IMG/VR virus record: IMGVR_UViG_3300020577_006811
Location: 1 to 64,000 of that record
From: a virus
Taxonomy: Duplodnaviria; Caudoviricetes
DNA length: 64,000 bases
Direction: 5' to 3' (one strand)
Shown here: positions 1 through 64,000 of the stretch, piece by piece
Position numbering within the stretch: the first letter of the stretch is position 1
How the letters are laid out: every line of letters begins with the position of its first letter
Notes under the pieces: generated by a model
Told to the model about the DNA's origin: nothing
What the model saw: the letters and a program-made list of their open reading frames with translations, nothing else
Database searches by the model: none
Made by a program: the position numbers and the translations under genes

Positions 1-521
1 CGCTCATCGTTGACGCGGCCCACGCCAAACGAAACCGAGCGCGCAATCTCGCGCGCGATATCGGGCACGCGGTCTCGGATCGCAGCGTATGGAGTGTCCA
101 GCTGTACAGCCATCGTCCCGCATGCAATATCGAACCCAACACCGCTGATAGAAATCTGGCCCTCGTAGGCAATGACGCCGCCGACCGGCTGCGCGTAGCC
201 AAGGTGGCCGTCGGCGCACAGCACGCCAGCCACCACGTTGCCGACCTTCATGCAGTTCTTCATCTGCTCAATGGTGCCAGGCTCATGCTCGCCCAGAATG
301 GTCAATGGCGCGTCGGCATACTCGGGCGCCTGCGGTGCGATGGTCGCGCTCAGCGCCTTGGCTTCCGCCTCCACGTGCTCCTCACGCGCCGCCTTGCGAT
401 AACTGCACCAGACGGGCCAGTCTTTGATGCCGTCGGGCCGCATGACGCGGGCGTCCGGGTCTAAGCCGGCGGCAACCGCCATTTCGCGTGCGCGGGTCTC
501 GTATGGGTCGGCTCTACGCAT
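1..521 (-). CDS. rtcB: RtcB-family RNA ligase (N-terminal part, runs off window start)
   Basis: Not in ORF track (no stop in window). Manual translation from ATG at 521 (AGGA RBS) gives ...VLCADGHLGYAQPVGGVIAYEGQISISGVGFDIACGTMAVQLD..., the RtcB DxHxGY/PxGG/VGxDIxCG signature. Confidence 0.9.
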   Translation of the reverse strand, partial: MRRADPYETRAREMAVAAGLDPDARVMRPDGIKDWPVWCSYRKAAREEHVEAEAKALSATIAPQAPEYADAPLTILGEHEPGTIEQMKNCMKVGNVVAGVLCADGHLGYAQPVGGVIAYEGQISISGVGFDIACGTMAVQLDTPYAAIRDRVPDIAREIARSVSFGVGRVNDE

Positions 522-576
522 GGTGTTCCTATCCAGGGACGTAAAAGGTGATAATGGGAAAGCGTTAGGAATTGGT

Positions 577-993
577 CTACCCTTCGGCAACCGGCTTCCA
601 ATCGTACTGAGACACGTTCTGACCATAGACGCCGCCGTAAAAGTACTCTCCCGGCCAGACAAGCGAGCCGCCATAATAGCCGTTGGAATCGTTGCGATAG
701 TCGATAACGATCTCGCCGCGATCTGTGACAATCTTCATGCCGTAGAACGCAAGCACGTCTGAATCGGGGTGAAACGACGATGTGGCCCCATCCGGCATTT
801 CAATGTCCGCGACGGATTGGACGATTGCCGGAAAGCCAAGCGCCGGAAGCTCTACGTGCTCCACCCAAGAGTACGAACAGCAATCAGCATCCACTTTGAC
901 AATCATTTCGCCATCGACCGTCAGAAACCGAAGCGCCTGCCTATCAGCCGCGATCTCAATGCCCTTGATTACCTTTCCAACAAGGGGATTCAT
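577..993 (-). CDS. conserved phage hypothetical protein (CC..W..H / SNGYYGG motifs)
   Basis: ATG 993 with GGAGG RBS just after the upstream stop; DCCSYSWVEH and YRNDSNGYYGG motifs. Confidence 0.7.
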   Translation of the reverse strand: MNPLVGKVIKGIEIAADRQALRFLTVDGEMIVKVDADCCSYSWVEHVELPALGFPAIVQSVADIEMPDGATSSFHPDSDVLAFYGMKIVTDRGEIVIDYRNDSNGYYGGSLVWPGEYFYGGVYGQNVSQYDWKPVAEG

Positions 994-994
994 C

Positions 995-1507
995 TCACAC
1001 CTCCAATACGTCGGTTTCAGCATTCGCGCAGGCGTCAGCTAACGGCCGCAACTCGCGCACCGCGCGGGAGCGCCATATGCACCCTGAGGCGCAGTCCCAG
1101 CTATAATACCAGGGCATGCCATTATCTAAGCGCATGGACCAGACATAGGGTGCGATGATGATGCCGTCGTACCGCTTGGAGAGATCTGCCCAGCGAATAC
1201 GGAAATCGCGCTCCCAACGATGCGTACCGGGCTGGTGGTCCGCCGCCCACTCGCGGTGGAACAGTTTGAGTGCCGCGGCCCCCTGCAGATGCAGTATCTT
1301 GGTGTCGTCGTGAAGCACGACCTCAGTGGGGCATGCGAGATGGCCAAGGCGGAAGTCATTTCCTTCGCACCACGAACGCCAATCGTCATCGCCCTCAACC
1401 GACACCCACAGCCCGGATGGCTTGTCGCCCCGACCACCGAAACCCTCCGGTTGCGGCACGTCCCGCACTTCGGTAAGGTGTGCAGTGCTGTAGTGGATCA
1501 AACGCAT
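995..1507 (-). CDS. phage hypothetical protein, possible ADP-ribosyltransferase-like fold
   Basis: LIHYS, KPSGLWVS, RYDGIII, WDCASGCIW motifs; the fold call is an inference. Confidence 0.65.
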   Translation of the reverse strand: MRLIHYSTAHLTEVRDVPQPEGFGGRGDKPSGLWVSVEGDDDWRSWCEGNDFRLGHLACPTEVVLHDDTKILHLQGAAALKLFHREWAADHQPGTHRWERDFRIRWADLSKRYDGIIIAPYVWSMRLDNGMPWYYSWDCASGCIWRSRAVRELRPLADACANAETDVLEV

Positions 1508-1519
1508 CTCACAATTCCC

Positions 1520-1723
1520 TCATGCCGCTTTCGCGGCCGTTGCACAAATCTCCGCGAGGTAGTCTCGCAAGGGCGCGTTCACCAGCGCTTCGGCAATGAA
1601 CGCCGTTTCGCTCATGCGCACCTTGCCTGCGGCAACGGTAATGACCGTGGGCAGCGCCACCGCGTCAACCGAGCTGATGCCCATCTTGAGGGCGAGATCC
1701 GTGATGGCTTCAATGCGGGTCAT
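1520..1723 (-). CDS. hypothetical protein
   Basis: ATG 1723 with GGGAG RBS, in operon. Confidence 0.55.
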   Translation of the reverse strand: MTRIEAITDLALKMGISSVDAVALPTVITVAAGKVRMSETAFIAEALVNAPLRDYLAEICATAAKAA

Positions 1724-1805
1724 GTCCGTCTCCCTTGCTGATGTGGAGACCGTACTACGCGCCGTAGCGTACGTCAACCGCTGTCAGCAGGAGGCTGTGG
1801 ATCAA

Positions 1806-2030
1806 TCATGGCCGCCCAGGTCGTGCTTTGACTTCCGCAGTCGGCGCCATCTGGTTGATCTCGTCAATTCGGAGAGGCTTGCGCCAATGCGCAGACACAG
1901 CGCGCATTCCAATCAAGCCCGTCATGTCTTCCAGAATGAACGGCTCATCGGTTCCAAGGTTGCGCATGATGCGATCCCGAACCGCTTCCGCATTCCGCCA
2001 TTTCGTCGGGCTCCAACGGAGCACCGGCAC
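1806..2030 (-). CDS. hypothetical protein
   Basis: ORF on the operon strand. Confidence 0.45.
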   Translation of the reverse strand: MPVLRWSPTKWRNAEAVRDRIMRNLGTDEPFILEDMTGLIGMRAVSAHWRKPLRIDEINQMAPTAEVKARPGRP

Positions 2031-2235
2031 CGGCTTGCCGTTGGCTTCCCAAAGCGTGACGCTCAGGTGCCAAAGCGGACGTCCGCCGGCATATCGGGAT
2101 CATTCCATCCCGATATTAACGGTAAGCCCCGCGCTTACCAGCCGATCCATGCGCTTGTGGTGGCCGGGCAGGATCTGCGTTGTTGGATCGTAAACGGGGT
2201 GCTCCAATGCAAAGGTGGCCATCGGTGATCTAAGT

Positions 2236-2700
2236 TCAATCGTCATCGCCGTCGTCCTTTTCAAACTCCGAAAGGTCAGCCTTCCACTTCGCAATGGTGC
2301 CGTCTGGGCCAATCTCCATGATGACGTAGTCGCCATAGCCTTCGCCTTCCGGGCACATCAGGCTAGGCACATAGCCGTCAATCTCGGCAATCACGTTGCG
2401 GTCGGTGTCCAGCAGCGCATAGTCACCATCATCACAGACCTTGTAGTGGATGCTGGCCGTGGTGCCCTGCGGCCAGTTCTCAATGCGGCCGGTATCAAGA
2501 TCAATCGTCGGGCACCAGTTGCCGCCGCCAAGGCTGTCGTTATCCGCAGCCGTCCCCTCGCGGCACGGGATGCGAGAGCCGTTCTCATCCTGCACTCCGT
2601 TGACTTCGCCGTCTTCCCAATAGCGCACGCCGCAGCGGGCGCGCAGGTATTTGACGGGAACGGCCTTCGTTTCCTTCAGGCGTAGAGCGTGCATCGTCAT
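2236..2700 (-). CDS. conserved phage hypothetical protein
   Basis: VRYWED, HYKVCDDG, GYGDYV motifs; GGAG RBS. Confidence 0.8.
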   Translation of the reverse strand: MTMHALRLKETKAVPVKYLRARCGVRYWEDGEVNGVQDENGSRIPCREGTAADNDSLGGGNWCPTIDLDTGRIENWPQGTTASIHYKVCDDGDYALLDTDRNVIAEIDGYVPSLMCPEGEGYGDYVIMEIGPDGTIAKWKADLSEFEKDDGDDD

Positions 2701-2727
2701 CTCCTAACTAGGCTCATAAAGGGGAGT

Positions 2728-3129
2728 TTACGGGAATGCGCGTGCCGCCAGCCGATCTAGCGGGAAGTCTTTATCGGCGGCTTCCTGACATTCTTTCACC
2801 CACTGTTCGCGCTCCTCGTTAGGCGGCGATGGGTACGATGATATCCGCCCATCAGCCGACTCACGTTTGTGAGCAGCGATCCAAGCGTCCCAGCGGTCCT
2901 TCATCAGACGACCAAACAATCGCTTGTGATCTCGCCAATGATCAAGACAGCCGACGCCGCAGAAATGATGTTCTCGGTCAATCGGGGGGCTGATTCCCAT
3001 CAAGGTGTAAAACCCAGAGCCATAACCGGGTTTGCTTTCCGAGTGCAGCACAAGTCGGTAATCTTCTACGTTCGTTCGCGTGCTGAGATCGTTCCCGCAG
3101 CCGTCGCACGTGACCTTTACAAGTTTCAC
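2728..3129 (-). CDS. putative Zn-finger protein
   Basis: GTG start overlapping the upstream TGA; CDGC and HFCGVGC motifs. Confidence 0.65.
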   Translation of the reverse strand: MKLVKVTCDGCGNDLSTRTNVEDYRLVLHSESKPGYGSGFYTLMGISPPIDREHHFCGVGCLDHWRDHKRLFGRLMKDRWDAWIAAHKRESADGRISSYPSPPNEEREQWVKECQEAADKDFPLDRLAARAFP

Positions 3130-3731
3130 GAGGCGCCCTCCAGCGAGCGCCGCAAGGCGGCCACCCACTCCGTGCGCCCTTTTACGCGGTCCACTTCCTT
3201 CTGATGCTCTTCAGCATCGCGGGCAATACGACGTTCCGCTCCCGCAACCTGCGCTGCGTGCCATGCGGCTTCGGTCTGCCGCACCGGCATCTTGTCAAAC
3301 GAGCTTGTCCCGCAGTCAAAATCCAGAGAATCGCGAAGCTGCTCCAGCATGAAGTTCTTCAGTCCAACATGTTCGTCGGTCGGCGGCGTCCACGCCTCCA
3401 CCTTCGCGATCATCGCCTCGTATCGTTCGCGCTCGGCTTTTCGCTTAGCCATCCTCTCGCGCCAATACTCGACGGCTTTTTCGTAATCGGCGTCAACGGC
3501 GCGGGCAATCTCGCGGTCGCTCATCGTCCGAAGATCGGCTAGCCGCGCCTGAGCCGCTGCAAGAGACTTTGCGTGAAAATCGCTTGGCTCAAATGCGTTG
3601 GGAATTTCAGCGTCAATCGGATCGTCGCGCATAGTGATGCAGGCGCCAAACGCACGCGCACATTGCATCGCAAAGTCTTTGAGCTCGGTCACCTTGCCAT
3701 CTTTGACAGCATACGTGTATCCAGTCGACAT
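3126..3731 (-). CDS. conserved phage coiled-coil hypothetical protein
   Basis: N-terminal STGYT...FAMQCARAFGA motif; GGAG RBS. Confidence 0.85.
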   Translation of the reverse strand: MSTGYTYAVKDGKVTELKDFAMQCARAFGACITMRDDPIDAEIPNAFEPSDFHAKSLAAAQARLADLRTMSDREIARAVDADYEKAVEYWRERMAKRKAERERYEAMIAKVEAWTPPTDEHVGLKNFMLEQLRDSLDFDCGTSSFDKMPVRQTEAAWHAAQVAGAERRIARDAEEHQKEVDRVKGRTEWVAALRRSLEGAS

Positions 3732-3751
3732 TGCGTCTCTCCTCTAAATCT

Positions 3752-3943
3752 TCACCCTCTCAACGCCGCGCGGCCGGCGTCCGTGATCACTAGGCGAGAA
3801 TCGTCCGCAGGCCGATCAACCCAGCCCATCTGCTCCAGCTTCACCCGGATCACAGGCGGCACAATGTCGGCGCGTTCTCCGCCCGACCGCCGGCACGCCA
3901 TCGCGATCATGGTCAGCCAGTTCCGTTCTCTGTTGCTCAGCAT
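3752..3943 (-). CDS. small winged-helix-like hypothetical protein
   Basis: LEQMGWV...ITDAGRAAL wing motif. Confidence 0.55.
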   Translation of the reverse strand: MLSNRERNWLTMIAMACRRSGGERADIVPPVIRVKLEQMGWVDRPADDSRLVITDAGRAALRG

Positions 3944-3969
3944 TGGCCCCCGCCTTTCGCTGTTGTTAA

Positions 3970-4176
3970 TCAGTGCCGTTCCCGCGTGCCGTCAGATGCG
4001 GGCAATAACGCGCGGCTTGGTTCGTTGCGGATCGCAATGTACATCTCGTCAAACCTGTTAGCAGCGCGGAAGGTGTACCATTGTGTCAGATCATGGTTCA
4101 CAATGGCCTCTCTCGGAATCAAGCAGCCAAGCCTGCACCTAGCTTTCCAACGGCGGCGTGAAATCCTTTTGCGCAT
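3970..4176 (-). CDS. hypothetical protein
   Basis: ATG overlapping the upstream TGA. Confidence 0.45.
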   Translation of the reverse strand: MRKRISRRRWKARCRLGCLIPREAIVNHDLTQWYTFRAANRFDEMYIAIRNEPSRALLPASDGTRERH

Positions 4177-4289
4177 CAATTCACAGCCTCTGCGTAGCCC
4201 AGCAGCTCGGGCAGGAACGACGCGCCGTAGCAGACGCCAACAACAACCAGCCAAAATATCGCGTCACGGTAGGTCATGGCTAGCTCCTC

Positions 4290-4547
4290 TCAGCGCTCAC
4301 TGCGGTTGCGCAGGAACTGGCGGCAGTCGTGGCGCACCTTTTCCGCATAGGAACCCTGCAGCGTGAACATTTCGCCGAAATCGTTGCAGAGGTCGGAAAG
4401 CTCACCCATCTTGCGGGCCAGAATTTCCAACTCCGCGTCTGTCAGGTGGTCGCCGCGACGATAGACCTCCAGCAAAGTGCTTGGGTGCCGAGGCACAAGG
4501 CCATTAGTTCCGACAGGGCCGAAGCCTGCAAATGCGCGCGGGTCCAT
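4290..4547 (-). CDS. hypothetical protein
   Basis: GGAGG RBS, in operon. Confidence 0.65.
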   Translation of the reverse strand: MDPRAFAGFGPVGTNGLVPRHPSTLLEVYRRGDHLTDAELEILARKMGELSDLCNDFGEMFTLQGSYAEKVRHDCRQFLRNRSER

Positions 4548-4561
4548 AATACGGTCCTCCC

Positions 4562-4879
4562 CTATTCCTTGTGCGCGCGCTCTACCGCGGCGCAGGCCAC
4601 AGAGAACGATTCCGCTTTACCGCTGTCGTGCGTCCAGCCGTTGCGGTAGACGGCCCAGTCCCAAGTCTGCGCATCACCCGCCACGCGGCCAATGATGCAC
4701 TCACCAAGCCAGCCCGCAAACACGCCGGGCCGTTCGCACTCCCAGCGCACCCGTTCGATCTTCTCCATGGCGGCGTAGCGATAGTCCATGCGTTCGTACT
4801 CGCCCATGTCGGACCAGTCGCGGCCGTTAAGTGCGGCCAGATCGCGCGCCAAGGTTTCGGTGCGGTTGGTGTAGGTCAT
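4562..4879 (-). CDS. hypothetical protein
   Basis: GAGG RBS, in operon. Confidence 0.65.
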   Translation of the reverse strand: MTYTNRTETLARDLAALNGRDWSDMGEYERMDYRYAAMEKIERVRWECERPGVFAGWLGECIIGRVAGDAQTWDWAVYRNGWTHDSGKAESFSVACAAVERAHKE

Positions 4880-4886
4880 GACACCC

Positions 4887-5111
4887 TCAATGGTTGGAGG
4901 CGAACGGCGTTTCCGCGTCGCGCCACACGCATCCGGGGATTGTCTCTGCGTTGCGCAGGCGGCGCTGCAATTCCCAGCGGAGTTCGTTGTAGCGCTCGCG
5001 GCGCGTCAGAAACTCGGGGCCGCGCGGGTTCTGCACAAACCTATTCGGGTCGCGCGCCTCCATGGCGTTGATGCGCTCAAGGCGGGCGTAGAGGTTGTCG
5101 GTCGTGTTCAT
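4887..5111 (-). CDS. hypothetical protein
   Basis: In operon, plausible RBS. Confidence 0.55.
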   Translation of the reverse strand: MNTTDNLYARLERINAMEARDPNRFVQNPRGPEFLTRRERYNELRWELQRRLRNAETIPGCVWRDAETPFASNH

Positions 5112-5163
5112 GTCCGCGTCTCCCGTTTCGATACGCAGACGCTACGCTACGGCGCGTATGACG

Positions 5164-5523
5164 TCAAGGAGTTTTCGGGCGCTGCCGCCTAACAGCCTGT
5201 TGATACTTTTCCGCCTCGGTGGGCTCTCGCCAAACGATCTCTGGCTCACGAAGCTCGGCCGCACGCGCGCGGTGTTTCATGCTTTCAGTGACGTTCGCGG
5301 CGTTGATGCCGCCATTCTGACGGCATCCAGTCGAACAAAACTTCGCTAAAGGCTTACCGTCGTCCACCTCCTGCCAAGAGTAGAACCCAACCCACGAGTT
5401 TGACCATGGAGCAAGGGTTCCGCAGATGCAGCAGCAGTGCAGCAGTCGTCCGTCCGAAGTTCGGCGTCGCTGTGGTCCGCGCTCACTGCGATCAAGATCC
5501 ATCACCTTCAATGCGGCTCTCAT
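5164..5523 (-). CDS. putative Zn-finger protein
   Basis: CCICG and FCSTGC motifs; start uncertain. Confidence 0.6.
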   Translation of the reverse strand: MRAALKVMDLDRSERGPQRRRTSDGRLLHCCCICGTLAPWSNSWVGFYSWQEVDDGKPLAKFCSTGCRQNGGINAANVTESMKHRARAAELREPEIVWREPTEAEKYQQAVRRQRPKTP

Positions 5524-5570
5524 GTCTAAAAATCGTAAAATGCCCTTTATGGGCGCAGAAAGGATATTGT

Positions 5571-5918
5571 TCATGCCAGATGTAAAGGCATTCCGCGCCA
5601 CCGCCTTAGGCGAAAACGGCCTTCTAAGAAGGGCCTGTTTTGGCCGTTGCCGCGCAAAATGGTTTCATCGGATTGATCGGGTACGGCTCCAAACAGGCTA
5701 GTTGGAGGGGGAAAGATCATCCAGGCGTACTCAGAACCAAGGTAGGAATCGACAGCCGTTGAAGCCCCTTCCAGCTTAAGCGGCGCCGTTCCGAGCAATG
5801 AAAGAGGGTTGATAATCTTCGCCGGAAGGACGGATACCGGCATCAGACTGCTTGCCCGGACAATTGCCGGTGCGGCAAGGAAACCAAGCGCACCTGTCAG
5901 CAGGCCTCTACGGTTCAT
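5571..5918 (-). CDS. twin-arginine-leader protein carrying a major capsid protein fragment
   Basis: MNRRGLLTGALGFLAAPAIVRASSLMPV leader; LLGTAPLKLEGASTAVDSYLGSEYAW matches MCP 28563-28640 at 11/26 ungapped; AGGAG RBS. Confidence 0.75.
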   Translation of the reverse strand: MNRRGLLTGALGFLAAPAIVRASSLMPVSVLPAKIINPLSLLGTAPLKLEGASTAVDSYLGSEYAWMIFPPPTSLFGAVPDQSDETILRGNGQNRPFLEGRFRLRRWRGMPLHLA

Positions 5919-5928
5919 ACTAGCTCTC

Positions 5929-6138
5929 CTAAGACGCTATGGCGGTGTACGTCGCCACCGCAGCCAAGCCTACGATGCTCGCAAACAGCACCACCATGGC
6001 GACCATGCGAATGTTGGTGCAGACGTTGACGACGTCCCGCTGCTGGCTTGCCGTAGACACCGCCTGCGCGCACAGCATGAACAGCAGCGACCAAAACGCG
6101 GTCAGTCCAAGTAGCATCATCAACTTGGTGGCGGTCAT
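5929..6138 (-). CDS. small two-TM membrane protein
   Basis: Two hydrophobic stretches. Confidence 0.6.
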   Translation of the reverse strand: MTATKLMMLLGLTAFWSLLFMLCAQAVSTASQQRDVVNVCTNIRMVAMVVLFASIVGLAAVATYTAIAS

Positions 6139-6455
6139 ACCGAACCCACCCGAAAGAACGTCGGTATGTCGCCGGAAGCCGCGACCGCGTCCGACGCATT
6201 CGCGACCTCTATGCCAATCTCCTTGAACTTGGTTTTTGATGTCCCGCCAATGTCAACCCACTCAGCGACATGGTTCCCATATTGGTCAAATCCGGAGACC
6301 AACACTGCGCCAGCGCGGCCGGTCTTGTACGGCAGCGGCAGGATCGCGCGAGTTTCCACGGGCAGCACCGACACCGGCATCAGGCTGGAAACCCGGACGA
6401 TGGCAGGGGCGGCAAGCAAGCCAGCAACCCCAGTCAGAAACCCCCTACGGTTCAT
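6135..6455 (-). CDS. twin-arginine-leader protein carrying a fragment of the virion domain found in 30627/32424
   Basis: MNRRGFLTGVAGLLAAPAIVRVSSLMPV leader; VSGFDQYGNHVAE...FKEI resembles VVGYDLYGYPMSE...FKYI; ATGA overlap with the upstream gene. Confidence 0.75.
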   Translation of the reverse strand: MNRRGFLTGVAGLLAAPAIVRVSSLMPVSVLPVETRAILPLPYKTGRAGAVLVSGFDQYGNHVAEWVDIGGTSKTKFKEIGIEVANASDAVAASGDIPTFFRVGSV

Positions 6456-6748
6456 GGCTTCACTTCCCGCGCTTTCAGCATCTCGTCCGCAAGCCGGTAG
6501 CAGGTCTCGGCGACCAACTCGTTGCTCCACCCGCCGTTCGCCCGCGCTGACGCCGAAATCACATGGCCCATGGCCTGCCCAGCCAGCCAATCGCGAATCG
6601 ACATCCCAGTGTGGCCCGGGTCGTGGTAACTGCCGCCGCTTCCGTACCAACGGCCTTGTCCTGGATCAGGAATGGCTGAGGTTGTCGTTTGCGGGACGTA
6701 CTGCGTTGCAGGCCGCGGGAACGCCGGGCCGCCGTCGTGCTGTGTCAT
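6452..6748 (-). CDS. conserved phage protein (DGGPAFP...GMSxRDxxAxxAM family)
   Basis: DGGPAFP and GMSIRDWLAGQAM motifs. Confidence 0.8.
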   Translation of the reverse strand: MTQHDGGPAFPRPATQYVPQTTTSAIPDPGQGRWYGSGGSYHDPGHTGMSIRDWLAGQAMGHVISASARANGGWSNELVAETCYRLADEMLKAREVKP

Positions 6749-6758
6749 CAGTTTTACC

Positions 6759-6941
6759 CTACGTGTTGGTCTTCATCTTCACAAATCCCGCGCGGACGGC
6801 ATCCAATAGCGCTGGACGGATCAGCCCCATGACAACCTCATCAAGGTTGTCACCATGCAAGCCCGTGTTTCTGAGTTCCCTGATCATGCGCCACACCTCA
6901 GACGGTAGTTGCACGACATTTTCCTCAATTCTGCCGGCCAT
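6759..6941 (-). CDS. hypothetical protein
   Basis: GGAG RBS, in operon. Confidence 0.55.
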   Translation of the reverse strand: MAGRIEENVVQLPSEVWRMIRELRNTGLHGDNLDEVVMGLIRPALLDAVRAGFVKMKTNT

Positions 6942-6951
6942 CGTCGCTCCG

Positions 6952-7209
6952 TTACTTTTGATTGACGCGGATAGTGATGCCGCCCGTTTCCGGGTTGGCT
7001 TCCTTGGTCAATGTGGCGTCCGCCGACAAGATCAAATCTAGGTGTGACACCTCAACCTTGCCGCCGCACGCAAGCACCACGGCTGCCAACGCGCGCCGCG
7101 CCTCTACCTCGTGCTGGCGTAGCTTCTCATCCATGATCTGAACCGCACGCGCGCCATCAGAAAGCGCGCGGTCGTAGTCCCGTTCAGCTTGCTCTAGCGT
7201 TCGCATCAC
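6952..7209 (-). CDS. hypothetical protein
   Basis: GGAGG RBS, start overlaps the upstream stop. Confidence 0.65.
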   Translation of the reverse strand: MMRTLEQAERDYDRALSDGARAVQIMDEKLRQHEVEARRALAAVVLACGGKVEVSHLDLILSADATLTKEANPETGGITIRVNQK

Positions 7210-7391
7210 GTCGCCTCCCCTTGCGTCTGCTGCGTTTGGGCTCGCTCCTTTAGCAGCCGGTACGCGTGCGGCTCAGAAATGTTGAACCGCCGCCGCGCGT
7301 CGCGCACCTCTACACCGCTGTCAATGCACCGGAAGAACCGGGCCCGCTCCTTGTCCGTCAGTTTCCCCCTGTCGCGGTCATGCGCTGTCAT
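7206..7391 (-). CDS. small HTH DNA-binding protein
   Basis: VRDARRRFNISEPHAYRLL helix-turn-helix pattern. Confidence 0.6.
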   Translation of the reverse strand: MTAHDRDRGKLTDKERARFFRCIDSGVEVRDARRRFNISEPHAYRLLKERAQTQQTQGEAT

Positions 7392-7414
7392 GGCTTTCTC
7401 TCTCTCATTTACCT

Positions 7415-7942
7415 TCACCAGTATTCCGGAAACCGAAGATCCGGGCCGTATTCCTCCGTCAGGAGTTCGTCGCACAGTTCGGCGTAATATGCCGGGTCTT
7501 CCGTCTTCCAATCTGCCAACGTCATGCATTCGTGGCAGACAAGCTCATCGTCGGGCAGCACATAGTAATCGCTAGGGTCGCATTCATCCCAGTTGCAGCG
7601 CTCGCACGTGCCCATCCAGCCGGCAATGCGATGCGCTTCATTGCGCCCAGTCGTTTCCAGCTTATCGTCTAGGGCCTTGACGCGATGCCCCTCGGGAGCG
7701 CCATAGCATTCGCAGTCCTCTGGCGTGCAGCCTTCGCAAGAGCCGCGCTCGTCCATCCATTCCAGCATCGCGTCGCGAAGCGTCGGCGCGCGCAGCAACT
7801 GCCAGTCTCGGCCACTCTCTGTGCCGATAGCCCACACAGGGTGCAAAACGGGTGGCGCCACAGGCGCGGCAGCCACTGCAGTCGGCACAAGCGGCAATGC
7901 AGCGCCGGCTGCGGCCCCAATTAGAAATTGCCTGCGGTCCAT
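7415..7942 (-). CDS. twin-arginine-leader, Cys-rich protein
   Basis: MDRRQFLIGAAAGAALPLVPTAVAAAP leader; CEGC, CERC and CHEC motifs. Confidence 0.75.
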   Translation of the reverse strand: MDRRQFLIGAAAGAALPLVPTAVAAAPVAPPVLHPVWAIGTESGRDWQLLRAPTLRDAMLEWMDERGSCEGCTPEDCECYGAPEGHRVKALDDKLETTGRNEAHRIAGWMGTCERCNWDECDPSDYYVLPDDELVCHECMTLADWKTEDPAYYAELCDELLTEEYGPDLRFPEYW

Positions 7943-7950
7943 AAGCGCCC

Positions 7951-8106
7951 TCACTTCTTGCCCGCTTCGCGCAAGGCGGCGGCAACTCGTTCCTCAACGT
8001 GCTTGACAAAACACGTTGGATGAAAGGCGTGCCCTGGTTCTCGCAACGGGGTTTCCCAAGACAAGAAGGCAAGCCTGCAATGAGTACAAACTTCGGTCTG
8101 CTGCAT
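7951..8106 (-). CDS. small Zn-binding protein (51 aa)
   Basis: Manual translation MQQTEVCTHC...FHPTCFVKH; CxxC...HxxC. Confidence 0.5.
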   Translation of the reverse strand: MQQTEVCTHCRLAFLSWETPLREPGHAFHPTCFVKHVEERVAAALREAGKK

Positions 8107-8151
8107 TCCGCTTCCTTTCTGCGCCTATAAATGACAATTTACGGGAAAATG

Positions 8152-8394
8152 TCAGTTCGGCTGCGTTCCCGCGCGCATGGTTTCCCGGCCCTCGCCAATA
8201 GCGATGCCCTCATCAACGCCGCGCTCGTACCCAAGCTCGTATGCCTCCTTTGCCAGATCCCGCACGAACTGGCGCCAGTAGTCCTTCTGCGCCTCAGTGT
8301 AGTGCTGGGTGCCGTCCGGCTTCTTCAGCCACTCGCCGCCGTTGTTGCCCTTGGCCGCGCGGATCGCCAGCGCCTCAATCTCTTCGTCGGTCAT
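8152..8394 (-). CDS. hypothetical protein
   Basis: ATG 8394 overlapping the upstream stop. Confidence 0.6.
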   Translation of the reverse strand: MTDEEIEALAIRAAKGNNGGEWLKKPDGTQHYTEAQKDYWRQFVRDLAKEAYELGYERGVDEGIAIGEGRETMRAGTQPN

Positions 8395-8594
8395 GGCTTT
8401 CTCTCCTCGCAATACGCCAGCGGGTACGGCGCCTTCGCATGCCACCCACAAACCTTCCGACCGTCCCGCTTCGTCGTCACACCGTGCCCGCACCGGCCAC
8501 GGTTCACCGTCAAAGCCTCGCACCGACCTTTCCGGTACATGTGCCGGCGGGGTGGCACCCAGAACTCGTCTTCCAACTCGTCAAACTCAGACAC
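8391..8594 (-). CDS. small Cys/His-rich protein
   Basis: RCEA...GRCGH...VCGWH motif. Confidence 0.55.
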   Translation of the reverse strand: MSEFDELEDEFWVPPRRHMYRKGRCEALTVNRGRCGHGVTTKRDGRKVCGWHAKAPYPLAYCEERKP

Positions 8595-8597
8595 GTC

Positions 8598-8963
8598 TCA
8601 CCCCAACAGTATCTTTCTAGCCTCATTCACCCGAGCTGCCAGATAGTCCGACCCTCCGGTGTCCGGGTGCACACGCTGCATCATCTTGCGGTATGCCGTC
8701 TGCACCGCCTCGCGCCCGGCGCCCGGCGTAAGTCCTAAAGCAGAGTACGCCTCGTCTCGGGTCATCTTGGCGCCCTTAAAGACCACACGCTCAACGATTT
8801 TGACCTTCTCTTGCACCTTGACCGCAGCGTCGTGGTTGGAAACCCGCACCAAAGCCATGAACAAGGCAAACAAGCCAACCAGCTCGTGACCAGTGTTCAT
8901 TAAGTACACCCCAAGCGTGAAGCCAGGCAGAAAGATCACGCCAAGGATCAGAACGACAATCAC
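8598..8963 (-). CDS. membrane-anchored J-domain (DnaJ-type) protein
   Basis: Two N-terminal TM segments, then EAYSALGL...AYRKMMQRVHPDTGGSDYLAARVNEARKIL with an intact HPD. Confidence 0.85.
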   Translation of the reverse strand: MIVVLILGVIFLPGFTLGVYLMNTGHELVGLFALFMALVRVSNHDAAVKVQEKVKIVERVVFKGAKMTRDEAYSALGLTPGAGREAVQTAYRKMMQRVHPDTGGSDYLAARVNEARKILLG

Positions 8964-9127
8964 GGCTTCCGCCCTTTCACAGGCACCGGAATGAACGCCC
9001 GGCACTTCTCCTGATCACCACGCTGAAAGTCCGCGTAGGTCTGCCACTCCCCAGGCGTCGCCTTGAAACGGTAGCATCCATCTCGCGACGGGCAGTTCTT
9101 GTCCTCGCACATCGCCACGTCAGGCAT
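8960..9127 (-). CDS. conserved small Cys-rich phage protein
   Basis: MPDVAMC....CP....CYR motif. Confidence 0.7.
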   Translation of the reverse strand: MPDVAMCEDKNCPSRDGCYRFKATPGEWQTYADFQRGDQEKCRAFIPVPVKGRKP

Positions 9128-9247
9128 CACCACTCCCTCACCCACACCAAGCACCGGCCCGGCACGTCGCCCATCATCTCCCGGACCACGCACCGAGGCT
9201 GAGGCAGCGCAATCCACGCGTAGGCAACCAAGATCCGCATGGGCCCG

Positions 9248-9406
9248 TCACCTTTCGTTTACGTCCGTCGCTTTCCATGGCCCTTTGTCCGTATCGCCCT
9301 GCCACCAATCGGACCAAACCATAGCCCTTTGATGCAGCCAGCCCCACTGGCAGCGGTAGGCCATGTCACCAATCCAGAAGCAAATCCAAGCCATCGCCCA
9401 GCGCAT
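9248..9406 (-). CDS. small Trp-rich protein (52 aa)
   Basis: Manual translation MRWAMAWICFWIGD...GPWK; GAGG RBS. Confidence 0.5.
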   Translation of the reverse strand: MRWAMAWICFWIGDMAYRCQWGWLHQRAMVWSDWWQGDTDKGPWKATDVNER

Positions 9407-9418
9407 ACCCGACCTCTT

Positions 9419-9604
9419 TCACTCCGTTATCTTCATCGCCGCGCGGGCGCTCCAGTACAGAGGCCAGACAATGCCGACGTATGCAGCAACCGCGCCCGGA
9501 AACGGCTCTTGAGGTGTCCTCTGGTGCTGATACCAGTACGCTCCGGTCAGCATCGCCGCGCAGTAGTACGCCGCCAGTAGGCCAATGACCGCTCGTTTGC
9601 GCAT
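9419..9604 (-). CDS. small membrane protein
   Basis: Two hydrophobic segments. Confidence 0.6.
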   Translation of the reverse strand: MRKRAVIGLLAAYYCAAMLTGAYWYQHQRTPQEPFPGAVAAYVGIVWPLYWSARAAMKITE

Positions 9605-9605
9605 G

Positions 9606-10139
9606 TCAGCGTCTCCCCAACTCTCGAAACGCCTCAGCCTGCCGCATCAGTTCTTCCAACTCAGGCGTCATCCGCTCCGGCGACAATGGGGGAAACGGCA
9701 GGATGGGCGTCGGCTTGGCTACAGAAACAAGTTCTAGCCGCCGCTCGTCCGCAAGACGATGTTTCAGCGCACCAAGCTTCTCTTCCGCATCCAACGCCCT
9801 TTGCACTAAAGCCCTGGTCGATCTTTTTACCCGAGCGGCAGTGACGGGACGCCTTGGTTGCATGCTCGGGTCGATTTCGCCAAGATGCTCCATGGCAGGC
9901 GTTGACGCGATGTAATCTAGTAACGGCTGAATTGGCCGGAACCACTCCCCTCGCACGCGGGCATGAGCAAAACGCCTATGCAAGTCTTGTTCTTGACGGC
10001 GAGTCCCGGGCATAACCAAAAGCAATTCCAACTCAACCGGCGACGCCGTCAAAAGGCTGCTGAATCGCGTTGCTGGTGCTCGCGACACGCCAATCTTGAT
10101 AAGATTGTCGCCCCCGCAGGCTTGGATGAAATAGATCAC
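9606..10139 (-). CDS. GIY-YIG superfamily (T5orf172/MUG113-like) protein
   Basis: IYFIQ...IKIGVS...RFSSL...EQDLHRRF...GEWF signature. Confidence 0.85.
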   Translation of the reverse strand: MIYFIQACGGDNLIKIGVSRAPATRFSSLLTASPVELELLLVMPGTRRQEQDLHRRFAHARVRGEWFRPIQPLLDYIASTPAMEHLGEIDPSMQPRRPVTAARVKRSTRALVQRALDAEEKLGALKHRLADERRLELVSVAKPTPILPFPPLSPERMTPELEELMRQAEAFRELGRR

Positions 10140-10172
10140 GTGCCGACGTTCCTATGTGCGTGTGCTTCAGCT

Positions 10173-10424
10173 TCAAGCGGGCGCTTTGGTTTTTTGCGGC
10201 CACCGCCATTTGATGTCTGCTTGCTGCATTAGCTTGCGCATGGTGCCTGGGTGGCGCATCGGACGCTCCCCCTGCTCCCAATTCTCAATTGATCTGACGG
10301 TGACGCCGAGATAGTCGGCGGCATCCTTTTGCGTGTAGCGCATGAACTTCCGCCATGCTTTCAACTCGTCCGGAGAAACCGGTTGAGCCGTCTTCGCTTT
10401 GGGTCTAAGTCTTGTTTTCCGCAT
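10173..10424 (-). CDS. XRE-family HTH transcriptional regulator
   Basis: LKAWRKFMRYTQKDAADYLGVTVRSIENWEQG. Confidence 0.9.
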   Translation of the reverse strand: MRKTRLRPKAKTAQPVSPDELKAWRKFMRYTQKDAADYLGVTVRSIENWEQGERPMRHPGTMRKLMQQADIKWRWPQKTKAPA

Positions 10425-10462
10425 GATGCATCATTGCATCCCCTTAGGGGGGCGTCGAGTTC

Positions 10463-10480
10463 GTTGGCAAACTTGCCAAC
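10463..10480. promoter_or_regulatory. palindromic putative operator
   Basis: GTTGGCAA-AC-TTGCCAAC immediately downstream of the leftward -10 element. Confidence 0.5.
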
Positions 10481-10483
10481 ATA

Positions 10484-10512
10484 TAAATACGGTATCCCTC
10501 ATTGGGGTACAA
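10484..10512 (-). promoter_or_regulatory. putative sigma70 promoter for the leftward operon
   Basis: Minus strand TTGTAC-N17-TATTTA. Confidence 0.5.
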
Positions 10513-10855
10513 GAAAAATCGCCACGCTTTCCTAACTGCGCTCATAAATGCCAGTTTAAGGGTGCCGTTAGGAAAACGGCTAGCGAAAACAAACCCGTGT
10601 TGTATCAAGGCGTTACAAATTCCGTCATTCGCCAATGAGGGACTTGTTGAAAACCACGCCCCGCGCCCTCACACCCACCGCCAGCGGCCGATCTCCGTCT
10701 CAAACGCCCCGCCGTCTTTGCCCTCGACCCGCCCGCCGCCGCCCGCAAACCCTGCGCCCGCAGCATCCGCTTGAGCCCCGTTTTGAAGGTTGCACCCGCC
10801 CCTCGAAGCCCCGCTAAAGCTAGTCAAAAAACCACCCCGCGCCCACCCTTTCCAA

Positions 10856-10884
10856 TTGCCTTTCCCGGGGAAAACTGGCATATT
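10856..10884 (+). promoter_or_regulatory. putative sigma70 promoter for the rightward operon
   Basis: TTGCCT-N17-CATATT; palindrome TTTCCC-G-GGGAAA overlaps the spacer. Confidence 0.45.
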
Positions 10885-10938
10885 CTCTATGGTCGCTTCC
10901 GCTTCCCTCACGGACCCGGCCCTCTCTCCAGATGCATG

Positions 10939-10976
10939 AACCCCCGCTGCCCGTCACAGCGGGGGTTTTGCTGTTT
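10939..10976 (+). terminator. intrinsic terminator upstream of the first rightward gene
   Basis: Perfect 11-bp stem AACCCCCGCTG/CAGCGGGGGTT followed by TTGCTGTTT. Confidence 0.6.
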
Positions 10977-11084
10977 ATGGCCCTCGCTTCTGAACCCGCA
11001 CACACCGCAAAGCCCTTACCCCGGCAGCCAACCAGGCGGACGCTCAAGAAGCGAGGGTCGCCCCTCTCGCCCAACGGAGCGCCC

Positions 11085-11249
11085 ATGGCCCAGCCCCTCG
11101 GTCTCATCTGGCTCGCACAGCTCGCCGCCGGTACAATCACCCCCGAGCAGATCGCCGCGCGCTGGCAGATGACTGTGGACGAAGTCACTCGCATCCTTGA
11201 CGTGACCCGCCAGCGCTTCCCCGCCTCTCCCAAATCAGTTATCCACTGA
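11085..11249 (+). CDS. small HTH-like protein
   Basis: GGAG RBS; TPEQIAARWQMTVDEVTRIL. Confidence 0.55.
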   Translation: MAQPLGLIWLAQLAAGTITPEQIAARWQMTVDEVTRILDVTRQRFPASPKSVIH

Positions 11250-11274
11250 CTTCGCAGTCTGGCGTTCAGAAAAC

Positions 11275-11577
11275 GTGAGCGCCGCTATGCCTATGCAACC
11301 CTCCCGCGACATTGACTGCTACGTGGACGCCATCCTTGAGCGCGCCGACCAGGCCCTCAAAGCCGCGCACTTCATCCGCTACCGCAACAAAGAGCGCCTG
11401 TCGGATGACCAGATGGCCGAGATCGGCATCATCCATCTGAACATGGTTTCGCTCCTCGCCAGCCTCACCGACGGCGAGGCCTACGGCGCCGCCGACGACA
11501 GCGTGATCTACGCCCTCCGCGGCTTTGAATGCGACGCCGACGCCCTGCTCCGCGAAGAGAAAGGCATGCTCTCATGA
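11275..11577 (+). CDS. hypothetical protein
   Basis: GC3-rich codon usage, in operon. Confidence 0.65.
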   Translation: MSAAMPMQPSRDIDCYVDAILERADQALKAAHFIRYRNKERLSDDQMAEIGIIHLNMVSLLASLTDGEAYGAADDSVIYALRGFECDADALLREEKGMLS

Positions 11578-11783
11578 AGTTTCGCCCGCTGGTGTCCTCC
11601 AACCTTGAAGCCTGCCACTACGACGAAGCGACGAAAACGCTGACCGTGAAGTTCAAGGGCGGCGGGACTTACGCCTACGGCGGCGTGGTCAAAGACCACT
11701 ATCAAGGCCTGCTGGACGCGAAGTCGGCCGGCAAGTTTTTCCACGGCACCATCCGCAAGAAGTACAAGCACGAGAAAGTGTAG
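11574..11783 (+). CDS. KTSC-domain protein
   Basis: SSNLEACHYD...LTVKFKGGGTYAY...LLDAKSAGKFFH. Confidence 0.9.
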   Translation: MKFRPLVSSNLEACHYDEATKTLTVKFKGGGTYAYGGVVKDHYQGLLDAKSAGKFFHGTIRKKYKHEKV

Positions 11784-11837
11784 CGGCACCAATTATGTCC
11801 CACTTAAAAAGGATTTTGGTTCAGGGCAGTAATTGAC

Positions 11838-12458
11838 ATGACGAAGAAGAGTTCTGCGCCGAAATCGACAAGTTCAATGCCTGCCGTTGTGGAAGAAAAG
11901 CCCGCATCGGTCGGGCGCCCGTCGTCGTTTCAAGAAGAGTACATTGTGCAGACGCAAAAGCTCTGCGCCCTTGGTGCAACAGACGAAGAAATAGCCGATT
12001 TTTTTGACATTTCGCGGCGAACGTTGAGCCGCTGGAAAACGACGTACCCAGAATTCGTGGAAGCTCTGCGTCGCGGCAAAGACGCAGCCGACGACCGTGT
12101 TGTGGACAGCTTGTACCACCGGGCGCTTCCGCGCGAGGTTGAAGAAGAGCAGGCCATCAAACTGAAGAAGGTCATCTACAACGAACAAGGCAAGCGCGCG
12201 AGCGAAGAAGAGCGCGTTGAGATTGTGAAGGTCCGCAAGTTCATGCCGCCTGACACGACAGCGATGATCTTCTGGTTGAAGAACCGTCGCCCAGATCAAT
12301 GGCGCGATGTGCACAAGCATGAGCACGGCGCGGCCGGTGCGTTCAGTTCAATGCCTGAAGAGGAATTGGACAAGTTCATCCTTGAGAACATGAAAGACGT
12401 TACGCCGTTCTTGGATATGTCCGTCCTCAAAGTTGAGGAAGAAACCGATGAGGGCTAG
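11838..12458 (+). CDS. terS: terminase small subunit
   Basis: GRPSSF...GATDEEIADFFDIS..TL.RW...PEF; PPDTTAMIFWLKNR. Confidence 0.85.
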   Translation: MTKKSSAPKSTSSMPAVVEEKPASVGRPSSFQEEYIVQTQKLCALGATDEEIADFFDISRRTLSRWKTTYPEFVEALRRGKDAADDRVVDSLYHRALPREVEEEQAIKLKKVIYNEQGKRASEEERVEIVKVRKFMPPDTTAMIFWLKNRRPDQWRDVHKHEHGAAGAFSSMPEEELDKFILENMKDVTPFLDMSVLKVEEETDEG

Positions 12459-12482
12459 CAACCAACCATTGGAGATGCGGCC

Positions 12483-12674
12483 ATGAGCCATACGACCGAG
12501 AAACCGCCTGCGGGCTACGTGGCGCTGCCGAAGGGCGCGAAGTGCCGGTGCCTGCTGCTCTGGGACGATGGTGATGGGAATTACTATTGCTGCAAGGAAG
12601 TGGGCGCGCTGCGGGGCTTGCCACCGAAGAAAAAGAACGGGAAGATTGTAATGAGGCAGGTGACGGTAGATTGA
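12483..12674 (+). CDS. hypothetical protein
   Basis: GGAG RBS; Cys-rich. Confidence 0.5.
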   Translation: MSHTTEKPPAGYVALPKGAKCRCLLLWDDGDGNYYCCKEVGALRGLPPKKKNGKIVMRQVTVD

Positions 12675-12686
12675 CGGGGGCGAGGG

Positions 12687-13073
12687 ATGACGGCGGATCG
12701 GTGGGCGCAGACGAAAGCCGATGTGTTGCGGCGGTGCGCGGAACGCACAGAGGCGGCGAAACTGAGGGCGAACAAGCCGGCGCTGGATTCCCCGAGGGCA
12801 ATTGCCGAATTGCAGCGCTTGTGGCGCATGCGGGCCCTGACCATGGTTGGCGTGGCTGAACGGTGGTCAGCGTTTCTAGGGGTGACGCTGTCGGTGCATC
12901 AGGTGCGGGCGTTTGCGAAAGCGCGCCGCGCTGAGTTTCCCGACCGCCGCGCGCTCAACTACGGTGTGGTGTCCTACAGCCCACCGCGCAGTCGATTTCG
13001 CCAGCGGATGTTTGTGGACGAGGCGCTGCAGGACCAGCAGTTTGACGTGCTTGATGCACGCGATGTGCTGTGA
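12687..13073 (+). CDS. hypothetical protein, possible GcrA-like HTH
   Basis: GAGG RBS; basic helical sequence; family call weak. Confidence 0.5.
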   Translation: MTADRWAQTKADVLRRCAERTEAAKLRANKPALDSPRAIAELQRLWRMRALTMVGVAERWSAFLGVTLSVHQVRAFAKARRAEFPDRRALNYGVVSYSPPRSRFRQRMFVDEALQDQQFDVLDARDVL

Positions 13074-13501
13074 CCTCCGTCGGCTTCACCGGCACGCAGG
13101 CGGGCATGACCTCGGCGCAGCAGATGCGCCTCATGCAGTTGCTGCGTGGGAGGCAGATCGAGTTTCACCACGGGGATTGCATTGGCTCTGATGCCGAGGC
13201 CCACGAGATCGCGCGGGTGTGCGGCGCGCGGATTATCATCCACCCGCCGTTGAACCAAGCAAAACGCGCCCTGTGCCTTGGCGGCGACGTGCTACCGCCG
13301 AAAGCCTATCTCACCCGCAACCGGGACATTGTCCGCGCCACGGGACGCCTGATCGCGGCGCCAAAGGAAAGCTGTGAGGAACTACGCTCGGGCACGTGGA
13401 TGACCGTGCGGTTTGCGCGTACACTCGGGCGGCCGATTTGGATCTTGTGGCCTGACGGGGCCTGCCGCGTGGAAAACGCACCTGAGGAGATCGCAGCGTG
13501 A
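13070..13501 (+). CDS. SLOG-family protein
   Basis: VGFTGTQ...HHGDCIGSD..AH...RNRDIV...SGTWMTVRFA. Confidence 0.85.
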   Translation: MTSVGFTGTQAGMTSAQQMRLMQLLRGRQIEFHHGDCIGSDAEAHEIARVCGARIIIHPPLNQAKRALCLGGDVLPPKAYLTRNRDIVRATGRLIAAPKESCEELRSGTWMTVRFARTLGRPIWILWPDGACRVENAPEEIAA

Positions 13502-13803
13502 GCAAATTGAGCGAAATGCCCCCAGGCGACGTGGTCGCGCGCGCCGATGCCGAGCGCATGGCCGCAGCCGAATTGCTCGCAAACGCGCGCCAAGCCCTCG
13601 GCAACTACTGGCTCAAACTGGCCGAGTGGCACATTGAGCAGGGCGAACTGGCCATCGCGGAGCAGATCGTCAACGCCACAGACGAGGTTCTGCGCCTCGT
13701 GGCGCCGTCCGAAATCATGGACACGGTGCGGCTGAAGGCCGTAGGCATTGCACTGCCGCAGCCGCCCAAGCCGCCGGGAAGCCACCTGAAGCTGGTGTCG
13801 TAA
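13498..13803 (+). CDS. hypothetical protein
   Basis: GGAG RBS, start overlaps the upstream stop. Confidence 0.65.
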   Translation: MSKLSEMPPGDVVARADAERMAAAELLANARQALGNYWLKLAEWHIEQGELAIAEQIVNATDEVLRLVAPSEIMDTVRLKAVGIALPQPPKPPGSHLKLVS

Positions 13804-13815
13804 GAGAGGGAAGAC

Positions 13816-14007
13816 ATGACCACAGACCCCCGCATCTTGCAGGCCGTCGTCAACGGATGGCGCAACGGCAAGCCGATCTGGTTCATCATGGCTGCGTGCA
13901 GGTTCCCAACCCCAGCCGACTGCATGGACGTCGTGCGCTATCTGCAACTGCCTGAGCGCAGCCCGACGACTTGCGAAATTTTCCTGCCTGAGGAGCCCAT
14001 CACGTGA
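13816..14007 (+). CDS. hypothetical protein
   Basis: GAGG RBS. Confidence 0.55.
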   Translation: MTTDPRILQAVVNGWRNGKPIWFIMAACRFPTPADCMDVVRYLQLPERSPTTCEIFLPEEPIT

Positions 14008-14255
14008 CCGAGCCCCAGTTTGAAGCTGACGTACAGGCGCAAGCCACAGGCATGATCAACGCCATCAACAGAGCGCTGGAAACCTACTCAGAGACAGCAC
14101 CTGACGGCGTTGGAGCAGCTGCAGTTCTCGGCGCACTTGCTATGGTCGCTGGCGACATCATCAGCCAAGCGCCCGAGCCCGAAGTCGCCCGCAGCGCCTA
14201 CGAGAACTTTGAGCGCATTCTGCTGGCCCGCGCTGGCTTGGAGACGAACTCATGA
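14004..14255 (+). CDS. hypothetical protein
   Basis: GAGGAG RBS, start overlaps the upstream stop. Confidence 0.65.
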   Translation: MTEPQFEADVQAQATGMINAINRALETYSETAPDGVGAAAVLGALAMVAGDIISQAPEPEVARSAYENFERILLARAGLETNS

Positions 14256-14391
14256 ACTCGTTTTCATATACCGCCATGAGCGTGAAGTACCCGCCGCGAT
14301 TCTCCGACCTTCAAAAGGTGGCCCAGTGGTGCGGCGCTGCCGCCAAGGCGTACGCCGAGGCTGAGGCCAACCGCAATCAGCAGGCCGCCTA

Positions 14392-14850
14392 ATGCTCTCC
14401 CGCCGCCACCTTGCGTCTGCCGCCGCAGCGCTCATCGGCGCTGTTGGCCTTGCGCGCCCAACGCAGGCGGCTCTCGCGGATCAAGACGACGACTTCACCT
14501 TCCTCCAGGCCAAGCGCGCGCAGCTCCTAGCCGCGACGCACGAAGCCGGTCAGCGCGATCCCTACGGCCGCGAGGTGGACATTCAGCGCGTGGTGCCAGG
14601 TGATCTTGAGCTTGTGGTCCAGTCCTGCAACGGTCTTGACCGCAAGACACGTTATGCCCTGATCCCGATTGATGCCTTGCGCGAGGACTTCAAGGCCGCG
14701 TGGTTCCGCGCCATCGCGCACGTGCTGCCGCCGCTGGAGAACACAGACATTCCAGCGTGGTCTGCGGCCAAGTTCTATGATGATGTGCCGCCGGCCGGCT
14801 GGGAAGTGGTGGGCGAATCCGAGAGCCACGTCATCTGCAAGAAGGTCTAG
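14392..14850 (+). CDS. twin-arginine-leader protein
   Basis: MLSRRHLASAAAALIGAVGLARPTQAA leader with an AxA-type cleavage site. Confidence 0.7.
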   Translation: MLSRRHLASAAAALIGAVGLARPTQAALADQDDDFTFLQAKRAQLLAATHEAGQRDPYGREVDIQRVVPGDLELVVQSCNGLDRKTRYALIPIDALREDFKAAWFRAIAHVLPPLENTDIPAWSAAKFYDDVPPAGWEVVGESESHVICKKV

Positions 14851-15155
14851 GCCCTCAAAGCCGCAAGCCGCTTGGCCTCTGACTCTTGCACAGCCGCCGT
14901 CGGCTTCTGCATCAAGATCAAGCCGTGCGTCTCAATCGCTTCCTCAACGGTGCTGACCGGCGCACCCGGATGTTCCGTCGGTGCCACAAACGTCCACCCG
15001 TTGTCCAGCCGCGCCTGCACGTTCGCCGGGTCCGCGTTACCCAAAAGCGCCGTGCGTACCCACTGATACGTGGTGCCGTCCGGCGCCTTGATGGACCATG
15101 GGTCGTGCCCAGCAGCCCAGCCAGAAACCCACGACGGGTCAAATCTACCATGCAT
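14847..15155 (-). CDS. paralogue of head-region protein 26667-27299; RRGFL leader lies in an overlapping frame
   Basis: PDGTTYQWVR...G..DP...GW..V...PG...GLILM matches 26667; a second frame from ATG 15151 encodes MVDLTRRGFLAGLLGTT. Confidence 0.65.
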   Translation of the reverse strand: MHGRFDPSWVSGWAAGHDPWSIKAPDGTTYQWVRTALLGNADPANVQARLDNGWTFVAPTEHPGAPVSTVEEAIETHGLILMQKPTAAVQESEAKRLAALRA

Positions 15156-15179
15156 TTCCCCTGCGATTTGGCCTGCGGA

Positions 15180-15434
15180 TCAAGTGTTTGATCCAACACG
15201 CGCCGCCGCGCGCTCAACCTGCTTGGAGATGTTCACCACTTCGTCCAGCAGGTGTTCGCGGCTTGGGCCCTCGCCGACGTTCTTCTCAACGTACCGAAAC
15301 AGATGATCCAGGCGCTTCACCACGGCGTCAAAGTCGCTTGGGCGCGGCGCAATAGGTGGCTGCGGTCTCATCGGCTGTCTCCGCGGATAGTGGCCAACGG
15401 GCACTGGACAGACAGCTTCCGATCTTCGGCTCAT
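15180..15434 (-). CDS. hypothetical protein
   Basis: ATG 15434 with GGGG RBS. Confidence 0.55.
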   Translation of the reverse strand: MSRRSEAVCPVPVGHYPRRQPMRPQPPIAPRPSDFDAVVKRLDHLFRYVEKNVGEGPSREHLLDEVVNISKQVERAAARVGSNT

Positions 15435-15553
15435 GGCGCCCCCGCGCTGTAGTTGATGGTGTCCCGTAGCATAACTGTGGCCGCCGCGCGACGGCAAGAT
15501 TGCGTATCAACAGCAAATCGTGCCAGTTGAAAGACCCCATTCAAGAGGACCGC

Positions 15554-15736
15554 ATGGACCTGCGCGATGAACTGATCCAAGGCCTGCTGAAGGAATACGC
15601 CGCGCTCGGGCGCATCCGCGAAAAGCTCGCCATCCAGCTTGAAGCGCTTGGTGTGGATGTAGACACCAGAGACGATGCGGCATTCCAAGACCGCGTTCAG
15701 AAGCTCAAGCCGCAACCTCGCACAGTCACCAACTAA
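15554..15736 (+). CDS. hypothetical protein
   Basis: GAGGA RBS, immediately upstream of terL. Confidence 0.55.
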   Translation: MDLRDELIQGLLKEYAALGRIREKLAIQLEALGVDVDTRDDAAFQDRVQKLKPQPRTVTN

Positions 15737-15741
15737 CCCAC

Positions 15742-18672
15742 ATGCACGCGCCTGCCGATCTCCGCCAGAGGAAGGAACGCATCGCCGCGCTTATCTACGA
15801 AAAGCGCAAGCGGGAAAACCGCATCGTTATGGAAGACAGCCTCTACGAGTTCACGCGCGCGGCGTGGTCTTCCATTGAGAGCAGCACCTTCCAAGACAGT
15901 TGGGCCATTGAGGCGCTGTGCGAGCACCTGCAGGCCGTTACCTACGGCCACATCAAAAGATTGCTTATAAATTTCCCGCCGAGATGCGGCAAGCCGGTCG
16001 CGCACGACAGCCTTGTGCTCACGCGGGCTAAAGGGTTGGTTAAAATTGATCAGATTATCGTCGGGGACGAGGTTCTGACTCACAAGGGCAATTGGAAGCC
16101 AGTAACTGCCGTCCACCGCCAGGGCGTGCTGCCAATATTGCGTGTGCATACTGCTGGAGGCCGCATGGTAGAAGCTGCGCCAGACCACCCGTTTTTGACG
16201 CCTAATGGGTGGGTGGAGGCTGGCGCCCTTATGGTTGACGATGTATTGGGCATCGTACCTCCGCAATCGCCGTGCGGACGAAACTCCATACCTTTAGAGG
16301 AGGCCCGTTTGCTCGGGTACTTTGTTGGCGACGGGCATTGTGGCGGCACGCCAAACATCACATGCGCGGATGACGACATAGCGGCCGACATCATCCATTG
16401 CATCCGTGCGACCGGATTCGTTGCCGCCGACCAGTCGTATCGCATGGCGAATACCGGATACATGCTTCGCCGTATATCAATGAAGCCAATTAGCCACGCA
16501 AAGGAGCGCCGGCACAAAGGCTACAAAGGGCCCGTTCGGCAATGGCTGGCGGACCGTGGCCTAGACCATCAGTCATCATACACAAAGATGGCGCCATCTA
16601 GCATCATGGAGGGCTCGGATGACATCGTGGCCGCTTTCTTAGGGGCCTATTGGTCCTGCGATGGGTTTATCACAGCGAGAGGAAGAAAGGGCGACGGCGT
16701 CGAACGGACCGACCTGCAAATTGGTTGTGACAGCGTCAACCAAGCGTTCATGCGACAGGTTCAGACATTGTTGGCTCGTCTCGGGATAAACTCGCATGTC
16801 CGGACCAAGGTCAACAAGAAGCTCAAAACCAAGCGGCAAGGCGACCAATACGTTTCTTATAGCTTGACCCTCCGCTCGCAAGACGACTGTTATCGTTTTG
16901 CCCAACGCATCAAGCTAAAGCATTCCAAGCGCTTTAAGCTGGAATACGAATACAAACGCCGGTTTGATTTTGACCGCCCCATATGGGGTGAAGTGATTGT
17001 TTCCGTTGAAGAGGCTGGTGAGAAAGAATGCTTATGCCTTACTGTGGCTGATGATGAAAGTTTCACGGCTAACGGATTTGCCGTGCACAACAGTTCAGTC
17101 GCATCCATATGCTGGCCGGCTTGGACATGGGCGCAGCCTGAAGAGCGCCGCTCGTTCGTATGTGGCCCAGGCACGCAGTTCCTTACGGCGTCGTACAATC
17201 ACGCGCTATCCTTGAAACTCAGCACTGCCAGCCGGCGCCTGATCCTCTCGCCGTTCTATCAAGAGTATTGGGGTGACCGGTTTAAGCTTGCAGGCGACCA
17301 AAACTCTAAAACTCAGTACGACACGGACCAGGGTGGCACGCGCATATCTACGTCAATCGGTGGTAGTCTTATCGGTATCGGCGGTGCGGTACTACTAGCG
17401 GACGACCCCCACAACACAGAGTCCGTCGAAAGCGAAGCCGAGCGCGAGACTGTGCTTCGTTGGTGGAAGGAATTCAGCAGCACGCGCCTCAACGACCCGA
17501 ACGAGTCTGCCATCGTCGTGGTCATGCAGCGACTGAACGAGGCTGACGTCAGCGGCGTCATCCTTGAAAGCTCGCGCGACTGGACGCACCTCATGCTGCC
17601 AATGCGCTACGACGAAACGCGCCATTGCCGCACGGTCATTGCCCCCGGAAAGTTTTGGGAAGATCCCCGCAAGGATACAGGCGAATCCTTGATGTGGCCG
17701 GAGCGCTTCGGCGCGCAGAAGGTCAAGGAGATGGAAGACGATCTTGGGCCGTACATGGCGTCCGGTCGTCTCCAGCAGCGTCCGTCTCCGCAGGGCGGTG
17801 GCATTCTCAAGCGCGAATGGTGGAAGACTTGGGAAGAGCCAGAGTACCCGTACTGCTACTATAAGTGGGCGTCTGCCGACACGGCTTATACGGAAGCCGA
17901 AGAGAACGACCCCACGGGTTTTACGGTCTGGGGGCTCTTTGAGATTGCGCACCAGCCGCACATCATCCTCATGGATGCGTGGCGCAAGCGATTGGAACTG
18001 CACATTCCGCAGCAATGGGAAGACAAAGACGGCACCCCATCCAGCCGATTGGAGCAGGTCAAGTCGTGGCAGCGTGCAGCGTGGGCTCAATACAAAGCCA
18101 TGCAACAAGCACAGCAGGGTATGAAGCCGCCGCAGATTTCGCCCGAGTTGGAGCCGTGGTCCACGTACATCCATTACGGCATCAGCAACGCCGACCGCTG
18201 GCCCGACGAAACCTACGAGATGTGGCGACTGCGCACACAGGAGAAGTGGGGTCTGTGCGAATGGATCGCGCATTCGTGCAGGCGCTTCAGCGTCAACGAA
18301 CTTCTGATTGAGGCTAAGGCGACCGGCATCACAGTCGCTCAAGAGCTTCGGCGGCTGAATGGCAACGATGGCTGGGGCATTCAACTAAAGACTCCGCAGG
18401 GCGACAAGGTCGCACGTGCCTATGCGGTGCAAAGCACGCTAAGCTCCGGGCTCGTATATGCGCCAGACAAAGCCTGGGCCGATCTTGTGCTTGAGGAAAC
18501 CAGTTCGTTTCCCAAACACCGCTATAAAGATTTGACCGATTCTACCTCAATGGCGTGGCTTCACGTCCGCGAGATGGGCATGTTGACTAGACCTGAAGAA
18601 CGGTTGCTTGCCGAGCAAATGGCCGCACAATACCGGCCGCAAACCGCCCCACTTTACCCAGGATCGCGATGA
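15742..18672 (+). CDS. terL: terminase large subunit (intein-interrupted)
   Basis: Spliced Walker A LINFPPRCGK|SSVAS; Walker B LLADDPH; VVMQRL; QQRP; C-terminal nuclease SADTAY / IEAKATG / DLTDSTS. Confidence 0.95.
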   Translation: MHAPADLRQRKERIAALIYEKRKRENRIVMEDSLYEFTRAAWSSIESSTFQDSWAIEALCEHLQAVTYGHIKRLLINFPPRCGKPVAHDSLVLTRAKGLVKIDQIIVGDEVLTHKGNWKPVTAVHRQGVLPILRVHTAGGRMVEAAPDHPFLTPNGWVEAGALMVDDVLGIVPPQSPCGRNSIPLEEARLLGYFVGDGHCGGTPNITCADDDIAADIIHCIRATGFVAADQSYRMANTGYMLRRISMKPISHAKERRHKGYKGPVRQWLADRGLDHQSSYTKMAPSSIMEGSDDIVAAFLGAYWSCDGFITARGRKGDGVERTDLQIGCDSVNQAFMRQVQTLLARLGINSHVRTKVNKKLKTKRQGDQYVSYSLTLRSQDDCYRFAQRIKLKHSKRFKLEYEYKRRFDFDRPIWGEVIVSVEEAGEKECLCLTVADDESFTANGFAVHNSSVASICWPAWTWAQPEERRSFVCGPGTQFLTASYNHALSLKLSTASRRLILSPFYQEYWGDRFKLAGDQNSKTQYDTDQGGTRISTSIGGSLIGIGGAVLLADDPHNTESVESEAERETVLRWWKEFSSTRLNDPNESAIVVVMQRLNEADVSGVILESSRDWTHLMLPMRYDETRHCRTVIAPGKFWEDPRKDTGESLMWPERFGAQKVKEMEDDLGPYMASGRLQQRPSPQGGGILKREWWKTWEEPEYPYCYYKWASADTAYTEAEENDPTGFTVWGLFEIAHQPHIILMDAWRKRLELHIPQQWEDKDGTPSSRLEQVKSWQRAAWAQYKAMQQAQQGMKPPQISPELEPWSTYIHYGISNADRWPDETYEMWRLRTQEKWGLCEWIAHSCRRFSVNELLIEAKATGITVAQELRRLNGNDGWGIQLKTPQGDKVARAYAVQSTLSSGLVYAPDKAWADLVLEETSSFPKHRYKDLTDSTSMAWLHVREMGMLTRPEERLLAEQMAAQYRPQTAPLYPGSR
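15994..17091 (+). mobile_element. intein (366 aa) with LAGLIDADG homing endonuclease
   Basis: Starts PVAHDSLV after GK; block B AAPDHPF; LLGYFVGDGH and FLGAYWSCDGF; ends SFTANGFAVHN|S. Confidence 0.92.
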
Positions 18673-18914
18673 TGGACCCAGCCACCGCCTTGAAGCAGGA
18701 AGCCGTTTGGATGGCACGCGGGCAAGCCACCCAAGAGGCATCGCAGCGTGCGCAGGCTTACCGTCCACGGCTTGGCATGCACCAGTACACGTGCCCAAAG
18801 TGCTGGATTCTTCGCGCTCAAATGAGCCCCATGCGCTCTGTGCCCGGCACCAGCGAATACGACGTGCTGGTGTGCAACACCTGCGACGGCGATGTCGTGA
18901 TCCCCTTTGACTGA
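18669..18914 (+). CDS. small Zn-ribbon protein
   Basis: CPKC...CNTC; overlaps the terL stop. Confidence 0.65.
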   Translation: MMDPATALKQEAVWMARGQATQEASQRAQAYRPRLGMHQYTCPKCWILRAQMSPMRSVPGTSEYDVLVCNTCDGDVVIPFD

Positions 18915-18923
18915 AGGAATGCC

Positions 18924-19151
18924 ATGTTCACCCAACTGAACCCACCCCTCCCCGTCTTCGTCGTGGGGCGGGGCAAAGGCTCTGCAATCGCAGTCATTGA
19001 CTACGGCCAAGAGCACAACCTGATTTGGGTCACGGCCATTGACGCCACGGGCGAAATCTGGTGTGCACCGAACCCAAGTGTGCGAATGCAATCCAACTGG
19101 ACCATGGGGCGACAGCTTACGCCTCAACCGAGCGAGCCGACCAAGGCGTAG
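18924..19151 (+). CDS. conserved phage hypothetical protein
   Basis: QLNPPLP...IDYGQEH..IWV...GEIW...NP.VR...N.T.GR motif. Confidence 0.8.
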   Translation: MFTQLNPPLPVFVVGRGKGSAIAVIDYGQEHNLIWVTAIDATGEIWCAPNPSVRMQSNWTMGRQLTPQPSEPTKA

Positions 19152-19153
19152 AC

Positions 19154-19309
19154 ATGCAAGCCGTTGTCACATCCCAGTCGGAAATGCGCGCCGCGGTCAA
19201 GGAAGCCGCGCAGAAGGGCCTGCGCTGGACGCAGATCAGCACGCAAGGCCTGCCGTCCGGCACGATGCGGCTCACGTTTTACCCAGAAGCGCAGAGCATC
19301 AACGGTTGA
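19154..19309 (+). CDS. hypothetical protein (51 aa)
   Basis: In operon. Confidence 0.5.
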   Translation: MQAVVTSQSEMRAAVKEAAQKGLRWTQISTQGLPSGTMRLTFYPEAQSING

Positions 19310-19430
19310 CGCAGCGACAACGCTGTGCCATGCAAGGCCATGGACCGATTGGCACTCATATCCGGCCTCTCCACGCGCTCGCGATACTTACGCTGAGCCC
19401 CCGCGCGTTTGCGCAACACTTCTCTTAAAC

Positions 19431-19506
19431 GTCACGGTACCCCAACGGTAGAGGGCCCGGCCTCAAACCCCGGTCAGTGTCCGTTCGAATCGGACCCGTG
19501 ACACCA
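19431..19506 (+). tRNA. tRNA-Leu(CAA), short variable loop
   Basis: Acceptor GTCACGG/CCGTGAC; loop CT-CAA-AC; T arm GTCCG-TTCGAAT-CGGAC; A73; CCA. Confidence 0.8.
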
Positions 19507-19510
19507 TCAC

Positions 19511-19587
19511 ACTCGTCTGGCGGAATTGGTATACGCGGTGGGCTTAAACCCCACGTCATGATCCCGGTTCGAACCCGGGGACGAGTA
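19511..19587 (+). tRNA. tRNA-Leu(TAA)
   Basis: Acceptor ACTCGTC/GACGAGT; GTGGG-CTTAAAC-CCCAC; no encoded CCA. Confidence 0.85.
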
Positions 19588-19588
19588 C

Positions 19589-19678
19589 GGGAAGGGTTCC
19601 CCTCAGCGGTCTGTAAAACCGCCGGCTTTGAAAGAGAGGGGTGGCTGCCTAGAGGATCGTAACCTCCCCAACCCACCA
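19589..19678 (+). ncRNA. non-canonical tRNA-like RNA, anticodon GTA (Tyr-like)
   Basis: GGGAAGGG/CCCAACCC acceptor, GCGGT-CTGTAAA-ACCGC arm, GAGG-ATCGTAA-CCTC T arm, ACCA end; no canonical D arm. Confidence 0.7.
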
Positions 19679-19681
19679 TTT

Positions 19682-19756
19682 CGGCCTGTGGTGTAACGGT
19701 CAGCACCCTCGGCTCATAACCGAGTTGTGTGGGTTCAAGTCCCACCGGGCCAACCA
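19682..19756 (+). tRNA. tRNA-Met(CAT), initiator-like
   Basis: C1:A72 mismatch; CTCGG-CTCATAA-CCGAG; CCA. Confidence 0.9.
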
Positions 19757-19913
19757 TCTAAGTAGATTGCCCTTGCAATGTCTCGCGCACCATGCCATGC
19801 AGGGCCATGGACACGACGATCACAACACGACGACCGAGACGGCCACGGCGACCCGCCAGGTAACGTCCGCATTCCGTGTTGTGCGCATCGCGCGCAAATC
19901 CTCCATCATTATA

Positions 19914-19988
19914 GCTGGTTTAGCTCAGCGACAGAGCAGCGGTTTTGTAAACCGAAGGCCGTGGGTTCAAATCCTACAACCAGCACCA
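19914..19988 (+). tRNA. tRNA-Thr(TGT)
   Basis: GCTGGTT/AACCAGC; loop TT-TGT-AA; CCA. Confidence 0.9.
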
Positions 19989-19992
19989 AACC

Positions 19993-20068
19993 GCGCACGT
20001 GGCCCAATGGATAAGGCGTCGGTCTACGGAACCGAAGATTGCAGGTTCAAGTCCTGCCGTGCGCTCCA
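19993..20068 (+). tRNA. tRNA-Arg(ACG)
   Basis: GCGCACG/CGTGCGC; TCGGT-CTACGGA-ACCGA; CCA. Confidence 0.95.
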
Positions 20069-20073
20069 CCTTT

Positions 20074-20152
20074 CAGCGCGTAGGGAAGTCTGGTCGTTCC
20101 CGCCTGCCTTGGAAGCAGGAAACCGCTGGTTCAAATCCAGCCGCGCTGACCA
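20074..20152 (+). tRNA. tRNA-Pro(TGG)
   Basis: CAGCGCG/CGCGCTG; CCTGC-CTTGGAA-GCAGG; CCA. Confidence 0.95.
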
Positions 20153-20156
20153 CTTT

Positions 20157-20232
20157 GCACGCCTAGCTCAGCGGATAGAGCGCTGGTTTCCGAAACCAGA
20201 GGACGCAGGTTCGACCCCTGCGGCGTGCTCCA
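20157..20232 (+). tRNA. tRNA-Arg(CCG)
   Basis: GCACGCC/GGCGTGC; CTGGT-TTCCGAA-ACCAG; CCA. Confidence 0.95.
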
Positions 20233-20238
20233 CAGACT

Positions 20239-20321
20239 GCGCAAGTAGCCGGTTCCGGCTTCTACCCGGTTATCCGTAATTGGAGCTGAAAATGAGGGTT
20301 CGAATCCTTCCTTGCGCGCCA
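20239..20321 (+). ncRNA. non-canonical tRNA-like RNA, probable anticodon TCT (Arg-like)
   Basis: Perfect GCGCAAG/CTTGCGC acceptor, CCGG-CTTCTAC-CCGG arm, GAGGG-TTCGAAT-CCTTC T arm, GCCA end; no canonical D arm. Confidence 0.7.
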
Positions 20322-20353
20322 AACAAAAACGGCGGGGCCTTTCGGCACCCGCC
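20322..20353 (-). terminator. intrinsic terminator between the convergent tRNA groups
   Basis: Minus strand GGCGGGTGCC-GAAA-GGCCCCGCC followed by GTTTTTGTTT. Confidence 0.65.
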
Positions 20354-20446
20354 TGAGTTGGGATAGAGCTGAGCCCTGATCTCAGCGCACCCACTCTAAC
20401 CGCAGCGGCGTTGCACGCCTACAAGATCGCGGCGGTTCTCCACAGA

Positions 20447-20520
20447 TGGCAGCCCCTCCCCGAGTTGAACGGGGCCTTACGCAGTCAAAGTGCGTCGTCA
20501 TACCGATAGACCAAGGGGCC
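20447..20520 (-). tRNA. tRNA-Gln(TTG)
   Basis: GGCCCCT/AGGGGCT; ACGCA-CTTTGAC-TGCGT; G73; CCA. Confidence 0.9.
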
Positions 20521-20522
20521 GC

Positions 20523-20596
20523 TGGACGAGCGCCGGGGAATTGAACCCCGTACCACCGATTTGCAGTCGGCTGCGTCACCGTCCCGCCCGCGCTCG
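20523..20596 (-). tRNA. tRNA-Cys(GCA)
   Basis: CGAGCGC/GCGCTCG; GCCGA-CTGCAAA-TCGGT; U73; CCA. Confidence 0.9.
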
Positions 20597-20716
20597 TTGC
20601 GTGCGCTATCTACACTGATCATGGTTCTTGTTTCAACCGCCGACCAGCGTTGACCCTCCCGCCAAATTGTGCCAGCCATCTTGGAACCGCGTCGCGTTCA
20701 ACCCAAGAGGATGCCT

Positions 20717-20950
20717 ATGACGGACGAGACCACGCCTGACGCCGATGCCATGATGCTTTCCCCCCGCGACATCGCCAACGCCTTGAGCGGCGGCCTTGCG
20801 GACCTCACCACCTACGTTCGCACCAATCCAGCCCCCGATCCGCGCGCCATCATGGCCGAGATGGAACGGCTGGCCCTGAACTTCGTGCGCCGCCTGCCCG
20901 TGCCGCAGGCCCAGGCCGGTGACGTCCCCTCCGAGGCTCGCCCCAACTGA
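20717..20950 (+). CDS. hypothetical protein
   Basis: AAGAGG RBS, GC3-rich. Confidence 0.65.
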   Translation: MTDETTPDADAMMLSPRDIANALSGGLADLTTYVRTNPAPDPRAIMAEMERLALNFVRRLPVPQAQAGDVPSEARPN

Positions 20951-21123
20951 TGTTTCGGGTGGTCCATCTCCGCCCATTTATGCGTCCAGGGGAAGTCGTC
21001 ACCGCTGACGGCCGAACCTGGACGATTGAGCATGTCGGTTTTCTTGACGGTCTGCGGCGTATCTTTGTATCTCGTGTAGAGAACGGCCGCGTCATTGTTC
21101 AGTCCTGGCTGATTGCGAACTGA
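20950..21123 (+). CDS. hypothetical protein (57 aa)
   Basis: TGATG coupling; manual translation MFRVVHLRPF...WLIAN. Confidence 0.45.
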   Translation: MFRVVHLRPFMRPGEVVTADGRTWTIEHVGFLDGLRRIFVSRVENGRVIVQSWLIAN

Positions 21124-21164
21124 ACAAGGGCGCCCGTGGCGTCCGAGCCACGAAAGACCGGCCC

Positions 21165-23747
21165 ATGGCCAAAAAGCCCGCCAAGTCCCGCTCCAAGAAA
21201 AAGATCCAGGAAATCCCGGCGTTCGAAGTCGGGGGCGCCATCATGGAGCCGGAAGGCGAGGCCGCGGCGCCGACGATGGATGCAGCCTTTGGCCCCGCCA
21301 TCACCATCGTTAACGACGACGACAGCGTGACCATTGAGTTTGACACGGGCGAGGAAGAACTTCCCGACCCCGAGTTTGAAGACAACCTTGCAGAGCATAT
21401 CGATCGCACGACGCTCGGGCGCATTGCCAGCGACCTGCTGGAGCAGATCGAACAGGACGACCGCGACCGCTCCGAGTGGCTGACCCAGCGCGCCGACGGC
21501 CTAGAACTGCTGGGCACGAAGGTGGAAAAGCCAGGCGGCGGCGCTGTGGGCACGTCGTCTACGGCGGTGCCGGGGCAATCCACCGTGCGCGACGGCATTC
21601 TCAACGAGGCCGTGATCCGCTTCCAGGCCAACGCCTTTGCCGAGCTTTGTCCCTCTGAAGGCCCGGTCAAGGTCATGAACTATTCCAGCGAAACGCTGGA
21701 CGACGACAAACTGGCTGAAGACCTTGAGAAAGACCTGAACTTTTATCTGACCGGAGCCGGCGGCTCGGCCACAGCGACCGAGTATTACCCCGACACCCGC
21801 AACATGCTGTGGTGGGTCGGGTATGCCTCTGGCATGTTCAAGAAGATCTACAACTGCCCGCTGCGAGGGCGCCCCGTTTCCGAAAGCGTGGACGGCTCCG
21901 ATCTGATTGTGCCGTCCACAGCCACCAACCTGCACAACGCCCGCCGCATCACGCATCAGATGACTATGAGTCCGGTCATCATGAAGCGGATGCAGGTGCT
22001 GGGCGAATACCGCAACGTCGCCTTGCAGCAACCGAGCCCGCACAACAACGCCCTGGTTAACAGTGAAGCCGACATCGTCGGCATGAACCCGAACCAGACG
22101 CGGCCCGAGGACCAGGACTTTACCGTCTACGAGTGCTACTGCGACCTGGACATCCCAGGCTTTGAGCACACCGACAAGAAGGGCGAGCCCACGGGGCTGC
22201 CCGTGCCCTACATCGTGGTGATCGACAAGGACTCGCAAGAGATCCTGAGTATCAAGCGCAACTGGGATAAGCCGAAAGAGGGCGAAGAGGCCAAGCTTCC
22301 CAAGGCCAAGATTCCCTTCGTGCTGTTCCCGTATGTCACCGGGCTTGGCTTCTACGGCCAAGGCCTGCTGCACCAGCTCGGCAACTACACCACCGCGCTT
22401 ACCGCGATGCTGCGCGAGTGCATCGACGCGGGCATGTTTGCCTCGTTCCCGGGCTTCCTGTTTGCCAAGCCCATGGGGCGCCAGCTTCAAAACGAGTTCC
22501 GCGTGCCACCGGGCGGCGGCGCACCGATCGATGTCTCTGCCACCGGCAACGACATCACCAAAGCCGTTATGCCGCTGCCGTACAAGGACGTGTCGGCGGC
22601 CATGGTCGCGCTCATGTCGCAGACGCGGGAGCAAGCGGCCCGCTACGGCGGCATGGCCGAATCACCGACTGGAGAAGGCGTCATCAACGCGCCCGTGGGC
22701 AGCGTGCTGGCGGCCATCGACCAGGCCACCCGCATTGAAGGCGGCGTCCACAAGGCCCTATATGCGGCGCAGCGCGAAGAGTTCGAACTGCTGTTTTCCT
22801 TGTTCAAGGACAACCCCGAACCGCTGTGGGCCGGCAACCCACGCCCGGCCATGGGCGCCGATCCCGCCACGCGCATGCGCCGCTGGGAGCAGGCCACCAA
22901 GCATTGCAGCCTGACGCCTGCGTCAGACCCGAACGTGCCCTCGCACATGCATCGCTTGGCCAAAGCCAGCACGTACCTGCAGACGGCTCTGGCCGTCCCC
23001 GGCGTGTTTGACATGCGCCGCGTGCTGACCCGTTGGGCCGCCATGGTGCGCATTGACGACATTGAACAGGACTTCCTGCCCGAGCAACCGCCAATGCAGC
23101 CGCCGCCGCTCAATCCGCTGCAGGTCGAGAAGCTGCGCATTGACGACAAGAATGCCGATACCCGCCGTCTTGACGTGGTTCTCAAGCACCAAGGCGCGAC
23201 CGCCAAACTGCAATCGGATCAGGAGATTGCAGCCGCCAAGATGGCCGAAGGACAGGCAACGGCTTTGGATCAGGGCCAGATTGACCCGCTTCAGGCGCGT
23301 GCGCTTGACCTCAAACAGCAGCAGTTGGACCAGAACGCGCAGAAGCTGGCCGTTGACGCGCACCAGAAGCATGCCGAACTGAACAGCAAGGAGTCTATTG
23401 AAGCGCTGAAACTGGTCAACGCTGCCTTCGTGCACCCGGAGTCGCAGGGAGTAGCAAGCCAGGAGATGGCAAAGCTTCAAGACATCATCGCGCCAGCTGC
23501 CGACAACAACCACCGCCCCGCCGCCGCGCCGTTCGGGTTGTCGTCCATGGCAGCCGGCGGCCCCGTGCGCGACGAAGAGACAGTCATTGAACCGGACGAG
23601 ATCATCGTCATCCGGCCTTACGAAGCCCCCTCTGAAGACGACATCGCGCAGGCCGTTGTGGAAGACGCCGCCTACAGGGCGCAGTTGGATCAAATCCTGC
23701 ACGATTATCTTCTTGGGCGTCGGCAGGAACGCGCCTATACCAATTGA
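21165..23747 (+). CDS. portal protein
   Basis: 860 aa after the terminase; DD.DRSEW...GLELLG, E.VIRFQA.A..EL.P..GPVK, FYG.GL.H.LG motifs; long coiled-coil C-terminus. Confidence 0.85.
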   Translation: MAKKPAKSRSKKKIQEIPAFEVGGAIMEPEGEAAAPTMDAAFGPAITIVNDDDSVTIEFDTGEEELPDPEFEDNLAEHIDRTTLGRIASDLLEQIEQDDRDRSEWLTQRADGLELLGTKVEKPGGGAVGTSSTAVPGQSTVRDGILNEAVIRFQANAFAELCPSEGPVKVMNYSSETLDDDKLAEDLEKDLNFYLTGAGGSATATEYYPDTRNMLWWVGYASGMFKKIYNCPLRGRPVSESVDGSDLIVPSTATNLHNARRITHQMTMSPVIMKRMQVLGEYRNVALQQPSPHNNALVNSEADIVGMNPNQTRPEDQDFTVYECYCDLDIPGFEHTDKKGEPTGLPVPYIVVIDKDSQEILSIKRNWDKPKEGEEAKLPKAKIPFVLFPYVTGLGFYGQGLLHQLGNYTTALTAMLRECIDAGMFASFPGFLFAKPMGRQLQNEFRVPPGGGAPIDVSATGNDITKAVMPLPYKDVSAAMVALMSQTREQAARYGGMAESPTGEGVINAPVGSVLAAIDQATRIEGGVHKALYAAQREEFELLFSLFKDNPEPLWAGNPRPAMGADPATRMRRWEQATKHCSLTPASDPNVPSHMHRLAKASTYLQTALAVPGVFDMRRVLTRWAAMVRIDDIEQDFLPEQPPMQPPPLNPLQVEKLRIDDKNADTRRLDVVLKHQGATAKLQSDQEIAAAKMAEGQATALDQGQIDPLQARALDLKQQQLDQNAQKLAVDAHQKHAELNSKESIEALKLVNAAFVHPESQGVASQEMAKLQDIIAPAADNNHRPAAAPFGLSSMAAGGPVRDEETVIEPDEIIVIRPYEAPSEDDIAQAVVEDAAYRAQLDQILHDYLLGRRQERAYTN

Positions 23748-23807
23748 CGTGCTGACTGTGCCGCGTATCTCAACTCAAACCAGAGGGCGCCACGCGGCGC
23801 GGTTCCC

Positions 23808-24245
23808 ATGAAGCTTCCCATGCGGTCCAAGATGGGCCAATCCCCTAAGCTCCGTCGCATCGGGGCCATGGGGTCCATGAAGATGGCCAAGAAAGCCGAG
23901 AACGCGCCGCGCAAGTACGCGAGCGGCGGTATCGTTGAGGCGGGCCCCGCCGTGGAGGGCGATGCGCCGAAGGCCCGTCTGGATAAACCCGGCCGCAGCA
24001 AGGGCAAGAAGGACGCCGGCAAGAAAGGCACCACGGTCAACATCGTAATTGCATCCGGCAGCAAACCCGCCGCACCTGACGCTATGCCGATGCCGCCCCC
24101 CGGCGCCGGCCCCATGCCGCCTCCGGCCCCCCCGCCCGGCATGCCGATGCGCGCCAGCGGTGGTCGCGTGCACGACGACAAGGCCCAAGACGAGGCGCTG
24201 TTCAACAAGATGATCAAGGCGCACGACGCGAAGAAGAAGTCCTAA
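23808..24245 (+). CDS. small basic Pro-rich protein with AxGG motifs
   Basis: KYASGGIV, VEGDAPKARLDKPGR, MRASGGRV. Confidence 0.7.
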   Translation: MKLPMRSKMGQSPKLRRIGAMGSMKMAKKAENAPRKYASGGIVEAGPAVEGDAPKARLDKPGRSKGKKDAGKKGTTVNIVIASGSKPAAPDAMPMPPPGAGPMPPPAPPPGMPMRASGGRVHDDKAQDEALFNKMIKAHDAKKKS

Positions 24246-24269
24246 CCCCAACCTGACGGAGACTGCCCC

Positions 24270-24380
24270 ATGTCCAAAGCCCCAAAGCCGCAGAAGTCCA
24301 TCATGAAGATCAAGGCCGGCGCCGGTTCAGCGGTTGGCCGACTGCAGAAAGCCGCTGCGCAGGCCAAGAAGGGAAAGTGA
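24270..24380 (+). CDS. small basic protein (36 aa)
   Basis: GGAG RBS; MSKAPKPQKSIMKIKAGAGSAVGRLQKAAAQAKKGK. Confidence 0.6.
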   Translation: MSKAPKPQKSIMKIKAGAGSAVGRLQKAAAQAKKGK

Positions 24381-24383
24381 CGC

Positions 24384-24668
24384 ATGACGGCTAAGACCGC
24401 TGCGACTGCCCCCGCCCCTGTACAAGAACCGCCGGCTCGGGAAGCCTACATCCCGAGCCATCCTGTCCTAGCGCCAGACCCAGTTGCCGTTCACCCGAAG
24501 GATCGCGACTGCTGCGGCAACTGTCCCGGCTGGAAGCAGGCGCACCCAAAGGCCCCATTTGGGCAGTGCCTTCCGGCCATCCGCTGGCTCGGCGCCCCCA
24601 TGTACACCCCCGATCTTGCCGGGTGCACGCTGGATGAGGCAACCAAGGCCAAGGGCGCAACGCGCTAA
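24384..24668 (+). CDS. Cys-rich hypothetical protein
   Basis: CCGNC...FGQC...AGC. Confidence 0.65.
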   Translation: MTAKTAATAPAPVQEPPAREAYIPSHPVLAPDPVAVHPKDRDCCGNCPGWKQAHPKAPFGQCLPAIRWLGAPMYTPDLAGCTLDEATKAKGATR

Positions 24669-24673
24669 CCGCC

Positions 24674-24898
24674 ATGGCCGCACTCACCCTTGATACCGCC
24701 GCCCTGCGCCTGTTGGCCAAGAAGGTTGACACCCTCATTGAGATCAACCGGCACAACCTCGGTACGGGCAACGCTCTCGTCCCCGGTGACGCAAATGCCA
24801 CAGCGCTCAACTATAGTAGCGCTGTCGGCTACATTCGTGCGCTGCACGATATTCTCGGCATGTGCGAAGACGTAGAGGATGAACTTCGCAAGATGTGA
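24674..24898 (+). CDS. hypothetical head-region protein
   Basis: In operon, GC3-rich. Confidence 0.65.
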   Translation: MAALTLDTAALRLLAKKVDTLIEINRHNLGTGNALVPGDANATALNYSSAVGYIRALHDILGMCEDVEDELRKM

Positions 24899-24950
24899 CG
24901 ACTGATTTGGCTTGTATTGCGTACCGTCCGAAACCTGAGGGTCCGCAACC

Positions 24951-25403
24951 ATGAGCACGCTTCTCAAGTCCCCCATTCTCAGCCGCATGAAGATTGATCT
25001 TCAAAAGCTGGCAGAGCGGGACGGGAAAACATCATTCAAGGACTTGGTCTTCAAGAACATTGGCAAGCTGGACGACTTCGTCGTGCTTGGCGATGACGTC
25101 TTGGTGGCGACCTACGTCAAGATGGGCCGCACCGCTGGCGGCATCATTCTCACCGACAAATCGGTGGACGAGGACCGCTGGCAGGGCAAGGTGGGCCTCG
25201 TTCTGAAGCTTGGCGAAAGCGCCTTCAAGTACGAAGGGGCCTACGAATACAAGGGCACCGTTCCCAAGGTTGGCGACTACGTCGTGTTCCACACCAGCGA
25301 CACGCGAGAGGTTGGCATCAATGGCCATTCTTGCCGCACGGTGTCTTCCAGCTTGGTCCGCATGATCCTTCCAGATGAAGCCGCCGCCGATTCGATCTAC
25401 TGA
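24951..25403 (+). CDS. groES: GroES/Cpn10-like co-chaperonin
   Basis: LGDDVLV...RTAGGIILTD...G.VLKLG...KVGDYVVF. Confidence 0.85.
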   Translation: MSTLLKSPILSRMKIDLQKLAERDGKTSFKDLVFKNIGKLDDFVVLGDDVLVATYVKMGRTAGGIILTDKSVDEDRWQGKVGLVLKLGESAFKYEGAYEYKGTVPKVGDYVVFHTSDTREVGINGHSCRTVSSSLVRMILPDEAAADSIY

Positions 25404-25448
25404 CCGGGCCTGCGCTTCCTCTGACCTTCAACAACCACGGACACCGTC

Positions 25449-26618
25449 ATGATTGACAACACGCAACCCATCCCCGTTGACGACGACTTCAGCGACCTTC
25501 TCGTGGAGATCGCCCCCGACAGTATGGAGATGGGGCAGGATGCCGACGGCATGCCAAAGGCGATGCCGGCCGAAGCCAAGGCCGCTCCTGTGGCCAAGGA
25601 GATGGTGGAGAAAGCCCCCCCGGTTCCCAAGCCCAAGTTCAGCGATGCCGATTACGAAGCGACGCAGGAAGCCCTGCGGCAGGCGCGCGAAGAGGCGGAA
25701 GCCTTGGCCCGTGACCGCACGCAGGAGCGTGAGGCACGGCTGAAGGCCGAACGGGACGCGCACAAACTGCACTACGCGGCGGTCAACGCGCATGCGCAGA
25801 AGGTGCAGGCGGAACTGGACCATGTGACCGACTCCATCAACCACTGGGAGACGACAGCCGAAGTGGCGCGGCGCAATCTGGCCTTGTCGCTGGAAGCGCA
25901 GAACGCCGAAGAAATCTCGAAGTGGACCAGCGCTATTGCCAAGGCGGAAACGTCAATCTCATCCCTCAAGAACGCACTGCCGACGCTGGAACACGAACAG
26001 CGGCTGGCGGCCCGGGATGTTGACATCGCGTCACGCACGCCGCAGCCGGAAGCCAAGAAAGAAGACCCAGCACCTCCTAAGCAGCAGACCCCCGACGACT
26101 GGATTGCCACGCAGCGCAAGGCGGTGGGCAGCAAGTTTGCGGATTGGCTGGACAACAACCGCGAGTTCGTCACCAACCGCAAGATGCATGAGAAGTTTCT
26201 GGCGTTCGCCAACAACTTCCAGGTCGTGGAGGAAATGCCCCTCAACAGCGACCAGTTCATTGAGGCCCTGAACGCCAAGTTCTTGGGCAAGCAACCCAAG
26301 CCGGAGGCCGAGGCCGTGAACGAAGAGCCCGAGACCCACGAGGACGCAGAGGAAGCCCCGGCCGCAACACCGGCCAAGCGCACGACGGTGGCGGCTCCCG
26401 TAACGCGCGGTCGCCCCGCCCAGCCGTCGTCGTCGGCCAACAAGATCACGCTGACCCGGGAGCAGTATGGCATCGCCCCGGATCTCTACCCCTCGTACAA
26501 CGACCTCTCCCCGGAAACGCGTGCCAAGTTCCCGGCCTGGTCGGAGAACGCCGCGCGCTATCAGTACAGCCAGGATCTGAAGCGCGCACAGGCCGACGGC
26601 AAGTTCAGCCGCGGCTAA
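25449..26618 (+). CDS. putative capsid scaffolding protein
   Basis: Acidic coiled coil upstream of the capsid genes; C-terminal KITLTREQ motif. Confidence 0.7.
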   Translation: MIDNTQPIPVDDDFSDLLVEIAPDSMEMGQDADGMPKAMPAEAKAAPVAKEMVEKAPPVPKPKFSDADYEATQEALRQAREEAEALARDRTQEREARLKAERDAHKLHYAAVNAHAQKVQAELDHVTDSINHWETTAEVARRNLALSLEAQNAEEISKWTSAIAKAETSISSLKNALPTLEHEQRLAARDVDIASRTPQPEAKKEDPAPPKQQTPDDWIATQRKAVGSKFADWLDNNREFVTNRKMHEKFLAFANNFQVVEEMPLNSDQFIEALNAKFLGKQPKPEAEAVNEEPETHEDAEEAPAATPAKRTTVAAPVTRGRPAQPSSSANKITLTREQYGIAPDLYPSYNDLSPETRAKFPAWSENAARYQYSQDLKRAQADGKFSRG

Positions 26619-26666
26619 CCCCCTTTTCTGTTGCGTCCCCTCAGCCTCTCCTAGGAGACACTGCCC

Positions 26667-27299
26667 ATGGCCACCCGCACCGCCCGTCCTGCCGCCGCTG
26701 AGCCCGCCCGACAGGCCCCCGCCGCCCCGCCGCCCGACCGCGAACCCGCGCGCGCCGAAGCCCGCGAGGCCGTCAACACGGGACCCATCATCCCAGGCCG
26801 CGCCGTTGCCTACAACCGTGCCGGCATGCCGATCCAGCGTGCAGGCGCCGAAACCGGCGTGGACGAGTTCTTCATCCCGCCGCACCTGCCCCCCGCCGGC
26901 TGGTCCTGGGAATGGAAGCGCGAGAGCAACCGCGGCGAAACCGACCCCTTCTACATGAGCAAGCTCATGCAGGTCGGCTGGGAGCCCGTCATGTACGAAA
27001 GCTACCCCGGCGTCTTCGCGCCCGTCTACGACGACCAAGGCAAGGAAATGAAGGGCCCCGTTCGCCGCAAGGGCCTGATGCTTATGGAGCGCTCGGCCGT
27101 TCTGACCGAGGAAGCGTTTCTGGACGAAAAGCGCCGCGCGGACGAACGGGTCGGCACCGCCAAGCACCAGTACAGCCGTCTGGATACCGGCGGCACGTCC
27201 ACAGTCGAGATTGACGACGCGGCCCGCCGGATGTCCGGCATCCGGACTACGCGCGAGGTTGTCGATTATCCGCCCGGTCAACGTCAGCGGATTGAATGA
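26667..27299 (+). CDS. conserved head-region protein
   Basis: PAGWSWEWKR...G..DP...GWEPV...GLMLMER; AGGAG RBS. Confidence 0.75.
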   Translation: MATRTARPAAAEPARQAPAAPPPDREPARAEAREAVNTGPIIPGRAVAYNRAGMPIQRAGAETGVDEFFIPPHLPPAGWSWEWKRESNRGETDPFYMSKLMQVGWEPVMYESYPGVFAPVYDDQGKEMKGPVRRKGLMLMERSAVLTEEAFLDEKRRADERVGTAKHQYSRLDTGGTSTVEIDDAARRMSGIRTTREVVDYPPGQRQRIE

Positions 27300-27333
27300 C
27301 CTGAGTGACGCGTGTGCGAGACGCGAAACGCAG

Positions 27334-27365
27334 AAAGGCGCTCTTCGGGGCGCCTTTTTTGTTTT
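27334..27365 (+). terminator. intrinsic terminator
   Basis: AAAGGCGCTC-TTCG-GGGCGCCTTT followed by a T run. Confidence 0.8.
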
Positions 27366-27489
27366 CCACGCCACACATTTTGGCTTGCTTGCCGGAAATT
27401 CAAAAAATGCGTGGTTAATTTTATTGACGCTTGACACCTGCGCATGGATAACCATCCGCACAGTGTTCATTGGCGTACCCGAAACCGAA

Positions 27490-27706
27490 CCATCTCCAAC
27501 AACAGAGATGGGAGGGCGACCAATGCCCCGGGAAAGTAATCTCCCACCGGCCACGCCGGTTGAGTAAGGTGAAAGCCTAAGCGGAGACCAGCAGCCCACG
27601 CCCCCGACGTAAGTTGGGAGTGCGTCCGTTCCTGAAACGGCGCTGGTCTCTTTCCCGTTGCGGATGACGCAGCGGCCAGAGAAGCGCCTAAACAAATAGG
27701 TGCTTC
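27490..27706 (+). ncRNA. putative structured 5-prime leader RNA of the capsid operon
   Basis: At least nine stems including a 9-bp long-range helix and two GNRA loops; last stem covers the RBS. Confidence 0.55.
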
Positions 27707-27711
27707 CTCTC

Positions 27712-28362
27712 ATGGCAAATCAGTTCGCACCCTATGGTCTCCTGCCGATTCAGTCGGCAGTCGGCGCCGCCTCGAATTTCGAGATGGTGCAGGCGCAAAT
27801 CGCCTACAACGATACGACGCCGATCTACCGCGGCGACCCGGTCAAGCTCCTCAGCACCGGCTACGTGTCACAGTGGAGCGCCGGCACTGCCGTGTCGCAA
27901 CTCTACGGCATCTTCTGGGGTGTGCATTACCTGAGTTCGTCTCAGGGCAAGCTTGTCCCCAATAACTTCTGGCCCGGCGCCGACGTTGCCTCCACAGCCC
28001 AGAACACCATCGTCGCCGATATCATCCCCTGCACCGGCAGCGCCCCGCCGCTCTTCCGCGTCCAGTCGGATGCCACGGGCGTTGCTTTCGCCGACATCGG
28101 CCAGAACATTGACGTGGCCCTCGGCACCGGCAGCGCGCTCAGCGGCAAGTCGGGCGCCTACCTCAACACCAGCACGCTCAACACCACGGCCACGCTCCCC
28201 TTCCGCCTCGTCCAGCTCTACGGCGGTCTCCCCGGCGCAGGCGGCTTCATGGGCGCCCAGCCCAACGACGCGGGCAACCCCTACGGCGGCTCTGCAACCG
28301 GCGCCTACAACTGGGTCATCGTCCGCGCCAACGTCACGGGCGCTGGTGCAACCGGCATCTAA
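27712..28362 (+). CDS. putative head decoration / minor capsid protein
   Basis: MANQFAPYGL.P...IY.GDPV; directly upstream of the MCP. Confidence 0.7.
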   Translation: MANQFAPYGLLPIQSAVGAASNFEMVQAQIAYNDTTPIYRGDPVKLLSTGYVSQWSAGTAVSQLYGIFWGVHYLSSSQGKLVPNNFWPGADVASTAQNTIVADIIPCTGSAPPLFRVQSDATGVAFADIGQNIDVALGTGSALSGKSGAYLNTSTLNTTATLPFRLVQLYGGLPGAGGFMGAQPNDAGNPYGGSATGAYNWVIVRANVTGAGATGI

Positions 28363-28412
28363 GGCCGAACACGTCTCTCTCAACGGCCGCTGAGCCAAAA
28401 GGAAACTGACAC

Positions 28413-29324
28413 ATGGCAGCTAATAGCGCACAAATTCGCAACCTCCTCCTCCCGGGCCTGTACAAGGTCGCGGGTCAGTACGAGCGTTACCCCAAGGAGT
28501 GGTCGCAGATCTTTACGACCGTCAAGAGCACCCTGCAGACCGAATCTGCCGTGCAGACCCGCATTCTGGGCCTCGCGCAGATGAAGGTGGAAGGCGGCGC
28601 AACGGCCTTTGACAACAACATGGGCCAGCGCTGGGTGTGGAACGCCACCGCCTTCGAAGTGGCGCTCGGCTACGCAATCACCCTGCGCGCCATTGAAGAC
28701 AACCAGTACACCAAGGATTTCAACATGATGAACCTGAAGCTGATCGACAGCTTCAGCCAGTTCAAGGAAATCCAGGGTGCCAACATTCTCAACAACGGTC
28801 AGACCTACGATCCGACCGTTGGCGGTGACGGCGTGGCTCTGTTCTCCACGGCGCATCCCTACGACCTCGGCACATGGGCCAACACGTTCTCCACGCAGTT
28901 GGACCTCAACGAGTCGTCCCTGCTGCAGGCCTACGTGAATATCGGCTCCACGTTCGTGGACGAAGCCGGTCTGCGCGTGAACGCCAAGGCCACCAAGCTC
29001 ATCGTCCCCCCAGCCCTTGAGCCCGTTGCCCTGCGTCTGATGCGCTCGGAAATGCGCCCCGGCACCAGCAACAACGACCCCAACGTCATCCCGATGATGG
29101 AGGCCGGCACCGACAAGATGATGGTCTACCATTACCTCACGTCCAACTACGCGTGGTTCGTGAAAACCGACAAGGACGGCCTGCACTACTTCGACCGCAT
29201 CGCATTTGATGCGGACTCCTGGATCGACAACGTCACGGACAATATCCTACATAAAGGGAGAGAGCGCTACACATTTTCCTACCGCGATCCCCGAGCCATT
29301 TGGGGAAGTTTCCCTACATCCTAA
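28413..29324 (+). CDS. major capsid protein
   Basis: AQIRNLLLPGL, K.EG....D, .ALG.AIT..AIEDN.Y, DGVALFSTAHP, LIVPP.LE..A.RL, RY.FS..DPR motifs. Confidence 0.9.
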   Translation: MAANSAQIRNLLLPGLYKVAGQYERYPKEWSQIFTTVKSTLQTESAVQTRILGLAQMKVEGGATAFDNNMGQRWVWNATAFEVALGYAITLRAIEDNQYTKDFNMMNLKLIDSFSQFKEIQGANILNNGQTYDPTVGGDGVALFSTAHPYDLGTWANTFSTQLDLNESSLLQAYVNIGSTFVDEAGLRVNAKATKLIVPPALEPVALRLMRSEMRPGTSNNDPNVIPMMEAGTDKMMVYHYLTSNYAWFVKTDKDGLHYFDRIAFDADSWIDNVTDNILHKGRERYTFSYRDPRAIWGSFPTS

Positions 29325-29491
29325 CAAAAATGGGGCTGAGAGCATGTACCGCTCTCAGCCCAATCCTCTAATATCGCAAACTGACCTGCTCACGGTAAAT
29401 TAACAATTAAAGTCGAAGGAGGCCTTGTCCTGATATGGGTGCGGCTATACACATATCTCTGTCGGTAGACCGCCCATCGAAAGGAACGCCC

Positions 29492-30619
29492 ATGTCCCGT
29501 CACGCTGAGAACGTTTTGTCCACGGTCACGCAAGATCGCCTCATGCATCTTCTCGCCTACGACCCTGACACTGGATCACTGTCATGGCGCAACCCCTTGT
29601 CCCCCGCCGTCCGAGCTGGAGACGTGGCCGGAACGGTGTCCGGTAAAAACAACAAATATCGGTATGTATCCATTGATGGCAGTGTGTTTCTTGCGCATCG
29701 GCTTGCGTGGCTTATGGTTTATGGTGCTTGGCCAGGGGCCGAAATTAGTGCGCGAGACGGCAACCTTCTCAATTTAAGAATTGGAAATCTCTACATCCGC
29801 TCCAAGGCGGAAGTTATTGCGGCGCGCAAGACCCGCTCTAAGTCCGGCATTAAAGGCGTCTATCAACAACCTGGGGGCAAGTGGTCGGCTCAAATTCGGC
29901 GCGACTACCAATTTGTGCATTTGGGCACGTTTGCGACTAAAGAAGAGGCTGGCAAAGCGGTGGCCGCCGCAAATGATCAACCACTTGATAAGTGGCCGCG
30001 CAAAGAAACGAATGACCTAGCGCGGCGCTCAACACGCAACAGCCTCTTGCATGGACTTTGGAAGAGAACCTTGCGCGACAACACCGTTGCTCCTGAATGG
30101 AACGCCTTTTCGGCTTTTGCCGCCGATGTAGGAGAAATGGCGTATCCGCACTGCAGGCTTGTCCCGCTGGATGGAAATGCAGTTCTTGGGCCCGAAAACT
30201 TCAGTGTTGAAGCCCGGGCGAAATTCGATCGCAAGACACCAGAAGGACGCCGCGCGTACTATTTGCACAAAAACAAAGTGCGCAAGCCGCAGATGCGCGA
30301 ACACCATCTTCAGCGAAAATTCGATCTTTCGCTTGAGGAGTACGCCGCCATGTCAAAGGCTCAGGGCGATGTATGCGCCATCTGCAGGCAGCCAGAAACG
30401 GCAACGCGCCTTGGCACGAAATTGCCCCTTGCCGTGGATCACTGCCACGGCAGCGGCGAAATTCGCGAACTGCTGTGCCGTGATTGTAACCACGTGCTTG
30501 GCAAGTTCAAAGACGATCCCTCGCGCTTCCGCGCGGCAGCCGACTACCTTGATCGGCATCGCGCGAAAGTTGATAGCGTTCCCGCGTCTTCTCCCGTCCC
30601 CCTAGAAAAGGAGCGCTAG
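29492..30619 (+). CDS. composite homing endonuclease: degenerate HNH + AP2 + second degenerate HNH-like module + endonuclease VII domain
   Basis: FLAHRLAWLMVYG.WP; SGIKGVY...W.AQI...HLGTF; CAICRQP...LAVDHCH...RELLCRDCN. Confidence 0.85.
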   Translation: MSRHAENVLSTVTQDRLMHLLAYDPDTGSLSWRNPLSPAVRAGDVAGTVSGKNNKYRYVSIDGSVFLAHRLAWLMVYGAWPGAEISARDGNLLNLRIGNLYIRSKAEVIAARKTRSKSGIKGVYQQPGGKWSAQIRRDYQFVHLGTFATKEEAGKAVAAANDQPLDKWPRKETNDLARRSTRNSLLHGLWKRTLRDNTVAPEWNAFSAFAADVGEMAYPHCRLVPLDGNAVLGPENFSVEARAKFDRKTPEGRRAYYLHKNKVRKPQMREHHLQRKFDLSLEEYAAMSKAQGDVCAICRQPETATRLGTKLPLAVDHCHGSGEIRELLCRDCNHVLGKFKDDPSRFRAAADYLDRHRAKVDSVPASSPVPLEKER

Positions 30620-30626
30620 TCGCACC

Positions 30627-31583
30627 ATGACAGAAGTCGTTTACTCTGGCCCGCTCGTCACGGCTCCATCGAACCCGCTGGGCTCGACGGGCACGGGCTC
30701 GGCCAACCAGAACCCTCAGTCGGCGCCGAATTTTTGGCTGCACGGTGATGCGCTGATCGATCCGCGGACGCCGTTTACCTATAAGCCCGGTAGCGGCAGC
30801 GGCCCGTCTGGCAATTCGATGGCGTCGCGGCCGGTGTACGGCTGGTACGGCATGGGGTGCCAGGTGATCAACGCGGTTCCGTCCACGATTTCGGCGGTGA
30901 ACATTGCGGCGACGCAGGCTGCGGCGGCGACGATCACGCTGGTGTCGTCGTCGGGTGCTGGCATCACGGTGGGCGTGTCGATCACGAATGCGGTGACGGG
31001 CGCGACGGTGACGGGTCTGCTGGCGATTGACACGGCGATGGCGGGTCAGTCGTACGGGCAGGATGCGAAGTACAACGTCTGGGACCCGACGAAGGCGATC
31101 TCGCGCAATGTGCGCATTACGTCGGCTGCGGATGACAGCGGCAAGACGTTTACGGTGGTGGGGTACGATCTCTACGGCTACCCGATGTCGGAAGTGATCA
31201 CGGGCTCGAATGCGAGCGTGGCTTCGGGGGTGAAGGCCTTCAAGTACATTGCGTCCGTGACGCCGTCCACGACGCCGGCCGGCAACGTATCGGTGGGCAC
31301 GGGCGACGTGATCGGTCTGCCGCTGCGGTCGGATTACTTTGGCGACCTGCGCATTGTTTACAACAACGCGGTGATCACGGCCTCGACGGGGTATACGGCG
31401 GCGGATACGACGTCTCCGGCGACGACCACCACGGGCGACGTGCGTGGCACGTATGCGCTGCAGACGGCTTCGAACAACTCGCGGCGTCTGCAGGTGATCT
31501 TGATGCCGCCGGCTGCGAACTGCGCGACCGTTACTGGTTTGCTGGGCGTGGCGCAGAACCTGTCGTCCACGAACGGCAGTTAA
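30627..31583 (+). CDS. virion structural protein
   Basis: Ser/Thr/Ala/Gly-rich; RNVRITS..D.SGKTFTVVGYD.YG.P.SE domain. Confidence 0.75.
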   Translation: MTEVVYSGPLVTAPSNPLGSTGTGSANQNPQSAPNFWLHGDALIDPRTPFTYKPGSGSGPSGNSMASRPVYGWYGMGCQVINAVPSTISAVNIAATQAAAATITLVSSSGAGITVGVSITNAVTGATVTGLLAIDTAMAGQSYGQDAKYNVWDPTKAISRNVRITSAADDSGKTFTVVGYDLYGYPMSEVITGSNASVASGVKAFKYIASVTPSTTPAGNVSVGTGDVIGLPLRSDYFGDLRIVYNNAVITASTGYTAADTTSPATTTTGDVRGTYALQTASNNSRRLQVILMPPAANCATVTGLLGVAQNLSSTNGS

Positions 31584-31590
31584 GATTTCG

Positions 31591-31614
31591 CGGGGCGGTC
31601 TTCGGGCCGCCCCG
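31591..31614 (+). terminator. GC-rich hairpin / probable terminator
   Basis: CGGGGCGGTC-TTCG-GGCCGCCCCG; weak T tail. Confidence 0.5.
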
Positions 31615-31715
31615 TCTGCTTTCAAATTGCTGTCTGAAAAATTTCCTGTTTGTCCGTTTATGCGCTAAGCAAAACGTGTGCTCGCGTCTTCCTTACAATT
31701 TGGCAGGAGAAGATC

Positions 31716-32240
31716 ATGGATCTTTCCAAGATGCGCGCGCGCACGAAGATGCGCACAGTTGCGGGGCATTCTATTGCTCGGCAGAACCGGACATCGAAGG
31801 CTTTCACGAAGGCGGAGGCCGAGGCGAAGAACGCGCCGTATGCGGGCGAGTCTGGGATTGACGTTGAGGGCAACAAGCCGAAGCCGCGGCTGGATCGTCC
31901 GGCGCGGGCGTCGGGCGGTCGGGTGTGCCGCGCGGACGGCGGCGTGACGCTGTCTGAGGACAGCAAGAAGATGGCCGCGAAGTTGCGCGAAGACGCTTCT
32001 GACGATCAGAAGAGAGCTATCTTTAACGGCGGTGTCGCCGCCATGCTGGGCGGTTTGACAAAAGGCTCCAAGGTCGGCAAGGCGCTATTTGGTGCTAACG
32101 CGCTGATGGCCGGCACCGGGGCGCTTTCGGCTACGGGGAAAAGACTGGAAGCCAGAGAGATTGAACGTGGCCGCGCGGAAGAAGGCAAGGAAGACCGCAA
32201 GCGCGGCGGCCGTGTCGCTCGGGACAAGGATTGCGACTGA
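31716..32240 (+). CDS. basic AxGG-cassette protein (paralogue of 59572)
   Basis: RLDRPARASGGRVCRADGGVTLSEDSKK...GKEDRKRGGRV; AGGAG RBS. Confidence 0.75.
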   Translation: MDLSKMRARTKMRTVAGHSIARQNRTSKAFTKAEAEAKNAPYAGESGIDVEGNKPKPRLDRPARASGGRVCRADGGVTLSEDSKKMAAKLREDASDDQKRAIFNGGVAAMLGGLTKGSKVGKALFGANALMAGTGALSATGKRLEAREIERGRAEEGKEDRKRGGRVARDKDCD

Positions 32241-32422
32241 TGACTGGCAAGAACTGGATCAAGGCCGCGGTCGGCAAAAATCCGGGCGGCTTGCACAAGT
32301 CTCTTGGCATTCCGGCTGGCGAGAAAATCTCGGCAAAGAAATTGGCCAAGGCAGAGCATTCGTCCAATCCGAAGGTGCGCCGCCAAGCGAACCTGGCCAA
32401 GACGTTGAAAGGGCTGAAGTGA
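32240..32422 (+). CDS. small basic conserved phage protein
   Basis: KNWIKAAV...PGGLHKSLGIPAGEKI..KKL...ANLAKTL; TGATG coupling. Confidence 0.8.
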   Translation: MTGKNWIKAAVGKNPGGLHKSLGIPAGEKISAKKLAKAEHSSNPKVRRQANLAKTLKGLK

Positions 32423-32423
32423 T

Positions 32424-33422
32424 ATGAGCCGCCCCATCACAGTCACCGTCGGCGGCCTGGCCGCTGCGTCTGCAACCAAGCTCGGGTTGAGCCAGAAGGC
32501 TGCGATTGCGGGCACGAACTATCTGGTGCTCAACGGCGCGTCGGGCTCGTTCGTGGCCAACAGCGTATGCGCCTCGCAGACGCCGGGCGGCGCGGGCGCG
32601 CTGGTGCTCAACGGCACGCTGGCCAGCAGCGTCCAGACGGGAACCGCAATTGCCTACCTGCCGTCACTCTCCCGTATCTACATTACAGGTGGCTCCAACG
32701 AGAGCGGCAAGACGTTCACCGTGCTCGGCTACGTGTTCACGGCTGCGGGCGGGCCCGTGGCGGTGACGGAGACCATCACTGGGCCCAATGCGTCTACGGT
32801 CTCCAGCATCTACCAATACCAGCAGATCATCAGCATCACGGCCTCGGCCGGAACTGCGGGCGCGATTACCGTTGGCCACTACGGGACGGCCACGCAGGAT
32901 TACGCCCGGCAGGTGATCATCACGTCGGCGGGCGACGATTCATCGAACACGTTTACGATCTCAGGTACGGATTGGGCCAACAACCCGATCAGTGAGAACC
33001 TGGCGGGCGCCAACGCGGGCGTGGCTACGTCCGTCCTGAGCTACAAGACCGTGACCAGCATTGCCAGCAGCGCGGCGGTCGCCTCTACGTTGACCATTGG
33101 CACGAACACTGTGGCGTCGTCGGACTGGGTGCGGTTCGATGACTATTCGGCTGCTGCGCAGGTGGCGATCCAGGCCAGCGTGTCCGGAACCGTGAACTAC
33201 ACGATCCAGCAGACCATGGATGATCCAAACGATCCATCGCGGAATATCTACAACAATCCGGCTGGCGTGGTGTGGGTCAATCACCCTGATGCGGCATTTG
33301 TTGCGGCATCGGCGACAGCGCAAGGCAACTATGCCTACACCCCTATCTTCGCACGCGTGGTGATCAACAGTGGCACGGGTACGGTGCGGGCAACTTTTAG
33401 GCAAGTTGGGACCTGGTCCTGA
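32424..33422 (+). CDS. virion structural protein with two copies of the 30627-type domain
   Basis: RIYITGGSNESGKTFTVLG and RQVIITSAGDDSSNTFTISG. Confidence 0.8.
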   Translation: MSRPITVTVGGLAAASATKLGLSQKAAIAGTNYLVLNGASGSFVANSVCASQTPGGAGALVLNGTLASSVQTGTAIAYLPSLSRIYITGGSNESGKTFTVLGYVFTAAGGPVAVTETITGPNASTVSSIYQYQQIISITASAGTAGAITVGHYGTATQDYARQVIITSAGDDSSNTFTISGTDWANNPISENLAGANAGVATSVLSYKTVTSIASSAAVASTLTIGTNTVASSDWVRFDDYSAAAQVAIQASVSGTVNYTIQQTMDDPNDPSRNIYNNPAGVVWVNHPDAAFVAASATAQGNYAYTPIFARVVINSGTGTVRATFRQVGTWS

Positions 33423-33607
33423 TGGGTGGTCTCATTGACAGCAGCACGGGGCTCGCGTTTGGCGAAGGCTTGCAGTTCCAGACGCCCATTGGCGGCGCTG
33501 GGCTGACGATCCAAGTCAATACGCCGCCGCCCACGGGCTCTGTCATGATCACGGAAGCTACGGACAGAATGATCACCGAAACCGGTGACGTCATGATAAC
33601 GGAATGA
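33422..33607 (+). CDS. small tail-fibre-associated protein
   Basis: Triple MITE repeat at the C-terminus. Confidence 0.65.
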   Translation: MGGLIDSSTGLAFGEGLQFQTPIGGAGLTIQVNTPPPTGSVMITEATDRMITETGDVMITE

Positions 33608-33613
33608 TCGCCC

Positions 33614-35920
33614 ATGGCTGACGTCAAATGGTCTGCATTTCCATCCGGCACAACGATTGCTGGTGTGGATATCGTTGTGGGGTTGCAGGGTGGCGCCAAC
33701 GTCCAGTGGACCTGGAGCCAAGGGCTTACGTACATCGCGAGCGGCACCGCGACGCTGACCAACAAGACATTTGACACGGCCGGAACGGGAAATTCGTTTT
33801 CGATTGCCGGGGTCGCGGTCACGGCCAACACGGGCACGGGCGCCGTGGCACGCGCGACCTCTCCGACTTTTGTCACGCCGGCTCTGGGAACGCCTTCGTC
33901 TGCCACGCTGACCAATGCGACGGGGCTTCCCATTGGGACCGGCGTTTCAGGACTCGGCACGGGGGTCGCGACCGCTCTTGCTGTCAACGTTGGCAGCGCG
34001 GGTGCGTTTGTCACGTTCAACGGGGCGCTAGGAACGCCAGCCTCTGGCGTTGCAACAAACCTGACCGGACTTCCCCTTACAACGGGCGTTACCGGCGTTC
34101 TCCCGGTTGCCAACGGCGGCACGAATGCAAGCTCTGCCAGCATCACGGCCTTCAACAACATCACGGGTTACACGGCAGCTGGCGCGACTGGCGCCACGTC
34201 AACCAACCTCGTATTCTCAACGTCGCCCACGCTGGTCACGCCTGTCCTTGGGGCCGCCACCGGCACATCGTTGTCTGTGACAGGCGCTCTGACCGCCTAC
34301 AGTGGCACGGCTATTCCTGCCGGTGGCACGACGGGTTCAGGCATTAAGTTCTCATCCACGAGCAACTACGGTATTTTCTTTGGCTCTGGCGCCCCGACGC
34401 TGTCGGCGGCGCAGGGGTCTATCTATCTGCGCTCAGACGGTACGTCCTCGACCACCATCTATGCCAACACGGATGGATCTACGACGTGGGCGGCTGCTGG
34501 CGGTGGTGGAACTCCGGGCGGCTCCTCTGGTCAGGTCCAGTACAATAATGCTGGGGCGTTTGGTGGAGCGGCGGGCTTCACGTTCAACGGAACGGCGACA
34601 CTGACGCTGGGAGTCGCTGCGACGTCAACCGGCTCGCTGGTGCTTTCCAACGCAACGTCTGGAGCAGCAACACTTACCTCTGACGCGGCGAACACGCTCG
34701 CCCTGCGTAACTCGACAAACGCGCAGACGTTCAACGTCTACAACACCTACACCGACGCCTCGAACTACGAGCGCGCCTTCCTTGGGTGGTTCTCGAACGA
34801 CTTCTATATCTCGACGCAGAAGTCTGGAACCGGCGGCGGCCGCGCCATCGTGTTTCAAACAAACAACACGTCGCGCTGGTTTATCGAGGCAACGAGTGGC
34901 AATTTCCTTGCTGTCTCTGACAACACGATTGACATCGGTTCGTCGGGCACGAACCGCCCGCGCACGGGCTACTTCGGCACGTCCGTTGTGGCGCCGGCTT
35001 TCATCGGCTCGACGTCGATGTCGGCGCCGTACATCACCTTGACGCAGGGCACGATCACGGCCGACGCGCCGCAGCTCAATGGTTCGGTGACGTGGAACAA
35101 CTCCGGCGTCACGTTCACCGGCTGGAAGCTCAACGTCACGGATACAGCCTCTGCCTCTGCCTCCCTGCTGATGGACCTGCAGGTGGGGGGAACGAGTCAG
35201 TTTAAGGTGAATAAAGCGGGTGTTGGCACGTTGATTGGGGTGCTCACATCGGGTGGCATCGTAACGACAGGATCTTCCGCCGTCGCCGCAGGCGGGAATG
35301 TCTTTGTTGGCGCAAGCGACAACACCAAATCGATACTCTTCGGCACTGCCACCGACGTCATCCTCGCCCGCGACGCGGCGAACACGCTCGCCCTGCGTAA
35401 CTCGACAAACGCGCAGACGTTCAACGTCTACAACACCTACACCGACGCCTCGAACTACGAGGTCGGCATTTTCTCGTGGTCGTCTAATGTTCTGACCATC
35501 GGTGCGCGCAAAGCTGGGACGGGATTGCAACGCGGAATCAAAATTGAAGGCAACACAGCGGATACCTTAAATTATGGGGTCACAAATGCCGGTTCATGGA
35601 CATTTGCCTACAATAGCGGGTTTTCGTTCGTCATCGACGGCAACAGCGGAATGTACACATGGGGAACAACGTCTTCTTTCCCCGCGCTCAAGCGCGATGG
35701 TGTAGGCATCCGCGCTCGTCTTGCAAATGACGGTGCTGATACTTGGTTCAAGGTGCTGCGCACTGTTGTTGCCAGCCTTCCTTCCGCCGCCACCGCAGGC
35801 GCTGGCGCCATGGCTATCGTTTCTGATGCTACCGCGCCCGTGAAGGGCACAGCAGTGACGGGCGGTGGCTCAGTGCAGACGCTGGTCATCTCCGATGGTA
35901 CCAACTGGCTTGCAGGCTAA
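33614..35920 (+). CDS. tail fibre 1
   Basis: 768 aa Gly/Thr/Ala/Ser-rich; TLTNKT and SPTLVTP.LG motifs. Confidence 0.85.
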   Translation: MADVKWSAFPSGTTIAGVDIVVGLQGGANVQWTWSQGLTYIASGTATLTNKTFDTAGTGNSFSIAGVAVTANTGTGAVARATSPTFVTPALGTPSSATLTNATGLPIGTGVSGLGTGVATALAVNVGSAGAFVTFNGALGTPASGVATNLTGLPLTTGVTGVLPVANGGTNASSASITAFNNITGYTAAGATGATSTNLVFSTSPTLVTPVLGAATGTSLSVTGALTAYSGTAIPAGGTTGSGIKFSSTSNYGIFFGSGAPTLSAAQGSIYLRSDGTSSTTIYANTDGSTTWAAAGGGGTPGGSSGQVQYNNAGAFGGAAGFTFNGTATLTLGVAATSTGSLVLSNATSGAATLTSDAANTLALRNSTNAQTFNVYNTYTDASNYERAFLGWFSNDFYISTQKSGTGGGRAIVFQTNNTSRWFIEATSGNFLAVSDNTIDIGSSGTNRPRTGYFGTSVVAPAFIGSTSMSAPYITLTQGTITADAPQLNGSVTWNNSGVTFTGWKLNVTDTASASASLLMDLQVGGTSQFKVNKAGVGTLIGVLTSGGIVTTGSSAVAAGGNVFVGASDNTKSILFGTATDVILARDAANTLALRNSTNAQTFNVYNTYTDASNYEVGIFSWSSNVLTIGARKAGTGLQRGIKIEGNTADTLNYGVTNAGSWTFAYNSGFSFVIDGNSGMYTWGTTSSFPALKRDGVGIRARLANDGADTWFKVLRTVVASLPSAATAGAGAMAIVSDATAPVKGTAVTGGGSVQTLVISDGTNWLAG
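34682..34771 (+). repeat. 90-bp perfect direct repeat, copy 1
   Basis: GACGCGGCGAACACG...TCGAACTACGAG identical to 35372-35461. Confidence 0.9.
35372..35461 (+). repeat. 90-bp perfect direct repeat, copy 2
   Basis: Identical to 34682-34771, in frame, 690 bp apart. Confidence 0.9.
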
Positions 35921-35923
35921 CCC

Positions 35924-36589
35924 ATGAACTATGCTATCTCCCTTTCTGGTCAATCCTATACCCTGTCTACACCAGACGACGCTCAGATTGCAGCGATTGC
36001 TGCATGCAGGGCGCGCGTGAATGCTGCAATGCCTCAGACGGTCAAGGACGGCGATAACGACATCCCGAACCCGGAACTGTTGGCAGATTACAATGCCTTC
36101 CTGCAGCGTGCTTTCGAAGCGTGGGCGACCACCAATCCGGGGTTCACTGCGGAGGAAGTGGAAGCTACAAAGGTTCGCGCCTTCGCCTCTTACGCAGGCC
36201 AGAACCCTCCTGAACAGATCGTTGAGGATGTCCCGCTCACGGGCGATGCCCTGAAGGCGGCCCTCAAAGCCTACGCCGCAAGCAAGCGCTACACCGTCGA
36301 AACAGGCGGCATGACCGTCAACGGCATGGCCATTCCTACGGATCGCATCACGCAGAGCAAGCTCTCTGGTGCGGTGCTGGCCTTCCAAGCTGGCGCCCTT
36401 ACCGGCTCCATTGATTGGAAGACCTCTTCGGGCTGGGTCTCTCTCGATCAAGCCTCCGTCACGGCTCTGGCCTCCGCCGTCGCCATGCACGTCCAAGCCG
36501 CCTTCTCCGTCGAAAAATCCGTCTCTGACGCCATTGATGCAGAGACCATCACAACCATTGATCAGATCAACGCAGCAGCGTGGGCTTAA
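35924..36589 (+). CDS. DUF4376-like tail fibre assembly protein
   Basis: KRYTVETGG...TDR..QSKL...DWKT..GWV.L...AV..HVQA.F. Confidence 0.75.
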   Translation: MNYAISLSGQSYTLSTPDDAQIAAIAACRARVNAAMPQTVKDGDNDIPNPELLADYNAFLQRAFEAWATTNPGFTAEEVEATKVRAFASYAGQNPPEQIVEDVPLTGDALKAALKAYAASKRYTVETGGMTVNGMAIPTDRITQSKLSGAVLAFQAGALTGSIDWKTSSGWVSLDQASVTALASAVAMHVQAAFSVEKSVSDAIDAETITTIDQINAAAWA

Positions 36590-36598
36590 GGACGCGGG

Positions 36599-37306
36599 AT
36601 GACCACGACGAGCACGTACACATTTTCGCAATCTGCCGCCTCCGGATTGACGCTGGTGGCGTTCAGCCGGATCGGGTTGCGCCGGACGGAACTGACGGTG
36701 CAGCATCTGCAGGACGCGGCGGTTGAGGCGAATCTGCTGCAGGTCAGCATTGCTGGAAATCAGCCCAACCTGTGGTCGTCAGAGATCTACGACATCACTC
36801 TCGTGGAGGGGCAGGTGGAATATGACCTGCCCGCGCGAATGATCGCAGTCCAAGATATCTACCTGACAACCACCCCAACTGGAGGCACGTCGCAGACGTC
36901 AACCGACCGCGTGCTCGGGGCACTCTCGCTGTTCGAATACGATTCCCAGGCCAACAAACTGCAGCAGGCCCCCCCGACGTCCTACGTCGTGTTCAAGACC
37001 TTGCAGCCGACCATCAAGTTCTGGCAGGTGCCCGACGGCAACGCCACCTACGTGGCGCACGTCCGCATGCTGACCCAGATCCAGGACGCCAGCCAGCGCA
37101 ACGGAACGACGCTGGATCTGCCCTACATCTACCTTGATACCTACGTCGCGGGGCTTGCCTACCGTATGGCGCGCATCTACGCCCCCGACAAGGAAATGAT
37201 GCGCAAGCAGGACTACATGGAAGCGCTGGCGATCTCGCAGAACACGGACACGCAGGACTCGGTTGGTCTCTACATCCAGCCGGATTTCAGCGTCTACAAT
37301 AATTAA
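36599..37306 (+). CDS. putative head-tail adaptor / tail tubular protein
   Basis: TTSTYTF...AFSRIG...NLL...NLW N-terminus; position. Confidence 0.7.
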   Translation: MTTTSTYTFSQSAASGLTLVAFSRIGLRRTELTVQHLQDAAVEANLLQVSIAGNQPNLWSSEIYDITLVEGQVEYDLPARMIAVQDIYLTTTPTGGTSQTSTDRVLGALSLFEYDSQANKLQQAPPTSYVVFKTLQPTIKFWQVPDGNATYVAHVRMLTQIQDASQRNGTTLDLPYIYLDTYVAGLAYRMARIYAPDKEMMRKQDYMEALAISQNTDTQDSVGLYIQPDFSVYNN

Positions 37307-37328
37307 CTGACTTAATAAATGGTGACCT

Positions 37329-38054
37329 GTGACCTACCGCCCATACCCAAAGTATGCCAGCCGCGACCCACACGCGGGCCCATTGACGACGTGCTCGACC
37401 TGCGGGTTTTTGTGGAACGGCACCAGCATGGGCTTCCAGTACGATTTCCGCGGCGGCAGCACGCCTATCAACACCCAGCTATTACGTTGCCCGAGGTGTT
37501 TTGACTCGATTTCATACCAACAAAAGCTTCTGATCATCCCGCCCGATCCGCCGACGTTCTACAACGTGCGCCCGGAAAATTACACCGTGGATGAAACCAA
37601 TTGGCTGACCACGACTGACGGCCAAGAGATCATCACGACCGAGAGCAACGAGCCGATCATCACCAACTTCCCGAATCCGGGAGACGCTGGCAATGCGTCG
37701 GTCTTGACGTGTCGGATCTCTGCGCCAGGCGGCAGCGTTGCGGTGGCGTACCTTGATCTGTTCCTTGGCGCGCCCTCGCAAGGGGGCGTATCGGTGCTGC
37801 AAAGCATCACTGGCTCAGCAACGCGGACAAACATCGCGAGCGCGTTGACGACGTCGAGCGGCGTGGCTACCAATCCTGATTACATCGTCCTCACATCAGC
37901 GTCGGCCGCGCAGACCAACGTGACATACGTTGGCATCTATGACGCCGCAACGCACGGCACGCTGCTGATGGAAGGCGCCGTAGGTGCGTCCCCGTCCATC
38001 GGCCTCGGCAATCCGGTTCAGTTTAATCAGCTGGGGCTTTCCATCACTCTCTAG
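37329..38054 (+). CDS. tail-region protein with N-terminal Zn finger
   Basis: CSTCGF...CPRC..D...PPDP...RPE. Confidence 0.7.
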   Translation: MTYRPYPKYASRDPHAGPLTTCSTCGFLWNGTSMGFQYDFRGGSTPINTQLLRCPRCFDSISYQQKLLIIPPDPPTFYNVRPENYTVDETNWLTTTDGQEIITTESNEPIITNFPNPGDAGNASVLTCRISAPGGSVAVAYLDLFLGAPSQGGVSVLQSITGSATRTNIASALTTSSGVATNPDYIVLTSASAAQTNVTYVGIYDAATHGTLLMEGAVGASPSIGLGNPVQFNQLGLSITL

Positions 38055-38065
38055 GAAGCCACCCT

Positions 38066-38317
38066 ATGACGGATCACGAGAAGCAAATTAAGAAGCTCAA
38101 CGACATGCTGCAGGCTGCGATCAACCAACGCAACGCCTCGCAGAACGAGTGCGTGCAATTGGGGGCTCATTTGCAGGAAGCCGCCCGTGAGATTGAGCGG
38201 CTGGCCGCCGAAGTGAGCGCGCTCACAGAAAAGTTGGCCAGTGACGCCGCTGATGATAAACCAGATTTGAGCACGCCCAAGGCGAATGGGCATGCAGAGG
38301 AGATGTCCGCCGCGTAA
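38066..38317 (+). CDS. coiled-coil tail chaperone-like protein
   Basis: QRNASQNECVQL heptads; AGGA RBS. Confidence 0.65.
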   Translation: MTDHEKQIKKLNDMLQAAINQRNASQNECVQLGAHLQEAAREIERLAAEVSALTEKLASDAADDKPDLSTPKANGHAEEMSAA

Positions 38318-38347
38318 AGACAAATTGCCTTCGCGCGTGGAGACGTC

Positions 38348-41300
38348 ATGGCTAACATCAATGTTGGCAATCTGCCTGTTGCTATCAGTGTCACAGGGGA
38401 CGACTATATTCCCTTGGACCAGGGCGGCGTCACGAAGCGCGCGAAGGCCTCTCTTATCGCAGGTACAGCCACGGGGTTTGTGCCAACTACCCGCCGGATA
38501 GATGCGGGTGTCGGACTGAGCGGCGGTGGTACGCTCGCTACCGACGTGACGATCAATTTCGACCCCAGCGTTCTGTTCGCTGCCACCACGCAGGCCGCCG
38601 CTGACCAGTACGTTATCCAGCAGGCCGCGACGAGCCTTCCTAAGACTATTACGTTCGCCAATTCGATGAAGGCCATCGGCACGCTGACAGCGTCTCCGGC
38701 ATTGGATTTGACGGCCGACAAATTTGTTGTTCTGCGGGCGGCTGATGGCCTGACGTATTCGGCGACCGCGTCTCAGATCTCGCTGGCGGCGGGCAACGTG
38801 CCAGCAGGCGGCACCACAGGTCAGGTGCTCGCCAAGAATTCGAGCACGAACTACGACACGGCGTGGATCAACAACTCCATCACGCTGGATGCGCTCTCCA
38901 TCGCTGCCAACCCGACAGGCGGCGCCACGACCTCAACGTCGGTTACTCTCGGCGCGACGCTTGCGTTTTCTGGCAGCAGTTTGCGAACGGCGGCCGCGAC
39001 AGGCGATGTCACATGGTCGGCCAACAGCTTCGCGACCACGATTGCAGCCAACGCCGTCACCAACGCCAAATTCAGGCAGAGCGTGGCCGTGTCTGTGGTC
39101 GGCAACGCCACCAATGCGACGGCCGACGTCGCAGACATCGCTGGCACCGCCAACCAGATACTGCGGGTCGATGGGGCAGGTACAGGGCTGGCATTCGGGT
39201 CGATTGACCTTGCGCAGACGGCGACAGTCGGCACCTCCATCCTGCCCGTCCCGAATGGAGGCACGGGCGTCGCAACCACCACGGCCTACGCGCTTCTGGC
39301 AGGCGGCACGACCTCCACGGGCTCGTTACAGAGCCTCGCGGGTGTCGGCACAAGCGGCCAAGTGCTGGTCTCCAATGGGGCGGGCAATCTGCCAACGTGG
39401 CAGACGGCGACGGCCGCCATCGGGCAGGCCCTGACCAGGGTTGACGATACCAATGTGACCCTGACGTTGGGAGGATCCCCCACGACGGCGCTACTGTCCG
39501 CCACCTCTCTGACCCTTGGCTGGACAGGCCAACTTGCGCTCACGCGTGGTGGCACGGCGGCGTCCCTGACCGCTTCGGACGGCGGCATTGTGTATTCGAC
39601 GGCCACCGCGATGGCCATCCTATCCGGCACGGCGACGGCGGGGCAGATCATCCGCTCTGGATCTAGCACCGCGCCCTCGTGGTCAACCAGCACCTACCCT
39701 GCGACCAGCGCCGCAGGCACTATCCTCGCCTCCGGGACAGACAACACCATTACCGCCACCGCGACCCCAACGCTTGGCGTCGCAGGCACGACGCTTGGCA
39801 CGCTAGCCTTTGCGGGCAACACGTCTGGCGTCGTGACGATCACCCCGCAGGCCGCGGCCGGCACGCCGACCCTCACATTCCCCAATGCGTCAGGCACGTT
39901 TGCAGTCAGCGCGACGGCCCCGATCACGCTCAACACCACCACGGGCGCCATTGGCATCACCTCGGCGGCGCTCACCAAGGTCGATGACACCAACGTCACG
40001 CTGACCCTCGGCGGCACGCCCGGCTCGGCGCTGCTCGCGGCTACGTCTCTGACCTTGGGATGGACGGGTCAGCTGGCCCTCACCCGAGGCGGCACGGCAG
40101 CGTCCCTCACCGCCTCGAATGGCGGCATTGTGTATTCGACGGCCACCGCGATGGCCATTTTGTCAGGAACAGCAACGGCCAATCAGATCCTGATGTCGGG
40201 GTCGTCGGCTGCACCCGCGTGGTCGACGGCCACTTATCCCGCCACGACCACCATCAATCAGCTGCTTTATTCGTCGTCGGCTAACACCATCGCGGGGCTG
40301 GCGACCGCCAATGGCGGCATCCTCAACGCCAACAGCAGCGGCGTGCCGTCTATCACGACAAGCCCGACGCTCGGCGTTCAACAAACGACCCGCGGGCAAT
40401 TGATCTTGGCCAATACGGCGGCGGGCGCCTTCCCAGCGACACTTCAGTCGTCCAATTTGGCGACTGCGGCGACGACGCTGACGCTGCCGCCGGATGCGGG
40501 CACCAGCGGCTACGTGCTGTCCACGGACGGCGCTGGCGTTCTGACGTGGGTTGCCGTCGGCGGCACGGGCACCGTCACCAGCCTGACGCCGGGAAGCGGC
40601 CTCACATCGACCATCACGGGAGCGCCCCCCGGAAGCGCCATCACAACAACCGGGACGCTGTCCAGCACGCAGGTCGTCAACGCGCAGACCGGCACCACGT
40701 ACACGGTACTCGACAGCGACCGCGCCGGTCTGGTGACCTTCAGCAACGCTTCGTCGATCGCCGTGACGCTGCCGCAGGCTGGGGCCGCCAGTGCCTTCCA
40801 GGCTGGCTGGTTTGTGACATTCCGCAATATCGGCGCTGGCGTCGTCACCATCACGCCGACAACCTCGACAATTGGTGGCAACGCCACTCTGGTTTTGACC
40901 AAGGGCCAATCCGCCTGCGTCACGTCAGATGGCACAAATTATCAAGTTAGCGCACGAACGCCTCTTGTGACGCAGGCGCAGTGCCGATTGGATTATGTCA
41001 GCACCACGCAGATCCAACTCAATCGCTACAACGGCCAGTACCTGTTCATCAACGGCCAGAATGAGGTCATCCCGGCGACAGGCCCGACATTGGCCAATAC
41101 GGGTCTGACGGCGGCGACGCTCTACTACATCTACGCCTACATGAGTTCGGGCACGATGACGTTGGAAGCGAGCGCGACGGCGCCTACCAGCGACGCCACA
41201 TTTGGCATCAAGATCAAGACTGGCGACGCGACACGTTCGCTCGTCGGCATGGTCTACATGGACGCCGGCACGCCTGGGACTTTTGCGGATAGCGCGACTG

Positions 41301-41725
41301 CGCGGTGGGTGATTTCATACTACAATCGGGTCAGTGCGGCTCTGACCGTCAACTCTGGCGGTCTTCTCACTGTCAGCAGCAGCCCGTGGGTTGAAATCAG
41401 TTCAACCTTACGCACGGCGTTCCTCCACTGGGCGGATGAAACCATTTCGTGCGCAACGACGGTTATGATCTACCACGCTTCCGCCAACGTCGCAGTTTAC
41501 GCGCGCATTGGTTTTGGTGTTGCAGTCGGCACCTACGCAACCGGAAATGCTTGTGCCTTTTTTGGCGTGTCTGCCGCTTCGAATTACTACAGCGACGTAT
41601 CAACGGGAGGATATTATGCCCCGCAAGCGGGCCTCAACACCGCAACACTGCAGGGCGGTAGAGACAGCGGCACAGGAAACTATGCTAGCGGCTACACAGG
41701 TTACACGCTCATGATCGTGAAATGA
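38348..41725 (+). CDS. tail fibre 2
   Basis: 1125 aa; GGT.GQVL, LPV.NGGTG, NAQTGTTYT motifs. Confidence 0.85.
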   Translation: MANINVGNLPVAISVTGDDYIPLDQGGVTKRAKASLIAGTATGFVPTTRRIDAGVGLSGGGTLATDVTINFDPSVLFAATTQAAADQYVIQQAATSLPKTITFANSMKAIGTLTASPALDLTADKFVVLRAADGLTYSATASQISLAAGNVPAGGTTGQVLAKNSSTNYDTAWINNSITLDALSIAANPTGGATTSTSVTLGATLAFSGSSLRTAAATGDVTWSANSFATTIAANAVTNAKFRQSVAVSVVGNATNATADVADIAGTANQILRVDGAGTGLAFGSIDLAQTATVGTSILPVPNGGTGVATTTAYALLAGGTTSTGSLQSLAGVGTSGQVLVSNGAGNLPTWQTATAAIGQALTRVDDTNVTLTLGGSPTTALLSATSLTLGWTGQLALTRGGTAASLTASDGGIVYSTATAMAILSGTATAGQIIRSGSSTAPSWSTSTYPATSAAGTILASGTDNTITATATPTLGVAGTTLGTLAFAGNTSGVVTITPQAAAGTPTLTFPNASGTFAVSATAPITLNTTTGAIGITSAALTKVDDTNVTLTLGGTPGSALLAATSLTLGWTGQLALTRGGTAASLTASNGGIVYSTATAMAILSGTATANQILMSGSSAAPAWSTATYPATTTINQLLYSSSANTIAGLATANGGILNANSSGVPSITTSPTLGVQQTTRGQLILANTAAGAFPATLQSSNLATAATTLTLPPDAGTSGYVLSTDGAGVLTWVAVGGTGTVTSLTPGSGLTSTITGAPPGSAITTTGTLSSTQVVNAQTGTTYTVLDSDRAGLVTFSNASSIAVTLPQAGAASAFQAGWFVTFRNIGAGVVTITPTTSTIGGNATLVLTKGQSACVTSDGTNYQVSARTPLVTQAQCRLDYVSTTQIQLNRYNGQYLFINGQNEVIPATGPTLANTGLTAATLYYIYAYMSSGTMTLEASATAPTSDATFGIKIKTGDATRSLVGMVYMDAGTPGTFADSATARWVISYYNRVSAALTVNSGGLLTVSSSPWVEISSTLRTAFLHWADETISCATTVMIYHASANVAVYARIGFGVAVGTYATGNACAFFGVSAASNYYSDVSTGGYYAPQAGLNTATLQGGRDSGTGNYASGYTGYTLMIVK
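39431..40246 (+). repeat. diverged 276-bp (92-aa) internal repeat pair: 39431-39706 and 39971-40246
   Basis: LT(R/K)VDDTNVTLTLGG...WST.TYPAT occurs twice with many synonymous differences. Confidence 0.85.
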
Positions 41726-42204
41726 CCATGCCCCCGGTTTCTCATCTTATCCCAGCGCAAGTGACAGAAGCGGTGGGCGCGGTGGCGCCCATCACAGGCA
41801 TGGCCTTTGGCGATCTCGACGACAAGAGCACATGGGCATGCAGTTTTAAGGACGAGGCGACGGACGCACAGAGGCTGGCGGCACAAGCCGTGATCGACGC
41901 CTACGTGCCAAAAGCCCCCGTGCCGGACGTAATCAGCGACCGCCAATTCTTCCAGCAACTCGCTGTGCTCGGCATCATCACCACGGATGAGGCGCTGGCG
42001 GCGGTCGGCCCCGGCGACATCCCGGCGGCGCTCGATGCGCTCATTGCGCAACTGCCGCCCGACAAGCAGTTTGCAGCCCGCATGCTGCTCTCAGGGGCAA
42101 CGCAGTTCGACCGCAAGCATCCGCTGGTTGCTGTCTTCGCCTCGGCATTCGAATGGAATGCCGACCAAATCGATGCCTTCTGGACTGCGGCTTCGGCGCT
42201 TTAA
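41722..42204 (+). CDS. tail fibre assembly-like protein
   Basis: VISDRQFFQQL...GATQFDRKHPLV...QIDAFW. Confidence 0.7.
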   Translation: MTMPPVSHLIPAQVTEAVGAVAPITGMAFGDLDDKSTWACSFKDEATDAQRLAAQAVIDAYVPKAPVPDVISDRQFFQQLAVLGIITTDEALAAVGPGDIPAALDALIAQLPPDKQFAARMLLSGATQFDRKHPLVAVFASAFEWNADQIDAFWTAASAL

Positions 42205-42261
42205 TTTGTGCTCAGATGAAGCGTTTGCGTCTCGTGCTCGTCCCAATCGAGATCCAGATCC

Positions 42262-43023
42262 ATGCCAATCATCTTTTCCAGCGACTTTCTGTCTGGCGAA
42301 CCGCGCCCTCTCGCGCTCTACAACCAAAACCCCGTTTACGTCGAGATGGCGCCGCGCGCCGTCAATAATGTGCAGACGGCGGCCTCCGCTGGCGGCCCCG
42401 GGGTAGCGTGGTGGCCCGATGGGAACCACACGACGCCCGGGCTCGCAGGCTGGCTGAACCTTGTGTCTGTCTGGTATGCGACCAGTATGGTCGACCCGCT
42501 GGGCCGCGTGGGCAACATCCCGGCCGCAGACCTGCGCGACGCCGTCGTTCGGTTGCGCTGCCGCGCCGTCGCGGGCCCTGGCTATCAATACGGGTTCTAC
42601 TTGCCGCGATCGACGCGCCTTGGCTGGTGGATCCAAACCTACGATCCCGCCGCCTGCAATGGCCTTGGAGGCTACGCGAACTGGTTTCAGACCCGCAACC
42701 TGATTTGCGAACAGATGGGTGTGAACAGGCCGTATGTTCGCAACGGCAACGACGCTGTCATCATGGCCTCGAAGGGGTGGGTCGACTGCGTGATCCCGCT
42801 CTCGACGGACCCGGGCGATTGGATGGCGATGGGGTGCAATCCCGGCAAGGCGACAACGTACGGCAACTCAAGCATCGGCTACGCACTGAAGACGTGGTCG
42901 CACGACATGGGTATCATTGCAGTGACAGGTGAGCATGGGGCAAGTTACCCAGCCTACACTTACCCGCTTGGCTTTGGTGGCGGTGAGTTTCACATCGACA
43001 GCATCTCGATAGAGACGCCATAA
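42262..43023 (+). CDS. hypothetical protein in the tail module
   Basis: 253 aa, aromatic-rich, ends FHIDSISI; GC3-rich. Confidence 0.7.
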   Translation: MPIIFSSDFLSGEPRPLALYNQNPVYVEMAPRAVNNVQTAASAGGPGVAWWPDGNHTTPGLAGWLNLVSVWYATSMVDPLGRVGNIPAADLRDAVVRLRCRAVAGPGYQYGFYLPRSTRLGWWIQTYDPAACNGLGGYANWFQTRNLICEQMGVNRPYVRNGNDAVIMASKGWVDCVIPLSTDPGDWMAMGCNPGKATTYGNSSIGYALKTWSHDMGIIAVTGEHGASYPAYTYPLGFGGGEFHIDSISIETP

Positions 43024-43064
43024 CCAACAACACGCGCAATTCATCAGCCGAAAGGCCATGCAGC

Positions 43065-43793
43065 ATGAACTACACCGACATCACGACCGAGTGGTCGAAC
43101 ATCACCATGATCCCGCTGACTGACGCGGACTTCGTTGCAAATTTGCCTTCCACAATTGCGTATGCGGAGGGCCGCATCACCCGCGATCTTGATTTGATGG
43201 CGGCAAATGTCCGCGACGACACCGGCAGCACCGTAGCTGGATCAAGAAACTTCAATCTGCCGACGACTTACGGCACGTTTCTTATCGTGACCGGGATCAA
43301 TATCATTACGCCTGCCTCTGTCGCGCCGGACAGCGGCACGCGCAACGCACTCACCTACGTATCGCGTGACGTTCTCGATTACACCTACGGCAGCAGCACC
43401 AGCAGCGGGGTGCCTACGCAATTTGCGTACATTACGCAGGATACGCAGTCTGGAGGCCAATCCCAGATCATCTTTGGCCCTTGGCCCGACGCCACGTACC
43501 GCGTCGAGGTTATCGGAAAAATTCAACCGGAGGCGCTGTCGGCGAGCAACCCCAACACGTGGCTTAGCGACAATCTGCCAGAACTCTATTTGGCCGCGGG
43601 CATGGTTTGGCTGTCGGGCTACATGCGCAACTACGGCGCCGCCGCGGACGACCCCAACATGCCTGGAAGCTGGGAAGCACGCTACAAAGAGCTTCTGGCG
43701 TCTGCTTCGGTTTACCAAGCCAGGGCACGATTTGGGGGTGCCTCGTGGACACCACATCAAGTTGAGCCGACTGCTGTCCCGCAGCGTGGGTGA
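43065..43793 (+). CDS. putative tail tubular / adaptor protein
   Basis: MNY..I...F...LP..I..AE.RI.RDL; G.P..FAY...FGP.PD..Y...NTWL.DN.PELYL. Confidence 0.75.
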   Translation: MNYTDITTEWSNITMIPLTDADFVANLPSTIAYAEGRITRDLDLMAANVRDDTGSTVAGSRNFNLPTTYGTFLIVTGINIITPASVAPDSGTRNALTYVSRDVLDYTYGSSTSSGVPTQFAYITQDTQSGGQSQIIFGPWPDATYRVEVIGKIQPEALSASNPNTWLSDNLPELYLAAGMVWLSGYMRNYGAAADDPNMPGSWEARYKELLASASVYQARARFGGASWTPHQVEPTAVPQRG

Positions 43794-43873
43794 TTTGTGT
43801 TGATGCCCGCCGCGCGAATAGTTATCCACTGAGGGTGTGTACCGCGTACCTTTAAGCTAGAGGAGCGCGTGTC

Positions 43874-44692
43874 ATTCCATTTACGACCAATCGTCTCTAC
43901 AGCGTCCAGGCGACCGGCACCAACGCCGGCACGTGGGGCGCGGGCACGAGCGACTCGCTCAACGAAGGCGTTATGCAGATCATGGATGCCAACATGGGTG
44001 GCATCACGGCTCTGTCCTTAACGAACGTGAATGTGTCCTTGACACAAACGCAGGCCAACAATGGCATGCTGCGTCTGACGGGGGCATTGACCGGCAGCGT
44101 CATCATCAGCCCAACTGCGGGCGTCACGATGAGCGGCTTTTATTACTTTGAAAACTTGACCACAAACTCTTCATTCAGTGTCACGTTCAGCAACGCCGGC
44201 GGCGCGGTGATCTTGCCACAAGGTCGGCGAGGCACGATGTGGGTCGATACCACCTACGGACCACGGGTCATTTCCAGCGTCGGCTCCGCACAAACAGACA
44301 TTATTCCCGCAGGCTCCGTCGTCACGTTTTACAACAGCGCTGCGCCGACGGGATACACGGTCGTCGCGCTCAGCGATTACGGACTTCAGGTGGTGCAAAG
44401 TGGCGGCGGCTCAACATTTGGGTCCGTCGCGTATTCGACGCTTTTTGCGACGACGTCAGTCGGCTCAACGACGCTGACGGAAGCGCAAATCCCAAGCCAC
44501 TCGCATGCCCTGCAAGGTTTCAGCGTCCCGACTTACGATGGCTTTTACAGTGTCAGTGGCGGCAGTCTGCAGGTGGCTGCCAGCATTGGCTTCATTTCTA
44601 CGACCAGCAACACGGGCGGCGGATCGGGGCACACCCACGCGCTCGACATGCGCGTGCGGACGGCAAAAGTCATTCTAGCGACCCGCAATTAA
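43874..44692 (+). CDS. tail/fibre-like structural protein, probable ATT start
   Basis: Open frame extends 33 codons above ATG 43973 (PFTTNRLY...GTWG); AGGAG lies 8 nt before ATT 43874; in-frame TAA at 43853. Confidence 0.65.
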   Translation: MPFTTNRLYSVQATGTNAGTWGAGTSDSLNEGVMQIMDANMGGITALSLTNVNVSLTQTQANNGMLRLTGALTGSVIISPTAGVTMSGFYYFENLTTNSSFSVTFSNAGGAVILPQGRRGTMWVDTTYGPRVISSVGSAQTDIIPAGSVVTFYNSAAPTGYTVVALSDYGLQVVQSGGGSTFGSVAYSTLFATTSVGSTTLTEAQIPSHSHALQGFSVPTYDGFYSVSGGSLQVAASIGFISTTSNTGGGSGHTHALDMRVRTAKVILATRN

Positions 44693-44696
44693 AAAC

Positions 44697-45074
44697 ATGC
44701 TCCCAGACAAAACCACAAAATGTCATCGGACTGGGTTTCAGGAGACGTGCTTCAAGTGCGTCACCGAGCACAATTGCCGTCTTTGGAAACGCGTCACGCT
44801 AGAGCACCACCCAGAGACGGGAGCCCCGGGCGTCGATCATTACGATTGCGTCGATAGTCTGCAGGATCTTTACCTAAAAGACATGTTGCGGCGTCAGGTG
44901 CAGACGACGGCGACGATCGATAGCCTGCGCCGCGAGGTTCAGAACGCCAACGACGCCGGAATGGCCAACGCACTGATGGGTATCAACCAGCAAATTCGGG
45001 CTCTCAGCAATCAGGCTGCGGCACCTGCGCTGCCGCCTGCCGCCGACGACGACGTTAAGATGCTGGAGAATTGA
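44697..45074 (+). CDS. conserved Cys-rich tail-region protein
   Basis: C...CFKC...CRLW...P.TG...YDC...DSLRRE. Confidence 0.7.
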   Translation: MLPDKTTKCHRTGFQETCFKCVTEHNCRLWKRVTLEHHPETGAPGVDHYDCVDSLQDLYLKDMLRRQVQTTATIDSLRREVQNANDAGMANALMGINQQIRALSNQAAAPALPPAADDDVKMLEN

Positions 45075-45075
45075 G

Positions 45076-47367
45076 ATGGCGTGGAGCACCATCGTAATCA
45101 AACCCGGCGTCAACACCGAGGTCACGAGCACGCTCAACCAAGCTGGCATCTCGTCGTCGGCATTGATCCGGTTTAAAAACGCGCTGGCGCAGAAACTTGG
45201 TGGCTGGGAGAAGCTCTACGCGTTCGCGGTCGGCGGCATCCCTCGGGCGCTGCAAGCGTGGCAGGATTTTAACGAGATAGACCGCCTTGCGGTCGGCACG
45301 ACAACGACCCTTGGCGTCATCGCGGACGGTGAGTTCACGCAAATCACCCCCCAGATTTACCAAACAGACGGCGGCCCCAACCTTTCCACAACCTCTGGGT
45401 CATCGCTTGTTGCCATTACAGACATCAACGTCACGAACCCAACCACAGACGACACGGTCGAATTCAAGACGCCGGTTTCTATCGGCGGTCTCATTCTTTC
45501 GGGTGCGTATCCCATTGATCTGGTCACAAGCACCAACGCCTTCCGCATTGACGCCAGCGCTAACGGGGTCGCCACAAGCACGCAGGCAAACGCCGCCATC
45601 ACAGGCATTACGAATGCAAACCCCGCGGTTGTCACGACAAGCGCCGCGCATGGCTTCACCTCAAATCAGCTGATCTACATTTACAATGTCGGCGGCATGA
45701 CGGAGGTCAACGGGCGCCTGTTTGCCATCACCGTGGTGACACCAACGACCTTCTCGTTGCAGGGCACGAATTCGTCTGCCTACACCACCTACACATCGGG
45801 GGGCGTCGCGAGCCCGGCCTCAGTGCCAAGGTTTGCGACGTCGTCTGGCAGCAACGTGGTGACGGTGACTTTTCAAGCGCATGGGCTGTCGGTGGGCGGG
45901 AAAATCAATTTCCCAATCGAAACGACAGTGGGCGGCGTCACCATTTTAGGCACGTACGCGGCCACCACCATCGTCAGCACCAATGCCTTCACCATCGCTG
46001 TTGATCAATTGGCGACGGCATCAGCGACAGCCATGATGAACGACGGCGACGTCGAGCTGCTCTACTATATTTCTCTTGGTCCGCAGCCAACATCAGTTGG
46101 TTACAGCATCGGAACCTACGGGTCTGGAGGCTACAGTACGGGCTCCGTCGGGTCTGCGCAGACTGGGACGCCCATCACGGCAACAGACTGGACCCTCGAT
46201 AACTGGGGTGCGACGCTGCTGGCCTGCCCAGCAGGCGGCGGCATCTACGAATGGACGCCGGACACCGGCTTTCAAAATGCGAAGCTTCTCTCTGCGGCGC
46301 CTCTTAACAATGGTGGGATCTTGATTGCGCAGCCCGCGCAAATTCTGATCGCGTGGGGCGCAAGCTCTCCGCAGGAGATTGGCGTTGACGCCGACCCACT
46401 TACTTATACGTGGTCAGATCAGCTCGACTACGCCTACTGGACACCAGGGGCCGTCAACCCCGCCACAAACCTCCTCTCTCAGGCTGGATCGAACCGCATT
46501 CCGACTGGTTCTAAGATTGTCGCAGGGCTCACCGTATCGCAGCAGGTCTTGCTGTGGACCGACTTGGATTTGTGGGCGATCAACTACATCGGGCAGCCCG
46601 AGACAGGGCTTATTTTTGGACAGAATAAGATCGGCGGCGCCTGCGGCACGGTTAGCGCCCACGCTGTGGGGCAGCTCGGCAGTACGGTTGCGTGGATGGG
46701 GCGCTCAAATTTTTTCCAATTGAGCGGCAACGGCGTCGTGCCGATCCCCTGTTCTGTGTGGGACGTCGTCTTCCAAGACCTCGACACCAACAACCTCGAC
46801 AAGATCCGCTGCTGTCCCAACACGCCGTTCAACGAAATGATGTGGGAGTTCCCCAGCGCCTCTGGGGGCACCGGCGAAAACGACACTTACGTCAAATGGA
46901 ACATTGTTGAGAACACCTGGGATTTTGGCCCACTGGCGCGCTCAGCGTGGGTTGATCAGTCGGTGCTCGGCATGCCCATAGGGGCGACCCCCAGCGGCAT
47001 CATTTATCAACACGAAGTGGGGGAGAACGCTGACGGGCAGCCCCTCATGTGGAGCTTCACGACAGGCTACTTCCAGCTTGGTGAGGGCGAAGACTTTCAG
47101 GTTGTGGACTTGATTGTGCCAGATTTTAAGTATGGCACGTATGAGGGAAGCCAGGGCGCTATTGTGCAGATGATGGTGTACGCCACAAATTTCCCCGGCG
47201 AGACGCCGCGCGAGTTCGGGCCCTACCAATTCAACTCAAGCTCAACCCAGCAGAATGTGCGCATCCGCGCGCGGCAGATGTCGTTCAAATTTTTTGGCGA
47301 AGACCTGAACAGCTTCGTACGCCTTGGCCGCGTCCGCATTCGCGTTGCACCCGACGGCAGGAGGTAA
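45076..47367 (+). CDS. tail nozzle / DNA-stabilisation protein (podoviral gp10-like)
   Basis: 763 aa; IKPGVNTE, QKLGGW, WSDQ.D...W, RIP.GS.I, W.G..NFF; internal ITNANPAVVT..AHG module. Confidence 0.75.
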   Translation: MAWSTIVIKPGVNTEVTSTLNQAGISSSALIRFKNALAQKLGGWEKLYAFAVGGIPRALQAWQDFNEIDRLAVGTTTTLGVIADGEFTQITPQIYQTDGGPNLSTTSGSSLVAITDINVTNPTTDDTVEFKTPVSIGGLILSGAYPIDLVTSTNAFRIDASANGVATSTQANAAITGITNANPAVVTTSAAHGFTSNQLIYIYNVGGMTEVNGRLFAITVVTPTTFSLQGTNSSAYTTYTSGGVASPASVPRFATSSGSNVVTVTFQAHGLSVGGKINFPIETTVGGVTILGTYAATTIVSTNAFTIAVDQLATASATAMMNDGDVELLYYISLGPQPTSVGYSIGTYGSGGYSTGSVGSAQTGTPITATDWTLDNWGATLLACPAGGGIYEWTPDTGFQNAKLLSAAPLNNGGILIAQPAQILIAWGASSPQEIGVDADPLTYTWSDQLDYAYWTPGAVNPATNLLSQAGSNRIPTGSKIVAGLTVSQQVLLWTDLDLWAINYIGQPETGLIFGQNKIGGACGTVSAHAVGQLGSTVAWMGRSNFFQLSGNGVVPIPCSVWDVVFQDLDTNNLDKIRCCPNTPFNEMMWEFPSASGGTGENDTYVKWNIVENTWDFGPLARSAWVDQSVLGMPIGATPSGIIYQHEVGENADGQPLMWSFTTGYFQLGEGEDFQVVDLIVPDFKYGTYEGSQGAIVQMMVYATNFPGETPREFGPYQFNSSSTQQNVRIRARQMSFKFFGEDLNSFVRLGRVRIRVAPDGRR

Positions 47368-47371
47368 GGCC

Positions 47372-47716
47372 ATGGAAAATTTTCCGCGCGTGGATACCAA
47401 TGTCATTGCCAACCAGTTGGCGCTCAGCAATCAGCTGATGTCGAAGCTGGTGGGGATTTTCTCCAACCTGTTTCCGCGCTCCACGGGCACGTTCACCTTG
47501 TCTGCAGCTTCCAGCAAGGTCGTGACGGACGTCAACGTGGCAACGACCAGCATCATCACGTTGATGCCGACGAACGCGGCAGCAGCAACTTTGATGGGGT
47601 CAAACAAAGCGCTCTACGTCACAACGGCTGCTGGTTCCTTTACGGTCACAACGGCCTCTGGCGCCGCTGCCGCAGGCACTGAGGCGTTTTCCTACGCGGT
47701 CAATACGCCGGTCTGA
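47372..47716 (+). CDS. small tail-associated protein
   Basis: GGAGG RBS; GTFTL...GSFTVT...FSY. Confidence 0.7.
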   Translation: MENFPRVDTNVIANQLALSNQLMSKLVGIFSNLFPRSTGTFTLSAASSKVVTDVNVATTSIITLMPTNAAAATLMGSNKALYVTTAAGSFTVTTASGAAAAGTEAFSYAVNTPV

Positions 47717-47807
47717 ACGCGCATATTTTTTTCAAGACACTCTGCCGTGACCTGTGTATTTCTTGGGTTGCCTGTGCTGCGTCCAAAATTCAAACCCGAG
47801 ACGCCGC

Positions 47808-50800
47808 ATGGCTCACCCGCTTGCCACCGCTCTTGCCCGCGCCGAACAGCAGACCGAGACGTCGCTGACCGACAAGGCACGCGAGGAGGGCAGTTACCGC
47901 AAAGGCAAACTGACCTGGAATGACATCCCTATCGCGATTGAGAACCCGAAAGGGTCCATTCGCACGGGCGTCGGCCGCGATGGCAAGCGCTGGTTCTGCG
48001 AGATGCCTGCCGCCTATGGCGAGGTGCGCAGGAGCGAAGGCCAGGACGGCGACCCGGTGGACGTCTACGTGGGGCCCGCGCACGGTAGCAAGCGCGTCTG
48101 GGTTATTGACCAGGTGGATGCCGATACGGGACGCAGTGACGAACACAAGTGTTTGCTTGCTTTCCCGAACAAGGACGCGGCGCTGAAGGCCTACGAGGCG
48201 TCGTTTTCCGACGGGAAAGCTAAACAGCGCATTGGCGCTGTGACGGAACTCTCGGTCGCGGAGTTCCGCGATTTCCTGAAAAACGGGGACACCACTAAGC
48301 CCATGTCTCAGCAGAAAAAGTCCGACAAGGCATTGGAAGTCGCGCAGCGCTACACCAAGGGCTACGCCTACGGTGGCCGTGTGGGATACGCCGAAGGCGG
48401 CCCGGCTGGCGAGATCGCATCAGAGATGACCCGCGATCTGCGCCGGGACCGGCAGCGGCGGGCGCTCGCAGGGCGCGAACTGACGCCCGATGAGGAGGCT
48501 GCCTACGCCGACTACGTGGCGCGGTTGCCCGAGCGGCGCGAAATGAAGGCCCGCGAACTGGACGGCTTTACGTCGGGTATCGGCGACCTGCTGACGCCGG
48601 GCGAAACGCTGCCGATGATGGACGCGCGGACGCGTCGCCAGATTGCGGCTCGGTCGCTTGCTGGGCGAGATCTGACCTACGACCAGATGCGCGAGTTGGC
48701 AGATCAGGAGGCGGTCAACGAGGAGCGCAGCGCGCGACTGGGCGTGCCCTTGGGCATTGCTGCAACGGAACTGACGGGCGTGCCATCCATCATGCGCGGC
48801 GGCAGCAACGTCGTGCGCGGCATTGAAGAGCGCGATCCGGCCCGCATTGCGGGTGGTGCTTTGGAAGGCGTCATCGGGGCGGCTCCGCTGGGAATGGTGG
48901 CTCGGCCCGTGGCCGCAGCCTTGAAGCCGCTGACTGGATCGGTGCCGCGGTTTACGGCGACCAGCATGGGCGCGTCTGGCTTGACGTCCTACGCGGACGA
49001 CGCCAAGGCGGCCGAACGCAACGTGGCGACGCGCATTGCGAGCGACCCGGAAGTGAAGGCCATTATTGACAAGCGGACAGCGGCGCTGGCTGAGATCCAG
49101 CGGGTGCAGGAAGACCTGATTGCGAAGAACCCCGCCATCCAAGCTTTGGAGGCAAAGCGGGCGCAGCAGCAGCTCCTGCGCAAGGCGACAAACGATAAGT
49201 ATGCCAAGGCGGGCCCCGAGACGCAGAAGCAGGCGCTGGCGCCGTTTGACGAAGAGATCAAACGCATCAATGGCCAGATCCAGGAAATCAGCGACGGCGC
49301 GTTAAAGCCTTATAAGGACGAAGTGACCCGGCTGACGGCGGCTCTTGGCACTGCCGAAGATCGCGCGCGCGCGGCCTACATGGATGAAGCTACGTTCCGC
49401 GAAAAGTACCCCGGCGTGCCGATGGCGCTGATGGCTGGCGGTCTAGGTGTGGCTGGCGCGCTCCCGTTGATGAAGGCGGGGCTGGGCCGGGTCACGGACA
49501 GTTGGAAGCGCAAGTCTATTGAGGACGCGACGACCAAGACGGAGAACGCGTTCGCGGGCGGTCTGTCAGATGCGGAGACGGCCATCGCGCAGCAGCGGTT
49601 GCAGCGGCATTTGGATCGCTGGGACGCTGACCATGGGAAGATTGCAGGTGGCTGGAATTTTCTCGCCAATACCGGCAAAGGGGCGCTGTTGGGCGCCGAG
49701 GCGTCGCAGTTGCCGGAGCAATTGGATTACCTGACCAACGCGCCGGGGCACCCCGCACGCGAGGCGGCCGTCAAGCAATTGCAAAACCCAGAGTATTGGA
49801 AGGAGCGTTGGGGCCCGGCGCTACTTGGCGCTGGCAGCGCCATCATGGGGCACACGGCGGCGCACATGATCCCGCAGAACCGGGAGTTTCTGGTGCCGGC
49901 GCGAGAAGTGGCGTCACGCGGGGCCGAGCCGTCGCGGGTGGACGCGCTGTTGGCGAAGTTGCACGGGCGGAGCAAGCCCGAGGGCCCGACCGAGGACGCC
50001 ATCAAGCAGGTGCAGCGGTATCGGTCTGCTGTTGGGCCTTCCGGTGCGCGTGAAGACGCCAAGATGCTCGAAGGGCTGCTTGATACGCCTCCGGGCTCAG
50101 GCGCTCCTTTGCCACGGCCCACTTCTCCTGAATTGACAGCGTTGCCCAGTCCGTCGGTAATCCCGCCGTCTGCACAGGCTCCAAGTCCGTCGCGGTCGCC
50201 CGAAGCGCTTTCCAATCTGGAGTCTGCGGCATCCAAGGCCTCTGATGTGATCAAGCAGTCCAAGCGTAGCGCGGATATGCGGCCTTGGGAAGGCGCTCCA
50301 CCCAAGGGGGTTAAACTGCCCAAGGGAACTCTGTGGGACGCGAACATGGGGCGGACTCGGCGCGAGGACGGCACGTTGGGGCCGGCTCCTCGGTACAGTG
50401 CGCCTCGAAAAAAGGATAACCCGCAAAGCTTACCCAAGTCTGAACAGGGGGAAGGCAAGGCGTCGGGCGGGATTGTCGGGCGAGTTTTCGACGTCGTGCG
50501 CCGGTATGCTGGTGGCGGCCGAGTGGTCCCGCATGGGTTGATGGCGGGGGACACCCCAGGTCGTTCCGACAAATTGCCGGTGCAAGTCCCAAATGGCGCC
50601 TATGTACTGCCCGCAGACTTTGTCTCAGGCCTTGGCGAGGGCAATACCATGGCCGGCTCAAAGCGGTTCAAGGAAATGTCGCCGCCCCCTGCTCCTGGGT
50701 TTGCGCGAGGCGGCCACGTTGAAATCATGATCAGCGACGGCGAAGAGGTGGTGCACCCCGACGTCGTCGCGGCATGGGGTGGCGGCGATTTAGATAGAGG

Positions 50801-50885
50801 GCACAAGGTTCTTGACCAAATGGTGAGGCAAGGTAGATCAGAGACGATCCGTAAATTAGCGTCCCTTCCACCGCCCGCGAAATAG
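47808..50885 (+). CDS. putative polyvalent ejection protein: N-terminal inorganic-pyrophosphatase-like domain, AxGG motifs, C-terminal tandem SD..P...(P/S)xG(A/E)xV domains
   Basis: IAIENPKGS.R...YG.V...G.DGDPVDVYVG...DEHK; YAYGG, YAEGG, YAGGG, FARGG; PGRSDKLPVQVPNGAYV and ISDGEEVV. Confidence 0.75.
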   Translation: MAHPLATALARAEQQTETSLTDKAREEGSYRKGKLTWNDIPIAIENPKGSIRTGVGRDGKRWFCEMPAAYGEVRRSEGQDGDPVDVYVGPAHGSKRVWVIDQVDADTGRSDEHKCLLAFPNKDAALKAYEASFSDGKAKQRIGAVTELSVAEFRDFLKNGDTTKPMSQQKKSDKALEVAQRYTKGYAYGGRVGYAEGGPAGEIASEMTRDLRRDRQRRALAGRELTPDEEAAYADYVARLPERREMKARELDGFTSGIGDLLTPGETLPMMDARTRRQIAARSLAGRDLTYDQMRELADQEAVNEERSARLGVPLGIAATELTGVPSIMRGGSNVVRGIEERDPARIAGGALEGVIGAAPLGMVARPVAAALKPLTGSVPRFTATSMGASGLTSYADDAKAAERNVATRIASDPEVKAIIDKRTAALAEIQRVQEDLIAKNPAIQALEAKRAQQQLLRKATNDKYAKAGPETQKQALAPFDEEIKRINGQIQEISDGALKPYKDEVTRLTAALGTAEDRARAAYMDEATFREKYPGVPMALMAGGLGVAGALPLMKAGLGRVTDSWKRKSIEDATTKTENAFAGGLSDAETAIAQQRLQRHLDRWDADHGKIAGGWNFLANTGKGALLGAEASQLPEQLDYLTNAPGHPAREAAVKQLQNPEYWKERWGPALLGAGSAIMGHTAAHMIPQNREFLVPAREVASRGAEPSRVDALLAKLHGRSKPEGPTEDAIKQVQRYRSAVGPSGAREDAKMLEGLLDTPPGSGAPLPRPTSPELTALPSPSVIPPSAQAPSPSRSPEALSNLESAASKASDVIKQSKRSADMRPWEGAPPKGVKLPKGTLWDANMGRTRREDGTLGPAPRYSAPRKKDNPQSLPKSEQGEGKASGGIVGRVFDVVRRYAGGGRVVPHGLMAGDTPGRSDKLPVQVPNGAYVLPADFVSGLGEGNTMAGSKRFKEMSPPPAPGFARGGHVEIMISDGEEVVHPDVVAAWGGGDLDRGHKVLDQMVRQGRSETIRKLASLPPPAK

Positions 50886-50893
50886 GACGCCAC

Positions 50894-51409
50894 ATGCTTG
50901 CCTACACCGACTTGAAGGTGCGCCCTGCCGACCCTCGCGATGAAGAGGATCTGGTGGATATGTGCCGCCTGCTGCACCAGGAGAGTGGCATCCGGGATGG
51001 GCAGAACGCGCCCTTTCCGTTCGATGAATGCAAGGTGCGCGCGATGGTGCAGCAGGTGACCACGCCGCAGCGCAACGATCCTGCGGCCGGCCATTCGTTC
51101 TGCGGCATCATTGGACCCTACGGCGACATTCAGGCCTCCATCTATCTGACCCGCTCCGAGCCTTGGTATTCGTCGCAGCCGTTCCTGCAGGAGGTCTGGA
51201 ACTTCGTGCATCCAGACCACCGCAAGGGTCCCCACGCCAAGGCGTTGATCGCTTTCTCCAAGGTGATGGCGCAGTGCTGGGAGCAGACCTTGGTGGCTGG
51301 CGTGATGTCCACGCAGCGGGTGGAGGCCAAAAAACGCTTCTACGCCCGTGAGTACCAGGTTGAGCCGTTCGGCGCCTTCTTCGTCTACAACCATCCGCAG
51401 GGGGCCTGA
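50894..51409 (+). CDS. GNAT-like acetyltransferase-fold protein
   Basis: VRPA...D...L...L..E; L.EVWNFVHPDHRKGP.AKALI.F. Confidence 0.7.
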   Translation: MLAYTDLKVRPADPRDEEDLVDMCRLLHQESGIRDGQNAPFPFDECKVRAMVQQVTTPQRNDPAAGHSFCGIIGPYGDIQASIYLTRSEPWYSSQPFLQEVWNFVHPDHRKGPHAKALIAFSKVMAQCWEQTLVAGVMSTQRVEAKKRFYAREYQVEPFGAFFVYNHPQGA

Positions 51410-51414
51410 CCGCC

Positions 51415-53241
51415 ATGGGCTTCATTTCCGATCTGTTCGCGCCAAAGACCTCGCAGCAGGCACAACAGCAGGGCACGTCCACCACCAGCAACAATGCCTG
51501 GGGTGCGGTCCAGCCGTACATGAACCAGTACCTGCAACAGTTCTCGGCCGGGAACATTGCGGGCGCGCAGACTCCGGTCACGCCGTATCAATACGCAGCT
51601 GCCGACAGTCAGATGGGCACGGCGGCCAATCTGACGCCTGCGTATGCCGCGGCTGGCGATGTGGCGTCTGGCGGTATCAACCCCGCAAAGATCAGCGGGT
51701 ACATGTCGCCCTACATCTCCAATGTGGTGGACGCGACGCGGGCTCAATTTGCGAACAACAATGCGCGTACGTTGGCAGGCCAGCAGGCCTCCACCGCAAA
51801 AGCGGGCGCTCTGACAGGGACGCAGCGCGCGGTCGGCCGTGCCATCTCCGAAGGACAATTGGCGGCGGCTCAAGACCCAGTCATTGCCAGCCTTTACAAC
51901 CAAGGCTACGGGCAGGCGGCCAATCTCGCGCAGGCAGATACGAACGCTCGGCTGGCAGGCGCTAGCACATTAGGGAGTCTTACAGGCGCACAGACAAGCG
52001 CCAATTCGGCCTTGGCCGCCATGGGTAACCAAATCTGGAACAATCAGTACCAGAACACGCTGACGCCTTTCAATCTGACCACGCAAGGTGCCGCTGGGTT
52101 GACCCCACTCACCAACGCCGCTGGCACCGCTACAAGTTCTAGCGGGTCGTCAACGGGGACGACCACACAAGCCCCAGGCGCCATCCAAAGTCTGATGGGG
52201 CTCGCGGGGCTTGGATTGTCCGGTTACGACTACGGGGTTGGCAAGGGCTGGTTTGCGGACGGTGGTCGCGTGGGCTACGCAGAGGGTGGCTCCGTGATCA
52301 AGCCCTTTGAGGGCGCCAGCGAGCCGTTCCACGCCAAGATGGAAAAGGCTTTCCACACAATCCAGCGGCTCAAGGAATACGCCAAGGGCGGTCCCGTGTC
52401 GTCGCGCTATGCCGATGGGGGCGCCATCGGGCCTTGGGAAACCACAGTTGAGCGCGCCCCCGCGGAGCCAACGCCAGAGGCACAGTTCGGCAAGCGGCTT
52501 GAATCCATCGGCACGGCCATGACGCCTTATCGTGCGTCTGGTGACGATGTCGGCGGCGTCGGCAGCCTGACGCGGTTCATGGAGGGCGTGCGCAGCGCCA
52601 ATATCCCGCGCTATGCGGGCGGCGGCTTTATTGATCCAAAAGACAACGATCCGGCCATTACGCCGTATGGGGCCGAGCCAAGCGCACCCCCGTCCTACCT
52701 CGGGCGCGGCACGCAGCCTCCTTCTTCCTCAGTCCAGCCGAGAGAACCGATGAGCACGGTGCGGCCGATGTCACCGGAAGCTCAGTTCGCGTCGGTTTTG
52801 CTGTCCGGAAGCCCGATTGCTGGCAGCGGACAGGCGATGCGCGATCTGCAACAGCAGCGCATTCAGGAAGAAGAAAACAAGCGCAACAATGCCCTGGCGC
52901 AAGCGCGGTACGCGCTGGAGGCGGCGCGCAACCCGCATCTGATTGAGCAATTGAAGGCGCACAGCATCGGTGGCCAGAAGGAACTGAAGTCGTACGAATA
53001 CACGATGCAGAAGGATCTGGAAGCCATCAAGAGCCTGCGCGAAATCGAGAAGGGCATTGATGATGCGGTCATGTATGGCGTCATCACCCCGGATGAAGCC
53101 AACATGCGGCGACAGGCGGCGCGTGACCAGTACCAGCAGAACCGCGGCCTGATCCAGGGCGTCAAGACGCCACCGAAGGCCATGCCGACATCGCCTCCGG
53201 GCGCGGTGCGGGAGTGGGTGCCGGGCAAAGGCTTGCAGTAA
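51415..53241 (+). CDS. putative DNA ejection / internal virion protein
   Basis: Gln/Ala/Gly-rich; YMSPY..NVVD motif; five AxGG motifs. Confidence 0.75.
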   Translation: MGFISDLFAPKTSQQAQQQGTSTTSNNAWGAVQPYMNQYLQQFSAGNIAGAQTPVTPYQYAAADSQMGTAANLTPAYAAAGDVASGGINPAKISGYMSPYISNVVDATRAQFANNNARTLAGQQASTAKAGALTGTQRAVGRAISEGQLAAAQDPVIASLYNQGYGQAANLAQADTNARLAGASTLGSLTGAQTSANSALAAMGNQIWNNQYQNTLTPFNLTTQGAAGLTPLTNAAGTATSSSGSSTGTTTQAPGAIQSLMGLAGLGLSGYDYGVGKGWFADGGRVGYAEGGSVIKPFEGASEPFHAKMEKAFHTIQRLKEYAKGGPVSSRYADGGAIGPWETTVERAPAEPTPEAQFGKRLESIGTAMTPYRASGDDVGGVGSLTRFMEGVRSANIPRYAGGGFIDPKDNDPAITPYGAEPSAPPSYLGRGTQPPSSSVQPREPMSTVRPMSPEAQFASVLLSGSPIAGSGQAMRDLQQQRIQEEENKRNNALAQARYALEAARNPHLIEQLKAHSIGGQKELKSYEYTMQKDLEAIKSLREIEKGIDDAVMYGVITPDEANMRRQAARDQYQQNRGLIQGVKTPPKAMPTSPPGAVREWVPGKGLQ

Positions 53242-53253
53242 GGAGACGACGCT

Positions 53254-54345
53254 ATGGGCATTACGGTTCGCGATCCGGACGGCGGCACGCACACGTTCCC
53301 GGACGGCACGCCCGACAGCGTGATCAATGCGGAGATGGAGCGTCGCTGGTCGTCTCGCGGACAACCGCAGGCGCCCCAGCCAAAGCCGCTGACCACGCCG
53401 GACAAGCTCCCGCCCGGCGCTAATCCGGGAACGATCTCGGCCAAGCCCGGATCTGTTCTGGAGGCCGACATGGTGCCGTTGTCGGCCGATGCACAGCGCG
53501 GCCTGCGCATGATTGCCGGTGGGGGCGCCACGAACAACCGTGCCATGGAGCAGGCGGGTCGGCTGCTGGTCGATAAAGACCCGACGTACCAGGCGCGCAC
53601 GGCACAGGTGAAAGCCATCGGCGACGCTGCGGGCAAGCGACAGGCCGCACGACTGGCCGGCGAGAACATCTTTGGCAGTTTCGCCAAGCTTCTGCACACC
53701 TTCAACGAGGCGGACGACGACGCCCTGGAGGGCGCAATCGGTCCATACGCAGCCAGCCCCTATATGGGGAAAATGCCCTTAGTCGGAGGCATGACGCCAC
53801 CACAGGCGGCGGCAGCTTACGGTGATCATTGGGCAAATCCGTTGAGTTGGATGTCAGGCGCAAAGGACGCCGATAAATCCTGGAACCTGCAGAACCTGTT
53901 CTCGCATGACGTCCATGGCATCACGAATGCACTGGTGTCGGCGGCGGGCAGCGGCGTGAAGATGTCTGACGCGCGGCAGGAAATGTTTGATTCCGCCATG
54001 CGCGACTTCATGAAGTCTACCAACCGCAAGGATGCGCGCAAGATCCTCGACCACGCCATGGGCATCATCGCCAATGACTTCCACATCACGCCGCAAGAAT
54101 CCAAAATGCTTCTGGAAAACAATCTGAAGCGGATAAAGGCCGAAGCCCGCGAAAAACAGGAGGCCCTGACCCTGCGCGCGGCAGAAGTGCCTCCGGATGC
54201 CGTCCAATTGCTGTTGCAGAACGCGAAGAACAAGAAATATCGGACCGACTTCAACAAGACGTTCAACGACGGCGAGGAAGGGCTTGCGGAAATCTTGATC
54301 AAGAGCGCGGACGCCCGTACCAAGAAAAAGCAACCTCAGGAATAA
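53254..54345 (+). CDS. putative ejection protein
   Basis: V..PDG....FPDGTP...I N-terminus; AGGAG RBS. Confidence 0.7.
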   Translation: MGITVRDPDGGTHTFPDGTPDSVINAEMERRWSSRGQPQAPQPKPLTTPDKLPPGANPGTISAKPGSVLEADMVPLSADAQRGLRMIAGGGATNNRAMEQAGRLLVDKDPTYQARTAQVKAIGDAAGKRQAARLAGENIFGSFAKLLHTFNEADDDALEGAIGPYAASPYMGKMPLVGGMTPPQAAAAYGDHWANPLSWMSGAKDADKSWNLQNLFSHDVHGITNALVSAAGSGVKMSDARQEMFDSAMRDFMKSTNRKDARKILDHAMGIIANDFHITPQESKMLLENNLKRIKAEAREKQEALTLRAAEVPPDAVQLLLQNAKNKKYRTDFNKTFNDGEEGLAEILIKSADARTKKKQPQE

Positions 54346-54354
54346 AGGCGCCCC

Positions 54355-56733
54355 ATGGCGGACGATAACAATCCCTTCGCGCGCTTCGTGGCCAAGAAGC
54401 CCGAAGAGGACAACCCGTTCGCCCAGTTCGCGCGGCCTAAGCCGGAGACGCCTGCTGAGGCCGACACCGGGAATGTCGGCGCGTATGCGCGCGCGTTACC
54501 TACGGACGGGGCGGCATCCAGCCACGCCGATGGCAAGGACAACCGGTCGTGGACGCAGTGGGCGCGCGACAGCGTCATGGGGCGCCATGACCCCGTGTAC
54601 CACGGCATCCCCACGTTTGACGAGGCCATGCAGGAGGAGAACAAAGGCAACTTCTTTGCCTCTCCGGAGATCCGGCGCATCCGCACAGGTGCCATGACGG
54701 CGGGTGACGACGCGATCTACGGCGACATCATGAAAGCGGCCATCGGCGACCGGTTCATTCGGAAGGAGACCGACGCCAATGGCTACGATGTCATCGTCTA
54801 CCACGGTAAAGACGGCACCGAAAAGAAGGCGTACGTGAACCGGCCGGGTCTTGACGCCGAGGATGTCAGCCGTGGGTTGGCAAGCGCTATTCCTTACGGG
54901 CTGGCTGGACTGGCTGCCGCGTATACTGGGGGCACCGCGCCCTTGATCGCACGTGGCGTCGTGCAGGGCCTCAGCCAAGCCGGAACCAGCATCGGCATGG
55001 ACATGCTGTCTAAGCCTCTTGGTTCGGAGCAGGGGGTGGACAAAACCCGTGCTGGGATCATGGGCGCCATGGGGGTCGCGGGCGAACTTGCAGCCCCCGC
55101 CGTCGCTGCGGCTTGGCGCAATCTGGTAACGGTGCCGGGGCTGTTTGATGCGGCCGTTGGACGTTTGACTCCGAAAGGGTATCAGGTCGCGATTGATATC
55201 GGACTTGACCCTAACACCTTCACCAAAGATATGGCGAAAGCCTTCGCCAAGGAATACGCCATCACGGGCGATGCGGCGGCAGCTGGGCGGCAGGTGGCTG
55301 CGTCCGACCTTGGGATTGTTTCTACCGTGGGACAGCGGTCCAAAAATCCGCTGGAACTGCTGGAAGAGATGTCCATGCGCAAGGGCCTAAAGGGTACCGC
55401 CGCACAGGAGGAGATGAAGCGATTTGACGACTTGCAGGCGCAGCAATTAACGCGCGCCGCTATGGGCGATGCAGAGAACGCGGGCGCCGGCAATCTGCCG
55501 AACAGCAAAGGCATTGCAGCAGCACTCAACCCGTCGCGTGATCTGAAAGACGTCGTCCCCGCCGAACTCGGCACAGACATCAAGGAAGGCGTGAAGGCCG
55601 CTCAGCGGGCTGCGCGCGACGCCGAAAACCAGGCATGGCAGGGACTGCACAACGTTACCGCGCACCCCGACGCCATGAAGTTGCTGCCGCAAGCCATTGG
55701 CACTGAGTTGGGCGACCGCGCCGTGGATCAGACCGTGACGCCTGCGGCTTACAACATGGCGAAGATGCTGCAAGGCTACATGAGTGGCGACGCCATGAAG
55801 CAGCCGTTTGAGGTGTTGGGCCAGACAGCGGCGACGCCAACGGTTGACGGTATGCGGCGGCGCTTGCTGGCCGGCATGGGCGGCGCGGCGACGCCTGAGG
55901 ATCGCGCAGTGGCAGGAAAGATCTACGACGGGTTCAACAATTGGATCAAGGAAGCGGCGGACGCTCAGTTGCTGGCTGGGCACCCGGACGCCGCCGTGGC
56001 CTTGCGCAGCGCGCGCGAGATCAGCCGCGAGGTCAAGGATCTGTTCCAGCCCCGGGACCGATCCGGCACCACGGCCGCAGGCCGGATTATTGACCGCGTT
56101 CTGTCCAAAGAAGATACCCCCGAAGGCGTCGTGCGCGCGCTGGTGGGCACGCCAAGTTCCGATCTGAAGACTGGAACGGTTGACGCGCTGAGCCGGATGA
56201 AGAAGGCCTTGGACACCTACGGTGGGCCGGAGGGCGTCAACACATGGAACGACATCCGCAGCGCTTACTATATGCGTATGGTGACGGAGCCGACTGGGAA
56301 GTTATTGTCACCGCAGAAGATGCTGACGTCCATTGAGAAGGCCTTCGGCAAGCAGAAATCGGCGCTGGATGTTCTGTTCACGAAAGACGAACTCGGCCAG
56401 ATGAAGAAGCTTCAGAAGTCGCTGGAGCAGATCACGTACAAGGACCCGAACCCGTCAGGCTCCGGTTACGCCATCGCTCAGTTCGTCAAGGACGCGATGG
56501 GCAAGTTGCTCTCTGTTGTCGAAATGGTTCCTGGCGGTGGCTACGCTACCGCTCCGTTGCGGGTCGCTGGCCACATCACGAGTACAGCGCGCAAGGAAAT
56601 GGCTGGCGCCAAGGCAGCCGCAGCAGCCACCAGTCAAGTGGCGCCGCGCACGCCGCCGCCTGCACTCGGGCCGCAGGCGTCGCTTCTAGCGCAGCAGTAT
56701 TTGCGGATGCGCGAGCCCGAGCGCCGCGACTAA
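54355..56733 (+). CDS. putative large ejection protein
   Basis: Tandem NPF..F N-terminal repeats; helical; last gene of the tail module. Confidence 0.7.
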   Translation: MADDNNPFARFVAKKPEEDNPFAQFARPKPETPAEADTGNVGAYARALPTDGAASSHADGKDNRSWTQWARDSVMGRHDPVYHGIPTFDEAMQEENKGNFFASPEIRRIRTGAMTAGDDAIYGDIMKAAIGDRFIRKETDANGYDVIVYHGKDGTEKKAYVNRPGLDAEDVSRGLASAIPYGLAGLAAAYTGGTAPLIARGVVQGLSQAGTSIGMDMLSKPLGSEQGVDKTRAGIMGAMGVAGELAAPAVAAAWRNLVTVPGLFDAAVGRLTPKGYQVAIDIGLDPNTFTKDMAKAFAKEYAITGDAAAAGRQVAASDLGIVSTVGQRSKNPLELLEEMSMRKGLKGTAAQEEMKRFDDLQAQQLTRAAMGDAENAGAGNLPNSKGIAAALNPSRDLKDVVPAELGTDIKEGVKAAQRAARDAENQAWQGLHNVTAHPDAMKLLPQAIGTELGDRAVDQTVTPAAYNMAKMLQGYMSGDAMKQPFEVLGQTAATPTVDGMRRRLLAGMGGAATPEDRAVAGKIYDGFNNWIKEAADAQLLAGHPDAAVALRSAREISREVKDLFQPRDRSGTTAAGRIIDRVLSKEDTPEGVVRALVGTPSSDLKTGTVDALSRMKKALDTYGGPEGVNTWNDIRSAYYMRMVTEPTGKLLSPQKMLTSIEKAFGKQKSALDVLFTKDELGQMKKLQKSLEQITYKDPNPSGSGYAIAQFVKDAMGKLLSVVEMVPGGGYATAPLRVAGHITSTARKEMAGAKAAAAATSQVAPRTPPPALGPQASLLAQQYLRMREPERRD

Positions 56734-57062
56734 CGCAGTCCCAGCCACAATAGCACCGCGGCGCCTCCCACCACCATAAATGGGACGGCGCCGTCTTTTA
56801 TTTCGTCGGGCGGCAGGCGCTGCCAGGCGGTGCGCACGCTGTTGTAGGTCGCCCAGATGAAGAACGGCGGCAGGGCGACGTTGAAGCAGAACGCGGTCCA
56901 TGCGGCGGAGTGGTCGGGGAGCGCGGCGCCAAGGTAGCCCCAGGCCACGGCCTGCAGCAGACCGTAGCAGCAGGCGTGCACGATGAGGAGCCGGCCGGGC
57001 CGGTTGCGGGCGTCGGCAAGGTAGTCTCTAGCTTGAGCTAAGGCGGTTCCCAGCGTCCCCAT
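56730..57062 (-). CDS. multi-TM membrane protein, convergent to the ejection genes
   Basis: Three hydrophobic segments; stop overlaps the stop of 54355. Confidence 0.55.
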   Translation of the reverse strand: MGTLGTALAQARDYLADARNRPGRLLIVHACCYGLLQAVAWGYLGAALPDHSAAWTAFCFNVALPPFFIWATYNSVRTAWQRLPPDEIKDGAVPFMVVGGAAVLLWLGLR

Positions 57063-57306
57063 CAGGGGTGGCTAGGCTGATTTGCGTGGTCCGGACAGGG
57101 CAGCGAACGGCTTATCCACGGCCGTTGGCCTCTCAAAGAAGCCAAAATCGCGCAAGATGCCCACTTTGGGTCGGGGGCGTCTATTGATCCTTAGGTGAGC
57201 GGTTGCCGGCACAATCCTTGCCGTGCGGGCTTTGGTCCAAGGCGTGGCTAGTCTATGAGCGCTGTCCTATGTTCCGTTTGCCTAAAGATTGGTCCAAGGC
57301 CGCATC

Positions 57307-57774
57307 TCAGGCAGCTTGCTCAACGAGATCGGTTGCTGGGCCAACACTTGGCCTTTGCCGGCGCCCGATATGGCGCCAACGAGCCGCCTTTGCTGCCTTC
57401 AGAGATATGCCCATTTCGCGCGCAATCCCTTCGTCATTCCCGTGCTTTGCGTCGGCCGCCTTAAGCTTGGCGATGCGCTCGGCGTCCCAGGTGCGCCAGC
57501 CGCGCTTGCTGAACCTTGGCAGCGGGGCTTTCTGGTCTGTGGCCTCAAACGCTCGGGCCATCGCTTTCGCGACAGCCACACGGTGAAGCGGCGAAAGGGC
57601 CGCATAATTTTCAGCGTATTTCGGGCTGGCCAGGAAATCCCGGAACGTCTTCATGTTCCCAAACTTCGCGATGTGCGCGAATTTCTTGAGCAGGAAGCTG
57701 TTTGCCTTATAGGGCGAGATGTAGCGAATGCTCATGGTCTCCGGCGATAATTTTTTATTTGGTGCTGGCATCAT
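57307..57774 (-). CDS. protein with C-terminal GcrA-like HTH
   Basis: W..ERIAKLK...IAREMGIS.KA...R; lower GC. Confidence 0.55.
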   Translation of the reverse strand: MMPAPNKKLSPETMSIRYISPYKANSFLLKKFAHIAKFGNMKTFRDFLASPKYAENYAALSPLHRVAVAKAMARAFEATDQKAPLPRFSKRGWRTWDAERIAKLKAADAKHGNDEGIAREMGISLKAAKAARWRHIGRRQRPSVGPATDLVEQAA

Positions 57775-57875
57775 GGTCGGCTTACTCCTCACGCTACATC
57801 CGTTCGCTGCGTTCCCCAAAATTAAAATCCCACGCTGAAGGCGCCGTCAAGGCGACAGTAGCAGGAGCGCATTGC

Positions 57876-58988
57876 ATGCCGATCATCATGAAGCCTGACG
57901 TGCTGGACTTATCTTCTTGGAACAACGTTGAGGACTGGTTCGCCGTCAAGAATTCCGGCATCAAGGGGATCATTCACAAGGCGTCAGAGGGTGTCGGCTT
58001 CGTGGACCGCACCTACGCCAAGCGCAAAGCCGACGTTGAGCGCGCGGGGATGCTCTGGGGCTCGTACCATTTCCTGAACCGGGCACCCGCCGACCAGCAA
58101 GCGAAGCACTACATCAAGGCGTCGCTGTGGACGCCGGGCGCCAACATGCTGCTATGTTGCGACTGGGAGCCGTACGGCGCCAACACCGCGTCACTGGCTC
58201 AAGCCAAGGAATTCCTGCGCATCGTCTACGAGGAGACGGGGCAGCGCCCGGTGCTCTATTCCGGCAACCTCGTCAAGGAACAAGGCCGCGGAGATCCGTT
58301 CCTGTGCCAGCACCGACTTTGGCTGGCGCAATACACACAAGGGCGCCCGCAACTCCCTAGGGGGTGGTCGCAGTATTGGATGTGGCAGTACGCGGGGGAC
58401 GGTATCTTTGGCACGGGCACCATCCCAGGCATTTCCACTAAGGGCATTGACTGCAACACGTTTGGCGGCGTTGACCTCGCTGCCGAATGGGCTGGACGCT
58501 TGCAAGACCGGCGCAACGCGCCGACGCCAGAGCCGAGCGAAAGCCCGTACATTGAGCCCGTAGATCCTGCGGAAATGGCGTCTGGCGCACCTGCGGCTGG
58601 TGGCGCCGGGCCAACAACTGAGCCCGTTTCGCTGACCTCACGCATCGTGACCGCAAGCACGACGGCCGCAGCCATCAATGAGCTTAGCGATCAGGGATCA
58701 AGACTTGGCAATCTGTTTCGTACCGTCAAGCAGCGCTTTTGGAAGGCGGTAGCCACCACGGGGGCTGTGGGCGGTGCCGCTGGCGGCGTGGTCAAGACCG
58801 ATCAGGGCAACGCCGCCACCATTGCGGACTGGGCGCAGGCGCACCCTATCGCTTTTGGCTGCATCATCGGCGGCGGCATCGGTCTACTGGTCGGCGGTAT
58901 CCTGCTCTACTTCGTGGTCAAACGCGGCGAACGCTGGTTGGCAACGGCCTACAACGCCGGCCGCTACGAGCCGCGCAAGGAGGCTTGA
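57876..58988 (+). CDS. GH25 muramidase endolysin with C-terminal membrane segments
   Basis: DLSSWN, KASEG, G.YHF, CCDWE, LWLAQY, WQY; hydrophobic C-terminal stretches; AGGAG RBS. Confidence 0.9.
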   Translation: MPIIMKPDVLDLSSWNNVEDWFAVKNSGIKGIIHKASEGVGFVDRTYAKRKADVERAGMLWGSYHFLNRAPADQQAKHYIKASLWTPGANMLLCCDWEPYGANTASLAQAKEFLRIVYEETGQRPVLYSGNLVKEQGRGDPFLCQHRLWLAQYTQGRPQLPRGWSQYWMWQYAGDGIFGTGTIPGISTKGIDCNTFGGVDLAAEWAGRLQDRRNAPTPEPSESPYIEPVDPAEMASGAPAAGGAGPTTEPVSLTSRIVTASTTAAAINELSDQGSRLGNLFRTVKQRFWKAVATTGAVGGAAGGVVKTDQGNAATIADWAQAHPIAFGCIIGGGIGLLVGGILLYFVVKRGERWLATAYNAGRYEPRKEA

Positions 58989-58991
58989 GCC

Positions 58992-59303
58992 ATGATCCCG
59001 ATTGGTTTCGACGTCGCCATGGTGCTGCGATTTATTGCCGGGCTCGGCATTGCGGCAGCCGTCTGGTGGGTTGCTGACGCCATTGGCGACGCGCGTGAAG
59101 CGAAAATCTACGCTCGCATTGATCGTGCGATCGAAAGCACAAACGCAGAAATTGACAAGCGCCTGACGCTTGATGAAAGAGTAGCGGCAGTCGCTGAAGC
59201 GGCCCGCGCGAAAGCGCTGTCCGATGCGTTGCGTCTCCCCTCGGTTGCTGTTGCGTGCCCCGCCAACAAAGCTCAGGCCGAAGCCCTGAGCGCAATCAAG
59301 TAG
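58992..59303 (+). CDS. putative i-spanin (Rz-like)
   Basis: N-terminal TM followed by coiled coil, after the endolysin. Confidence 0.65.
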   Translation: MIPIGFDVAMVLRFIAGLGIAAAVWWVADAIGDAREAKIYARIDRAIESTNAEIDKRLTLDERVAAVAEAARAKALSDALRLPSVAVACPANKAQAEALSAIK

Positions 59304-59310
59304 GCGCCTT

Positions 59311-59568
59311 ATGCGGAAATTCGCTCCCCTTGTCTGCCTCGCTCTCGGCGCTTGCGGCACCGCGCAGGCCGTGCCGACTGTGCCAGGCAAGATCACGCCG
59401 CCGTCGCGCGAACTGATGAAGCCGCCGGCCGACCTGCCGAAGCTGACCGAAGGCGACAGCATTTACGATCATGCGGCCATGTGCCGGGCCGAGTACGGGC
59501 GCGTTTCCAGCCAAGTCACAGGGCTCCAATCGTGGTCCACCATCGTCACTCGCCGGAAAGGAAACTGA
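59311..59568 (+). CDS. putative o-spanin lipoprotein (Rz1-like)
   Basis: Lipobox LALGA|C; Pro-rich periplasmic part. Confidence 0.7.
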   Translation: MRKFAPLVCLALGACGTAQAVPTVPGKITPPSRELMKPPADLPKLTEGDSIYDHAAMCRAEYGRVSSQVTGLQSWSTIVTRRKGN

Positions 59569-59571
59569 CCC

Positions 59572-60270
59572 ATGGCCGCGAAGTCTAAACTGATGCTGAT
59601 GAGCAAGATCAAGGCGAAGAAGAAGCCTGAGCACAAGGCGGCCGTTGAAGGCGACGCGCCTCGCCAGAGACTGGACCGTCCGGGCCGGATGCGGATGCGT
59701 CGCGCGGATGGCGGGGTGACGATCAGCGAGGATAGCAAAAAGGAAGTCGAGCGTCTGCGTGATCATGGAGACAAGAACGCCATGATTGCAGCCGGCAAAG
59801 GCGCCACTGCGGGTTTTTTGATTAACAGACTTGGCCAAGCTATGGGTGGTTCAAAGCCCGCGTCCCGGGCTGTCGGGACAGCCGCTGGATTGTTAGGGAT
59901 GGGCGCGGACGAACGTACAAAAAAAGCGGCCGACGCATTTCGCGAATCCAACCGCATTGAACGCGGCGAGGCCGAGCCCGGCAAGGAAGACCGTGCCGCC
60001 GGAGGTCGCGTCAAGCGCGCAGATGGGGGCATCGTTGAAGATTACATCAAGCCCGGACTTCCGACTGCGGTGCCCGCTGCTATCCAATCGCTTGCCCGTC
60101 GTTACCTGCCATCGCGCCGCGACCCGGAGATGGAGGCGAAACTTAAAGACGCGGCCTCTAACGCGGCGACGGGAGCAGGTGGCGCCCTTATGAAAGCGGG
60201 TCTCCGGCCGTCTGGCAAGGCGGTTGACGGCAAGGAAGATCGCAAGCGCGGTGGGAGGGTTTGCAAATGA
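59572..60270 (+). CDS. basic AxGG-cassette protein (paralogue of 31716)
   Basis: RLDRPGR..RRADGGVTISEDSKK...GKEDRAAGGRVKRADGG...GKEDRKRGGRV. Confidence 0.75.
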   Translation: MAAKSKLMLMSKIKAKKKPEHKAAVEGDAPRQRLDRPGRMRMRRADGGVTISEDSKKEVERLRDHGDKNAMIAAGKGATAGFLINRLGQAMGGSKPASRAVGTAAGLLGMGADERTKKAADAFRESNRIERGEAEPGKEDRAAGGRVKRADGGIVEDYIKPGLPTAVPAAIQSLARRYLPSRRDPEMEAKLKDAASNAATGAGGALMKAGLRPSGKAVDGKEDRKRGGRVCK

Positions 60271-60425
60271 AACACCACGCCCGCCGCCGTTGGGACGAAA
60301 GCAAGCACGTGATGATCGGGTCGGCTATCACCATTGCCGTCATCTTCGGTCTCGTATTTGGCGTCGGCTACGGTGTGCGGCCGCCAGACCCGGTTCTGGT
60401 GGCACCGCAAGCGTTGGGGAAATGA
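60267..60425 (+). CDS. small single-TM protein (52 aa)
   Basis: ATGA overlap; MKHHARRRW...IAVIFGLVFGVGYG. Confidence 0.55.
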   Translation: MKHHARRRWDESKHVMIGSAITIAVIFGLVFGVGYGVRPPDPVLVAPQALGK

Positions 60426-60427
60426 CC

Positions 60428-60601
60428 ATGTCCGACGTCGTCTCTATCGCCAATTATAGCCGCCCATCGGCCACACCCCGTGATGCAGCGCAGAACGGCG
60501 TGATTAAAAATTTCACGCAGGCGTTGAATATCTGTACGATATGCTCGTCTTCATCGCATCGTGCGTCGAAGTGCCCCCAACGCGTGAAGGACATGGATTA
60601 A
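60428..60601 (+). CDS. small protein with CCHC zinc knuckle
   Basis: CTICSSSSHRASKC = CX2CX4HX4C. Confidence 0.55.
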   Translation: MSDVVSIANYSRPSATPRDAAQNGVIKNFTQALNICTICSSSSHRASKCPQRVKDMD

Positions 60602-60625
60602 CGCGAGCTTCAAAAATGGCAGACG

Positions 60626-61036
60626 ATGTACGAACCGAACTGGCCCGGGCGGCACGAAAATTCTCCTACGTTGGGGCTGGCCCGGCTGGAAGGGAAATTA
60701 GATTCGCAGACGCAAATCCTGCTGCACCTGGTCCGTTTGAACGAGACAGCTATTACGGCCTCGCGGACCTCTACGCCAGCCGGCAACCGGACATCTGGCC
60801 CACGCCGCTCACGGCCGCTCCCGCCCAGGCCACTCACGCCGCCGCAGGGCCATACGGACGAGAGCCTGCTTATGACCGTGCTTCGCCATTTCGCACCGAA
60901 GGCATTGATGTGGGCGGCTGGCCGCCTGTTCAGCCTAGCGCTGCAGTTCCTGCTGCCGACGCTGGTTCTGGCCTGGGCGCTGACACAGAAGGGACTTGGT
61001 ACGGTCTGGCAACTGCTGCTGGGAGCGCTGTCATGA
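60626..61036 (+). CDS. membrane protein, holin-like candidate
   Basis: Coiled N-terminus and hydrophobic C-terminus; in the lysis region. Confidence 0.55.
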   Translation: MYEPNWPGRHENSPTLGLARLEGKLDSQTQILLHLVRLNETAITASRTSTPAGNRTSGPRRSRPLPPRPLTPPQGHTDESLLMTVLRHFAPKALMWAAGRLFSLALQFLLPTLVLAWALTQKGLGTVWQLLLGALS

Positions 61037-61131
61037 TCGCGGCAGGATGGCGGCTGATCAAGAAGCACAAAGTGGCCGCGACCCTGTGGTGCCTTGCGCT
61101 TATTGCGCTGATGCTGCCGCATCCGTACTGA
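61033..61131 (+). CDS. small hydrophobic peptide (32 aa)
   Basis: ATGA overlap; one TM segment. Confidence 0.4.
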   Translation: MIAAGWRLIKKHKVAATLWCLALIALMLPHPY

Positions 61132-61150
61132 GTGCGCTCAACAGTTCAAC

Positions 61151-61192
61151 AAGAAATGGCGGCGCGTGTTCCCACGGCCGCCATCTTTATTT
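61151..61192. terminator. hairpin between convergent operons
   Basis: ATGGCGGC/GCCGCCAT stem with A-rich left and T-rich right flanks. Confidence 0.5.
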
Positions 61193-61344
61193 CCAGTGCG
61201 TCATTCAACGACGCCCGCATGACGCTCTCGGCGCTGATCGCCGACCCGCCGCAACACGCGTAGATGAAATGCCCCCTGCGCTCCGCGTGCTGCGATTATG
61301 TCACGACGTTTGGATCAACGCCGAAGAACGAGCCGGGGTAGACG

Positions 61345-61650
61345 TCAAATCAGTGCGGGCTCCTCTTCGTCCTGCCGCGCGAGGTAGTCGCCCATCGGGG
61401 TGTCGTCCAACATGCCCAAACCATGAAGGTAGGTACTTAAAACTGCCTCTTCTTCCTCCCGCTCTGTCTTGGACTTCTTCCGAAGTGCAATCACCTTCCT
61501 GAGAATCTTTGCGTCAAAGCCAAGATTTTTACCTTCGGCGTACTTGTCGCGGATGTCGGCGGCGATGGCCTTGTGCTCCTCGGAAAGACGCTCAATCTGT
61601 TCAACGAGCTGCCGCAATTGTTTTTGCGCTGAAACCTGCAATGTCGTCAT
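61345..61650 (-). CDS. gapR: GapR / DUF2312 (UPF0335) nucleoid-associated protein homologue
   Basis: [15 protein letters not shown]...[22 protein letters not shown]...EEE.VL..Y..LGM. Confidence 0.9.
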
Positions 61651-61716
61651 GTTCGCTCTCCTGTCGCTTCCGCCGACACGTCCGATGCAACGTGTCGGCG
61701 TTTTGCCAGATTGCCG

Positions 61717-62397
61717 TCAGAACTTGAAGTTGATGGCACCCTTGATGGTGTCCACGCGCACGTCACTGGTGTTGGTGTACTGGAAGCCAATCGGCGCGTC
61801 GGTGATGCTGGTCTGCAGCGCGTCCTTGCTGCCGAAATCCATGCGGGTCCAGTCCACGCGCAGGCTCCAGCCGTTGCCAAGCGCCTGTTCAAGGCCTGCG
61901 CCGTAGACAAAGCCGGACATGGCACTGGAGCGGGTGGTCTCGTACCCAGGCTTGGTGGTGGTCTGGCCAGCGGTGGCGCCCCAGTAGGCGTAGCCGCCCT
62001 TGCCATAGATCATGGTGCGATCCAGGGCGATGCCAAGGCGGCCGACGGCCATGCCGTACCAGCCGCCCGTGAGATCCAGGTCTTGATGGTAGATGGGGTT
62101 AGACGACGGCACGAGACCGGTGCCGGTCAGCTTCATGTAGCCGCCTTCAATCTCCGCGCCCAGCACCAGCATGCCGAACTGCTGATTGACGCCAAGCTGT
62201 GCGCCGCCCGTAAACCCTTTGGGGCTGTAGTCGAAGGGGCCTGGGGGCACGCCGCCGTTGGTGTCCGTGGTGGACACGTCTCCCATGCCGTAGCCGGCGT
62301 TGAGGCCCCAGTAGAAGCCCGACCAGTTGTAGGTCTGGGCCGATGCGGTGGTGGCTGATGCAAGCAGCAGGGCTGCGACAAGTGCAAAACGCTTCAT
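61717..62397 (-). CDS. outer-membrane beta-barrel (Omp25/Omp31/RopB-like) porin
   Basis: Signal peptide; YNWSGFY.G.NAGYG, GG.Q.G.N.Q, RLG...DR..IY.KGG.A, G...GAG.E; C-terminal F. Confidence 0.9.
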   Translation of the reverse strand: MKRFALVAALLLASATTASAQTYNWSGFYWGLNAGYGMGDVSTTDTNGGVPPGPFDYSPKGFTGGAQLGVNQQFGMLVLGAEIEGGYMKLTGTGLVPSSNPIYHQDLDLTGGWYGMAVGRLGIALDRTMIYGKGGYAYWGATAGQTTTKPGYETTRSSAMSGFVYGAGLEQALGNGWSLRVDWTRMDFGSKDALQTSITDAPIGFQYTNTSDVRVDTIKGAINFKF

Positions 62398-62441
62398 GCT
62401 CTCTCTCCGTGTGTTGCTTTCCAATTTCCAATTTTTCAAGC

Positions 62442-63116
62442 TTAGTCCTTTTTCAGCAAGCGACGCCAGATCCTTGGTTTCCGTGGCGCGTCAGGGTCGC
62501 GCGGTTCGGTCAGGCGCACGTCATAACCGCGATTTTCCAGTTGCCGAATGGCGGCCTCGGTGGCCGGGTCGCCCGTGTCGGCGACCTCTTGCTTGGAGCG
62601 GCATGGGATGGCGTCAATGCTGCACTGGTGGAGTTCACGACCACCGAAGTCAGCCATCTTTTCTGAGGCGCGATTGCCCGTTGCGGAACGCCAGCACTCA
62701 AAGATTGCGGCCTCGCCGTTGGCGACATCCATGTATCGGCCACCGATGCGAGCGCGCACGATCTCGGCCCATGCCGCCTGCGCCTGCTCTTTAGCCTTGT
62801 CCTTGTCAAAGGCTTCAATGCCGATGGCGCTGATCTTGCCCGTGTGGCAGCGCGGGCCTTGCGCGGTGTCCTCGCGACGCACATAGCCGTACACCTGCGG
62901 CGTATAGTATGGGCGAGGCGCGTGATAGTGCGGCTCTACGCGACGGTAGGGGCCCCAATCGTACTCGCAGGAGCGGGCGCCAGTGAACGTGTTGGTGTAA
63001 CAGCGCTTGCCGATGGCGCGACGGACCCAGCGGCCGTCCTCAGAATAATCGAAAGCCGGCTGCGCGCTAGCCGGCGCCGCGGCGATCAGTGCCGCCAGAA
63101 GAATGAACTTTCGCAT
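62442..63116 (-). CDS. secreted hypothetical protein
   Basis: Sec signal MRKFILLAALIAAAPASA; Tyr/Pro-rich segment; Cys pairs. Confidence 0.75.
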   Translation of the reverse strand: MRKFILLAALIAAAPASAQPAFDYSEDGRWVRRAIGKRCYTNTFTGARSCEYDWGPYRRVEPHYHAPRPYYTPQVYGYVRREDTAQGPRCHTGKISAIGIEAFDKDKAKEQAQAAWAEIVRARIGGRYMDVANGEAAIFECWRSATGNRASEKMADFGGRELHQCSIDAIPCRSKQEVADTGDPATEAAIRQLENRGYDVRLTEPRDPDAPRKPRIWRRLLKKD

Positions 63117-63267
63117 TGTGCCCCTCTTTCGCCTCCACAGCGGCCAGCATGCGGGCCGCCTCGTACTTCCCCAAGTAGCGCCCGCCCTGGTCTACCAAAT
63201 GTGCAGCGGCCTCGTCACCGACCCGCACCGGCTTTTTCTGAACCGGGTCCAGAACCCATTTAGCCAT
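63067..63267 (-). CDS. hypothetical protein
   Basis: GGGAG RBS, but overlaps the downstream gene by 50 bp. Confidence 0.4.
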   Translation of the reverse strand: MAKWVLDPVQKKPVRVGDEAAAHLVDQGGRYLGKYEAARMLAAVEAKEGHNAKVHSSGGTDRRGAG

Positions 63268-63279
63268 TACACGCTCCCG

Positions 63280-63945
63280 TCAACGATTATTGCGTATCCT
63301 ACGCTGTTGCGCGAGGGCCTTCAGCGTGTTTTCCAAGGTTACCTTGTCGTCGTTGGAGCGCAAGTTTCCTTTTTGCCCGAGCGCGCGTTGCCGGGATAAG
63401 AATTGCGCGGCGGCCTGCAAGGTGCGAAACATTCCGCCGTAGCCGGCCCAGCGCTGGGCCTCCACGGATCGGCCTGGCAGCATCAGGGCGCCGCTGTCTT
63501 CCAGACGCATGGGCGTACCGTCGGCGCGCTGACAGACTTGCAGCACGAACCACTCTATGTCGCGCATGAAGTCGGCGTGCCATTCGGCGCGCATTTTTTC
63601 CAGAAGCACCTTGGCGTCGCGAATCTCGTCTTGAAGGTCGTCGCGCTTGCGGCCCTTGGGGGCGGCGTCAAAGGTCTGCGTGACCTTCGGGGTCGCTTCG
63701 GCCAGAAGAAACAGCCGCACCAGTTCGCGGGCGGCTTCTTCCAGTTCGGCGGGGATTTGGTTGCGGTAGCGATCCAGCGGCGCGGCGGTCTTGCGCGCGG
63801 CGACGGGGGCTACTGCTTTGCGTTTTGAAGTGGCTGCGGAAATCTGCGCCTGCAGCGCGTGGCGTCGGTCGGGCGCCAAAAGGTCTTCAAGGTCGATCTG
63901 GTCGGGGTGAGAAGATACCGCTTTGTTGGGATCGCGGGCAGCCAC
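63280..63945 (-). CDS. hypothetical protein
   Basis: GTG start, GAGG RBS, GC3-rich. Confidence 0.65.
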   Translation of the reverse strand: MAARDPNKAVSSHPDQIDLEDLLAPDRRHALQAQISAATSKRKAVAPVAARKTAAPLDRYRNQIPAELEEAARELVRLFLLAEATPKVTQTFDAAPKGRKRDDLQDEIRDAKVLLEKMRAEWHADFMRDIEWFVLQVCQRADGTPMRLEDSGALMLPGRSVEAQRWAGYGGMFRTLQAAAQFLSRQRALGQKGNLRSNDDKVTLENTLKALAQQRRIRNNR

Positions 63946-63967
63946 AGCATCAACCTCTTGGGTGTTT

Positions 63968-64000
63968 GCGGCGCCCCCAGGAGCGAGTTGGGGGCGCCGC
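63968..64000. repeat. 12-bp perfect inverted repeat
   Basis: GCGGCGCCCCCA-9 nt-TGGGGGCGCCGC at the window edge. Confidence 0.7.

Follow-up and report, generated by a model that had tools for sequence, protein, structure and literature searches.

The question raised by this locus was what several small genes with twin-arginine-like N-termini do in a tailed phage, and whether their leaders are joined to pieces of the phage's own virion proteins. The sequence-only reading of the window (the whole 64,000-nucleotide stretch of viral DNA analysed) had proposed five genes with RRxFL leaders (5571, 6135, 7415, 14392 and the 15151 frame) and matches to three virion proteins. The features concerned are listed in Table 1.

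Table 1. Leader genes, neighbouring small genes and virion genes of the window
Feature	Coordinates	Strand	Remarks
Leader gene A (6135)	6135..6455	-	106 aa; leader, aa 1-30 (6366-6455)
Leader gene B (5571)	5571..5918	-	115 aa; leader, aa 1-30 (5829-5918)
69-aa ORF between leader genes	5929..6138	-	Two hydrophobic stretches; context only
Cys-rich gene, separate family	7415..7942	-	RR-type signal MDRRQFLIG... on a Cys-rich acidic domain
Gene with lineage-specific signal-like N-terminus	14392..14850	+	152 aa
Leaderless copy of the 26667 domain	14847..15155	-	102 aa; ATG 15155
Fossil leader	15107..15151	-	15 codons, ..TRRGFLAGLLG; +1 frame relative to the 14847 ORF
Portal protein	21165..23747	+	aa 96-121 and 465-497 copied in related tails (P0005, P0007, L001, P0006)
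Head-module protein 26667	26667..27299	+	aa 76-161 domain, paralogous to the 14847 ORF
Major capsid protein (MCP)	28413..29324	+	HK97 fold; source type of the 5571 tail
Repeat-domain segment of virion-module protein 30627 (aa 182-219)	31170..31283	+	Marginal match of the 6135 tail

Two genes of the window share a Tat-type leader

Of the five proposed leaders, those of 6135 and 5571 were found to form one family. The first 34 aa of their products were 79% identical, with no relationship beyond aa 34. A 30-position leader profile seeded by both genes matched exactly these two in their own genome (6135, E 3e-30; 5571, E 4e-26), and did not find 7415 or 14392. The other three assignments were revised: 7415 carries a different RR signal, 14392 lacks F-L, and the 15151 frame holds a fossil.

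The ATG at 6455 opens the 6135 frame and overlaps the upstream ORF in an ATGA, and an AGGAG site lies 6 nt 5' of the start of 5571. The tandem pair was kept in L094/L095, where the small ORF between the two genes was missing. In the window both genes belong to an early-type accessory operon, on the strand opposite to the head genes and far from them.

The source phage is from wastewater and river. The region recurred nearly word for word in assembled contigs, with runs from at least 4 studies (2020-2025), as measured by sampled 31-letter words, all or nearly all of which were present. No RNA data set was listed for the region: two runs labelled RNA-Seq contained contigs of it but were rated probably DNA, and the raw reads gave one read. 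Megablast of the region gave no match, and no cultured model phage was identified. A tblastn search with 6135 and with the bare leader against 50,697 GenBank phage records also gave no match, the low-complexity filter possibly hiding some.

The leader, about 30 residues long, consists of RR-G-F-L, a Gly/Ala-rich hydrophobic stretch and then APAIVR-A-x-S-LMP. In 67 aligned leaders, 6135 and 5571 included, RR was followed by G/S-F/L-L/I, and RR, P, I, V and M were invariant. The h-region was 14-15 residues long, with a Kyte-Doolittle mean of about 2.1. The c-region had R21 in at least 90%, followed by A/V-x-S or V-R-A, and small residues were seen at -3 and -1 by inspection.

The 6135 leader scored 12.6 bits with PF10518 (TAT_signal; curated cutoff, 22.7 bits) and 11.7 bits with TIGR01409 (curated cutoff, 16.7 bits), under both cutoffs, and the 5571 leader matched neither model. 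One family member, P0173, cleared the Pfam cutoff (25.2 bits). The Tat-type features of the leader suggested that these proteins would be exported by the Tat pathway.

The dN/dS of the leader was about 0.05. Its conserved positions used all synonymous codon families, and its synonymous sites were saturated. This indicated that the leader is conserved as a peptide. A mobile element at the DNA level was ruled out by the same saturation. That phages whose head genes are unrelated share the conserved peptide suggested that the leader faces a conserved host machine, which would most simply be that of the TatBC receptor, inner membrane and signal peptidase.

The leader heads a large family of phage mini-proteins

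Among 1.84 billion representatives, the leader profile found 1,504 protein clusters at E<=1e-10, and 10,567 representatives matched at the looser E<=1e-3. The best 150 listed of the 1,504 clusters were all short, 39-250 aa long, with the leader within the first 40 residues in nearly all. Almost all leader proteins came from phage or metagenome contigs; 121 places were confirmed in IMG/VR, compared with 6 MAG contigs among 185,579 species genomes. The family is restricted to phages. Its near-absence from bacterial genomes argued against a prophage-type superinfection role. Literature searches for the leader motif strings, and for Tat with capsid and phage, found nothing relevant. By their sequences, the two canonical genes and the decayed third are assigned to a very large, undescribed family of phage mini-proteins.

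The leader genes are accessory: optional, hypervariable and cassette-like. In close relatives the tails were swapped or missing altogether, and natural deletion joints were found in the region. In many phages the leader genes formed part of a late head operon and overlapped a terminase, portal or capsid gene. Many members had the terminase gene on one side and the portal gene on the other, or directly preceded the capsid gene, with stop and start codons that overlapped. No conserved partner gene emerged within 10 kb of the leader genes when 2,010 ORFs were clustered all against all. A J-domain protein, considered as a candidate partner, recurred in only one other locus.

The tails are mosaics of virion protein segments

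The family proteins have a two-module architecture, and the tails that follow the leader are homologous to virion proteins. These variable tails were mosaic in structure: pieces of 15-65 residues copied major capsid proteins, portals and tail fibres, and the proteins copied often belonged to the same phage. The targets included major head proteins of five PHROG families (phrog_283, 334, 212, 1357 and 371), portals (phrog_156 and phrog_332) and tail-collar fibres, and some tails joined capsid and portal pieces. A direct PHROG scan of 77 tails returned only tail-collar families, the fragments being too short for profiles.

When the tails were compared with ORFs of at least 250 aa, 31 of 125 matched, against 42 of 1049 control small ORFs (Fisher p 2e-13). 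A match to a large gene in the tail's own locus was found for 17 of 84, against 11 of 1049 controls (Fisher p 1e-13). Matching of virion proteins beyond chance had been set beforehand as the test of the sequence-only reading, and the tails were far above the control small ORFs (Fisher p ~1e-13). Its proposal of a reusable leader module, repeatedly grafted onto virion-protein fragments, was borne out by a leader that heads more than 1,500 protein clusters.

The tails kept residues that are conserved in the parent virion families, in the N-arm, E-loop, spine-helix and C-terminal strands. Their dN/dS ranged from 0.14 to about 0.45, and they are under purifying selection. They were about equally similar to the capsid protein of the resident phage and to those of others.

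Virion parents of the window tails

The 5571 tail had the make-up of a collapsed mini-MCP: stretches resembling MCP aa 48-77, 238-257 and 288-302 preceded a conserved C-terminal part, RFR..RW.G.PL.L. The MCP segments copied in tails, of its own phage and of others, were aa 6-37, 48-77, 104-127, 136-155, 225-257 and 272-302. Over MCP 51-76, 11 of 26 residues of the 5571 tail were identical. The match of 5571 to the MCP, claimed before, was upheld by blastp among seven virion-module proteins (E 4e-5), by a family HMM, for which the MCP was the best non-self match in the window (E 9e-6, three collinear segments), and by hhalign (83%, E 8.6e-6). In a composition-corrected tblastn of the whole window this match was not significant, and a word-indexed homologue search with the tail alone returned only itself. 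The MCP-like bead was closest to the MCPs of its own clade.

The claimed match between 14847 and 26667 also stood (28% over 86 aa, E 1e-4 to 1e-5). That of 6135 to 30627/32424 was marginal: it was the best non-self HMM match at E 0.02, and hhalign gave 20%. Weak beads in the 6135 tail were portal-like (TR.ILPLPYK; cf. portal aa 465-474) and 30627-like (G.D.YGN..E). Two of the three virion matches within the window were weak to modest.

Neighbouring genes and the fossil leader

The signal of 7415, which differs from the family leader, was 62-69% identical in relatives. It scored 17.7 bits with Pfam TAT_signal, under the cutoff of 22.7 bits, and the Cys-rich tail gave no virion match. The N-terminus of 14392 has RR, an Ala-rich stretch and AxA; its RRHLA is a partial Tat motif. 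Relatives in L090 and L087 (198-209 aa) had no N-terminal extension and contained an MCP-derived region. The window copy, compared directly with the capsid family, gave no significant MCP match.

The 14847 ORF is an optional cassette: two studies yielded DNA contigs without it, in which 14846 is joined to 15136. The overlapping fossil leader was without the invariant APAIVR..LMP core. A programmed frameshift at 15100 was rejected: there was no slippery heptamer, and the frame-B peptide was without the whole invariant core. An in-frame version was present in L018, and a decayed leader therefore fitted the 15151 frame better than a frameshift.

Possible roles of the leader proteins

We propose that the leader proteins may be envelope-targeted mimics, or baits, of unassembled virion proteins. 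Module 1 would be the near-invariant Tat-type signal, and module 2 a short mosaic of own-kind capsid, portal, fibre or head segments. The tails may compete for whatever recognises the copied capsid and portal segments, and a partner so bound would be linked through the leader to the membrane or the export route. Since the genes are optional, hypervariable and cassette-like, an arms-race role appeared the most likely. We tentatively favour a decoy that would divert a host factor recognising capsid or portal segments, for example an immune sensor or a protease. Tat export, the binding by mimicry and the identity of the partner are what we infer. Counted against such a decoy was that a cytoplasmic one needs no leader and that leaderless capsid-derived mini-proteins exist in relatives, as well as the scores of the window leaders under the Pfam and TIGRFAM Tat model cutoffs and the modest strength of two of the three matches within the window, one of them weak. 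Counter-defence by bait and eviction seemed unlikely: here each tail would present a small collection of capsid and portal epitopes to capture host proteins that recognise those segments, such as immune sensors or proteases, and the Tat leader would hitchhike the captured protein out of the cytoplasm or lock it at the membrane. If true, this would be a protein-level decoy system with the host export machine as the disposal route.

Among the other readings, it is not very likely that the proteins are dominant-negative assembly poisons, like Tab and Tai or the Gag p22 of Ty1. The fragments would enter the capsid or portal folding or assembly of co-infecting relatives or satellites, and subunits poisoned in this way would be pulled to the membrane by the leader. 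The family-conserved residues kept in the tails and the accessory, hypervariable nature of the genes are consistent with poisons, and a block of virion assembly is an established conflict strategy (PMC10884400, PMC11364771). However, tails as close to the phage's own capsid protein as to others would imply self-poisoning, with no antidote gene evident. The family is also nearly missing from bacterial genomes and prophages, the home of Tab and Tai, and its genes are often co-translated with the phage's own head genes.

The presence of leader genes in the late head operons of many phages would fit a role in the phage's own assembly equally well. Proheads of T4 start on the membrane; membrane-tethered mimics might likewise nucleate or localise head assembly at the inner membrane, or report the free capsid pool to the envelope for lysis timing. 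The placement of many members next to terminase, portal and capsid genes, and the union of capsid and portal pieces in mosaic tails, point in this direction. We consider such a positive role quite unlikely in view of the presence or absence of the genes and the swapping of tails among close relatives, the early-type operon of the window genes on the opposite strand, and the lack of a universal partner gene within 10 kb. Similarly unlikely is that the leader alone matters, by jamming or hijacking the Tat translocon or by a signal-peptide-derived product, with the tail as stuffer from local partial duplication of a nearby gene. Constraint is indeed much stronger on the leader than on the tail, there is no limit to the variation in tail length and content, and many leader genes lie in structural modules, where duplication would copy structural genes. 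On the other hand, the tails are selected and keep parent motifs despite saturated dS, tails of the window type copy capsid and portal genes 15-23 kb off, and local duplication would hardly yield mosaics of several distant genes. The fossil in the 15151 frame and the weakness of some matches would suit decaying remnants, or annotation or assembly artefacts, without function. This is very improbable given open frames with good start sites, purifying selection, the conserved tandem pair, the recurrence across studies and the thousands of family members.

If the favoured decoy and the mimicry behind it are true, tailed phages of many lineages would share one fixed host-facing export tag with exchangeable mimics of their own building blocks. 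This would give function-guessing handles for thousands of small "hypothetical" phage genes, indicate which linear capsid and portal segments are "seen" in the cell by immunity, chaperones or assembly partners, and bring to light that infection uses the Tat pathway in an unexpected way. With its near-invariant sequence the leader offers a simple search key for the family and an experimental tag ready for use.

Comparison with known systems

The leader resembled Tat signals (PF10518, TIGR01409) and small Tat substrates in its RR-x-F-L n-region, Gly/Ala-rich h-region, basic c-region residue and small residues at -3 and -1. Unlike in ordinary Tat signals, the h- and c-regions and the first mature residues were almost invariant across thousands of proteins. 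The cargos also differed: those of the family are pieces of cytoplasmic virion proteins and not periplasmic enzymes.

Prophages, PICIs and satellites encode Tab (of Pseudomonas phage JBD26) and Tai for protection of the host, together with a counter-defence partner (PMC10884400, PMC11364771). Like the family, they are small mobile-element proteins aimed at virion assembly components, encoded by accessory arms-race genes. As described in those abstracts, they are neither export-tagged nor copies of their target, and the family differs in both respects (PMC10884400, PMC11364771). They differ further from the family, whose genes are in phage contigs, nearly missing from bacterial genomes and without a conserved partner gene. 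PADLOC models gave no match to the family, in a 2023 library that is possibly older than Tab and Tai.

The Gol peptide of T4 gp23, which acts with the Lit protease, is part of the capsid gene itself, and CapRel and Avs are immunity systems sensing capsid or portal proteins. The family would be like these in that a short linear piece of the major capsid protein alone is an active ligand for a host factor. It is unlike Gol in consisting of separate, leader-tagged genes.

The internal proteins of T4, with their hyperplastic IP loci, carry a capsid-targeting leader of about 10 residues that sends them into the head for packaging and is cut by the prohead protease. As in the family, a short, conserved leader stands at the N-terminus of small accessory cargos that are hypervariable and serve in host conflict. 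The T4 capsid-targeting sequence is not Tat-like, showed no similarity to the family leader by eye, and its cargos are not virion copies.

In eukaryotes, truncated Gag proteins such as Ty1 p22 and Fv1 inhibit retroelements. They lack an export leader, have another fold and consist of a single fragment, not a mosaic. The likeness would be in a capsid-protein fragment kept by selection as a regulator or inhibitor of capsid assembly.

A common leader joined to unrelated tails

The first 34 residues of the proteins encoded by 6135 and 5571 (genes are named by their lowest coordinate; see table) were 79% identical and the remainder was unrelated. Five RRxFL-type leaders had been claimed in the sequence-only reading. 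These two stood as a real pair. The N-terminus of 7415 is a different RR signal, that of 14392 is of an RR, Ala-rich, AxA type, and the 15151 frame contained only 15 leader-like codons, lacking the invariant core and lying +1 relative to the true ORF (ATG 15155). Relatives of 7415 were 62-69% identical over the entire protein including the signal, and comparison of 7415 with virion proteins gave no similarity.

A word-indexed search with 6135 returned 43 proteins, most of which shared only the first ~30 residues (70-90% identity), with unrelated tails. Scanning IMG/VR gave 121 confirmed places, of which 80 loci were kept in addition to the window. Each contained between one and three leader ORFs, 84 in total. 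The RR pair and the P, I, V and M residues did not vary among the 67 distinct leaders; at least 90% conservation was seen for G, two A, R, S and P. Searching 1.84 billion representatives with a 30-position profile gave 10,567 matches at E<=1e-3, of which 1,504 reached E<=1e-10. The best 150 matches were all 39-250 aa long, with the leader inside the first 40 residues in nearly all. A one-pattern scan of 185,579 species genomes found the leader encoded in only six loci, all on MAG contigs.

The conserved positions used every synonymous codon family (both Ser, both Arg and both Leu sets), and the dN/dS of the leader was ~0.05. The constraint thus acts at the peptide level rather than on the nucleotide sequence. 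By inspection, the leader has all the classical features of a Tat signal. The window leaders fell below the curated HMM cutoffs for Tat signals; one family member, the database protein P0173, exceeded the Pfam TAT_signal cutoff. Fragments of ConA-like lectin domains were present in longer leader proteins. P0171 (122 aa) and P0173 (250 aa) are each an ORF with two leader-like stretches and a Laminin_G_3 (ConA-like) fragment.

Homology of tails to virion proteins

In tblastn searches against all fetched loci, the tails gave numerous matches to genes of far greater size, frequently within the same phage. Tails matched an ORF of at least 250 aa in 31/125 cases, compared with 42/1049 for control small ORFs (Fisher p 2e-13). 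Restricted to the tail's own locus, the counts were 17/84 and 11/1049 (p 1e-13), which supported the proposal that a reusable leader is joined to virion-protein fragments. The targets comprised major head proteins from five PHROG families, portals from two, and tail-collar fibres. Capsid matches fell mainly on the first 80 or last 30-50 residues, and some were internal.

The profile search supplied 147 further tails, 20 of which matched the small target set used; several were mosaics, e.g. a segment from the capsid C-terminus and then one from the portal. When 255 tails were compared with the window's own proteins, 19 matched at E<0.01, versus 4 reversed controls. The matches covered aa 6-37, 50-76, 104-127, 136-155, 225-256 and 272-302 of the major capsid protein (MCP), and aa 96-121 and 465-497 of the portal. 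On an AlphaFold model of the MCP (pLDDT 78), which resembles HK97-type capsids, these MCP regions are predicted to be the N-arm, the tip and return strand of the E-loop, the spine helix, and later strands to the C-terminus.

The C-termini of 119 leader-protein tails (loci L001-L080 and database proteins) were enriched in small residues: 13% ended in A-A or A-S and 27% in Ala, against 3% and 11%, respectively, of control small ORFs. Such ends are reminiscent of C-terminal degradation tags.

For 5571, the proposed match to the MCP was supported: in the six-frame window, the MCP was the best non-self match of a five-member family (E 9e-6), and an hhalign comparison with a capsid alignment of 58 members gave 83% (E 8.6e-6). 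The match consists of three collinear pieces (MCP 50-77, 238-257 and 288-302), and the tail thus resembles a capsid gene that has lost two large internal stretches. The virion-like piece was closest to MCPs of the phage's own clade, but was never better than 14/29 identical, and is thus an old copy.

The tail of 6135 had been assigned to the virion-module protein 30627. This was indeed the best non-self match of the 6135 family, but only at E 0.02 (hhalign 20%). The first tail residues resembled portal 465-474, linked via the leader protein P0006 (P0006 versus portal, E 8e-5).

Leaderless relatives

The likeness to head-region protein 26667 held for the 14847 ORF (28% over 86 aa). In the related locus L018, the same domain lies in-frame with a complete leader (GTG 6802). 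Because the window copy has only the coreless 15151 frame, 14847 is most readily interpreted as a leader gene that has decayed and persists as a leaderless domain gene. L018 additionally has a separate native head-region gene. DNA contigs of two studies lacked the 14847 gene: 14846 was joined to 15136, skipping 289 bases, with GGCT inserted. It is therefore a presence/absence cassette in natural populations.

Leaderless proteins of 198-209 aa adjoin the small terminase gene in L090 (6569-7165, minus strand) and L087 (5832-6461, minus strand). They carry an LLPGLY-type capsid N-terminal motif together with a region that hhalign matched to MCP aa 217-286 at 91% (E 1e-6). The window gene 14392 is a shorter homologue of these, with a signal-like N-terminus added.

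Genome setting and turnover

The window covers the initial 64 kb of an 82-kb IMG/VR virus record. Near-identical DNA was found in metagenomes from eight studies (wastewater, river, aquaculture and sludge); among the GenBank phages searched, none was close. HNH genes related to that of the window were placed after the portal in L018.

Features of the window
Coordinates	Strand	Feature	Remarks
5571-5918	-	leader gene, 115 aa	AGGAG site
5929-6138	-	69-aa ORF	two hydrophobic stretches; between two leader genes
6135-6455	-	leader gene, 106 aa	from ATG 6455; ATGA overlap with upstream ORF
7415-7942	-	Cys-rich domain	different RR signal
8598-9005	-	membrane-anchored J-domain protein	PF00226, 28.9 bits (cutoff 27.8)
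14392-14850	+	shorter homologue of the L090 and L087 leaderless proteins	N-terminus RR, Ala-rich, AxA, absent from relatives
15742-18672	+	large terminase, 976 aa	intein-like insertion apparent from ORF translation
19431-20596		nine tRNA genes (Leu x2, Met, Thr, Arg x2, Pro, Gln, Cys)	between terminase and portal
21165-23747		portal	phrog_1216
28413-29324		MCP, 303 aa	phrog_371, Mu gpT-like
29435-30619	+	HNH/AP2 + endonuclease VII domain fusion, 394 aa	inserted immediately 3' of capsid gene

The leader genes of the window lie in a minus-strand accessory operon that also encodes the J-domain protein and a T5orf172 protein. This region showed cassette-sized deletions in natural variants, and one metagenome contig had lost the J-domain gene (8595 joined to 9134). 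Of the other loci, only L073 had a similar J-domain gene close to a leader gene. The 69-aa ORF gave a weak, sub-threshold match to FtsK_4TM.

L094 and L095 retained the tandem order, 6135 type then 5571 type, as an orthologous pair without the intervening ORF. L087-L089 had only the 5571 type, and L090 and L091 a different tail at the same place. In other phages, leader genes occupy positions between the terminase and portal genes or immediately upstream of the capsid gene, and stop and start codons overlap there. Tail dN/dS was 0.14 between two relatives and ~0.45 versus the window, with dS near saturation.

Possible role of the leader proteins

The leader is conserved among phages with unrelated head genes, and most simply would contact a conserved host machine. 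The tail most simply would work by mimicry, as it follows the type of the resident virion and retains residues conserved in the parent family. The genes are optional and swappable, which argues for a role in conflict rather than in core assembly.

One such role would be a poison aimed at rival phages. The tails do not discriminate between the phage's own and related capsid proteins, so such a poison would also strike the phage itself, and we favour it less. This self-harm leads us to prefer a bait aimed at a third party, a host factor. We hold the bait reading tentatively, at somewhat under even chances, because it leaves the putative export tag unexplained and because leaderless capsid-derived mini-proteins are present in relatives.

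Literature searches found no paper on a design of leader plus virion fragment. The assembly blockers Tab and Tai are the closest functional analogies to the leader mini-proteins. Other analogies come from the Gol peptide with Lit, from the targeting sequence of T4 internal proteins, and from truncated Gag inhibitors.

Follow-up and report, generated by a model that had tools for sequence, protein, structure and literature searches.

A small phage gene, ORF A, encodes a pre-protein in which a leader with the features of a Tat signal is followed by two joined pieces of the major capsid protein (MCP) and a C-terminal module. We are highly confident of the identity of ORF A and of the MCP origin of its pieces. 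Compared with related phage proteins, ORF A appears as one case of a family-wide design and not as a one-off. The best explanation we can offer is that it acts as an export-tagged linear mimic of capsid segments, a reading to which we give a probability of roughly 50%; export, cleavage and the binding partner are inferred. All coordinates refer to the window, i.e., the whole stretch of 64 kb of viral DNA that was analyzed.

ORF A, its product and its genomic setting

ORF A lies in a leftward operon of small genes (Table 1). Sequence reading placed an AGGAG 7 nt upstream of its ATG. Its stop codon overlaps the start ATG of the next gene as ATGA, and stop/start overlaps likewise link the genes upstream. 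Composition gives no support for coding, because GC3 of ORF A is low, i.e., only 0.55. Over the entire gene, dN/dS was about 0.3. Taking the Shine-Dalgarno sequence, the ATGA coupling, the size of the family described below and dN/dS as our bases, we regard ORF A as a real, translated small gene, a judgement made from sequence alone.

Table 1 Position of ORF A, its parts and related genes in the window
Feature	Position	Strand	Description
ORF A	5571..5918	−	115-aa pre-protein; coordinates with stop codon
Shine-Dalgarno AGGAG of ORF A	5926..5930	−	overlaps the stop (TAG) of the 69-aa membrane-protein gene lying upstream (sequence reading)
Tat-type leader	5835..5918	−	ORF A residues 1–28, MNRRGLLTGALGFLAAPAIVRASSLMPV; RR codons at 5907–5912
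MCP piece 1	5748..5798	−	ORF A residues 41–57, LLGTAPLKLEGASTAVD; copy of MCP 51–67, E-loop tip as judged from element order
MCP piece 2	5712..5753	−	ORF A residues 56–69, VDSYLGSEYAWMIF; copy of MCP 238–251 (..YLTSNYAWF..)
C-terminal module	5574..5711	−	ORF A residues 70–115, 46 aa, ..FGAVPD..ETILR..GRFRLRRWRGMPLHLA; kept in homologues
69-aa gene	5929..6138	−	hydrophobic protein, two predicted membrane spans; between ORF B and ORF A, coupled to both
ORF B	6135..6455	−	paralogue of ORF A: same leader, different cargo; stop overlaps next ATG
MCP	28413..29324	+	303 aa, HK97 fold; source family of both ORF A pieces

The structure predicted for ORF A alone was disordered (pLDDT 49.6), and a fold search was hence not possible. 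ORF A had no Pfam or PHROG capsid match. The full set of HK97-fold elements, i.e., A-domain, P-domain, spine helix, N-arm and E-loop, is absent, and only two short local HMM matches were found. ORF A is not a capsid protein and cannot be a shell subunit. Its C-terminal module is conserved in the homologues P0161, P0162, P0163, P0165, P0005 and P0006. A six-frame profile search found no source for this module in the window (best E 0.2), and in a search of the 82-kb genome the module matched only itself.

ORF A and ORF B agree in their first 30 residues, which are encoded with many synonymous differences; ORF B belongs to the same coupled operon. The 82-kb virus record contains exactly these two copies of the leader gene. 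The first cargo stretch of ORF B, ETRAILPLPYKTGRAGAV, resembles portal residues 462–478 (ITKAVMPLPYKDVSAAMV; 454–482), but its 3.4 bits against a null maximum of 5.7 are not significant, and a portal piece is not shown; P0021, a relative of ORF B, reached 6.8 bits against the portal with the same null maximum. An earlier claim that ORF B resembles a domain of the proteins encoded from 30627 and 32424 was unsupported at pairwise level (BLASTP E 0.22 and 68). These two structural proteins (30627–31583 and 32424–33422, both +) have in common a repeated domain of about 70 residues, ..ITSAxDDSxxTFTxxGxD..ExxxGxNA.., that is 42–43% identical and present twice in the latter.

The membrane-protein gene between ORF B and ORF A is strongly coding (GC3 0.83) and is not a conserved neighbour of the leader family in other phages. 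No partner gene was conserved in more than 6 of 69 loci of the family, the commonest being an HNH endonuclease. In many other phages the leader gene sits inside the terminase–portal–scaffold–MCP operon, in some cases immediately ahead of the MCP gene. Because its position varies between phages, no single expression time can be assumed.

Two endonuclease-like features lie elsewhere in the window. A 976-aa terminase-like ORF (15742–18672, +) appears by eye to contain an intein/homing-endonuclease-like insert (HNS junction, LAGLIDADG-like). A 394-aa ORF (29435–30619, +) that separates the capsid gene from the following structural gene has an HNH-type Cys/His motif close to the C-terminus and probably encodes a homing endonuclease.

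The match between ORF A and the major capsid protein

The window MCP was identified by PF10124 (28.3 bits, cut-off 20.1) and by a match to phrog_371, major head protein. With tblastn it matched genes annotated as capsid in phages of Pelagibacter, Roseobacter and Caulobacter. Its AlphaFold model (pLDDT 79.5) matched HK97 gp5 structures in Foldseek with a probability of 1.0 and E 5e-12. Residues 51–77 are almost invariant in 117 MCP homologues, with K58, G61, D67, G71 and R73 found in 117/117, and ORF A matches near-invariant positions of this stretch.

The preliminary description had aligned the 26-residue peptide LLGTAPLKLEGASTAVDSYLGSEYAW (5721–5798, −), which lies inside ORF A, without gaps to MCP 51–76 with 11 of 26 residues identical, and we reproduced this alignment. 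In BLASTP, ORF A residues 41–66 matched MCP residues 51–76 (nt 28563–28640) with 30 bits and a pairwise E of 6e-6. The observed Smith-Waterman score of 68 was never reached in 20,000 shuffles of either partner, and a Gumbel fit gave p ~1e-5. With an all-against-all reading, however, the search space grows by a factor of about 5,000, and since the corrected p is ~0.05, the pairwise match alone is borderline. When the cargo of ORF A was compared with the whole window in six frames (tblastn), MCP was the top match with E 1.6e-4. At the DNA level 43 of 78 positions are identical (55%), with 10/26 at third codon positions. The copy of the MCP stretch is therefore old, as had been stated before in the claim that it is not a recent one.

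We built an MCP-family HMM from the 117 homologues and used 11,438 shuffled cargos as a null (maximum 7.5 bits). ORF A gave a local match to MCP 50–77 with 10.7 bits (i-Evalue 1.2e-5), i.e., above every shuffle, and its closest homologue, P0004, reached 15.6 bits at MCP 48–77. All six ORF-A-type homologues keep K-x-E-G, as expected from the earlier claim, and keep it within L-G-x-A-x-L-K-x-E-G. In the aligned homologues this motif is directly followed by D-Y-L-(T/S)-S-N-Y-x-W-F.

A profile of piece 1 from six homologues matched MCP 52–67 with 17.2 bits, whereas 5,000 shuffles gave at most 5.8; this piece is also supported by BLASTP, the MCP HMM and hhalign (E 4.5e-4). Piece 2 appeared as a second BLASTP segment with 7/13 identical residues. 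Its profile from seven homologues matched window MCP 241–250 with 19.5 bits (null maximum 9.3, 5,000 shuffles) and found the same place in 117/117 MCPs. The stretches of the MCP gene that correspond to the two profile matches are 28566–28613 (residues 52–67) and 29133–29162 (residues 241–250). Homologues add MCP-identical residues that are absent from ORF A, i.e., ATAFD in P0004 and DYLTSNYAWF in P0006, the latter 10/10 identical to the MCP consensus. As the motif profiles match MCP 52–67 and MCP 241–250, the cargo of ORF A consists of two joined MCP pieces. They overlap by two residues at the joint and stand end to end in ORF A, whereas in MCP they are about 175 residues apart.

By the homologue profiles, ORF A residues 57–69 correspond to MCP 241–250 and not to MCP 68–76. 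The ungapped alignment holds for its first 17 residues only; the last nine are coincidental and belong to piece 2. Consistently, hhalign confidence between ORF A and MCP was high up to D and low beyond. The proposal of an E-loop-like capsid segment retained under selection thus stands for MCP origin and selection, whereas the single 26-residue segment has to be replaced by a mosaic of two MCP pieces.

We mapped the segment on the MCP model, where the order of elements is compatible with its suggested E-loop position. In the DSSP assignment, a helix (5–11) and a strand (43–49) are followed by the extended residues 50–71, strands 72–79 and 81–90 and the spine helix (110–127). MCP 50–71, following the N-arm helix and preceding the spine helix in the model, fits the E-loop position, a placement based on element order without residue-level superposition on HK97. 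When the cargo of ORF A (residues 31–115, with alignment) was modelled in complex with MCP, the score was 0.00, without controls, which speaks neither for nor against an interaction.

Selection had also been proposed for the MCP-like part, and here dN/dS among ORF A homologues was indeed 0.04–0.22, with synonymous sites near saturation. The leader gave 0.04–0.08 and the C-terminal module 0.26–0.71. The sample comprised only four sequences with dS near saturation. Purifying selection on the leader and the MCP pieces of ORF A is shown by these values.

A cargo-only search found three relatives at 51–53% identity; in two of these, the cargo follows an N-terminus of quite another kind. The cargo module of ORF A also sits behind non-Tat N-termini (P0161, P0163), and cargo modules hence move between different heads. 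The N-terminal part of P0161 resembles a window ORF at 6452..6748 (−) with the motif G-M-x-x-R-D-x-x-A-x-Q-A-M. A metagenome tail-fibre protein of 1,392 residues, P0164, contains at least six repeats (..STSVDGYLSQTDWDTFNNK..) that are weakly like ORF A residues 52–69; this is probably convergence of a short β-hairpin motif.

The leader and its family

By sequence reading, ORF A has N-R-R-G-L-L-T at residues 2–8 and ORF B has N-R-R-G-F-L-T, which we accept as the twin-arginine motif expected near the N-terminus of a Tat signal, (S/T)-R-R-x-F-L-K. Inspection of the ORF A leader revealed a weakly hydrophobic h-region (GALGFLAAPAIV), a basic residue (R21) and V-R-A before the cleavage site. A signal-peptidase site is likely after V-R-A (residue 22), with cleavage inferred, and the conserved stretch SSLMPV comes after it. 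In its residue pattern the leader resembles a Tat signal, whereas export is inferred.

Proteins of 40–220 residues with the leader MNRRGFLTG..AAPAIVRASSLMPV at the N-terminus were assigned to one family. It comprises at least 2,443 small phage proteins of 41–219 residues in metagenomes, and ORF A matched the family profile with 101 bits (E 1.7e-23). The leader family was present in 74 IMG/VR loci, whereas about 185,000 species genomes yielded only 8 loci. Within the family, conservation is limited to the leader; the cargo is variable. In 121 members R3, R4, P17, V20 and M26 are invariant, all of which are present in ORF A. Members have no Pfam domain on record, and the family is without a name in Pfam, PHROGs or NCBIfam. 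In a blind Pfam scan of the 121 members, 18 matched TAT_signal (PF10518; E ≤ 0.05, best 3.9e-4) and four 'Major capsid protein GP7', whereas ORF A and ORF B had no PF10518 match at E ≤ 1 and no NCBIfam match at E ≤ 0.1. Tat substrates are among the language-model neighbours, which we take as a lead only.

Two members with a related cargo (..AGFVERL..) are encoded in the bacterial chromosome of Bradyrhizobium erythrophlei, where they presumably sit in prophages. That the leader was copied from a host signal is not shown, given this Bradyrhizobium genome with two members and a host-signal likeness of E 0.08 or worse. The window has two further small genes with different RR-type leaders, 7415–7954 (−) and 14392–14850 (+), which are outside the ORF A leader family; the former has a weak PF10518 match (E 0.0035).

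With the MCP HMM, cargos of other members matched diverse parts of MCP: 4–36 (L031 ORF, 29.2 bits), 4–35 (P0233, 17.3 bits), 79–101 (L074 ORF, 12.9 bits), 81–107 (L006 ORF, 6.8 bits), 92–129 (P0219, 13.6 bits), 133–149 (P0205, 8.7 bits), 226–251 (P0006, 14.4 bits), 268–293 (P0176, 17.2 bits) and 270–302 (P0033, 15.2 bits). The viral contigs of three such members also encode an MCP that belongs to the same family, and against the cognate MCP their pieces ranked 1st, 2nd and 5th of 125. We also compared the cargos of leader ORFs with their own IMG/VR loci (tblastn, ±10 kb) and found in-frame matches at E ≤ 1e-4 for 13 of 80, with none in the other two sense frames. Out-of-frame or antisense capture was rejected, as the few off-frame matches were mirror images of in-frame pairs.

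The capsid families matched by cargos were PF13252, PF11651 (P22 coat), PF20911 (epsilon15 gp7 type), PF07068 (T4 gp23) and PF10124; the portal family was PF12236. When about 200 cargos were compared with the 26 late proteins of the window phage (10,781 aa), significant matches were almost only to MCP, then to portal, and none was to terminase. Support for portal pieces is modest (8.6 and 6.8 bits, null maximum 5.7), and a pattern search in IMG/VR found no portal relatives. Some cargos are capsid/portal mosaics: in L027 (5964–6287, +), a GP7-family capsid piece (51–68) and a portal piece (~310–330) are joined at a W-R/A-M microhomology. Most family cargos match nothing. Sequence matching of this kind shows that cargos of the family repeatedly contain in-frame parts of the MCP encoded by their own phage and, in some cases, of its portal.

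Possible functions and comparison with known systems

As an export-tagged mimic, ORF A would act in steps. Tat export happens after translation, and the MCP-like cargo would thus be exposed in the cytoplasm first. There it may engage whatever normally recognises the copied MCP stretches; candidates are an adjacent MCP subunit while the head assembles, or a host factor sensing capsid protein. Afterwards the leader would bring the mimic, possibly with its partner, to or through the Tat translocon; the reason for a post-translational route would be that the cargo has to encounter something in the cytoplasm beforehand. We see an even chance that the function of ORF A depends on mimicking capsid. 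The Tat-coupled sequestration step is tentative, and we consider it less likely than not. Against this explanation, the pieces include core elements of the capsid fold and not only the N-arm and E-loop that dock in trans, which is a poor fit with docking on folded MCP. The Tat-signal score of ORF A below threshold, its low GC3, the varying position of the gene and the lack of a conserved partner gene close by also speak against it. A bolder version, which we rather doubt, sees poly-epitope mini-proteins in tailed phages of many lineages, i.e., strings of short linear copies of capsid and portal behind a dedicated Tat leader, which would bind a factor recognising capsid or portal in the cytoplasm and drag it to or through the Tat translocon, as hitch-hiker export or sequestration. 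This factor could be a host immune sensor or an assembly intermediate of a rival phage.

Other accounts of the same data have to be weighed. That two unrelated β-hairpin-like sequences resemble each other by chance is very improbable: the window-corrected pairwise p would leave room for it, and a tail-fibre repeat (..STSVDGYLSQTDWDTF..) resembles the same stretch too, but the profile tests lie above every shuffle, homologues carry extra MCP-identical residues and the same design recurs with other capsid families, by which chance is already contradicted. ORF A might also encode a secreted peptide made by in-frame capture of any handy coding DNA, with a function to which the capsid origin is irrelevant and which could be Tat saturation, envelope modification or signalling. 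Such a peptide would suit the many family cargos without any match, the C-terminal module without a detectable source and the occurrence of the same cargo behind other N-termini. It is quite unlikely nonetheless, given that the IMG/VR matches are in frame only, that they concentrate on MCP and portal, that they recur across five capsid families, and that MCP-invariant residues are retained at the low dN/dS found for the MCP-like part.

The commonest pieces are N-terminal arms and the E-loop, which in HK97-fold capsids dock on neighbouring subunits. ORF A could hence be a dominant-negative or assembly-modulating fragment that docks in trans where a neighbour's E-loop or N-arm would sit. Head assembly of related superinfecting phages could be poisoned, or the phage's own assembly could be tethered or regulated at the membrane; T4 starts its proheads on the inner membrane. 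The place of the gene within the head-morphogenesis operon of many phages and the portal pieces among the cargos agree with such a role. We remain doubtful, though, as pieces from the core of the fold occur as well, binding is not shown by our data, and the fragments resemble their own MCP about as much as that of others, so that self-poisoning must be avoided. Alternatively, ORF A could be a decoy aimed at a host defence that detects capsid or portal; it would present the recognised stretch without triggering, and export would remove it. Host immunity can recognise short MCP stretches, as in the triggering of Lit by the Gol peptide of T4 gp23; CapRel and Avs are further sensors of capsid or portal. 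A decoy would match the choice of capsid and portal over the equally conserved terminase, the preservation of residues invariant in the MCP family, and the character of the genes as optional, fast-shuffling accessory genes, often several per genome. We nevertheless consider it unlikely, as no defence gene or sensor has been identified and the known sensors are cytoplasmic, where a decoy needs no export leader.

If the pieces are functional mimics, the leader family represents a large group of accessory genes that phages have built to a common design. Capsid and portal stretches would then be recognised by something important, phages of at least five capsid lineages having copied them independently, and head assembly or capsid sensing would be linked to the host Tat pathway. 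To our knowledge, the Tat pathway has so far not been implicated in tailed-phage biology. Should the poly-epitope version hold, the mini-proteins would be a novel type of phage counter-defence or of weapon between phages, and the Tat pathway would have been put to a novel use. Even with a mundane function, the leader family provides an annotation rule for thousands of phage ORFans. Our full-text literature searches found no description of a leader joined to capsid pieces; the family is in no paper or annotated library that we found, and its function is inferred only.

With Tat signal peptides and small Tat substrates (PF10518, TIGR01409), ORF A shares the RR-x-(F/L)-L motif at a distance of two residues from the start, a hydrophobic region that is short and rich in Gly/Ala/Pro, a basic c-region residue and the V-R-A site. 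In contrast to ordinary Tat signals, the entire 28-residue leader including SSLMPV is conserved across very different phages, and ORF A stays below the PF10518 HMM threshold, its export being inferred. With Mu gpT-like HK97-fold MCPs (PF10124/PF25209) it has in common the family-invariant residues kept in ORF A 41–57 and 56–69, but represents only about 30 of 303 residues and is predicted to be disordered, without a capsid fold.

The Gol peptide of T4 gp23, with the Lit protease of prophage e14 as its counterpart, is a precedent for an MCP stretch of about 30 residues that is itself a biological signal. Gol, however, lies within the full capsid protein and is not a separate gene, lacks a leader, and sets off a host defence instead of serving as a phage-encoded tool; no Lit-like partner is known for ORF A. 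The T4 internal proteins IPI–IPIII, which have a common capsid-targeting leader, are similar in combining a conserved short N-terminal leader with hypervariable cargo, in several copies per genome and shuffled between phages. Their leader directs them to the inside of the prohead, the prohead protease cleaves it, and their cargo is not capsid-derived, whereas the leader of the ORF A family is Tat-like. The animal capsid-derived restriction factors Fv1 and enJS56A1 are pieces or copies of viral capsid under selection that act on capsid assembly or recognition. They are host genes from endogenous retroviruses, whereas here a virus carries the pieces behind an export-type leader.

Follow-up and report, generated by a model that had tools for sequence, protein, structure and literature searches.

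A large phage family of small proteins that join one conserved, twin-arginine-like leader to segments resembling their own virion proteins

Two small genes, termed A and B, in the window analysed here (64,000 nucleotides, positions 1 to 64,000 of the IMG/VR record IMGVR_UViG_3300020577_006811, a virus of the Caudoviricetes) are very probably old paralogues in a very large, phage-restricted family of two-module proteins, in which a shared N-terminal leader is followed by a cargo related to the virion proteins of the same phage. This second module, 40-130 residues long, very probably consists of one to three short stretches that were copied from the own virion proteins and have since diverged, with the major capsid protein as by far the commonest parent, besides portal, tail-fibre and head-tail adaptor proteins and pieces akin to the product of the window gene that starts at 30627. 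For this very large family no describing paper was found; the literature on the motif, on Tat in connection with capsids, on capsid decoys and on capsid-fragment paralogues yielded nothing relevant. Everything beyond the architecture we infer, and the reading preferred here, to which we give a probability of roughly one in three, is that these proteins may be Tat-routed mimics of virion proteins.

Gene A (P0001, 115 aa; 5571..5918, minus strand) is an open reading frame with AGGAG upstream and encodes the leader and a capsid-like cargo. Gene B (P0002, 106 aa counted from the ATG at 6455; 6135..6455, minus strand) encodes the leader, then a portal-like piece and then a hairpin domain. The start codon of B overlaps the stop codon of the upstream gene (6452..6748, minus strand; ATGA), a member of phrog_2201 of unknown function (E 8e-16), with which B is translationally coupled, and the stop codon of B overlaps the ATG of a gene for a 69-aa membrane protein (5929..6138, minus strand; hydrophobic segments, weak FtsK_4TM match) located between B and A. 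Thus arranged, A and B look like real genes of one operon, and they are the only two leader copies within the 82-kb virus record. A gene of 69 aa is also found behind the B orthologue P0005; as a transmembrane segment occurs in 6 of 37 ORFs adjacent downstream of leader genes versus 5% in the background, a small membrane protein is only mildly enriched beside leader genes and is no general partner. The phage encodes additional signal-bearing small proteins at 7415-7954 and 14392-14850, the first of which, the other RR-type protein of the window, has no match to head proteins (Smith-Waterman z ≤1.2).

The sequence-only reading of this DNA had described A and B as starting with nearly the same 32 or so residues and diverging thereafter, which is confirmed by 27 identities among the 34 N-terminal residues (BLASTP E 6e-16) and by the lack of any BLASTP similarity past residue 34. 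Residues 1-32 of A (5823..5918, minus strand) fit the leader profile A3 built from 78 sequences, and residues 1-32 of B (6360..6455, minus strand) show a weak match to Pfam TAT_signal (E 0.14). The similarity in the DNA begins exactly at the ATG and fades around codon 33, with 73% nucleotide identity and many synonymous changes; over the first 30 codons dN is 0.14, dS 1.29 and dN/dS 0.11 (Nei-Gojobori). Since the synonymous distance is saturating, the duplication is old and it is the peptide, not the DNA, that has been conserved, so that no recombination breakpoint is left in the leader DNA, where one had been expected, and a recent exchange of cargo between A and B is contradicted by the same distance. 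Across the family, dN/dS of the leader is 0.04-0.14 with dS >1, that is saturating, in the six informative of eight comparisons; the leader is under strong purifying selection. Orthologues were found for A (P0012, P0015) as well as for B (P0005-P0007), with dN/dS of 0.48 for the cargo of A versus P0015 and of 0.31 for the cargo of B versus P0006.

The leader comprises 29 residues, namely two arginines, F/L, about 15 hydrophobic residues and then AAPAIVR-(A/V)-S-S-L-M-P-V-(K/R), and its second half is almost fixed in the consensus of 78 distinct leaders, xxRRGFLTGLxxLxAAPAIVRASSLMPVK. The arginine pair, the proline, the isoleucine and the methionine are invariant in all 78 of these, and the pair recurs in every one of about 160 additional family proteins examined. 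F or L stands next-but-one to the arginine pair in 76 of 78 leaders, followed by L or I in 76 of 78, and the stretch of about 15 mainly hydrophobic or small residues is succeeded by R/K in 78 of 78 and then by A/V-S/A/G-S. A twin-arginine motif of the S/T-R-R-x-F-L-K type is accordingly found near the N terminus of the leaders. These features resemble those of a twin-arginine signal peptide, from which export is predicted, and the predicted c-region would be compatible with cleavage by a peptidase. In common with Tat signals, RR and x-F/L-L/I stand at the extreme N terminus, and the about 15 moderately hydrophobic residues and the basic and small residues after them may correspond to the h-region (12-20 residues) and the c-region of such a signal. 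Unlike established Tat signals, the leader scores below the Pfam and TIGRFAM cut-offs, with 12.6 bits for B against a curated cut-off of 22.7 for TAT_signal (PF10518), weak TAT_signal matches in 9 of 40 family members (best E 0.0018), TIGR01409 matches in 2 of 40 (best E 0.0097) and no member above the curated cut-offs of either model among up to 40 scanned. It further differs in that the AAPAIVR..SLMPV half is fixed residue for residue across thousands of unrelated cargos and that the leader is phage-borne and almost never found in cellular genomes. The rigidity of the AAPAIVR..SLMPV half exceeds the needs of a generic signal, and a different partner may be involved; as phages whose capsid proteins belong to unrelated families have this leader in common and cellular genomes hardly ever contain it, this partner is most likely a conserved host component.

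A search with B retrieved 43 small proteins, most of which match the leader alone with 70-90% identity and are entirely different thereafter. The leader is present on at least 121 confirmed viral contigs in an IMG/VR scan, where 121 distinct cargos fall into 88 cargo clusters, and the leader profile, compared with 1.84 billion cluster representatives, retrieved 642 of them at E ≤1e-10 and, with the threshold relaxed to E ≤1e-3, 9,839. The survey of cargo diversity behind the AAPAIVR.SSLMPV motif, proposed by the sequence-only reading, has revealed a multitude of C-termini. Leader carriers are small, 39-250 aa among the matches listed, and no leader was found in proteins of 187-2000 aa, which is weak evidence. 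Complete viral records mostly contain one leader copy and up to four. Among 185,579 prokaryotic species genomes, the leader was confirmed at only six loci, all on contigs of metagenome-assembled genomes (MAGs), several of which are labelled Hyphomicrobiales, Alphaproteobacteria or Methylocapsa. Neither the region nor the leader matched anything in 50,697 GenBank phage records, be it as DNA or as protein, although the low-complexity filter of BLAST may hide part of the leader. Nothing in the family scores above the curated cut-offs of Pfam and NCBIfam, and PHROG matches are restricted to some of the cargos. At 80 leader loci there is no conserved neighbour gene save head-module genes in a subset, and neither a dedicated maturase nor another conserved partner, as would characterize the precursor of a ribosomally made peptide (RiPP), was detected; the top neighbour cluster, considered as a partner gene, was rejected as the antisense ORF of the leader itself. 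Member-by-member scans with Pfam, PHROG and NCBIfam gave no toxin family, and no immunity partner was found. At their C-termini, 42% of the family members end in A or S versus 21% of background ORFs, and 14% versus 3% end in A[SA]; such ends, which may represent a degradation tag, resemble the preferences of tail-specific periplasmic proteases.

The major capsid protein of the window (28413..29324, plus strand; phrog_371 major head protein, E 2e-10) aligns with its residues 51-76 (28563-28640) to residues 41-66 of A (5721..5798, minus strand), with 11 of 26 identities (BLASTP E 6e-6) and a Smith-Waterman z of 9.5 that was reached by 0 of 300 shuffles. An HMM built from relatives of A, window proteins excluded, identified the window capsid protein as its top non-leader match (E 4.3e-8), with collinear alignments to three parts of it (approximately residues 50-75, 238-254 and 289-302). 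A is composed of the leader and three capsid-like pieces. The window capsid protein is 46-48% identical to the capsid proteins of four of the phages compared below (G012, G014, G023, G007); it has no sequence match in the PDB, and its AlphaFold model (five sequences) is unusable at a pLDDT of 31.

In gene B, the first cargo piece, residues 35-51 (6303..6353, minus strand), aligns to residues 465-481 (22557-22607) of the portal protein (21165..23747, plus strand; phrog_1216 portal, E 6.5e-25; tblastn and BLASTP matches), with 9 of 17 identities and a BLASTP E of 0.003. Two HMMs from relatives without B equally have the portal protein as their top non-leader match in the genome (E 0.0012 and 0.0018), where they meet two different portal segments. 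The subsequent hairpin segment (residues 50-83; 6207..6308, minus strand) is possibly akin to a repeat in P0003, a beta-rich protein encoded after the capsid gene (30627..31583, plus strand; hairpin at 31146-31262), and in P0004 (32424..33422, plus strand), both of which B had been said to resemble. That P0004 carries two copies of the P0003 repeat is well founded (BLASTP E 4e-11 and 4e-10). The similarity of B itself to P0003 is not significant on its own, with 6 of 13 identities at a BLASTP E of 0.22, a Smith-Waterman z of 0.5-0.6 versus shuffles, a third place among non-self genome matches for an HMM of B and three orthologues (E 1.2) and an hhalign P of 0.015 at 3% probability for the B family against 107 P0003 homologues, and B has no match to P0004 at all. 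The hhalign alignment covers residues 174-212 of P0003, the same stretch as the alignment initially proposed. Relatives lend indirect support: L058, the leader protein of phage G023, matches the same P0003 hairpin of the window (E 0.001) and aligns with the P0003 homologue of its own phage at z 6.0 (1 of 500 shuffles), and all three phages with a hairpin-type cargo are among the 5 of 23 genomes which encode a P0003 homologue. A relationship of the B hairpin with the 30627 family is therefore plausible, and B may consist of the leader, a portal-like piece and a hairpin perhaps derived from this family. P0003 has more than 220 homologues; homologues are encoded behind the capsid gene, in G012 and G023 as the very next gene. 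Its AlphaFold model reaches a pLDDT of 83-91 over residues 155-235, for which no solved fold was matched, a viral structure library gave only uncharacterised proteins and a profile search of the PDB had no match. The cargo of B is poorly folded in its ESM Atlas model (pLDDT 0.42), which has no usable neighbours.

The same relation between cargo and virion extends to other phages. In 23 whole viral genomes with 26 leader genes, each cargo was compared with the genome that encodes it. Among the first 21 cargos, 11 matched one place other than themselves, with scores of 28-72 bits save for G026 (26.2 bits, E 0.002); shuffled cargos reached a maximum of 26 bits. A further match in G006 and the BLASTP capsid match of A bring the total to 13 of 26 leader genes, and the target is the major capsid protein in every case; the other half of the cargos has no detectable parent in the own genome. 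The scanned capsid targets belong to the major-head-protein PHROGs 283, 9953, 212, 334, 1357 and 371. In an independent set of 156 further cargos searched against six-frame ORFs of these genomes (1.58 million residues), 23 cargos match at E <1e-3, all within 13 capsid-sized ORFs (300-440 aa), of which 11 are PHROG major head proteins; these add PHROGs 1328 and 3437 and extend the parent capsid proteins to at least eight PHROG families. One cargo compared with GenBank phages matched mainly coat or capsid genes, with all matches at E <0.01 so annotated, and 117 fresh members compared with all PHROGs had as named matches three major head proteins and one head-tail adaptor; one cargo is a tail-fibre C-terminal domain.

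The copied capsid regions are mostly residues 1-80, then about 90-155 and then the last 20-50 residues. In the phages G001, G003, G004 and G005 with a P22-type coat, a group that matches the Sf6 and P22 coat proteins in the PDB, the cargo copies capsid residues 1-60 with 42-59% identity (E 1e-10 to 1e-17), and in one paralogue of G001 the copied part is the C-terminal end of the capsid protein (residues 368-405). The cargo of G005 scores 154 against its own capsid protein and 112-117 against other capsid proteins; the cargo tracks its own capsid lineage. Cargos evolve faster than the capsid protein itself, have a dN/dS of 0.07-0.48 and are 30-55% identical to the parent with the parental motifs still in frame. 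The matches span only stretches of 12-60 residues of the capsid proteins, without a full-length HK97 fold; the cargos are fragments and not capsid proteins. In some cargos the pieces are in permuted order or derive from two proteins, capsid and portal in one relative, and relatives share further segments past the leader before they diverge, which places several junctions inside the cargo. Altogether, cargos look like mosaics of virion-protein-like segments of 12-60 aa, with capsid most often and portal and tail fibre as further sources. The head module is a frequent location of leader genes, and in G004 the leader gene has the scaffold gene as its direct neighbour on one side and the capsid gene on the other.

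As the cargo matches the virion proteins of each individual phage, it most likely mimics unassembled subunits. In the reading as Tat-routed mimics, the leader would engage a conserved host machine, its features pointing to the twin-arginine (Tat) pathway, and the cargo would imitate unassembled capsid, portal or fibre subunits and intercept whatever recognises them, upon which the leader would carry the bound partner to the Tat translocon or the inner membrane or tether it there. Immune sensors of the host might be the most attractive target, since many of them respond to capsid and tail-fibre proteins. Defence systems are triggered by these proteins more commonly than by any others (review PMC13728456), and the most-sensed classes correspond to the classes copied in the cargos. 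In the capsid-triggered systems with the Gol peptide and Lit, CapRel, Thoeris and CBASS, what is recognised is a short region of the major capsid protein. The triggers there, in contrast to the present proteins, are parts of the capsid protein itself, and no description of a separately encoded capsid-fragment protein with an export leader was found in the literature. Bound partners can be co-exported by Tat (hitchhiking; Rodrigue et al., 1999, as listed in PMC13673990). Both literature points are circumstantial. Against the mimic reading, half of the cargos compared have no detectable parent, the leader scores below the curated Tat cut-offs, the cargo of B is poorly folded in its model, a decoy which binds a sensor might activate instead of block it, and an export signal on a decoy acting in the cytoplasm would be explained solely by analogy with hitchhiking. 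The most specific version, in which phages of Alphaproteobacteria use lineage-built cargos as counter-defence decoys that would drag the sensor to the Tat translocon, where it is sequestered or expelled by hitchhiking, is doubtful.

Whatever the mechanism, one shared leader with cargo tailored from the own capsid, portal or fibre is a clear and testable rule, which points to an unrecognised process whereby a phage puts imitations of its structural proteins to use. With host sensors as the target, the imitations would constitute a new class of immune evasion; with assembly as the target, they would add a new layer of control to the building of the capsid. For annotation, a small phage ORF with this leader can be expected to carry as cargo a copy of a virion protein, usually of the capsid.

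Assembly is addressed by the alternative that the proteins are dominant-negative or tethering fragments which bind virion proteins, a possible but unlikely explanation. By co-assembling with the subunits of the own phage or of a co-infecting relative, such cargos would modulate, poison or membrane-localise the assembly of the homo-oligomeric capsid, portal or fibre. In this respect they would resemble microProteins and other dominant-negative fragments, equally small proteins homologous to part of a larger self-assembling protein of the same genome, a concept that stems from eukaryotic transcription factors, whereas the present proteins are mosaics with a targeting leader, and their binding to the parent protein is hypothetical. 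The choice of capsid regions, near the N terminus, at about residues 90-155 and at the C terminus, is in line with such a role, as are the copies of residues 1-60 in the P22-like group, which we take to include the scaffold-binding N-arm, and the frequent position of leader genes in the head module, with the G004 gene between scaffold and capsid. On the other hand, a single assembly role is hard to reconcile with copied segments that are so varied and occur in permuted order, or with proteins that mix capsid and portal pieces; it is not obvious what an export-type leader would do in assembly, which is cytoplasmic, and well-studied phages are not known to depend on a factor of this kind to assemble their capsids.

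Rather improbable is that these are ordinary exported envelope proteins, with a Tat signal that is cleaved off and a cargo which acts in the periplasm, for example by masking a receptor or blocking superinfection. The twin arginine, the helix-breaking proline and the small residues before LMPV would be compatible with signal peptidase I, the cargo with a tail-fibre C-terminal domain could bind a receptor, and the window phage encodes the other signal-bearing small proteins mentioned above (7415-7954, 14392-14850); the enrichment of A/S ends (42% versus 21%) would fit as well. Capsid and portal, however, are not known to be periplasmic during infection, yet capsid pieces dominate the cargos, and generic signal peptides do not keep the same residue at each position when their cargos are unrelated.

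The constant leader and the cargo matched to the head proteins of each phage would also be explained if the proteins were effectors packaged into the virion, with the cargo as the address into the own procapsid and the hydrophobic leader as the active part delivered to the next cell along with the DNA, which we consider distinctly unlikely. Small size and the frequent head-module position agree with this, and the T4 internal proteins with their capsid targeting sequence are an analogue: these too combine a short conserved N-terminal leader with diverse small cargos, are phage-encoded and are present in several copies per genome. There is no sequence similarity between the two groups, though, and the present leader resembles a signal for membrane translocation; the relation to the capsid lies in the cargo instead of the leader, and phages have one leader in common even where their capsid families are unrelated. 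A twin-arginine signal at the N terminus would moreover tend to remove the protein from the cytoplasm, the site of head assembly, and the window genes are situated among small genes on the strand opposite to the structural module.

A free cassette system, with recombination at the SLMPV boundary exchanging one arbitrary cargo for another, as initially proposed for A and B, is very unlikely. Its modular part stands, as the 121 cargos that follow the one leader form 88 clusters and relatives combine leader variants and cargo segments differently. Free exchange at a single boundary does not: junctions are found inside the cargo and not solely at SLMPV, the window leaders at saturating synonymous distance offer no DNA homology to guide exchange, a toxin, immunity or maturase partner was not found, and cargos are drawn from the own virion proteins instead of an arbitrary pool, a mapping by which the free-cassette reading is largely refuted.

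That the genes are non-functional debris, partial duplications of structural genes fused by chance to a mobile leader ORF, is extremely improbable. In its favour, the G004 gene has the appearance of a partial copy, in tandem, of the 5' end of the capsid gene; against it, the cargo dN/dS of 0.07-0.48 indicates purifying selection, parental motifs are kept in frame at 30-55% identity and phage genomes purge useless DNA.

How genes of this kind arise may be illustrated by a leader gene of another phage (genome G004, locus L098, 13861-15602), which lies directly between the scaffold-like and capsid genes, on the same strand as both, and which resembles a partial tandem duplication of the 5' end of the capsid gene placed behind the leader, the N-terminal module with twin arginine, hydrophobic stretch and AAPAIVR motif.

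On the minus strand of the window, 14847-15217 may represent a third leader gene, decayed or frameshifted. The ORF at 14847-15155 within this region is homologous to the cargo, that is the part following the leader, of a leader protein from another phage (L022; E 6.5e-8), and just upstream of it a remnant, RRGFLAGLLG, is found in a different, overlapping frame. The leader module itself occurs twice in tandem in the metagenomic protein P0184 (250 aa), where a degenerate first leader ending in SLMPVS is followed immediately by a second one, RRGFL...SLMPI. At the opposite end, the last residue is A or S in 42% of the 236 leader-protein sequences vs 21% of background ORFs, and an A[SA] ending is present in 14% vs 3%; this enrichment could be a degradation tag.

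Two other small proteins with RR-type or signal-like N termini are encoded in the window, at 7415-7954 (minus; match to the Pfam twin-arginine family TAT_signal, E 0.0035) and at 14392-14850 (plus). The AAPAIVR leader is absent from both, and the cargo of the former showed no match to head proteins.

Among the structural genes, an HNH/endonuclease VII fusion gene (29435-30619) separates the capsid gene from the gene for the beta-rich protein at 30627-31583. As the homologue of the latter directly follows the capsid gene in the related genomes G012 and G023, the fusion gene is likely a mobile insertion. The large terminase (15742-18672, 976 aa) likely contains an intein: terminase similarity begins only at about residue 450, and the N-terminal insert gives weak ribonucleotide-reductase-type matches at residues 88-153. 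Close to the small terminase gene of a relative of the window phage (locus L181), an ISL3-family transposase has inserted (3209-4552).

Follow-up and report, generated by a model that had tools for sequence, protein, structure and literature searches.

How does a phage tRNA array without a cloverleaf tRNA-Tyr come to carry a tyrosine anticodon, and what is the RNA that presents it? The window analyzed here covers the initial 64 kb of a virus record in IMG/VR that is 82 kb long. It contains a phage tRNA array (19431–20596) with nine tRNAs called by ARAGORN and Rfam, flanked by the genes for an intein-containing terminase large subunit and the portal protein (PHROGs). The + strand order is Leu(caa), Leu(taa), the element described below, Met, Thr, Arg, Pro and Arg, and tRNA-Gln and tRNA-Cys lie on the − strand. 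The element is a tRNA-like segment of 90 bases (19589–19678, + strand) that exactly fills the gap between tRNA-Leu(taa) (19511–19588) and tRNA-Met (19682–19756); no spacer separates it from the former, and the latter starts three bases 3' of it. A cloverleaf tRNA-Tyr was not found anywhere in the 82-kb record, in which the element is the sole gene with a tyrosine anticodon, nor was a phage-encoded TyrRS.

All parts of the element are on the + strand. The 5' strand of the 8-bp acceptor stem (GGGAAGGG, 19589–19596) pairs with CCCAACCC (19667–19674), which is followed by A73 (19675) and an encoded CCA (19676–19678), so that the 3' segment spans 19667–19678. Six of the acceptor pairs are G-C; the remaining two, A4:A and A5:A, are mismatches flanked by three G-C pairs on either side. 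Only 9 nt (TTCCCCTCA, 19597–19605) lead from the acceptor stem to the anticodon stem. They consist of a TT linker equivalent to positions 8 and 9 (19597–19598; mostly TT, CC or AT in family alignment A7), the six bases CCCCTC in place of a D stem (19599–19604) and a junction A (19605). The anticodon arm (19606–19622) is a perfect 5-bp stem, GCGGT/ACCGC, with the 7-nt loop CTGTAAA; its tyrosine anticodon GTA (19613–19615) is accompanied by U33 and A36-A37-A38. A further 29 nt (19623–19651) extend to the T arm. The first of these, C19623, is opposite A19605 in what resembles the 26:44 layer of a tRNA, followed by GGC (19624–19626), an A-rich connector (TTTGAAAGA, 19627–19635; 61% A over the family), GAGGGG (19636–19641), a D-loop-like TGGCT (19642–19646), GCC (19647–19649) and a TA spacer. 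CCCCTC pairs with GAGGGG to form a helix that we call H2, and GGC pairs with GCC to form H3, the variable-arm stem; the A-rich connector is in the loop of this arm, and A19605 and C19623 mark the boundary between H2 and the anticodon stem. Within TGGCT, G19643 is the equivalent of G18 and G19644, an invariant G, that of G19. The T arm (19652–19666), GAGG ATCGTAA CCTC, has a 4-bp stem and a loop with A54, U55, C56, G57 and U58. Because A49 is opposite C65, the T stem cannot gain a fifth pair, and the 8/4 geometry of this copy is thereby fixed; G8 and C65 are paired, so that the acceptor branch of 12 bp consists of 8 + 4 bp. Apart from the acceptor mismatches, every helix of the window copy is perfect. 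The acceptor stem, anticodon arm, T arm, terminal ACCA, the complementary strands CCCCTC and GAGGGG and the 9-nt and 29-nt spacings all lie where a preliminary description of this DNA had placed them.

Rfam and ARAGORN searches had been proposed in that description as checks. RF00005 gave no match over the element at the gathering score or at E values up to 10, no other Rfam family matched it, and ARAGORN did not call it in default, low-threshold or mitochondrial modes. RF00005 also gave no match over seven relatives and scored 26.3 bits, under its 29-bit threshold, for the element of phage Rembedalsseter, and ARAGORN called the element in 1 of 99 loci. The tRNA-Sec model (RF01852), for which a 13-bp acceptor branch, a UCA anticodon and at least 47 bits are expected, had no match in the window, where the element has 12 bp and GUA; two relatives (L002 and L176) reached 30–33 bits with this model, which is sub-threshold. 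The element nevertheless shares much with a cloverleaf tRNA, namely an acceptor stem, A73, a 3' CCA and an anticodon arm with U33 and purine 37. What it does not have is a D stem-loop: the acceptor and anticodon stems are separated by just 9 nt, both in the window copy and in 83 of 83 relatives. With respect to bacterial tRNA-Tyr, the window copy has GUA (G34, U35) and A73 with G1-C72. A stem of 3–5 bp directly follows the anticodon stem, as it does in class II tRNAs; its loop, however, is tied into H2.

Folding of the single sequence gave a different minimum free energy (MFE) structure that was not better than those of shuffled sequences (z = 0.95), and single-sequence folding was therefore uninformative. 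The nested model of the window copy, to which H3 had not yet been added, lay within 0.3 kcal/mol of the MFE.

Homologues were sought with several patterns. Scanning viral contigs with the 17-nt anticodon arm yielded mostly ordinary tRNA-Tyr genes, and also five loci with the same odd layout and quite different helix sequences. A gapped pattern that barred normal tRNA spacing was then combined with a purpose-made structural scanner. The gapped pattern identified about thirty distinct members in two subfamilies, and the score range of the family was never attained by the structural scanner in shuffled DNA. MAFFT alignments A1–A3 placed H2 out of register in some rows, and an in-register subset (A4) of 18 homologues, excluding the window copy, was used to seed covariance model R1. 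This model matched the window copy with 71 bits (E about 1e-16) and covered all 89 model positions. Family members scored 62–96 bits and ordinary tRNAs at most 42 bits; the score of the window copy is among the lowest for full-length members. From the R1 score and the behavior of the scanner in shuffled DNA we conclude that the element is far beyond chance.

When one genome of each prokaryote species was scanned, 48 loci emerged, 43 of them strong, in metagenome-assembled genomes, most from Verrucomicrobiota and others from Alphaproteobacteria, Bacteroidota, Acidobacteriota and Chloroflexota. Two cultured phages carry unannotated members, Pseudomonas phage Rembedalsseter (79 bits) and SCYZ1 (74 bits). 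The member in Rembedalsseter (PQ464593.1) is at 44629–44716 and that in SCYZ1 (MH518298.3) at about 46806–46894, both on the minus strand. The 45 kb of Rembedalsseter contain no other tRNA-like gene. A blastn search of GenBank phages with a subfamily-A member gave no match, and neither did a megablast search of GenBank phages with the window array. Among the members collected, the closest relative of the window copy (L230) is on an alphaproteobacterial chromosome and has identical H2 and H3 sequences. Members are 86–94 nt long. As judged by sequence comparison, the design is conserved in more than 100 phage and bacterial tRNA clusters.

The proposed fold was evaluated in an alignment of 83 distinct sequences, in which five helices covary: the 8-bp acceptor stem, the 6-bp H2, the anticodon arm, the 4-bp T arm and H3. 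Complementary bases occupied 96.8% of the paired cells, compared to 71.4% after shuffling and 35–52% when the partner strands were slid. Among the 29 pairs, 25 varied on both sides, and the covariation score was 0.645 versus 0.16 in shuffles. The acceptor stem was 98% paired, with covariation at all eight pairs, the anticodon arm 99% and the T stem 98%. H2 was 96–99% paired over sets of 33 and 83 distinct homologues, and five of its six pairs varied on both sides. RNAalifold, applied to a sequence-only MAFFT alignment, independently recovered the acceptor stem, H2, the anticodon arm and the T arm. The preliminary description had proposed that a helix formed with the segment following the anticodon arm replaces the D arm in an 8/4 acceptor/T geometry, and had named a match to a described Rfam family or a lack of covariation among homologues as grounds for giving up this reading. 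No Rfam family matched and, once a covariance model had been built from homologues, covariation proved to be abundant, and the comparative data agree both with the CCCCTC/GAGGGG helix and with the 8/4 geometry. In most members the 8/4 split is forced, because position 49 is unable to pair with position 65 while position 8 is able to do so.

The preliminary description captured only part of the core, since it contained H2 and missed the second helix, H3. H3 is formed by the bases right after the anticodon stem and those just before the T stem, comprises 3–4 bp and was 88–89% paired, with covariation at all four pairs even though it had been left out of the covariance model. Canonical host tRNA-Tyr genes carry the same GGC...GCC variable stem. 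H3 is the predicted variable-arm stem of a class II tRNA. As the 3' strand of H2 lies within the loop closed by H3, the two helices cross, and the core is a pseudoknot. At the columns corresponding to 19605 and 19623, the 83 sequences have G:U in 44 cases, A:C in 24, G:C in 5 and A:U in 4. This pattern is one of isosteric wobble, as expected of a stacking layer like 26:44.

A second set of conserved positions links the segment after H2 to the T loop. In all 83 sequences, H2 is followed two bases later by a G, and T-loop position 56 is C. The base preceding the invariant G is A when T-loop position 55 is G (54/54) and G, C or U when position 55 is U (29/29). At T-loop positions 54 and 58, 52 members have A:U, as does the window copy, and 29 have U:A. 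Its T loop, ATCGTAA, was found in no other member of the set and follows both the 54:58 and the 18:55 rules. Viral contigs also contain ordinary cloverleaf tRNA(CAT) genes in which the partner set AAGT/AGCGTTA makes up the D loop and the T loop, an observation that favors taking the segment downstream of H2 for the equivalent of a D loop. The TGG that had earlier been called D-loop-like accordingly holds the invariant G that covaries with the T loop. T-loop bases covary with the G that closely follows H2 in the way that the G18/G19 contacts with positions 55 and 56 do in ordinary tRNAs, and a corresponding contact is predicted; from this the elbow seems to be kept. Together with the 26:44-like layer, these features suggest an L-shaped molecule.

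The conserved residues point to tyrosine. G1-C72, A73, G34 and U35 constitute the bacterial tyrosine identity set, and U33-G34-U35 and A36-A37-A38 are motifs of tRNA-Tyr. The anticodon loop was CTGTAAA in 82 of 83 members and the 3' end ACCA in 82 of 83, counts that are partly ascertained for GTA and CCA in that two of the three search patterns demanded them; the first pair was G1-C72 in 75 of 83. A scan anchored on the subfamily-A T arm alone, and hence blind to the anticodon, found additional members with differing anticodon stems, and GTA was present in all of them. We also considered that the fold might be shared by many anticodons. This idea failed, as every match with a scanner score of at least 22 had GTA; UCU occurred in only two weaker cases.

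In its genomic setting the element takes the tyrosine slot of tRNA arrays. Other tRNAs were near the element in 96 of 99 loci (median 9), and a cloverleaf tRNA-Tyr accompanied it in only 5 of 99. Among arrays with at least 15 other tRNAs, 1 of 27 contained a cloverleaf tRNA-Tyr. Every other amino acid was represented in 27–63 of the 99 loci. A canonical class II tRNA-Tyr was present elsewhere in all five cellular genomes checked. From these five genomes we reject the idea that the knotted RNA is the host's own tRNA-Tyr and take it for an accessory gene that (pro)phages or mobile arrays carry. A short class I-like tRNA-Leu, considered as a marker of arrays that carry the element, was equally common in other phage arrays (62% versus 63%).

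The reading that we prefer is that the element is probably a working, non-cloverleaf elongator tRNA-Tyr(GUA). RNase P and 3' trimming would free the RNA from the array transcript. The six-base strand that follows the acceptor stem and linker pairs inside the enlarged loop of the variable arm, forming H2 where no D hairpin exists, and H2 would stack on the anticodon stem through the G:U or A:C layer as a D-stem substitute, such that the L shape is kept. The host TyrRS would charge the RNA; we assign this step to the host enzyme because the phage record contains no TyrRS and because G1-C72, A73, G34 and U35 are present. The charged RNA would then decode UAC and UAU for the phage. Counting against this reading, the window copy has two acceptor mismatches and a T loop of its own, its single-sequence fold is no better than that of shuffles, and bacterial TyrRS touches the long variable arm, which is knotted here. 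An engineered tRNA that lacks the D arm is accepted by E. coli HisRS, EF-Tu and the ribosome (PMC11551756). If the element does function in this way, then TyrRS, EF-Tu, RNase P, modification enzymes and the ribosome tolerate a differently wired core, and the fold represents a new structural route to the L shape. The apparent tRNA-Tyr gap in many phage arrays would also be explained, as tRNA finders miss the gene and it lacks annotation in the GenBank entries for cultured phages. The RNA would in addition be a candidate orthogonal scaffold for genetic-code engineering.

The preliminary description had left a choice between an adaptor and a decoy. As a decoy or sponge, the RNA would remain outside translation and mimic tRNA-Tyr to occupy or mislead a host tRNA-Tyr nuclease, a sensor that binds tRNA or an enzyme that modifies it. 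Its anticodon loop is indeed held exactly as in tRNA-Tyr, elements that encode RtcB as well have conserved it, one cultured phage possesses no other tRNA-like gene, and phage tRNA-Tyr has been discussed as a decoy or supplement (PMC13096335). A decoy would have no need of a 12-bp acceptor/T limb of the EF-Tu type, A73, G1-C72 or an encoded CCA, yet all of these are conserved. Moreover, if the target were a nuclease that reads the variable arm, a decoy would be expected to retain that arm, which is rebuilt here, and arrays that cover nearly all amino acids omit cloverleaf tRNA-Tyr where the element is present. These observations favor a functional adaptor, and we consider a decoy quite unlikely. 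It is also unlikely, if a shade less so, that the family is functional and the window copy is a decaying pseudo-tRNA held by its position in the array alone. The two adjacent A:A mismatches in the acceptor stem, a T loop that is unique in the set and a score of 71 bits, among the lowest of the full-length members, would be consistent with decay. A:A mismatches at those columns are rare (2 of 83 sequences), and because no relative of the portal protein turned up when viral contigs were searched, there was no close phage relative in which the mismatches could be checked. Against decay, three G-C pairs remain on each side of the mismatches, no other helix has an imperfection, neither A73 nor the CCA is damaged, and the odd T loop keeps the rules of the family (A54:U58, and G before the invariant G with U55). 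This copy is moreover the sole gene with a tyrosine anticodon in its 82-kb record.

Two further explanations dispense with a tyrosine tRNA of this fold. With introns allowed and thresholds lowered, ARAGORN reported a tRNA-Phe(gaa) with a 22-nt intron at 19578–19678 and a tRNA-SeC on the minus strand, which would make the segment an ordinary intron-bearing tRNA or a gene on the other strand. In either case the call runs into the well-formed tRNA-Leu(taa), its D arm is poor and the A:A mismatches stay in place. The supposed intron is the GTA anticodon arm, the most conserved part of the family, and the loop that remains after its removal is not conserved among homologues. We dropped both calls because of the overlap with tRNA-Leu and the treatment of the conserved anticodon arm as an intron, and regard this explanation as hardly credible. 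A conserved structured RNA that primes replication, serves as an integration site, regulates genes or has some other role could be merely tRNA-like, and the element does occur without neighboring tRNAs in 3 of 99 loci and in the two Pseudomonas phages. The other 96 of 99 loci lie within tRNA arrays, with tRNA-like spacing and a complete tyrosine identity set, which makes such a role very improbable.

Why a phage would rewire a tRNA-Tyr is a more speculative matter. The Septu and retron-Eco7 PtuAB nucleases cleave the variable-arm stem/loop of tRNA-Tyr at C48/A49 (PMC13096335, PMC11555353); these are E. coli systems and come from hosts other than those considered here. The tRNA-Tyr of phage T5 is reported to be resistant by virtue of a distinctive variable loop (PMC13096335, PMC11555353), and evasion of host tRNases has been proposed for phage tRNAs in general (PMC10264068). 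What the knotted tRNA-Tyr family has rebuilt is exactly the variable arm and the D arm. Rewiring could have removed these two arms in the canonical form by which nucleases of host defence recognize tRNA-Tyr, and the phage would thereby keep tyrosine decoding once the host tRNA-Tyr is cut. By analogy with these systems, we offer escape from nucleases that cut the variable arm of tRNA-Tyr as a tentative explanation, for which we see somewhat less than an even chance. The full proposition, that this is a translationally active pseudoknotted tRNA-Tyr, spread by phages over several phyla and selected because it is invisible to tRNA-Tyr nucleases, is more doubtful still, while remaining a serious possibility. 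Should rewiring prove to be an escape from variable-arm nucleases, it would be a new kind of move in the tRNA arms race between phages and bacteria.

In line with a link to defence, genetic elements with this tRNA often encode an RNA-repair enzyme as well, and in phage Rembedalsseter the knotted RNA stands as the sole tRNA-like gene. The window begins with the N-terminal fragment of an RtcB RNA-repair ligase gene cut by the contig end (window 3–734, − strand), and full-length RtcB adjoins the arrays in two other loci (L223 and L265). RtcB was present in 10 of 99 loci with the element and in 0 of 287 loci without it, an association that represents few independent lineages, namely eight related Verrucomicrobiota arrays, two from Alphaproteobacteria and the window.

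The fold can be compared with several known tRNAs. All known bacterial tRNAs were stated in 2024 to be cloverleaves (PMC11551756). A full-text literature search, with coverage of few subscription journals, returned no description of the fold, which is probably new to the literature. Like the canonical class II tRNA-Tyr(GUA) (RF00005; host copies L273, L274 and L276), the element has the anticodon loop CUGUAAA, G1-C72, A73 and CCA, a T arm with C56 and a variable stem directly after the anticodon stem, GGC...GCC in the window copy. Unlike the canonical form, the knotted RNA has no D hairpin and an 8/4 instead of a 7/5 split, and its variable loop of about 19 nt pairs with the residual D-side strand to give a pseudoknot.

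The 8/4 geometry itself has precedents in the tRNA-Ser and the tRNA-His forms of alphaproteobacterial phages and in allo-tRNAs (Mukai et al. 2016, PMC5389517). As presented in the main text of that report, these (8/4) tRNAs resemble the element in their 12-bp acceptor branch and in their occurrence in phage tRNA clusters. They have a D stem-loop with a long stem and a tetraloop, a hairpin V-arm and serine or histidine identity, none of which is found in the knotted family. The G73 or U73 that specifies serine identity in the (8/4) tRNAs described there is likewise absent from the element, which has A73. The same main text describes no tyrosine, D-armless or pseudoknotted species. D-armless tRNAs are listed only in mitochondria by a review of non-canonical tRNAs (PMC7609411). 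Those of nematodes and arachnids, such as Ascaris mt-tRNA-Ser, share with the element the absence of a D hairpin between the acceptor and anticodon stems. The mitochondrial RNAs are about 55–65 nt long, have an unpaired replacement loop and work with adapted mitochondrial factors (PMC7609411), whereas the element works in a bacterial setting and is 86–94 nt long (90 nt in the window), and its replacement strand is paired, with covariation and predicted elbow contacts. The engineered mini HisT (PMC11551756) also lacks a D arm; that RNA is synthetic, has no compensating helix and needs a pnp mutation for stability, while the element is natural. Lastly, the tRNA-Tyr genes of phages T5 and T6, which act against retron-Eco7 and Septu, are phage-borne as is the element, and those forms are cloverleaves (PMC11555353, PMC13096335). 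The logic that the T5 and T6 tRNAs have in common with the element is likely the same by this analogy, with tyrosine decoding kept under attack.

Judged from sequence, the predicted fold in which a 6-bp helix replacing the D stem (H2) crosses the variable-arm stem (H3) as a pseudoknot is not strictly limited to tyrosine, given that the same D-armless H2/H3 layout was found with a UCU (Arg) anticodon at two loci. These tRNA-like elements lie within Verrucomicrobiales tRNA arrays (coordinates given with an L number are internal to that locus). The element at locus L262 (2254-2341, plus strand) has the anticodon loop CTTCTAA and scored 48 bits with the Tyr-based covariance model, and that at L239 (4885-4971, minus strand) has the loop GTTCTAA and scored 38 bits.

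Members of the knotted tRNA-Tyr family were also identified in two cultured Pseudomonas phages, Rembedalsseter (L388:513-600, corresponding to PQ464593.1 44629-44716, minus strand; 79 bits) and SCYZ1 (L389:394-482, MH518298.3, minus strand; 74 bits). Neither member is annotated in GenBank, and both adjoin a terminase small subunit gene. The knotted member is the sole tRNA-like match in the Rembedalsseter genome. In the window, the terminase large subunit gene (15742-18672, plus strand) is interrupted by an intein containing a LAGLIDADG homing endonuclease domain (Pfam PF14890 and PF14528; PHROG 38).

An RtcB RNA ligase gene was detected by tblastn in 10 of the 99 loci containing a knotted tRNA-Tyr, compared to none of 287 other loci. 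The window copy (3-734, minus strand; PF01139, E 1.7e-13) is truncated by the start of the contig and encodes the N-terminal part only. Homologues with 60-70% identity to this copy directly adjoin the tRNA arrays of loci L223 and L265, and the L223 homologue is full length (3995-5479, minus strand). At another locus, L257, which derives from a Verrucomicrobia MAG contig, the knotted tRNA-Tyr has a GOLLD-RNA-like match some 500 nt away (906-1401, minus strand; 119 bits, where the gathering score is 150; E 4e-31). Other coding regions of the window specify a protein of 796 aa that carries an E1_FCCH-like domain (44977-47364, plus strand) and one of 1044 aa that has an InPase domain at its N terminus (47751-50882, plus strand; PF18823, E 3e-43).

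Examination of window positions 18900-20800 identified neither a sigma-70-like promoter nor an intrinsic terminator. The plus-strand tRNAs form two blocks, and one copy of the 20-nt repeat TGCCATGCARGGCCATGGAC lies 85-100 nt upstream of either block (19326-19345 and 19793-19812). This repeat contains an internal CCATG/CATGG palindrome and may be a promoter, an operator or a processing signal.

In ordinary cloverleaf tRNA(CAT) genes of viral contigs (e.g. loci L306, L317 and L338), the D loop is short, AAGT(T), and occurs together with an unusual T loop, AGCGTTA. Subfamily A of the knotted tRNA-Tyr family shares this combination of loops, which suggests an alternative type of elbow contact in phage tRNAs.

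The window also contains two tRNA-Leu genes of 76-78 nt (19431-19506 and 19511-19588), the second of which, tRNA-Leu(taa), lacks an encoded CCA and directly abuts the knotted tRNA. Short tRNA-Leu genes are a general trait of phage arrays, in which 62-63% of tRNA-Leu calls were 80 nt or less with or without a knotted tRNA-Tyr. With their short variable regions, the window pair is class I-like and differs from the class II tRNA-Leu of bacteria.
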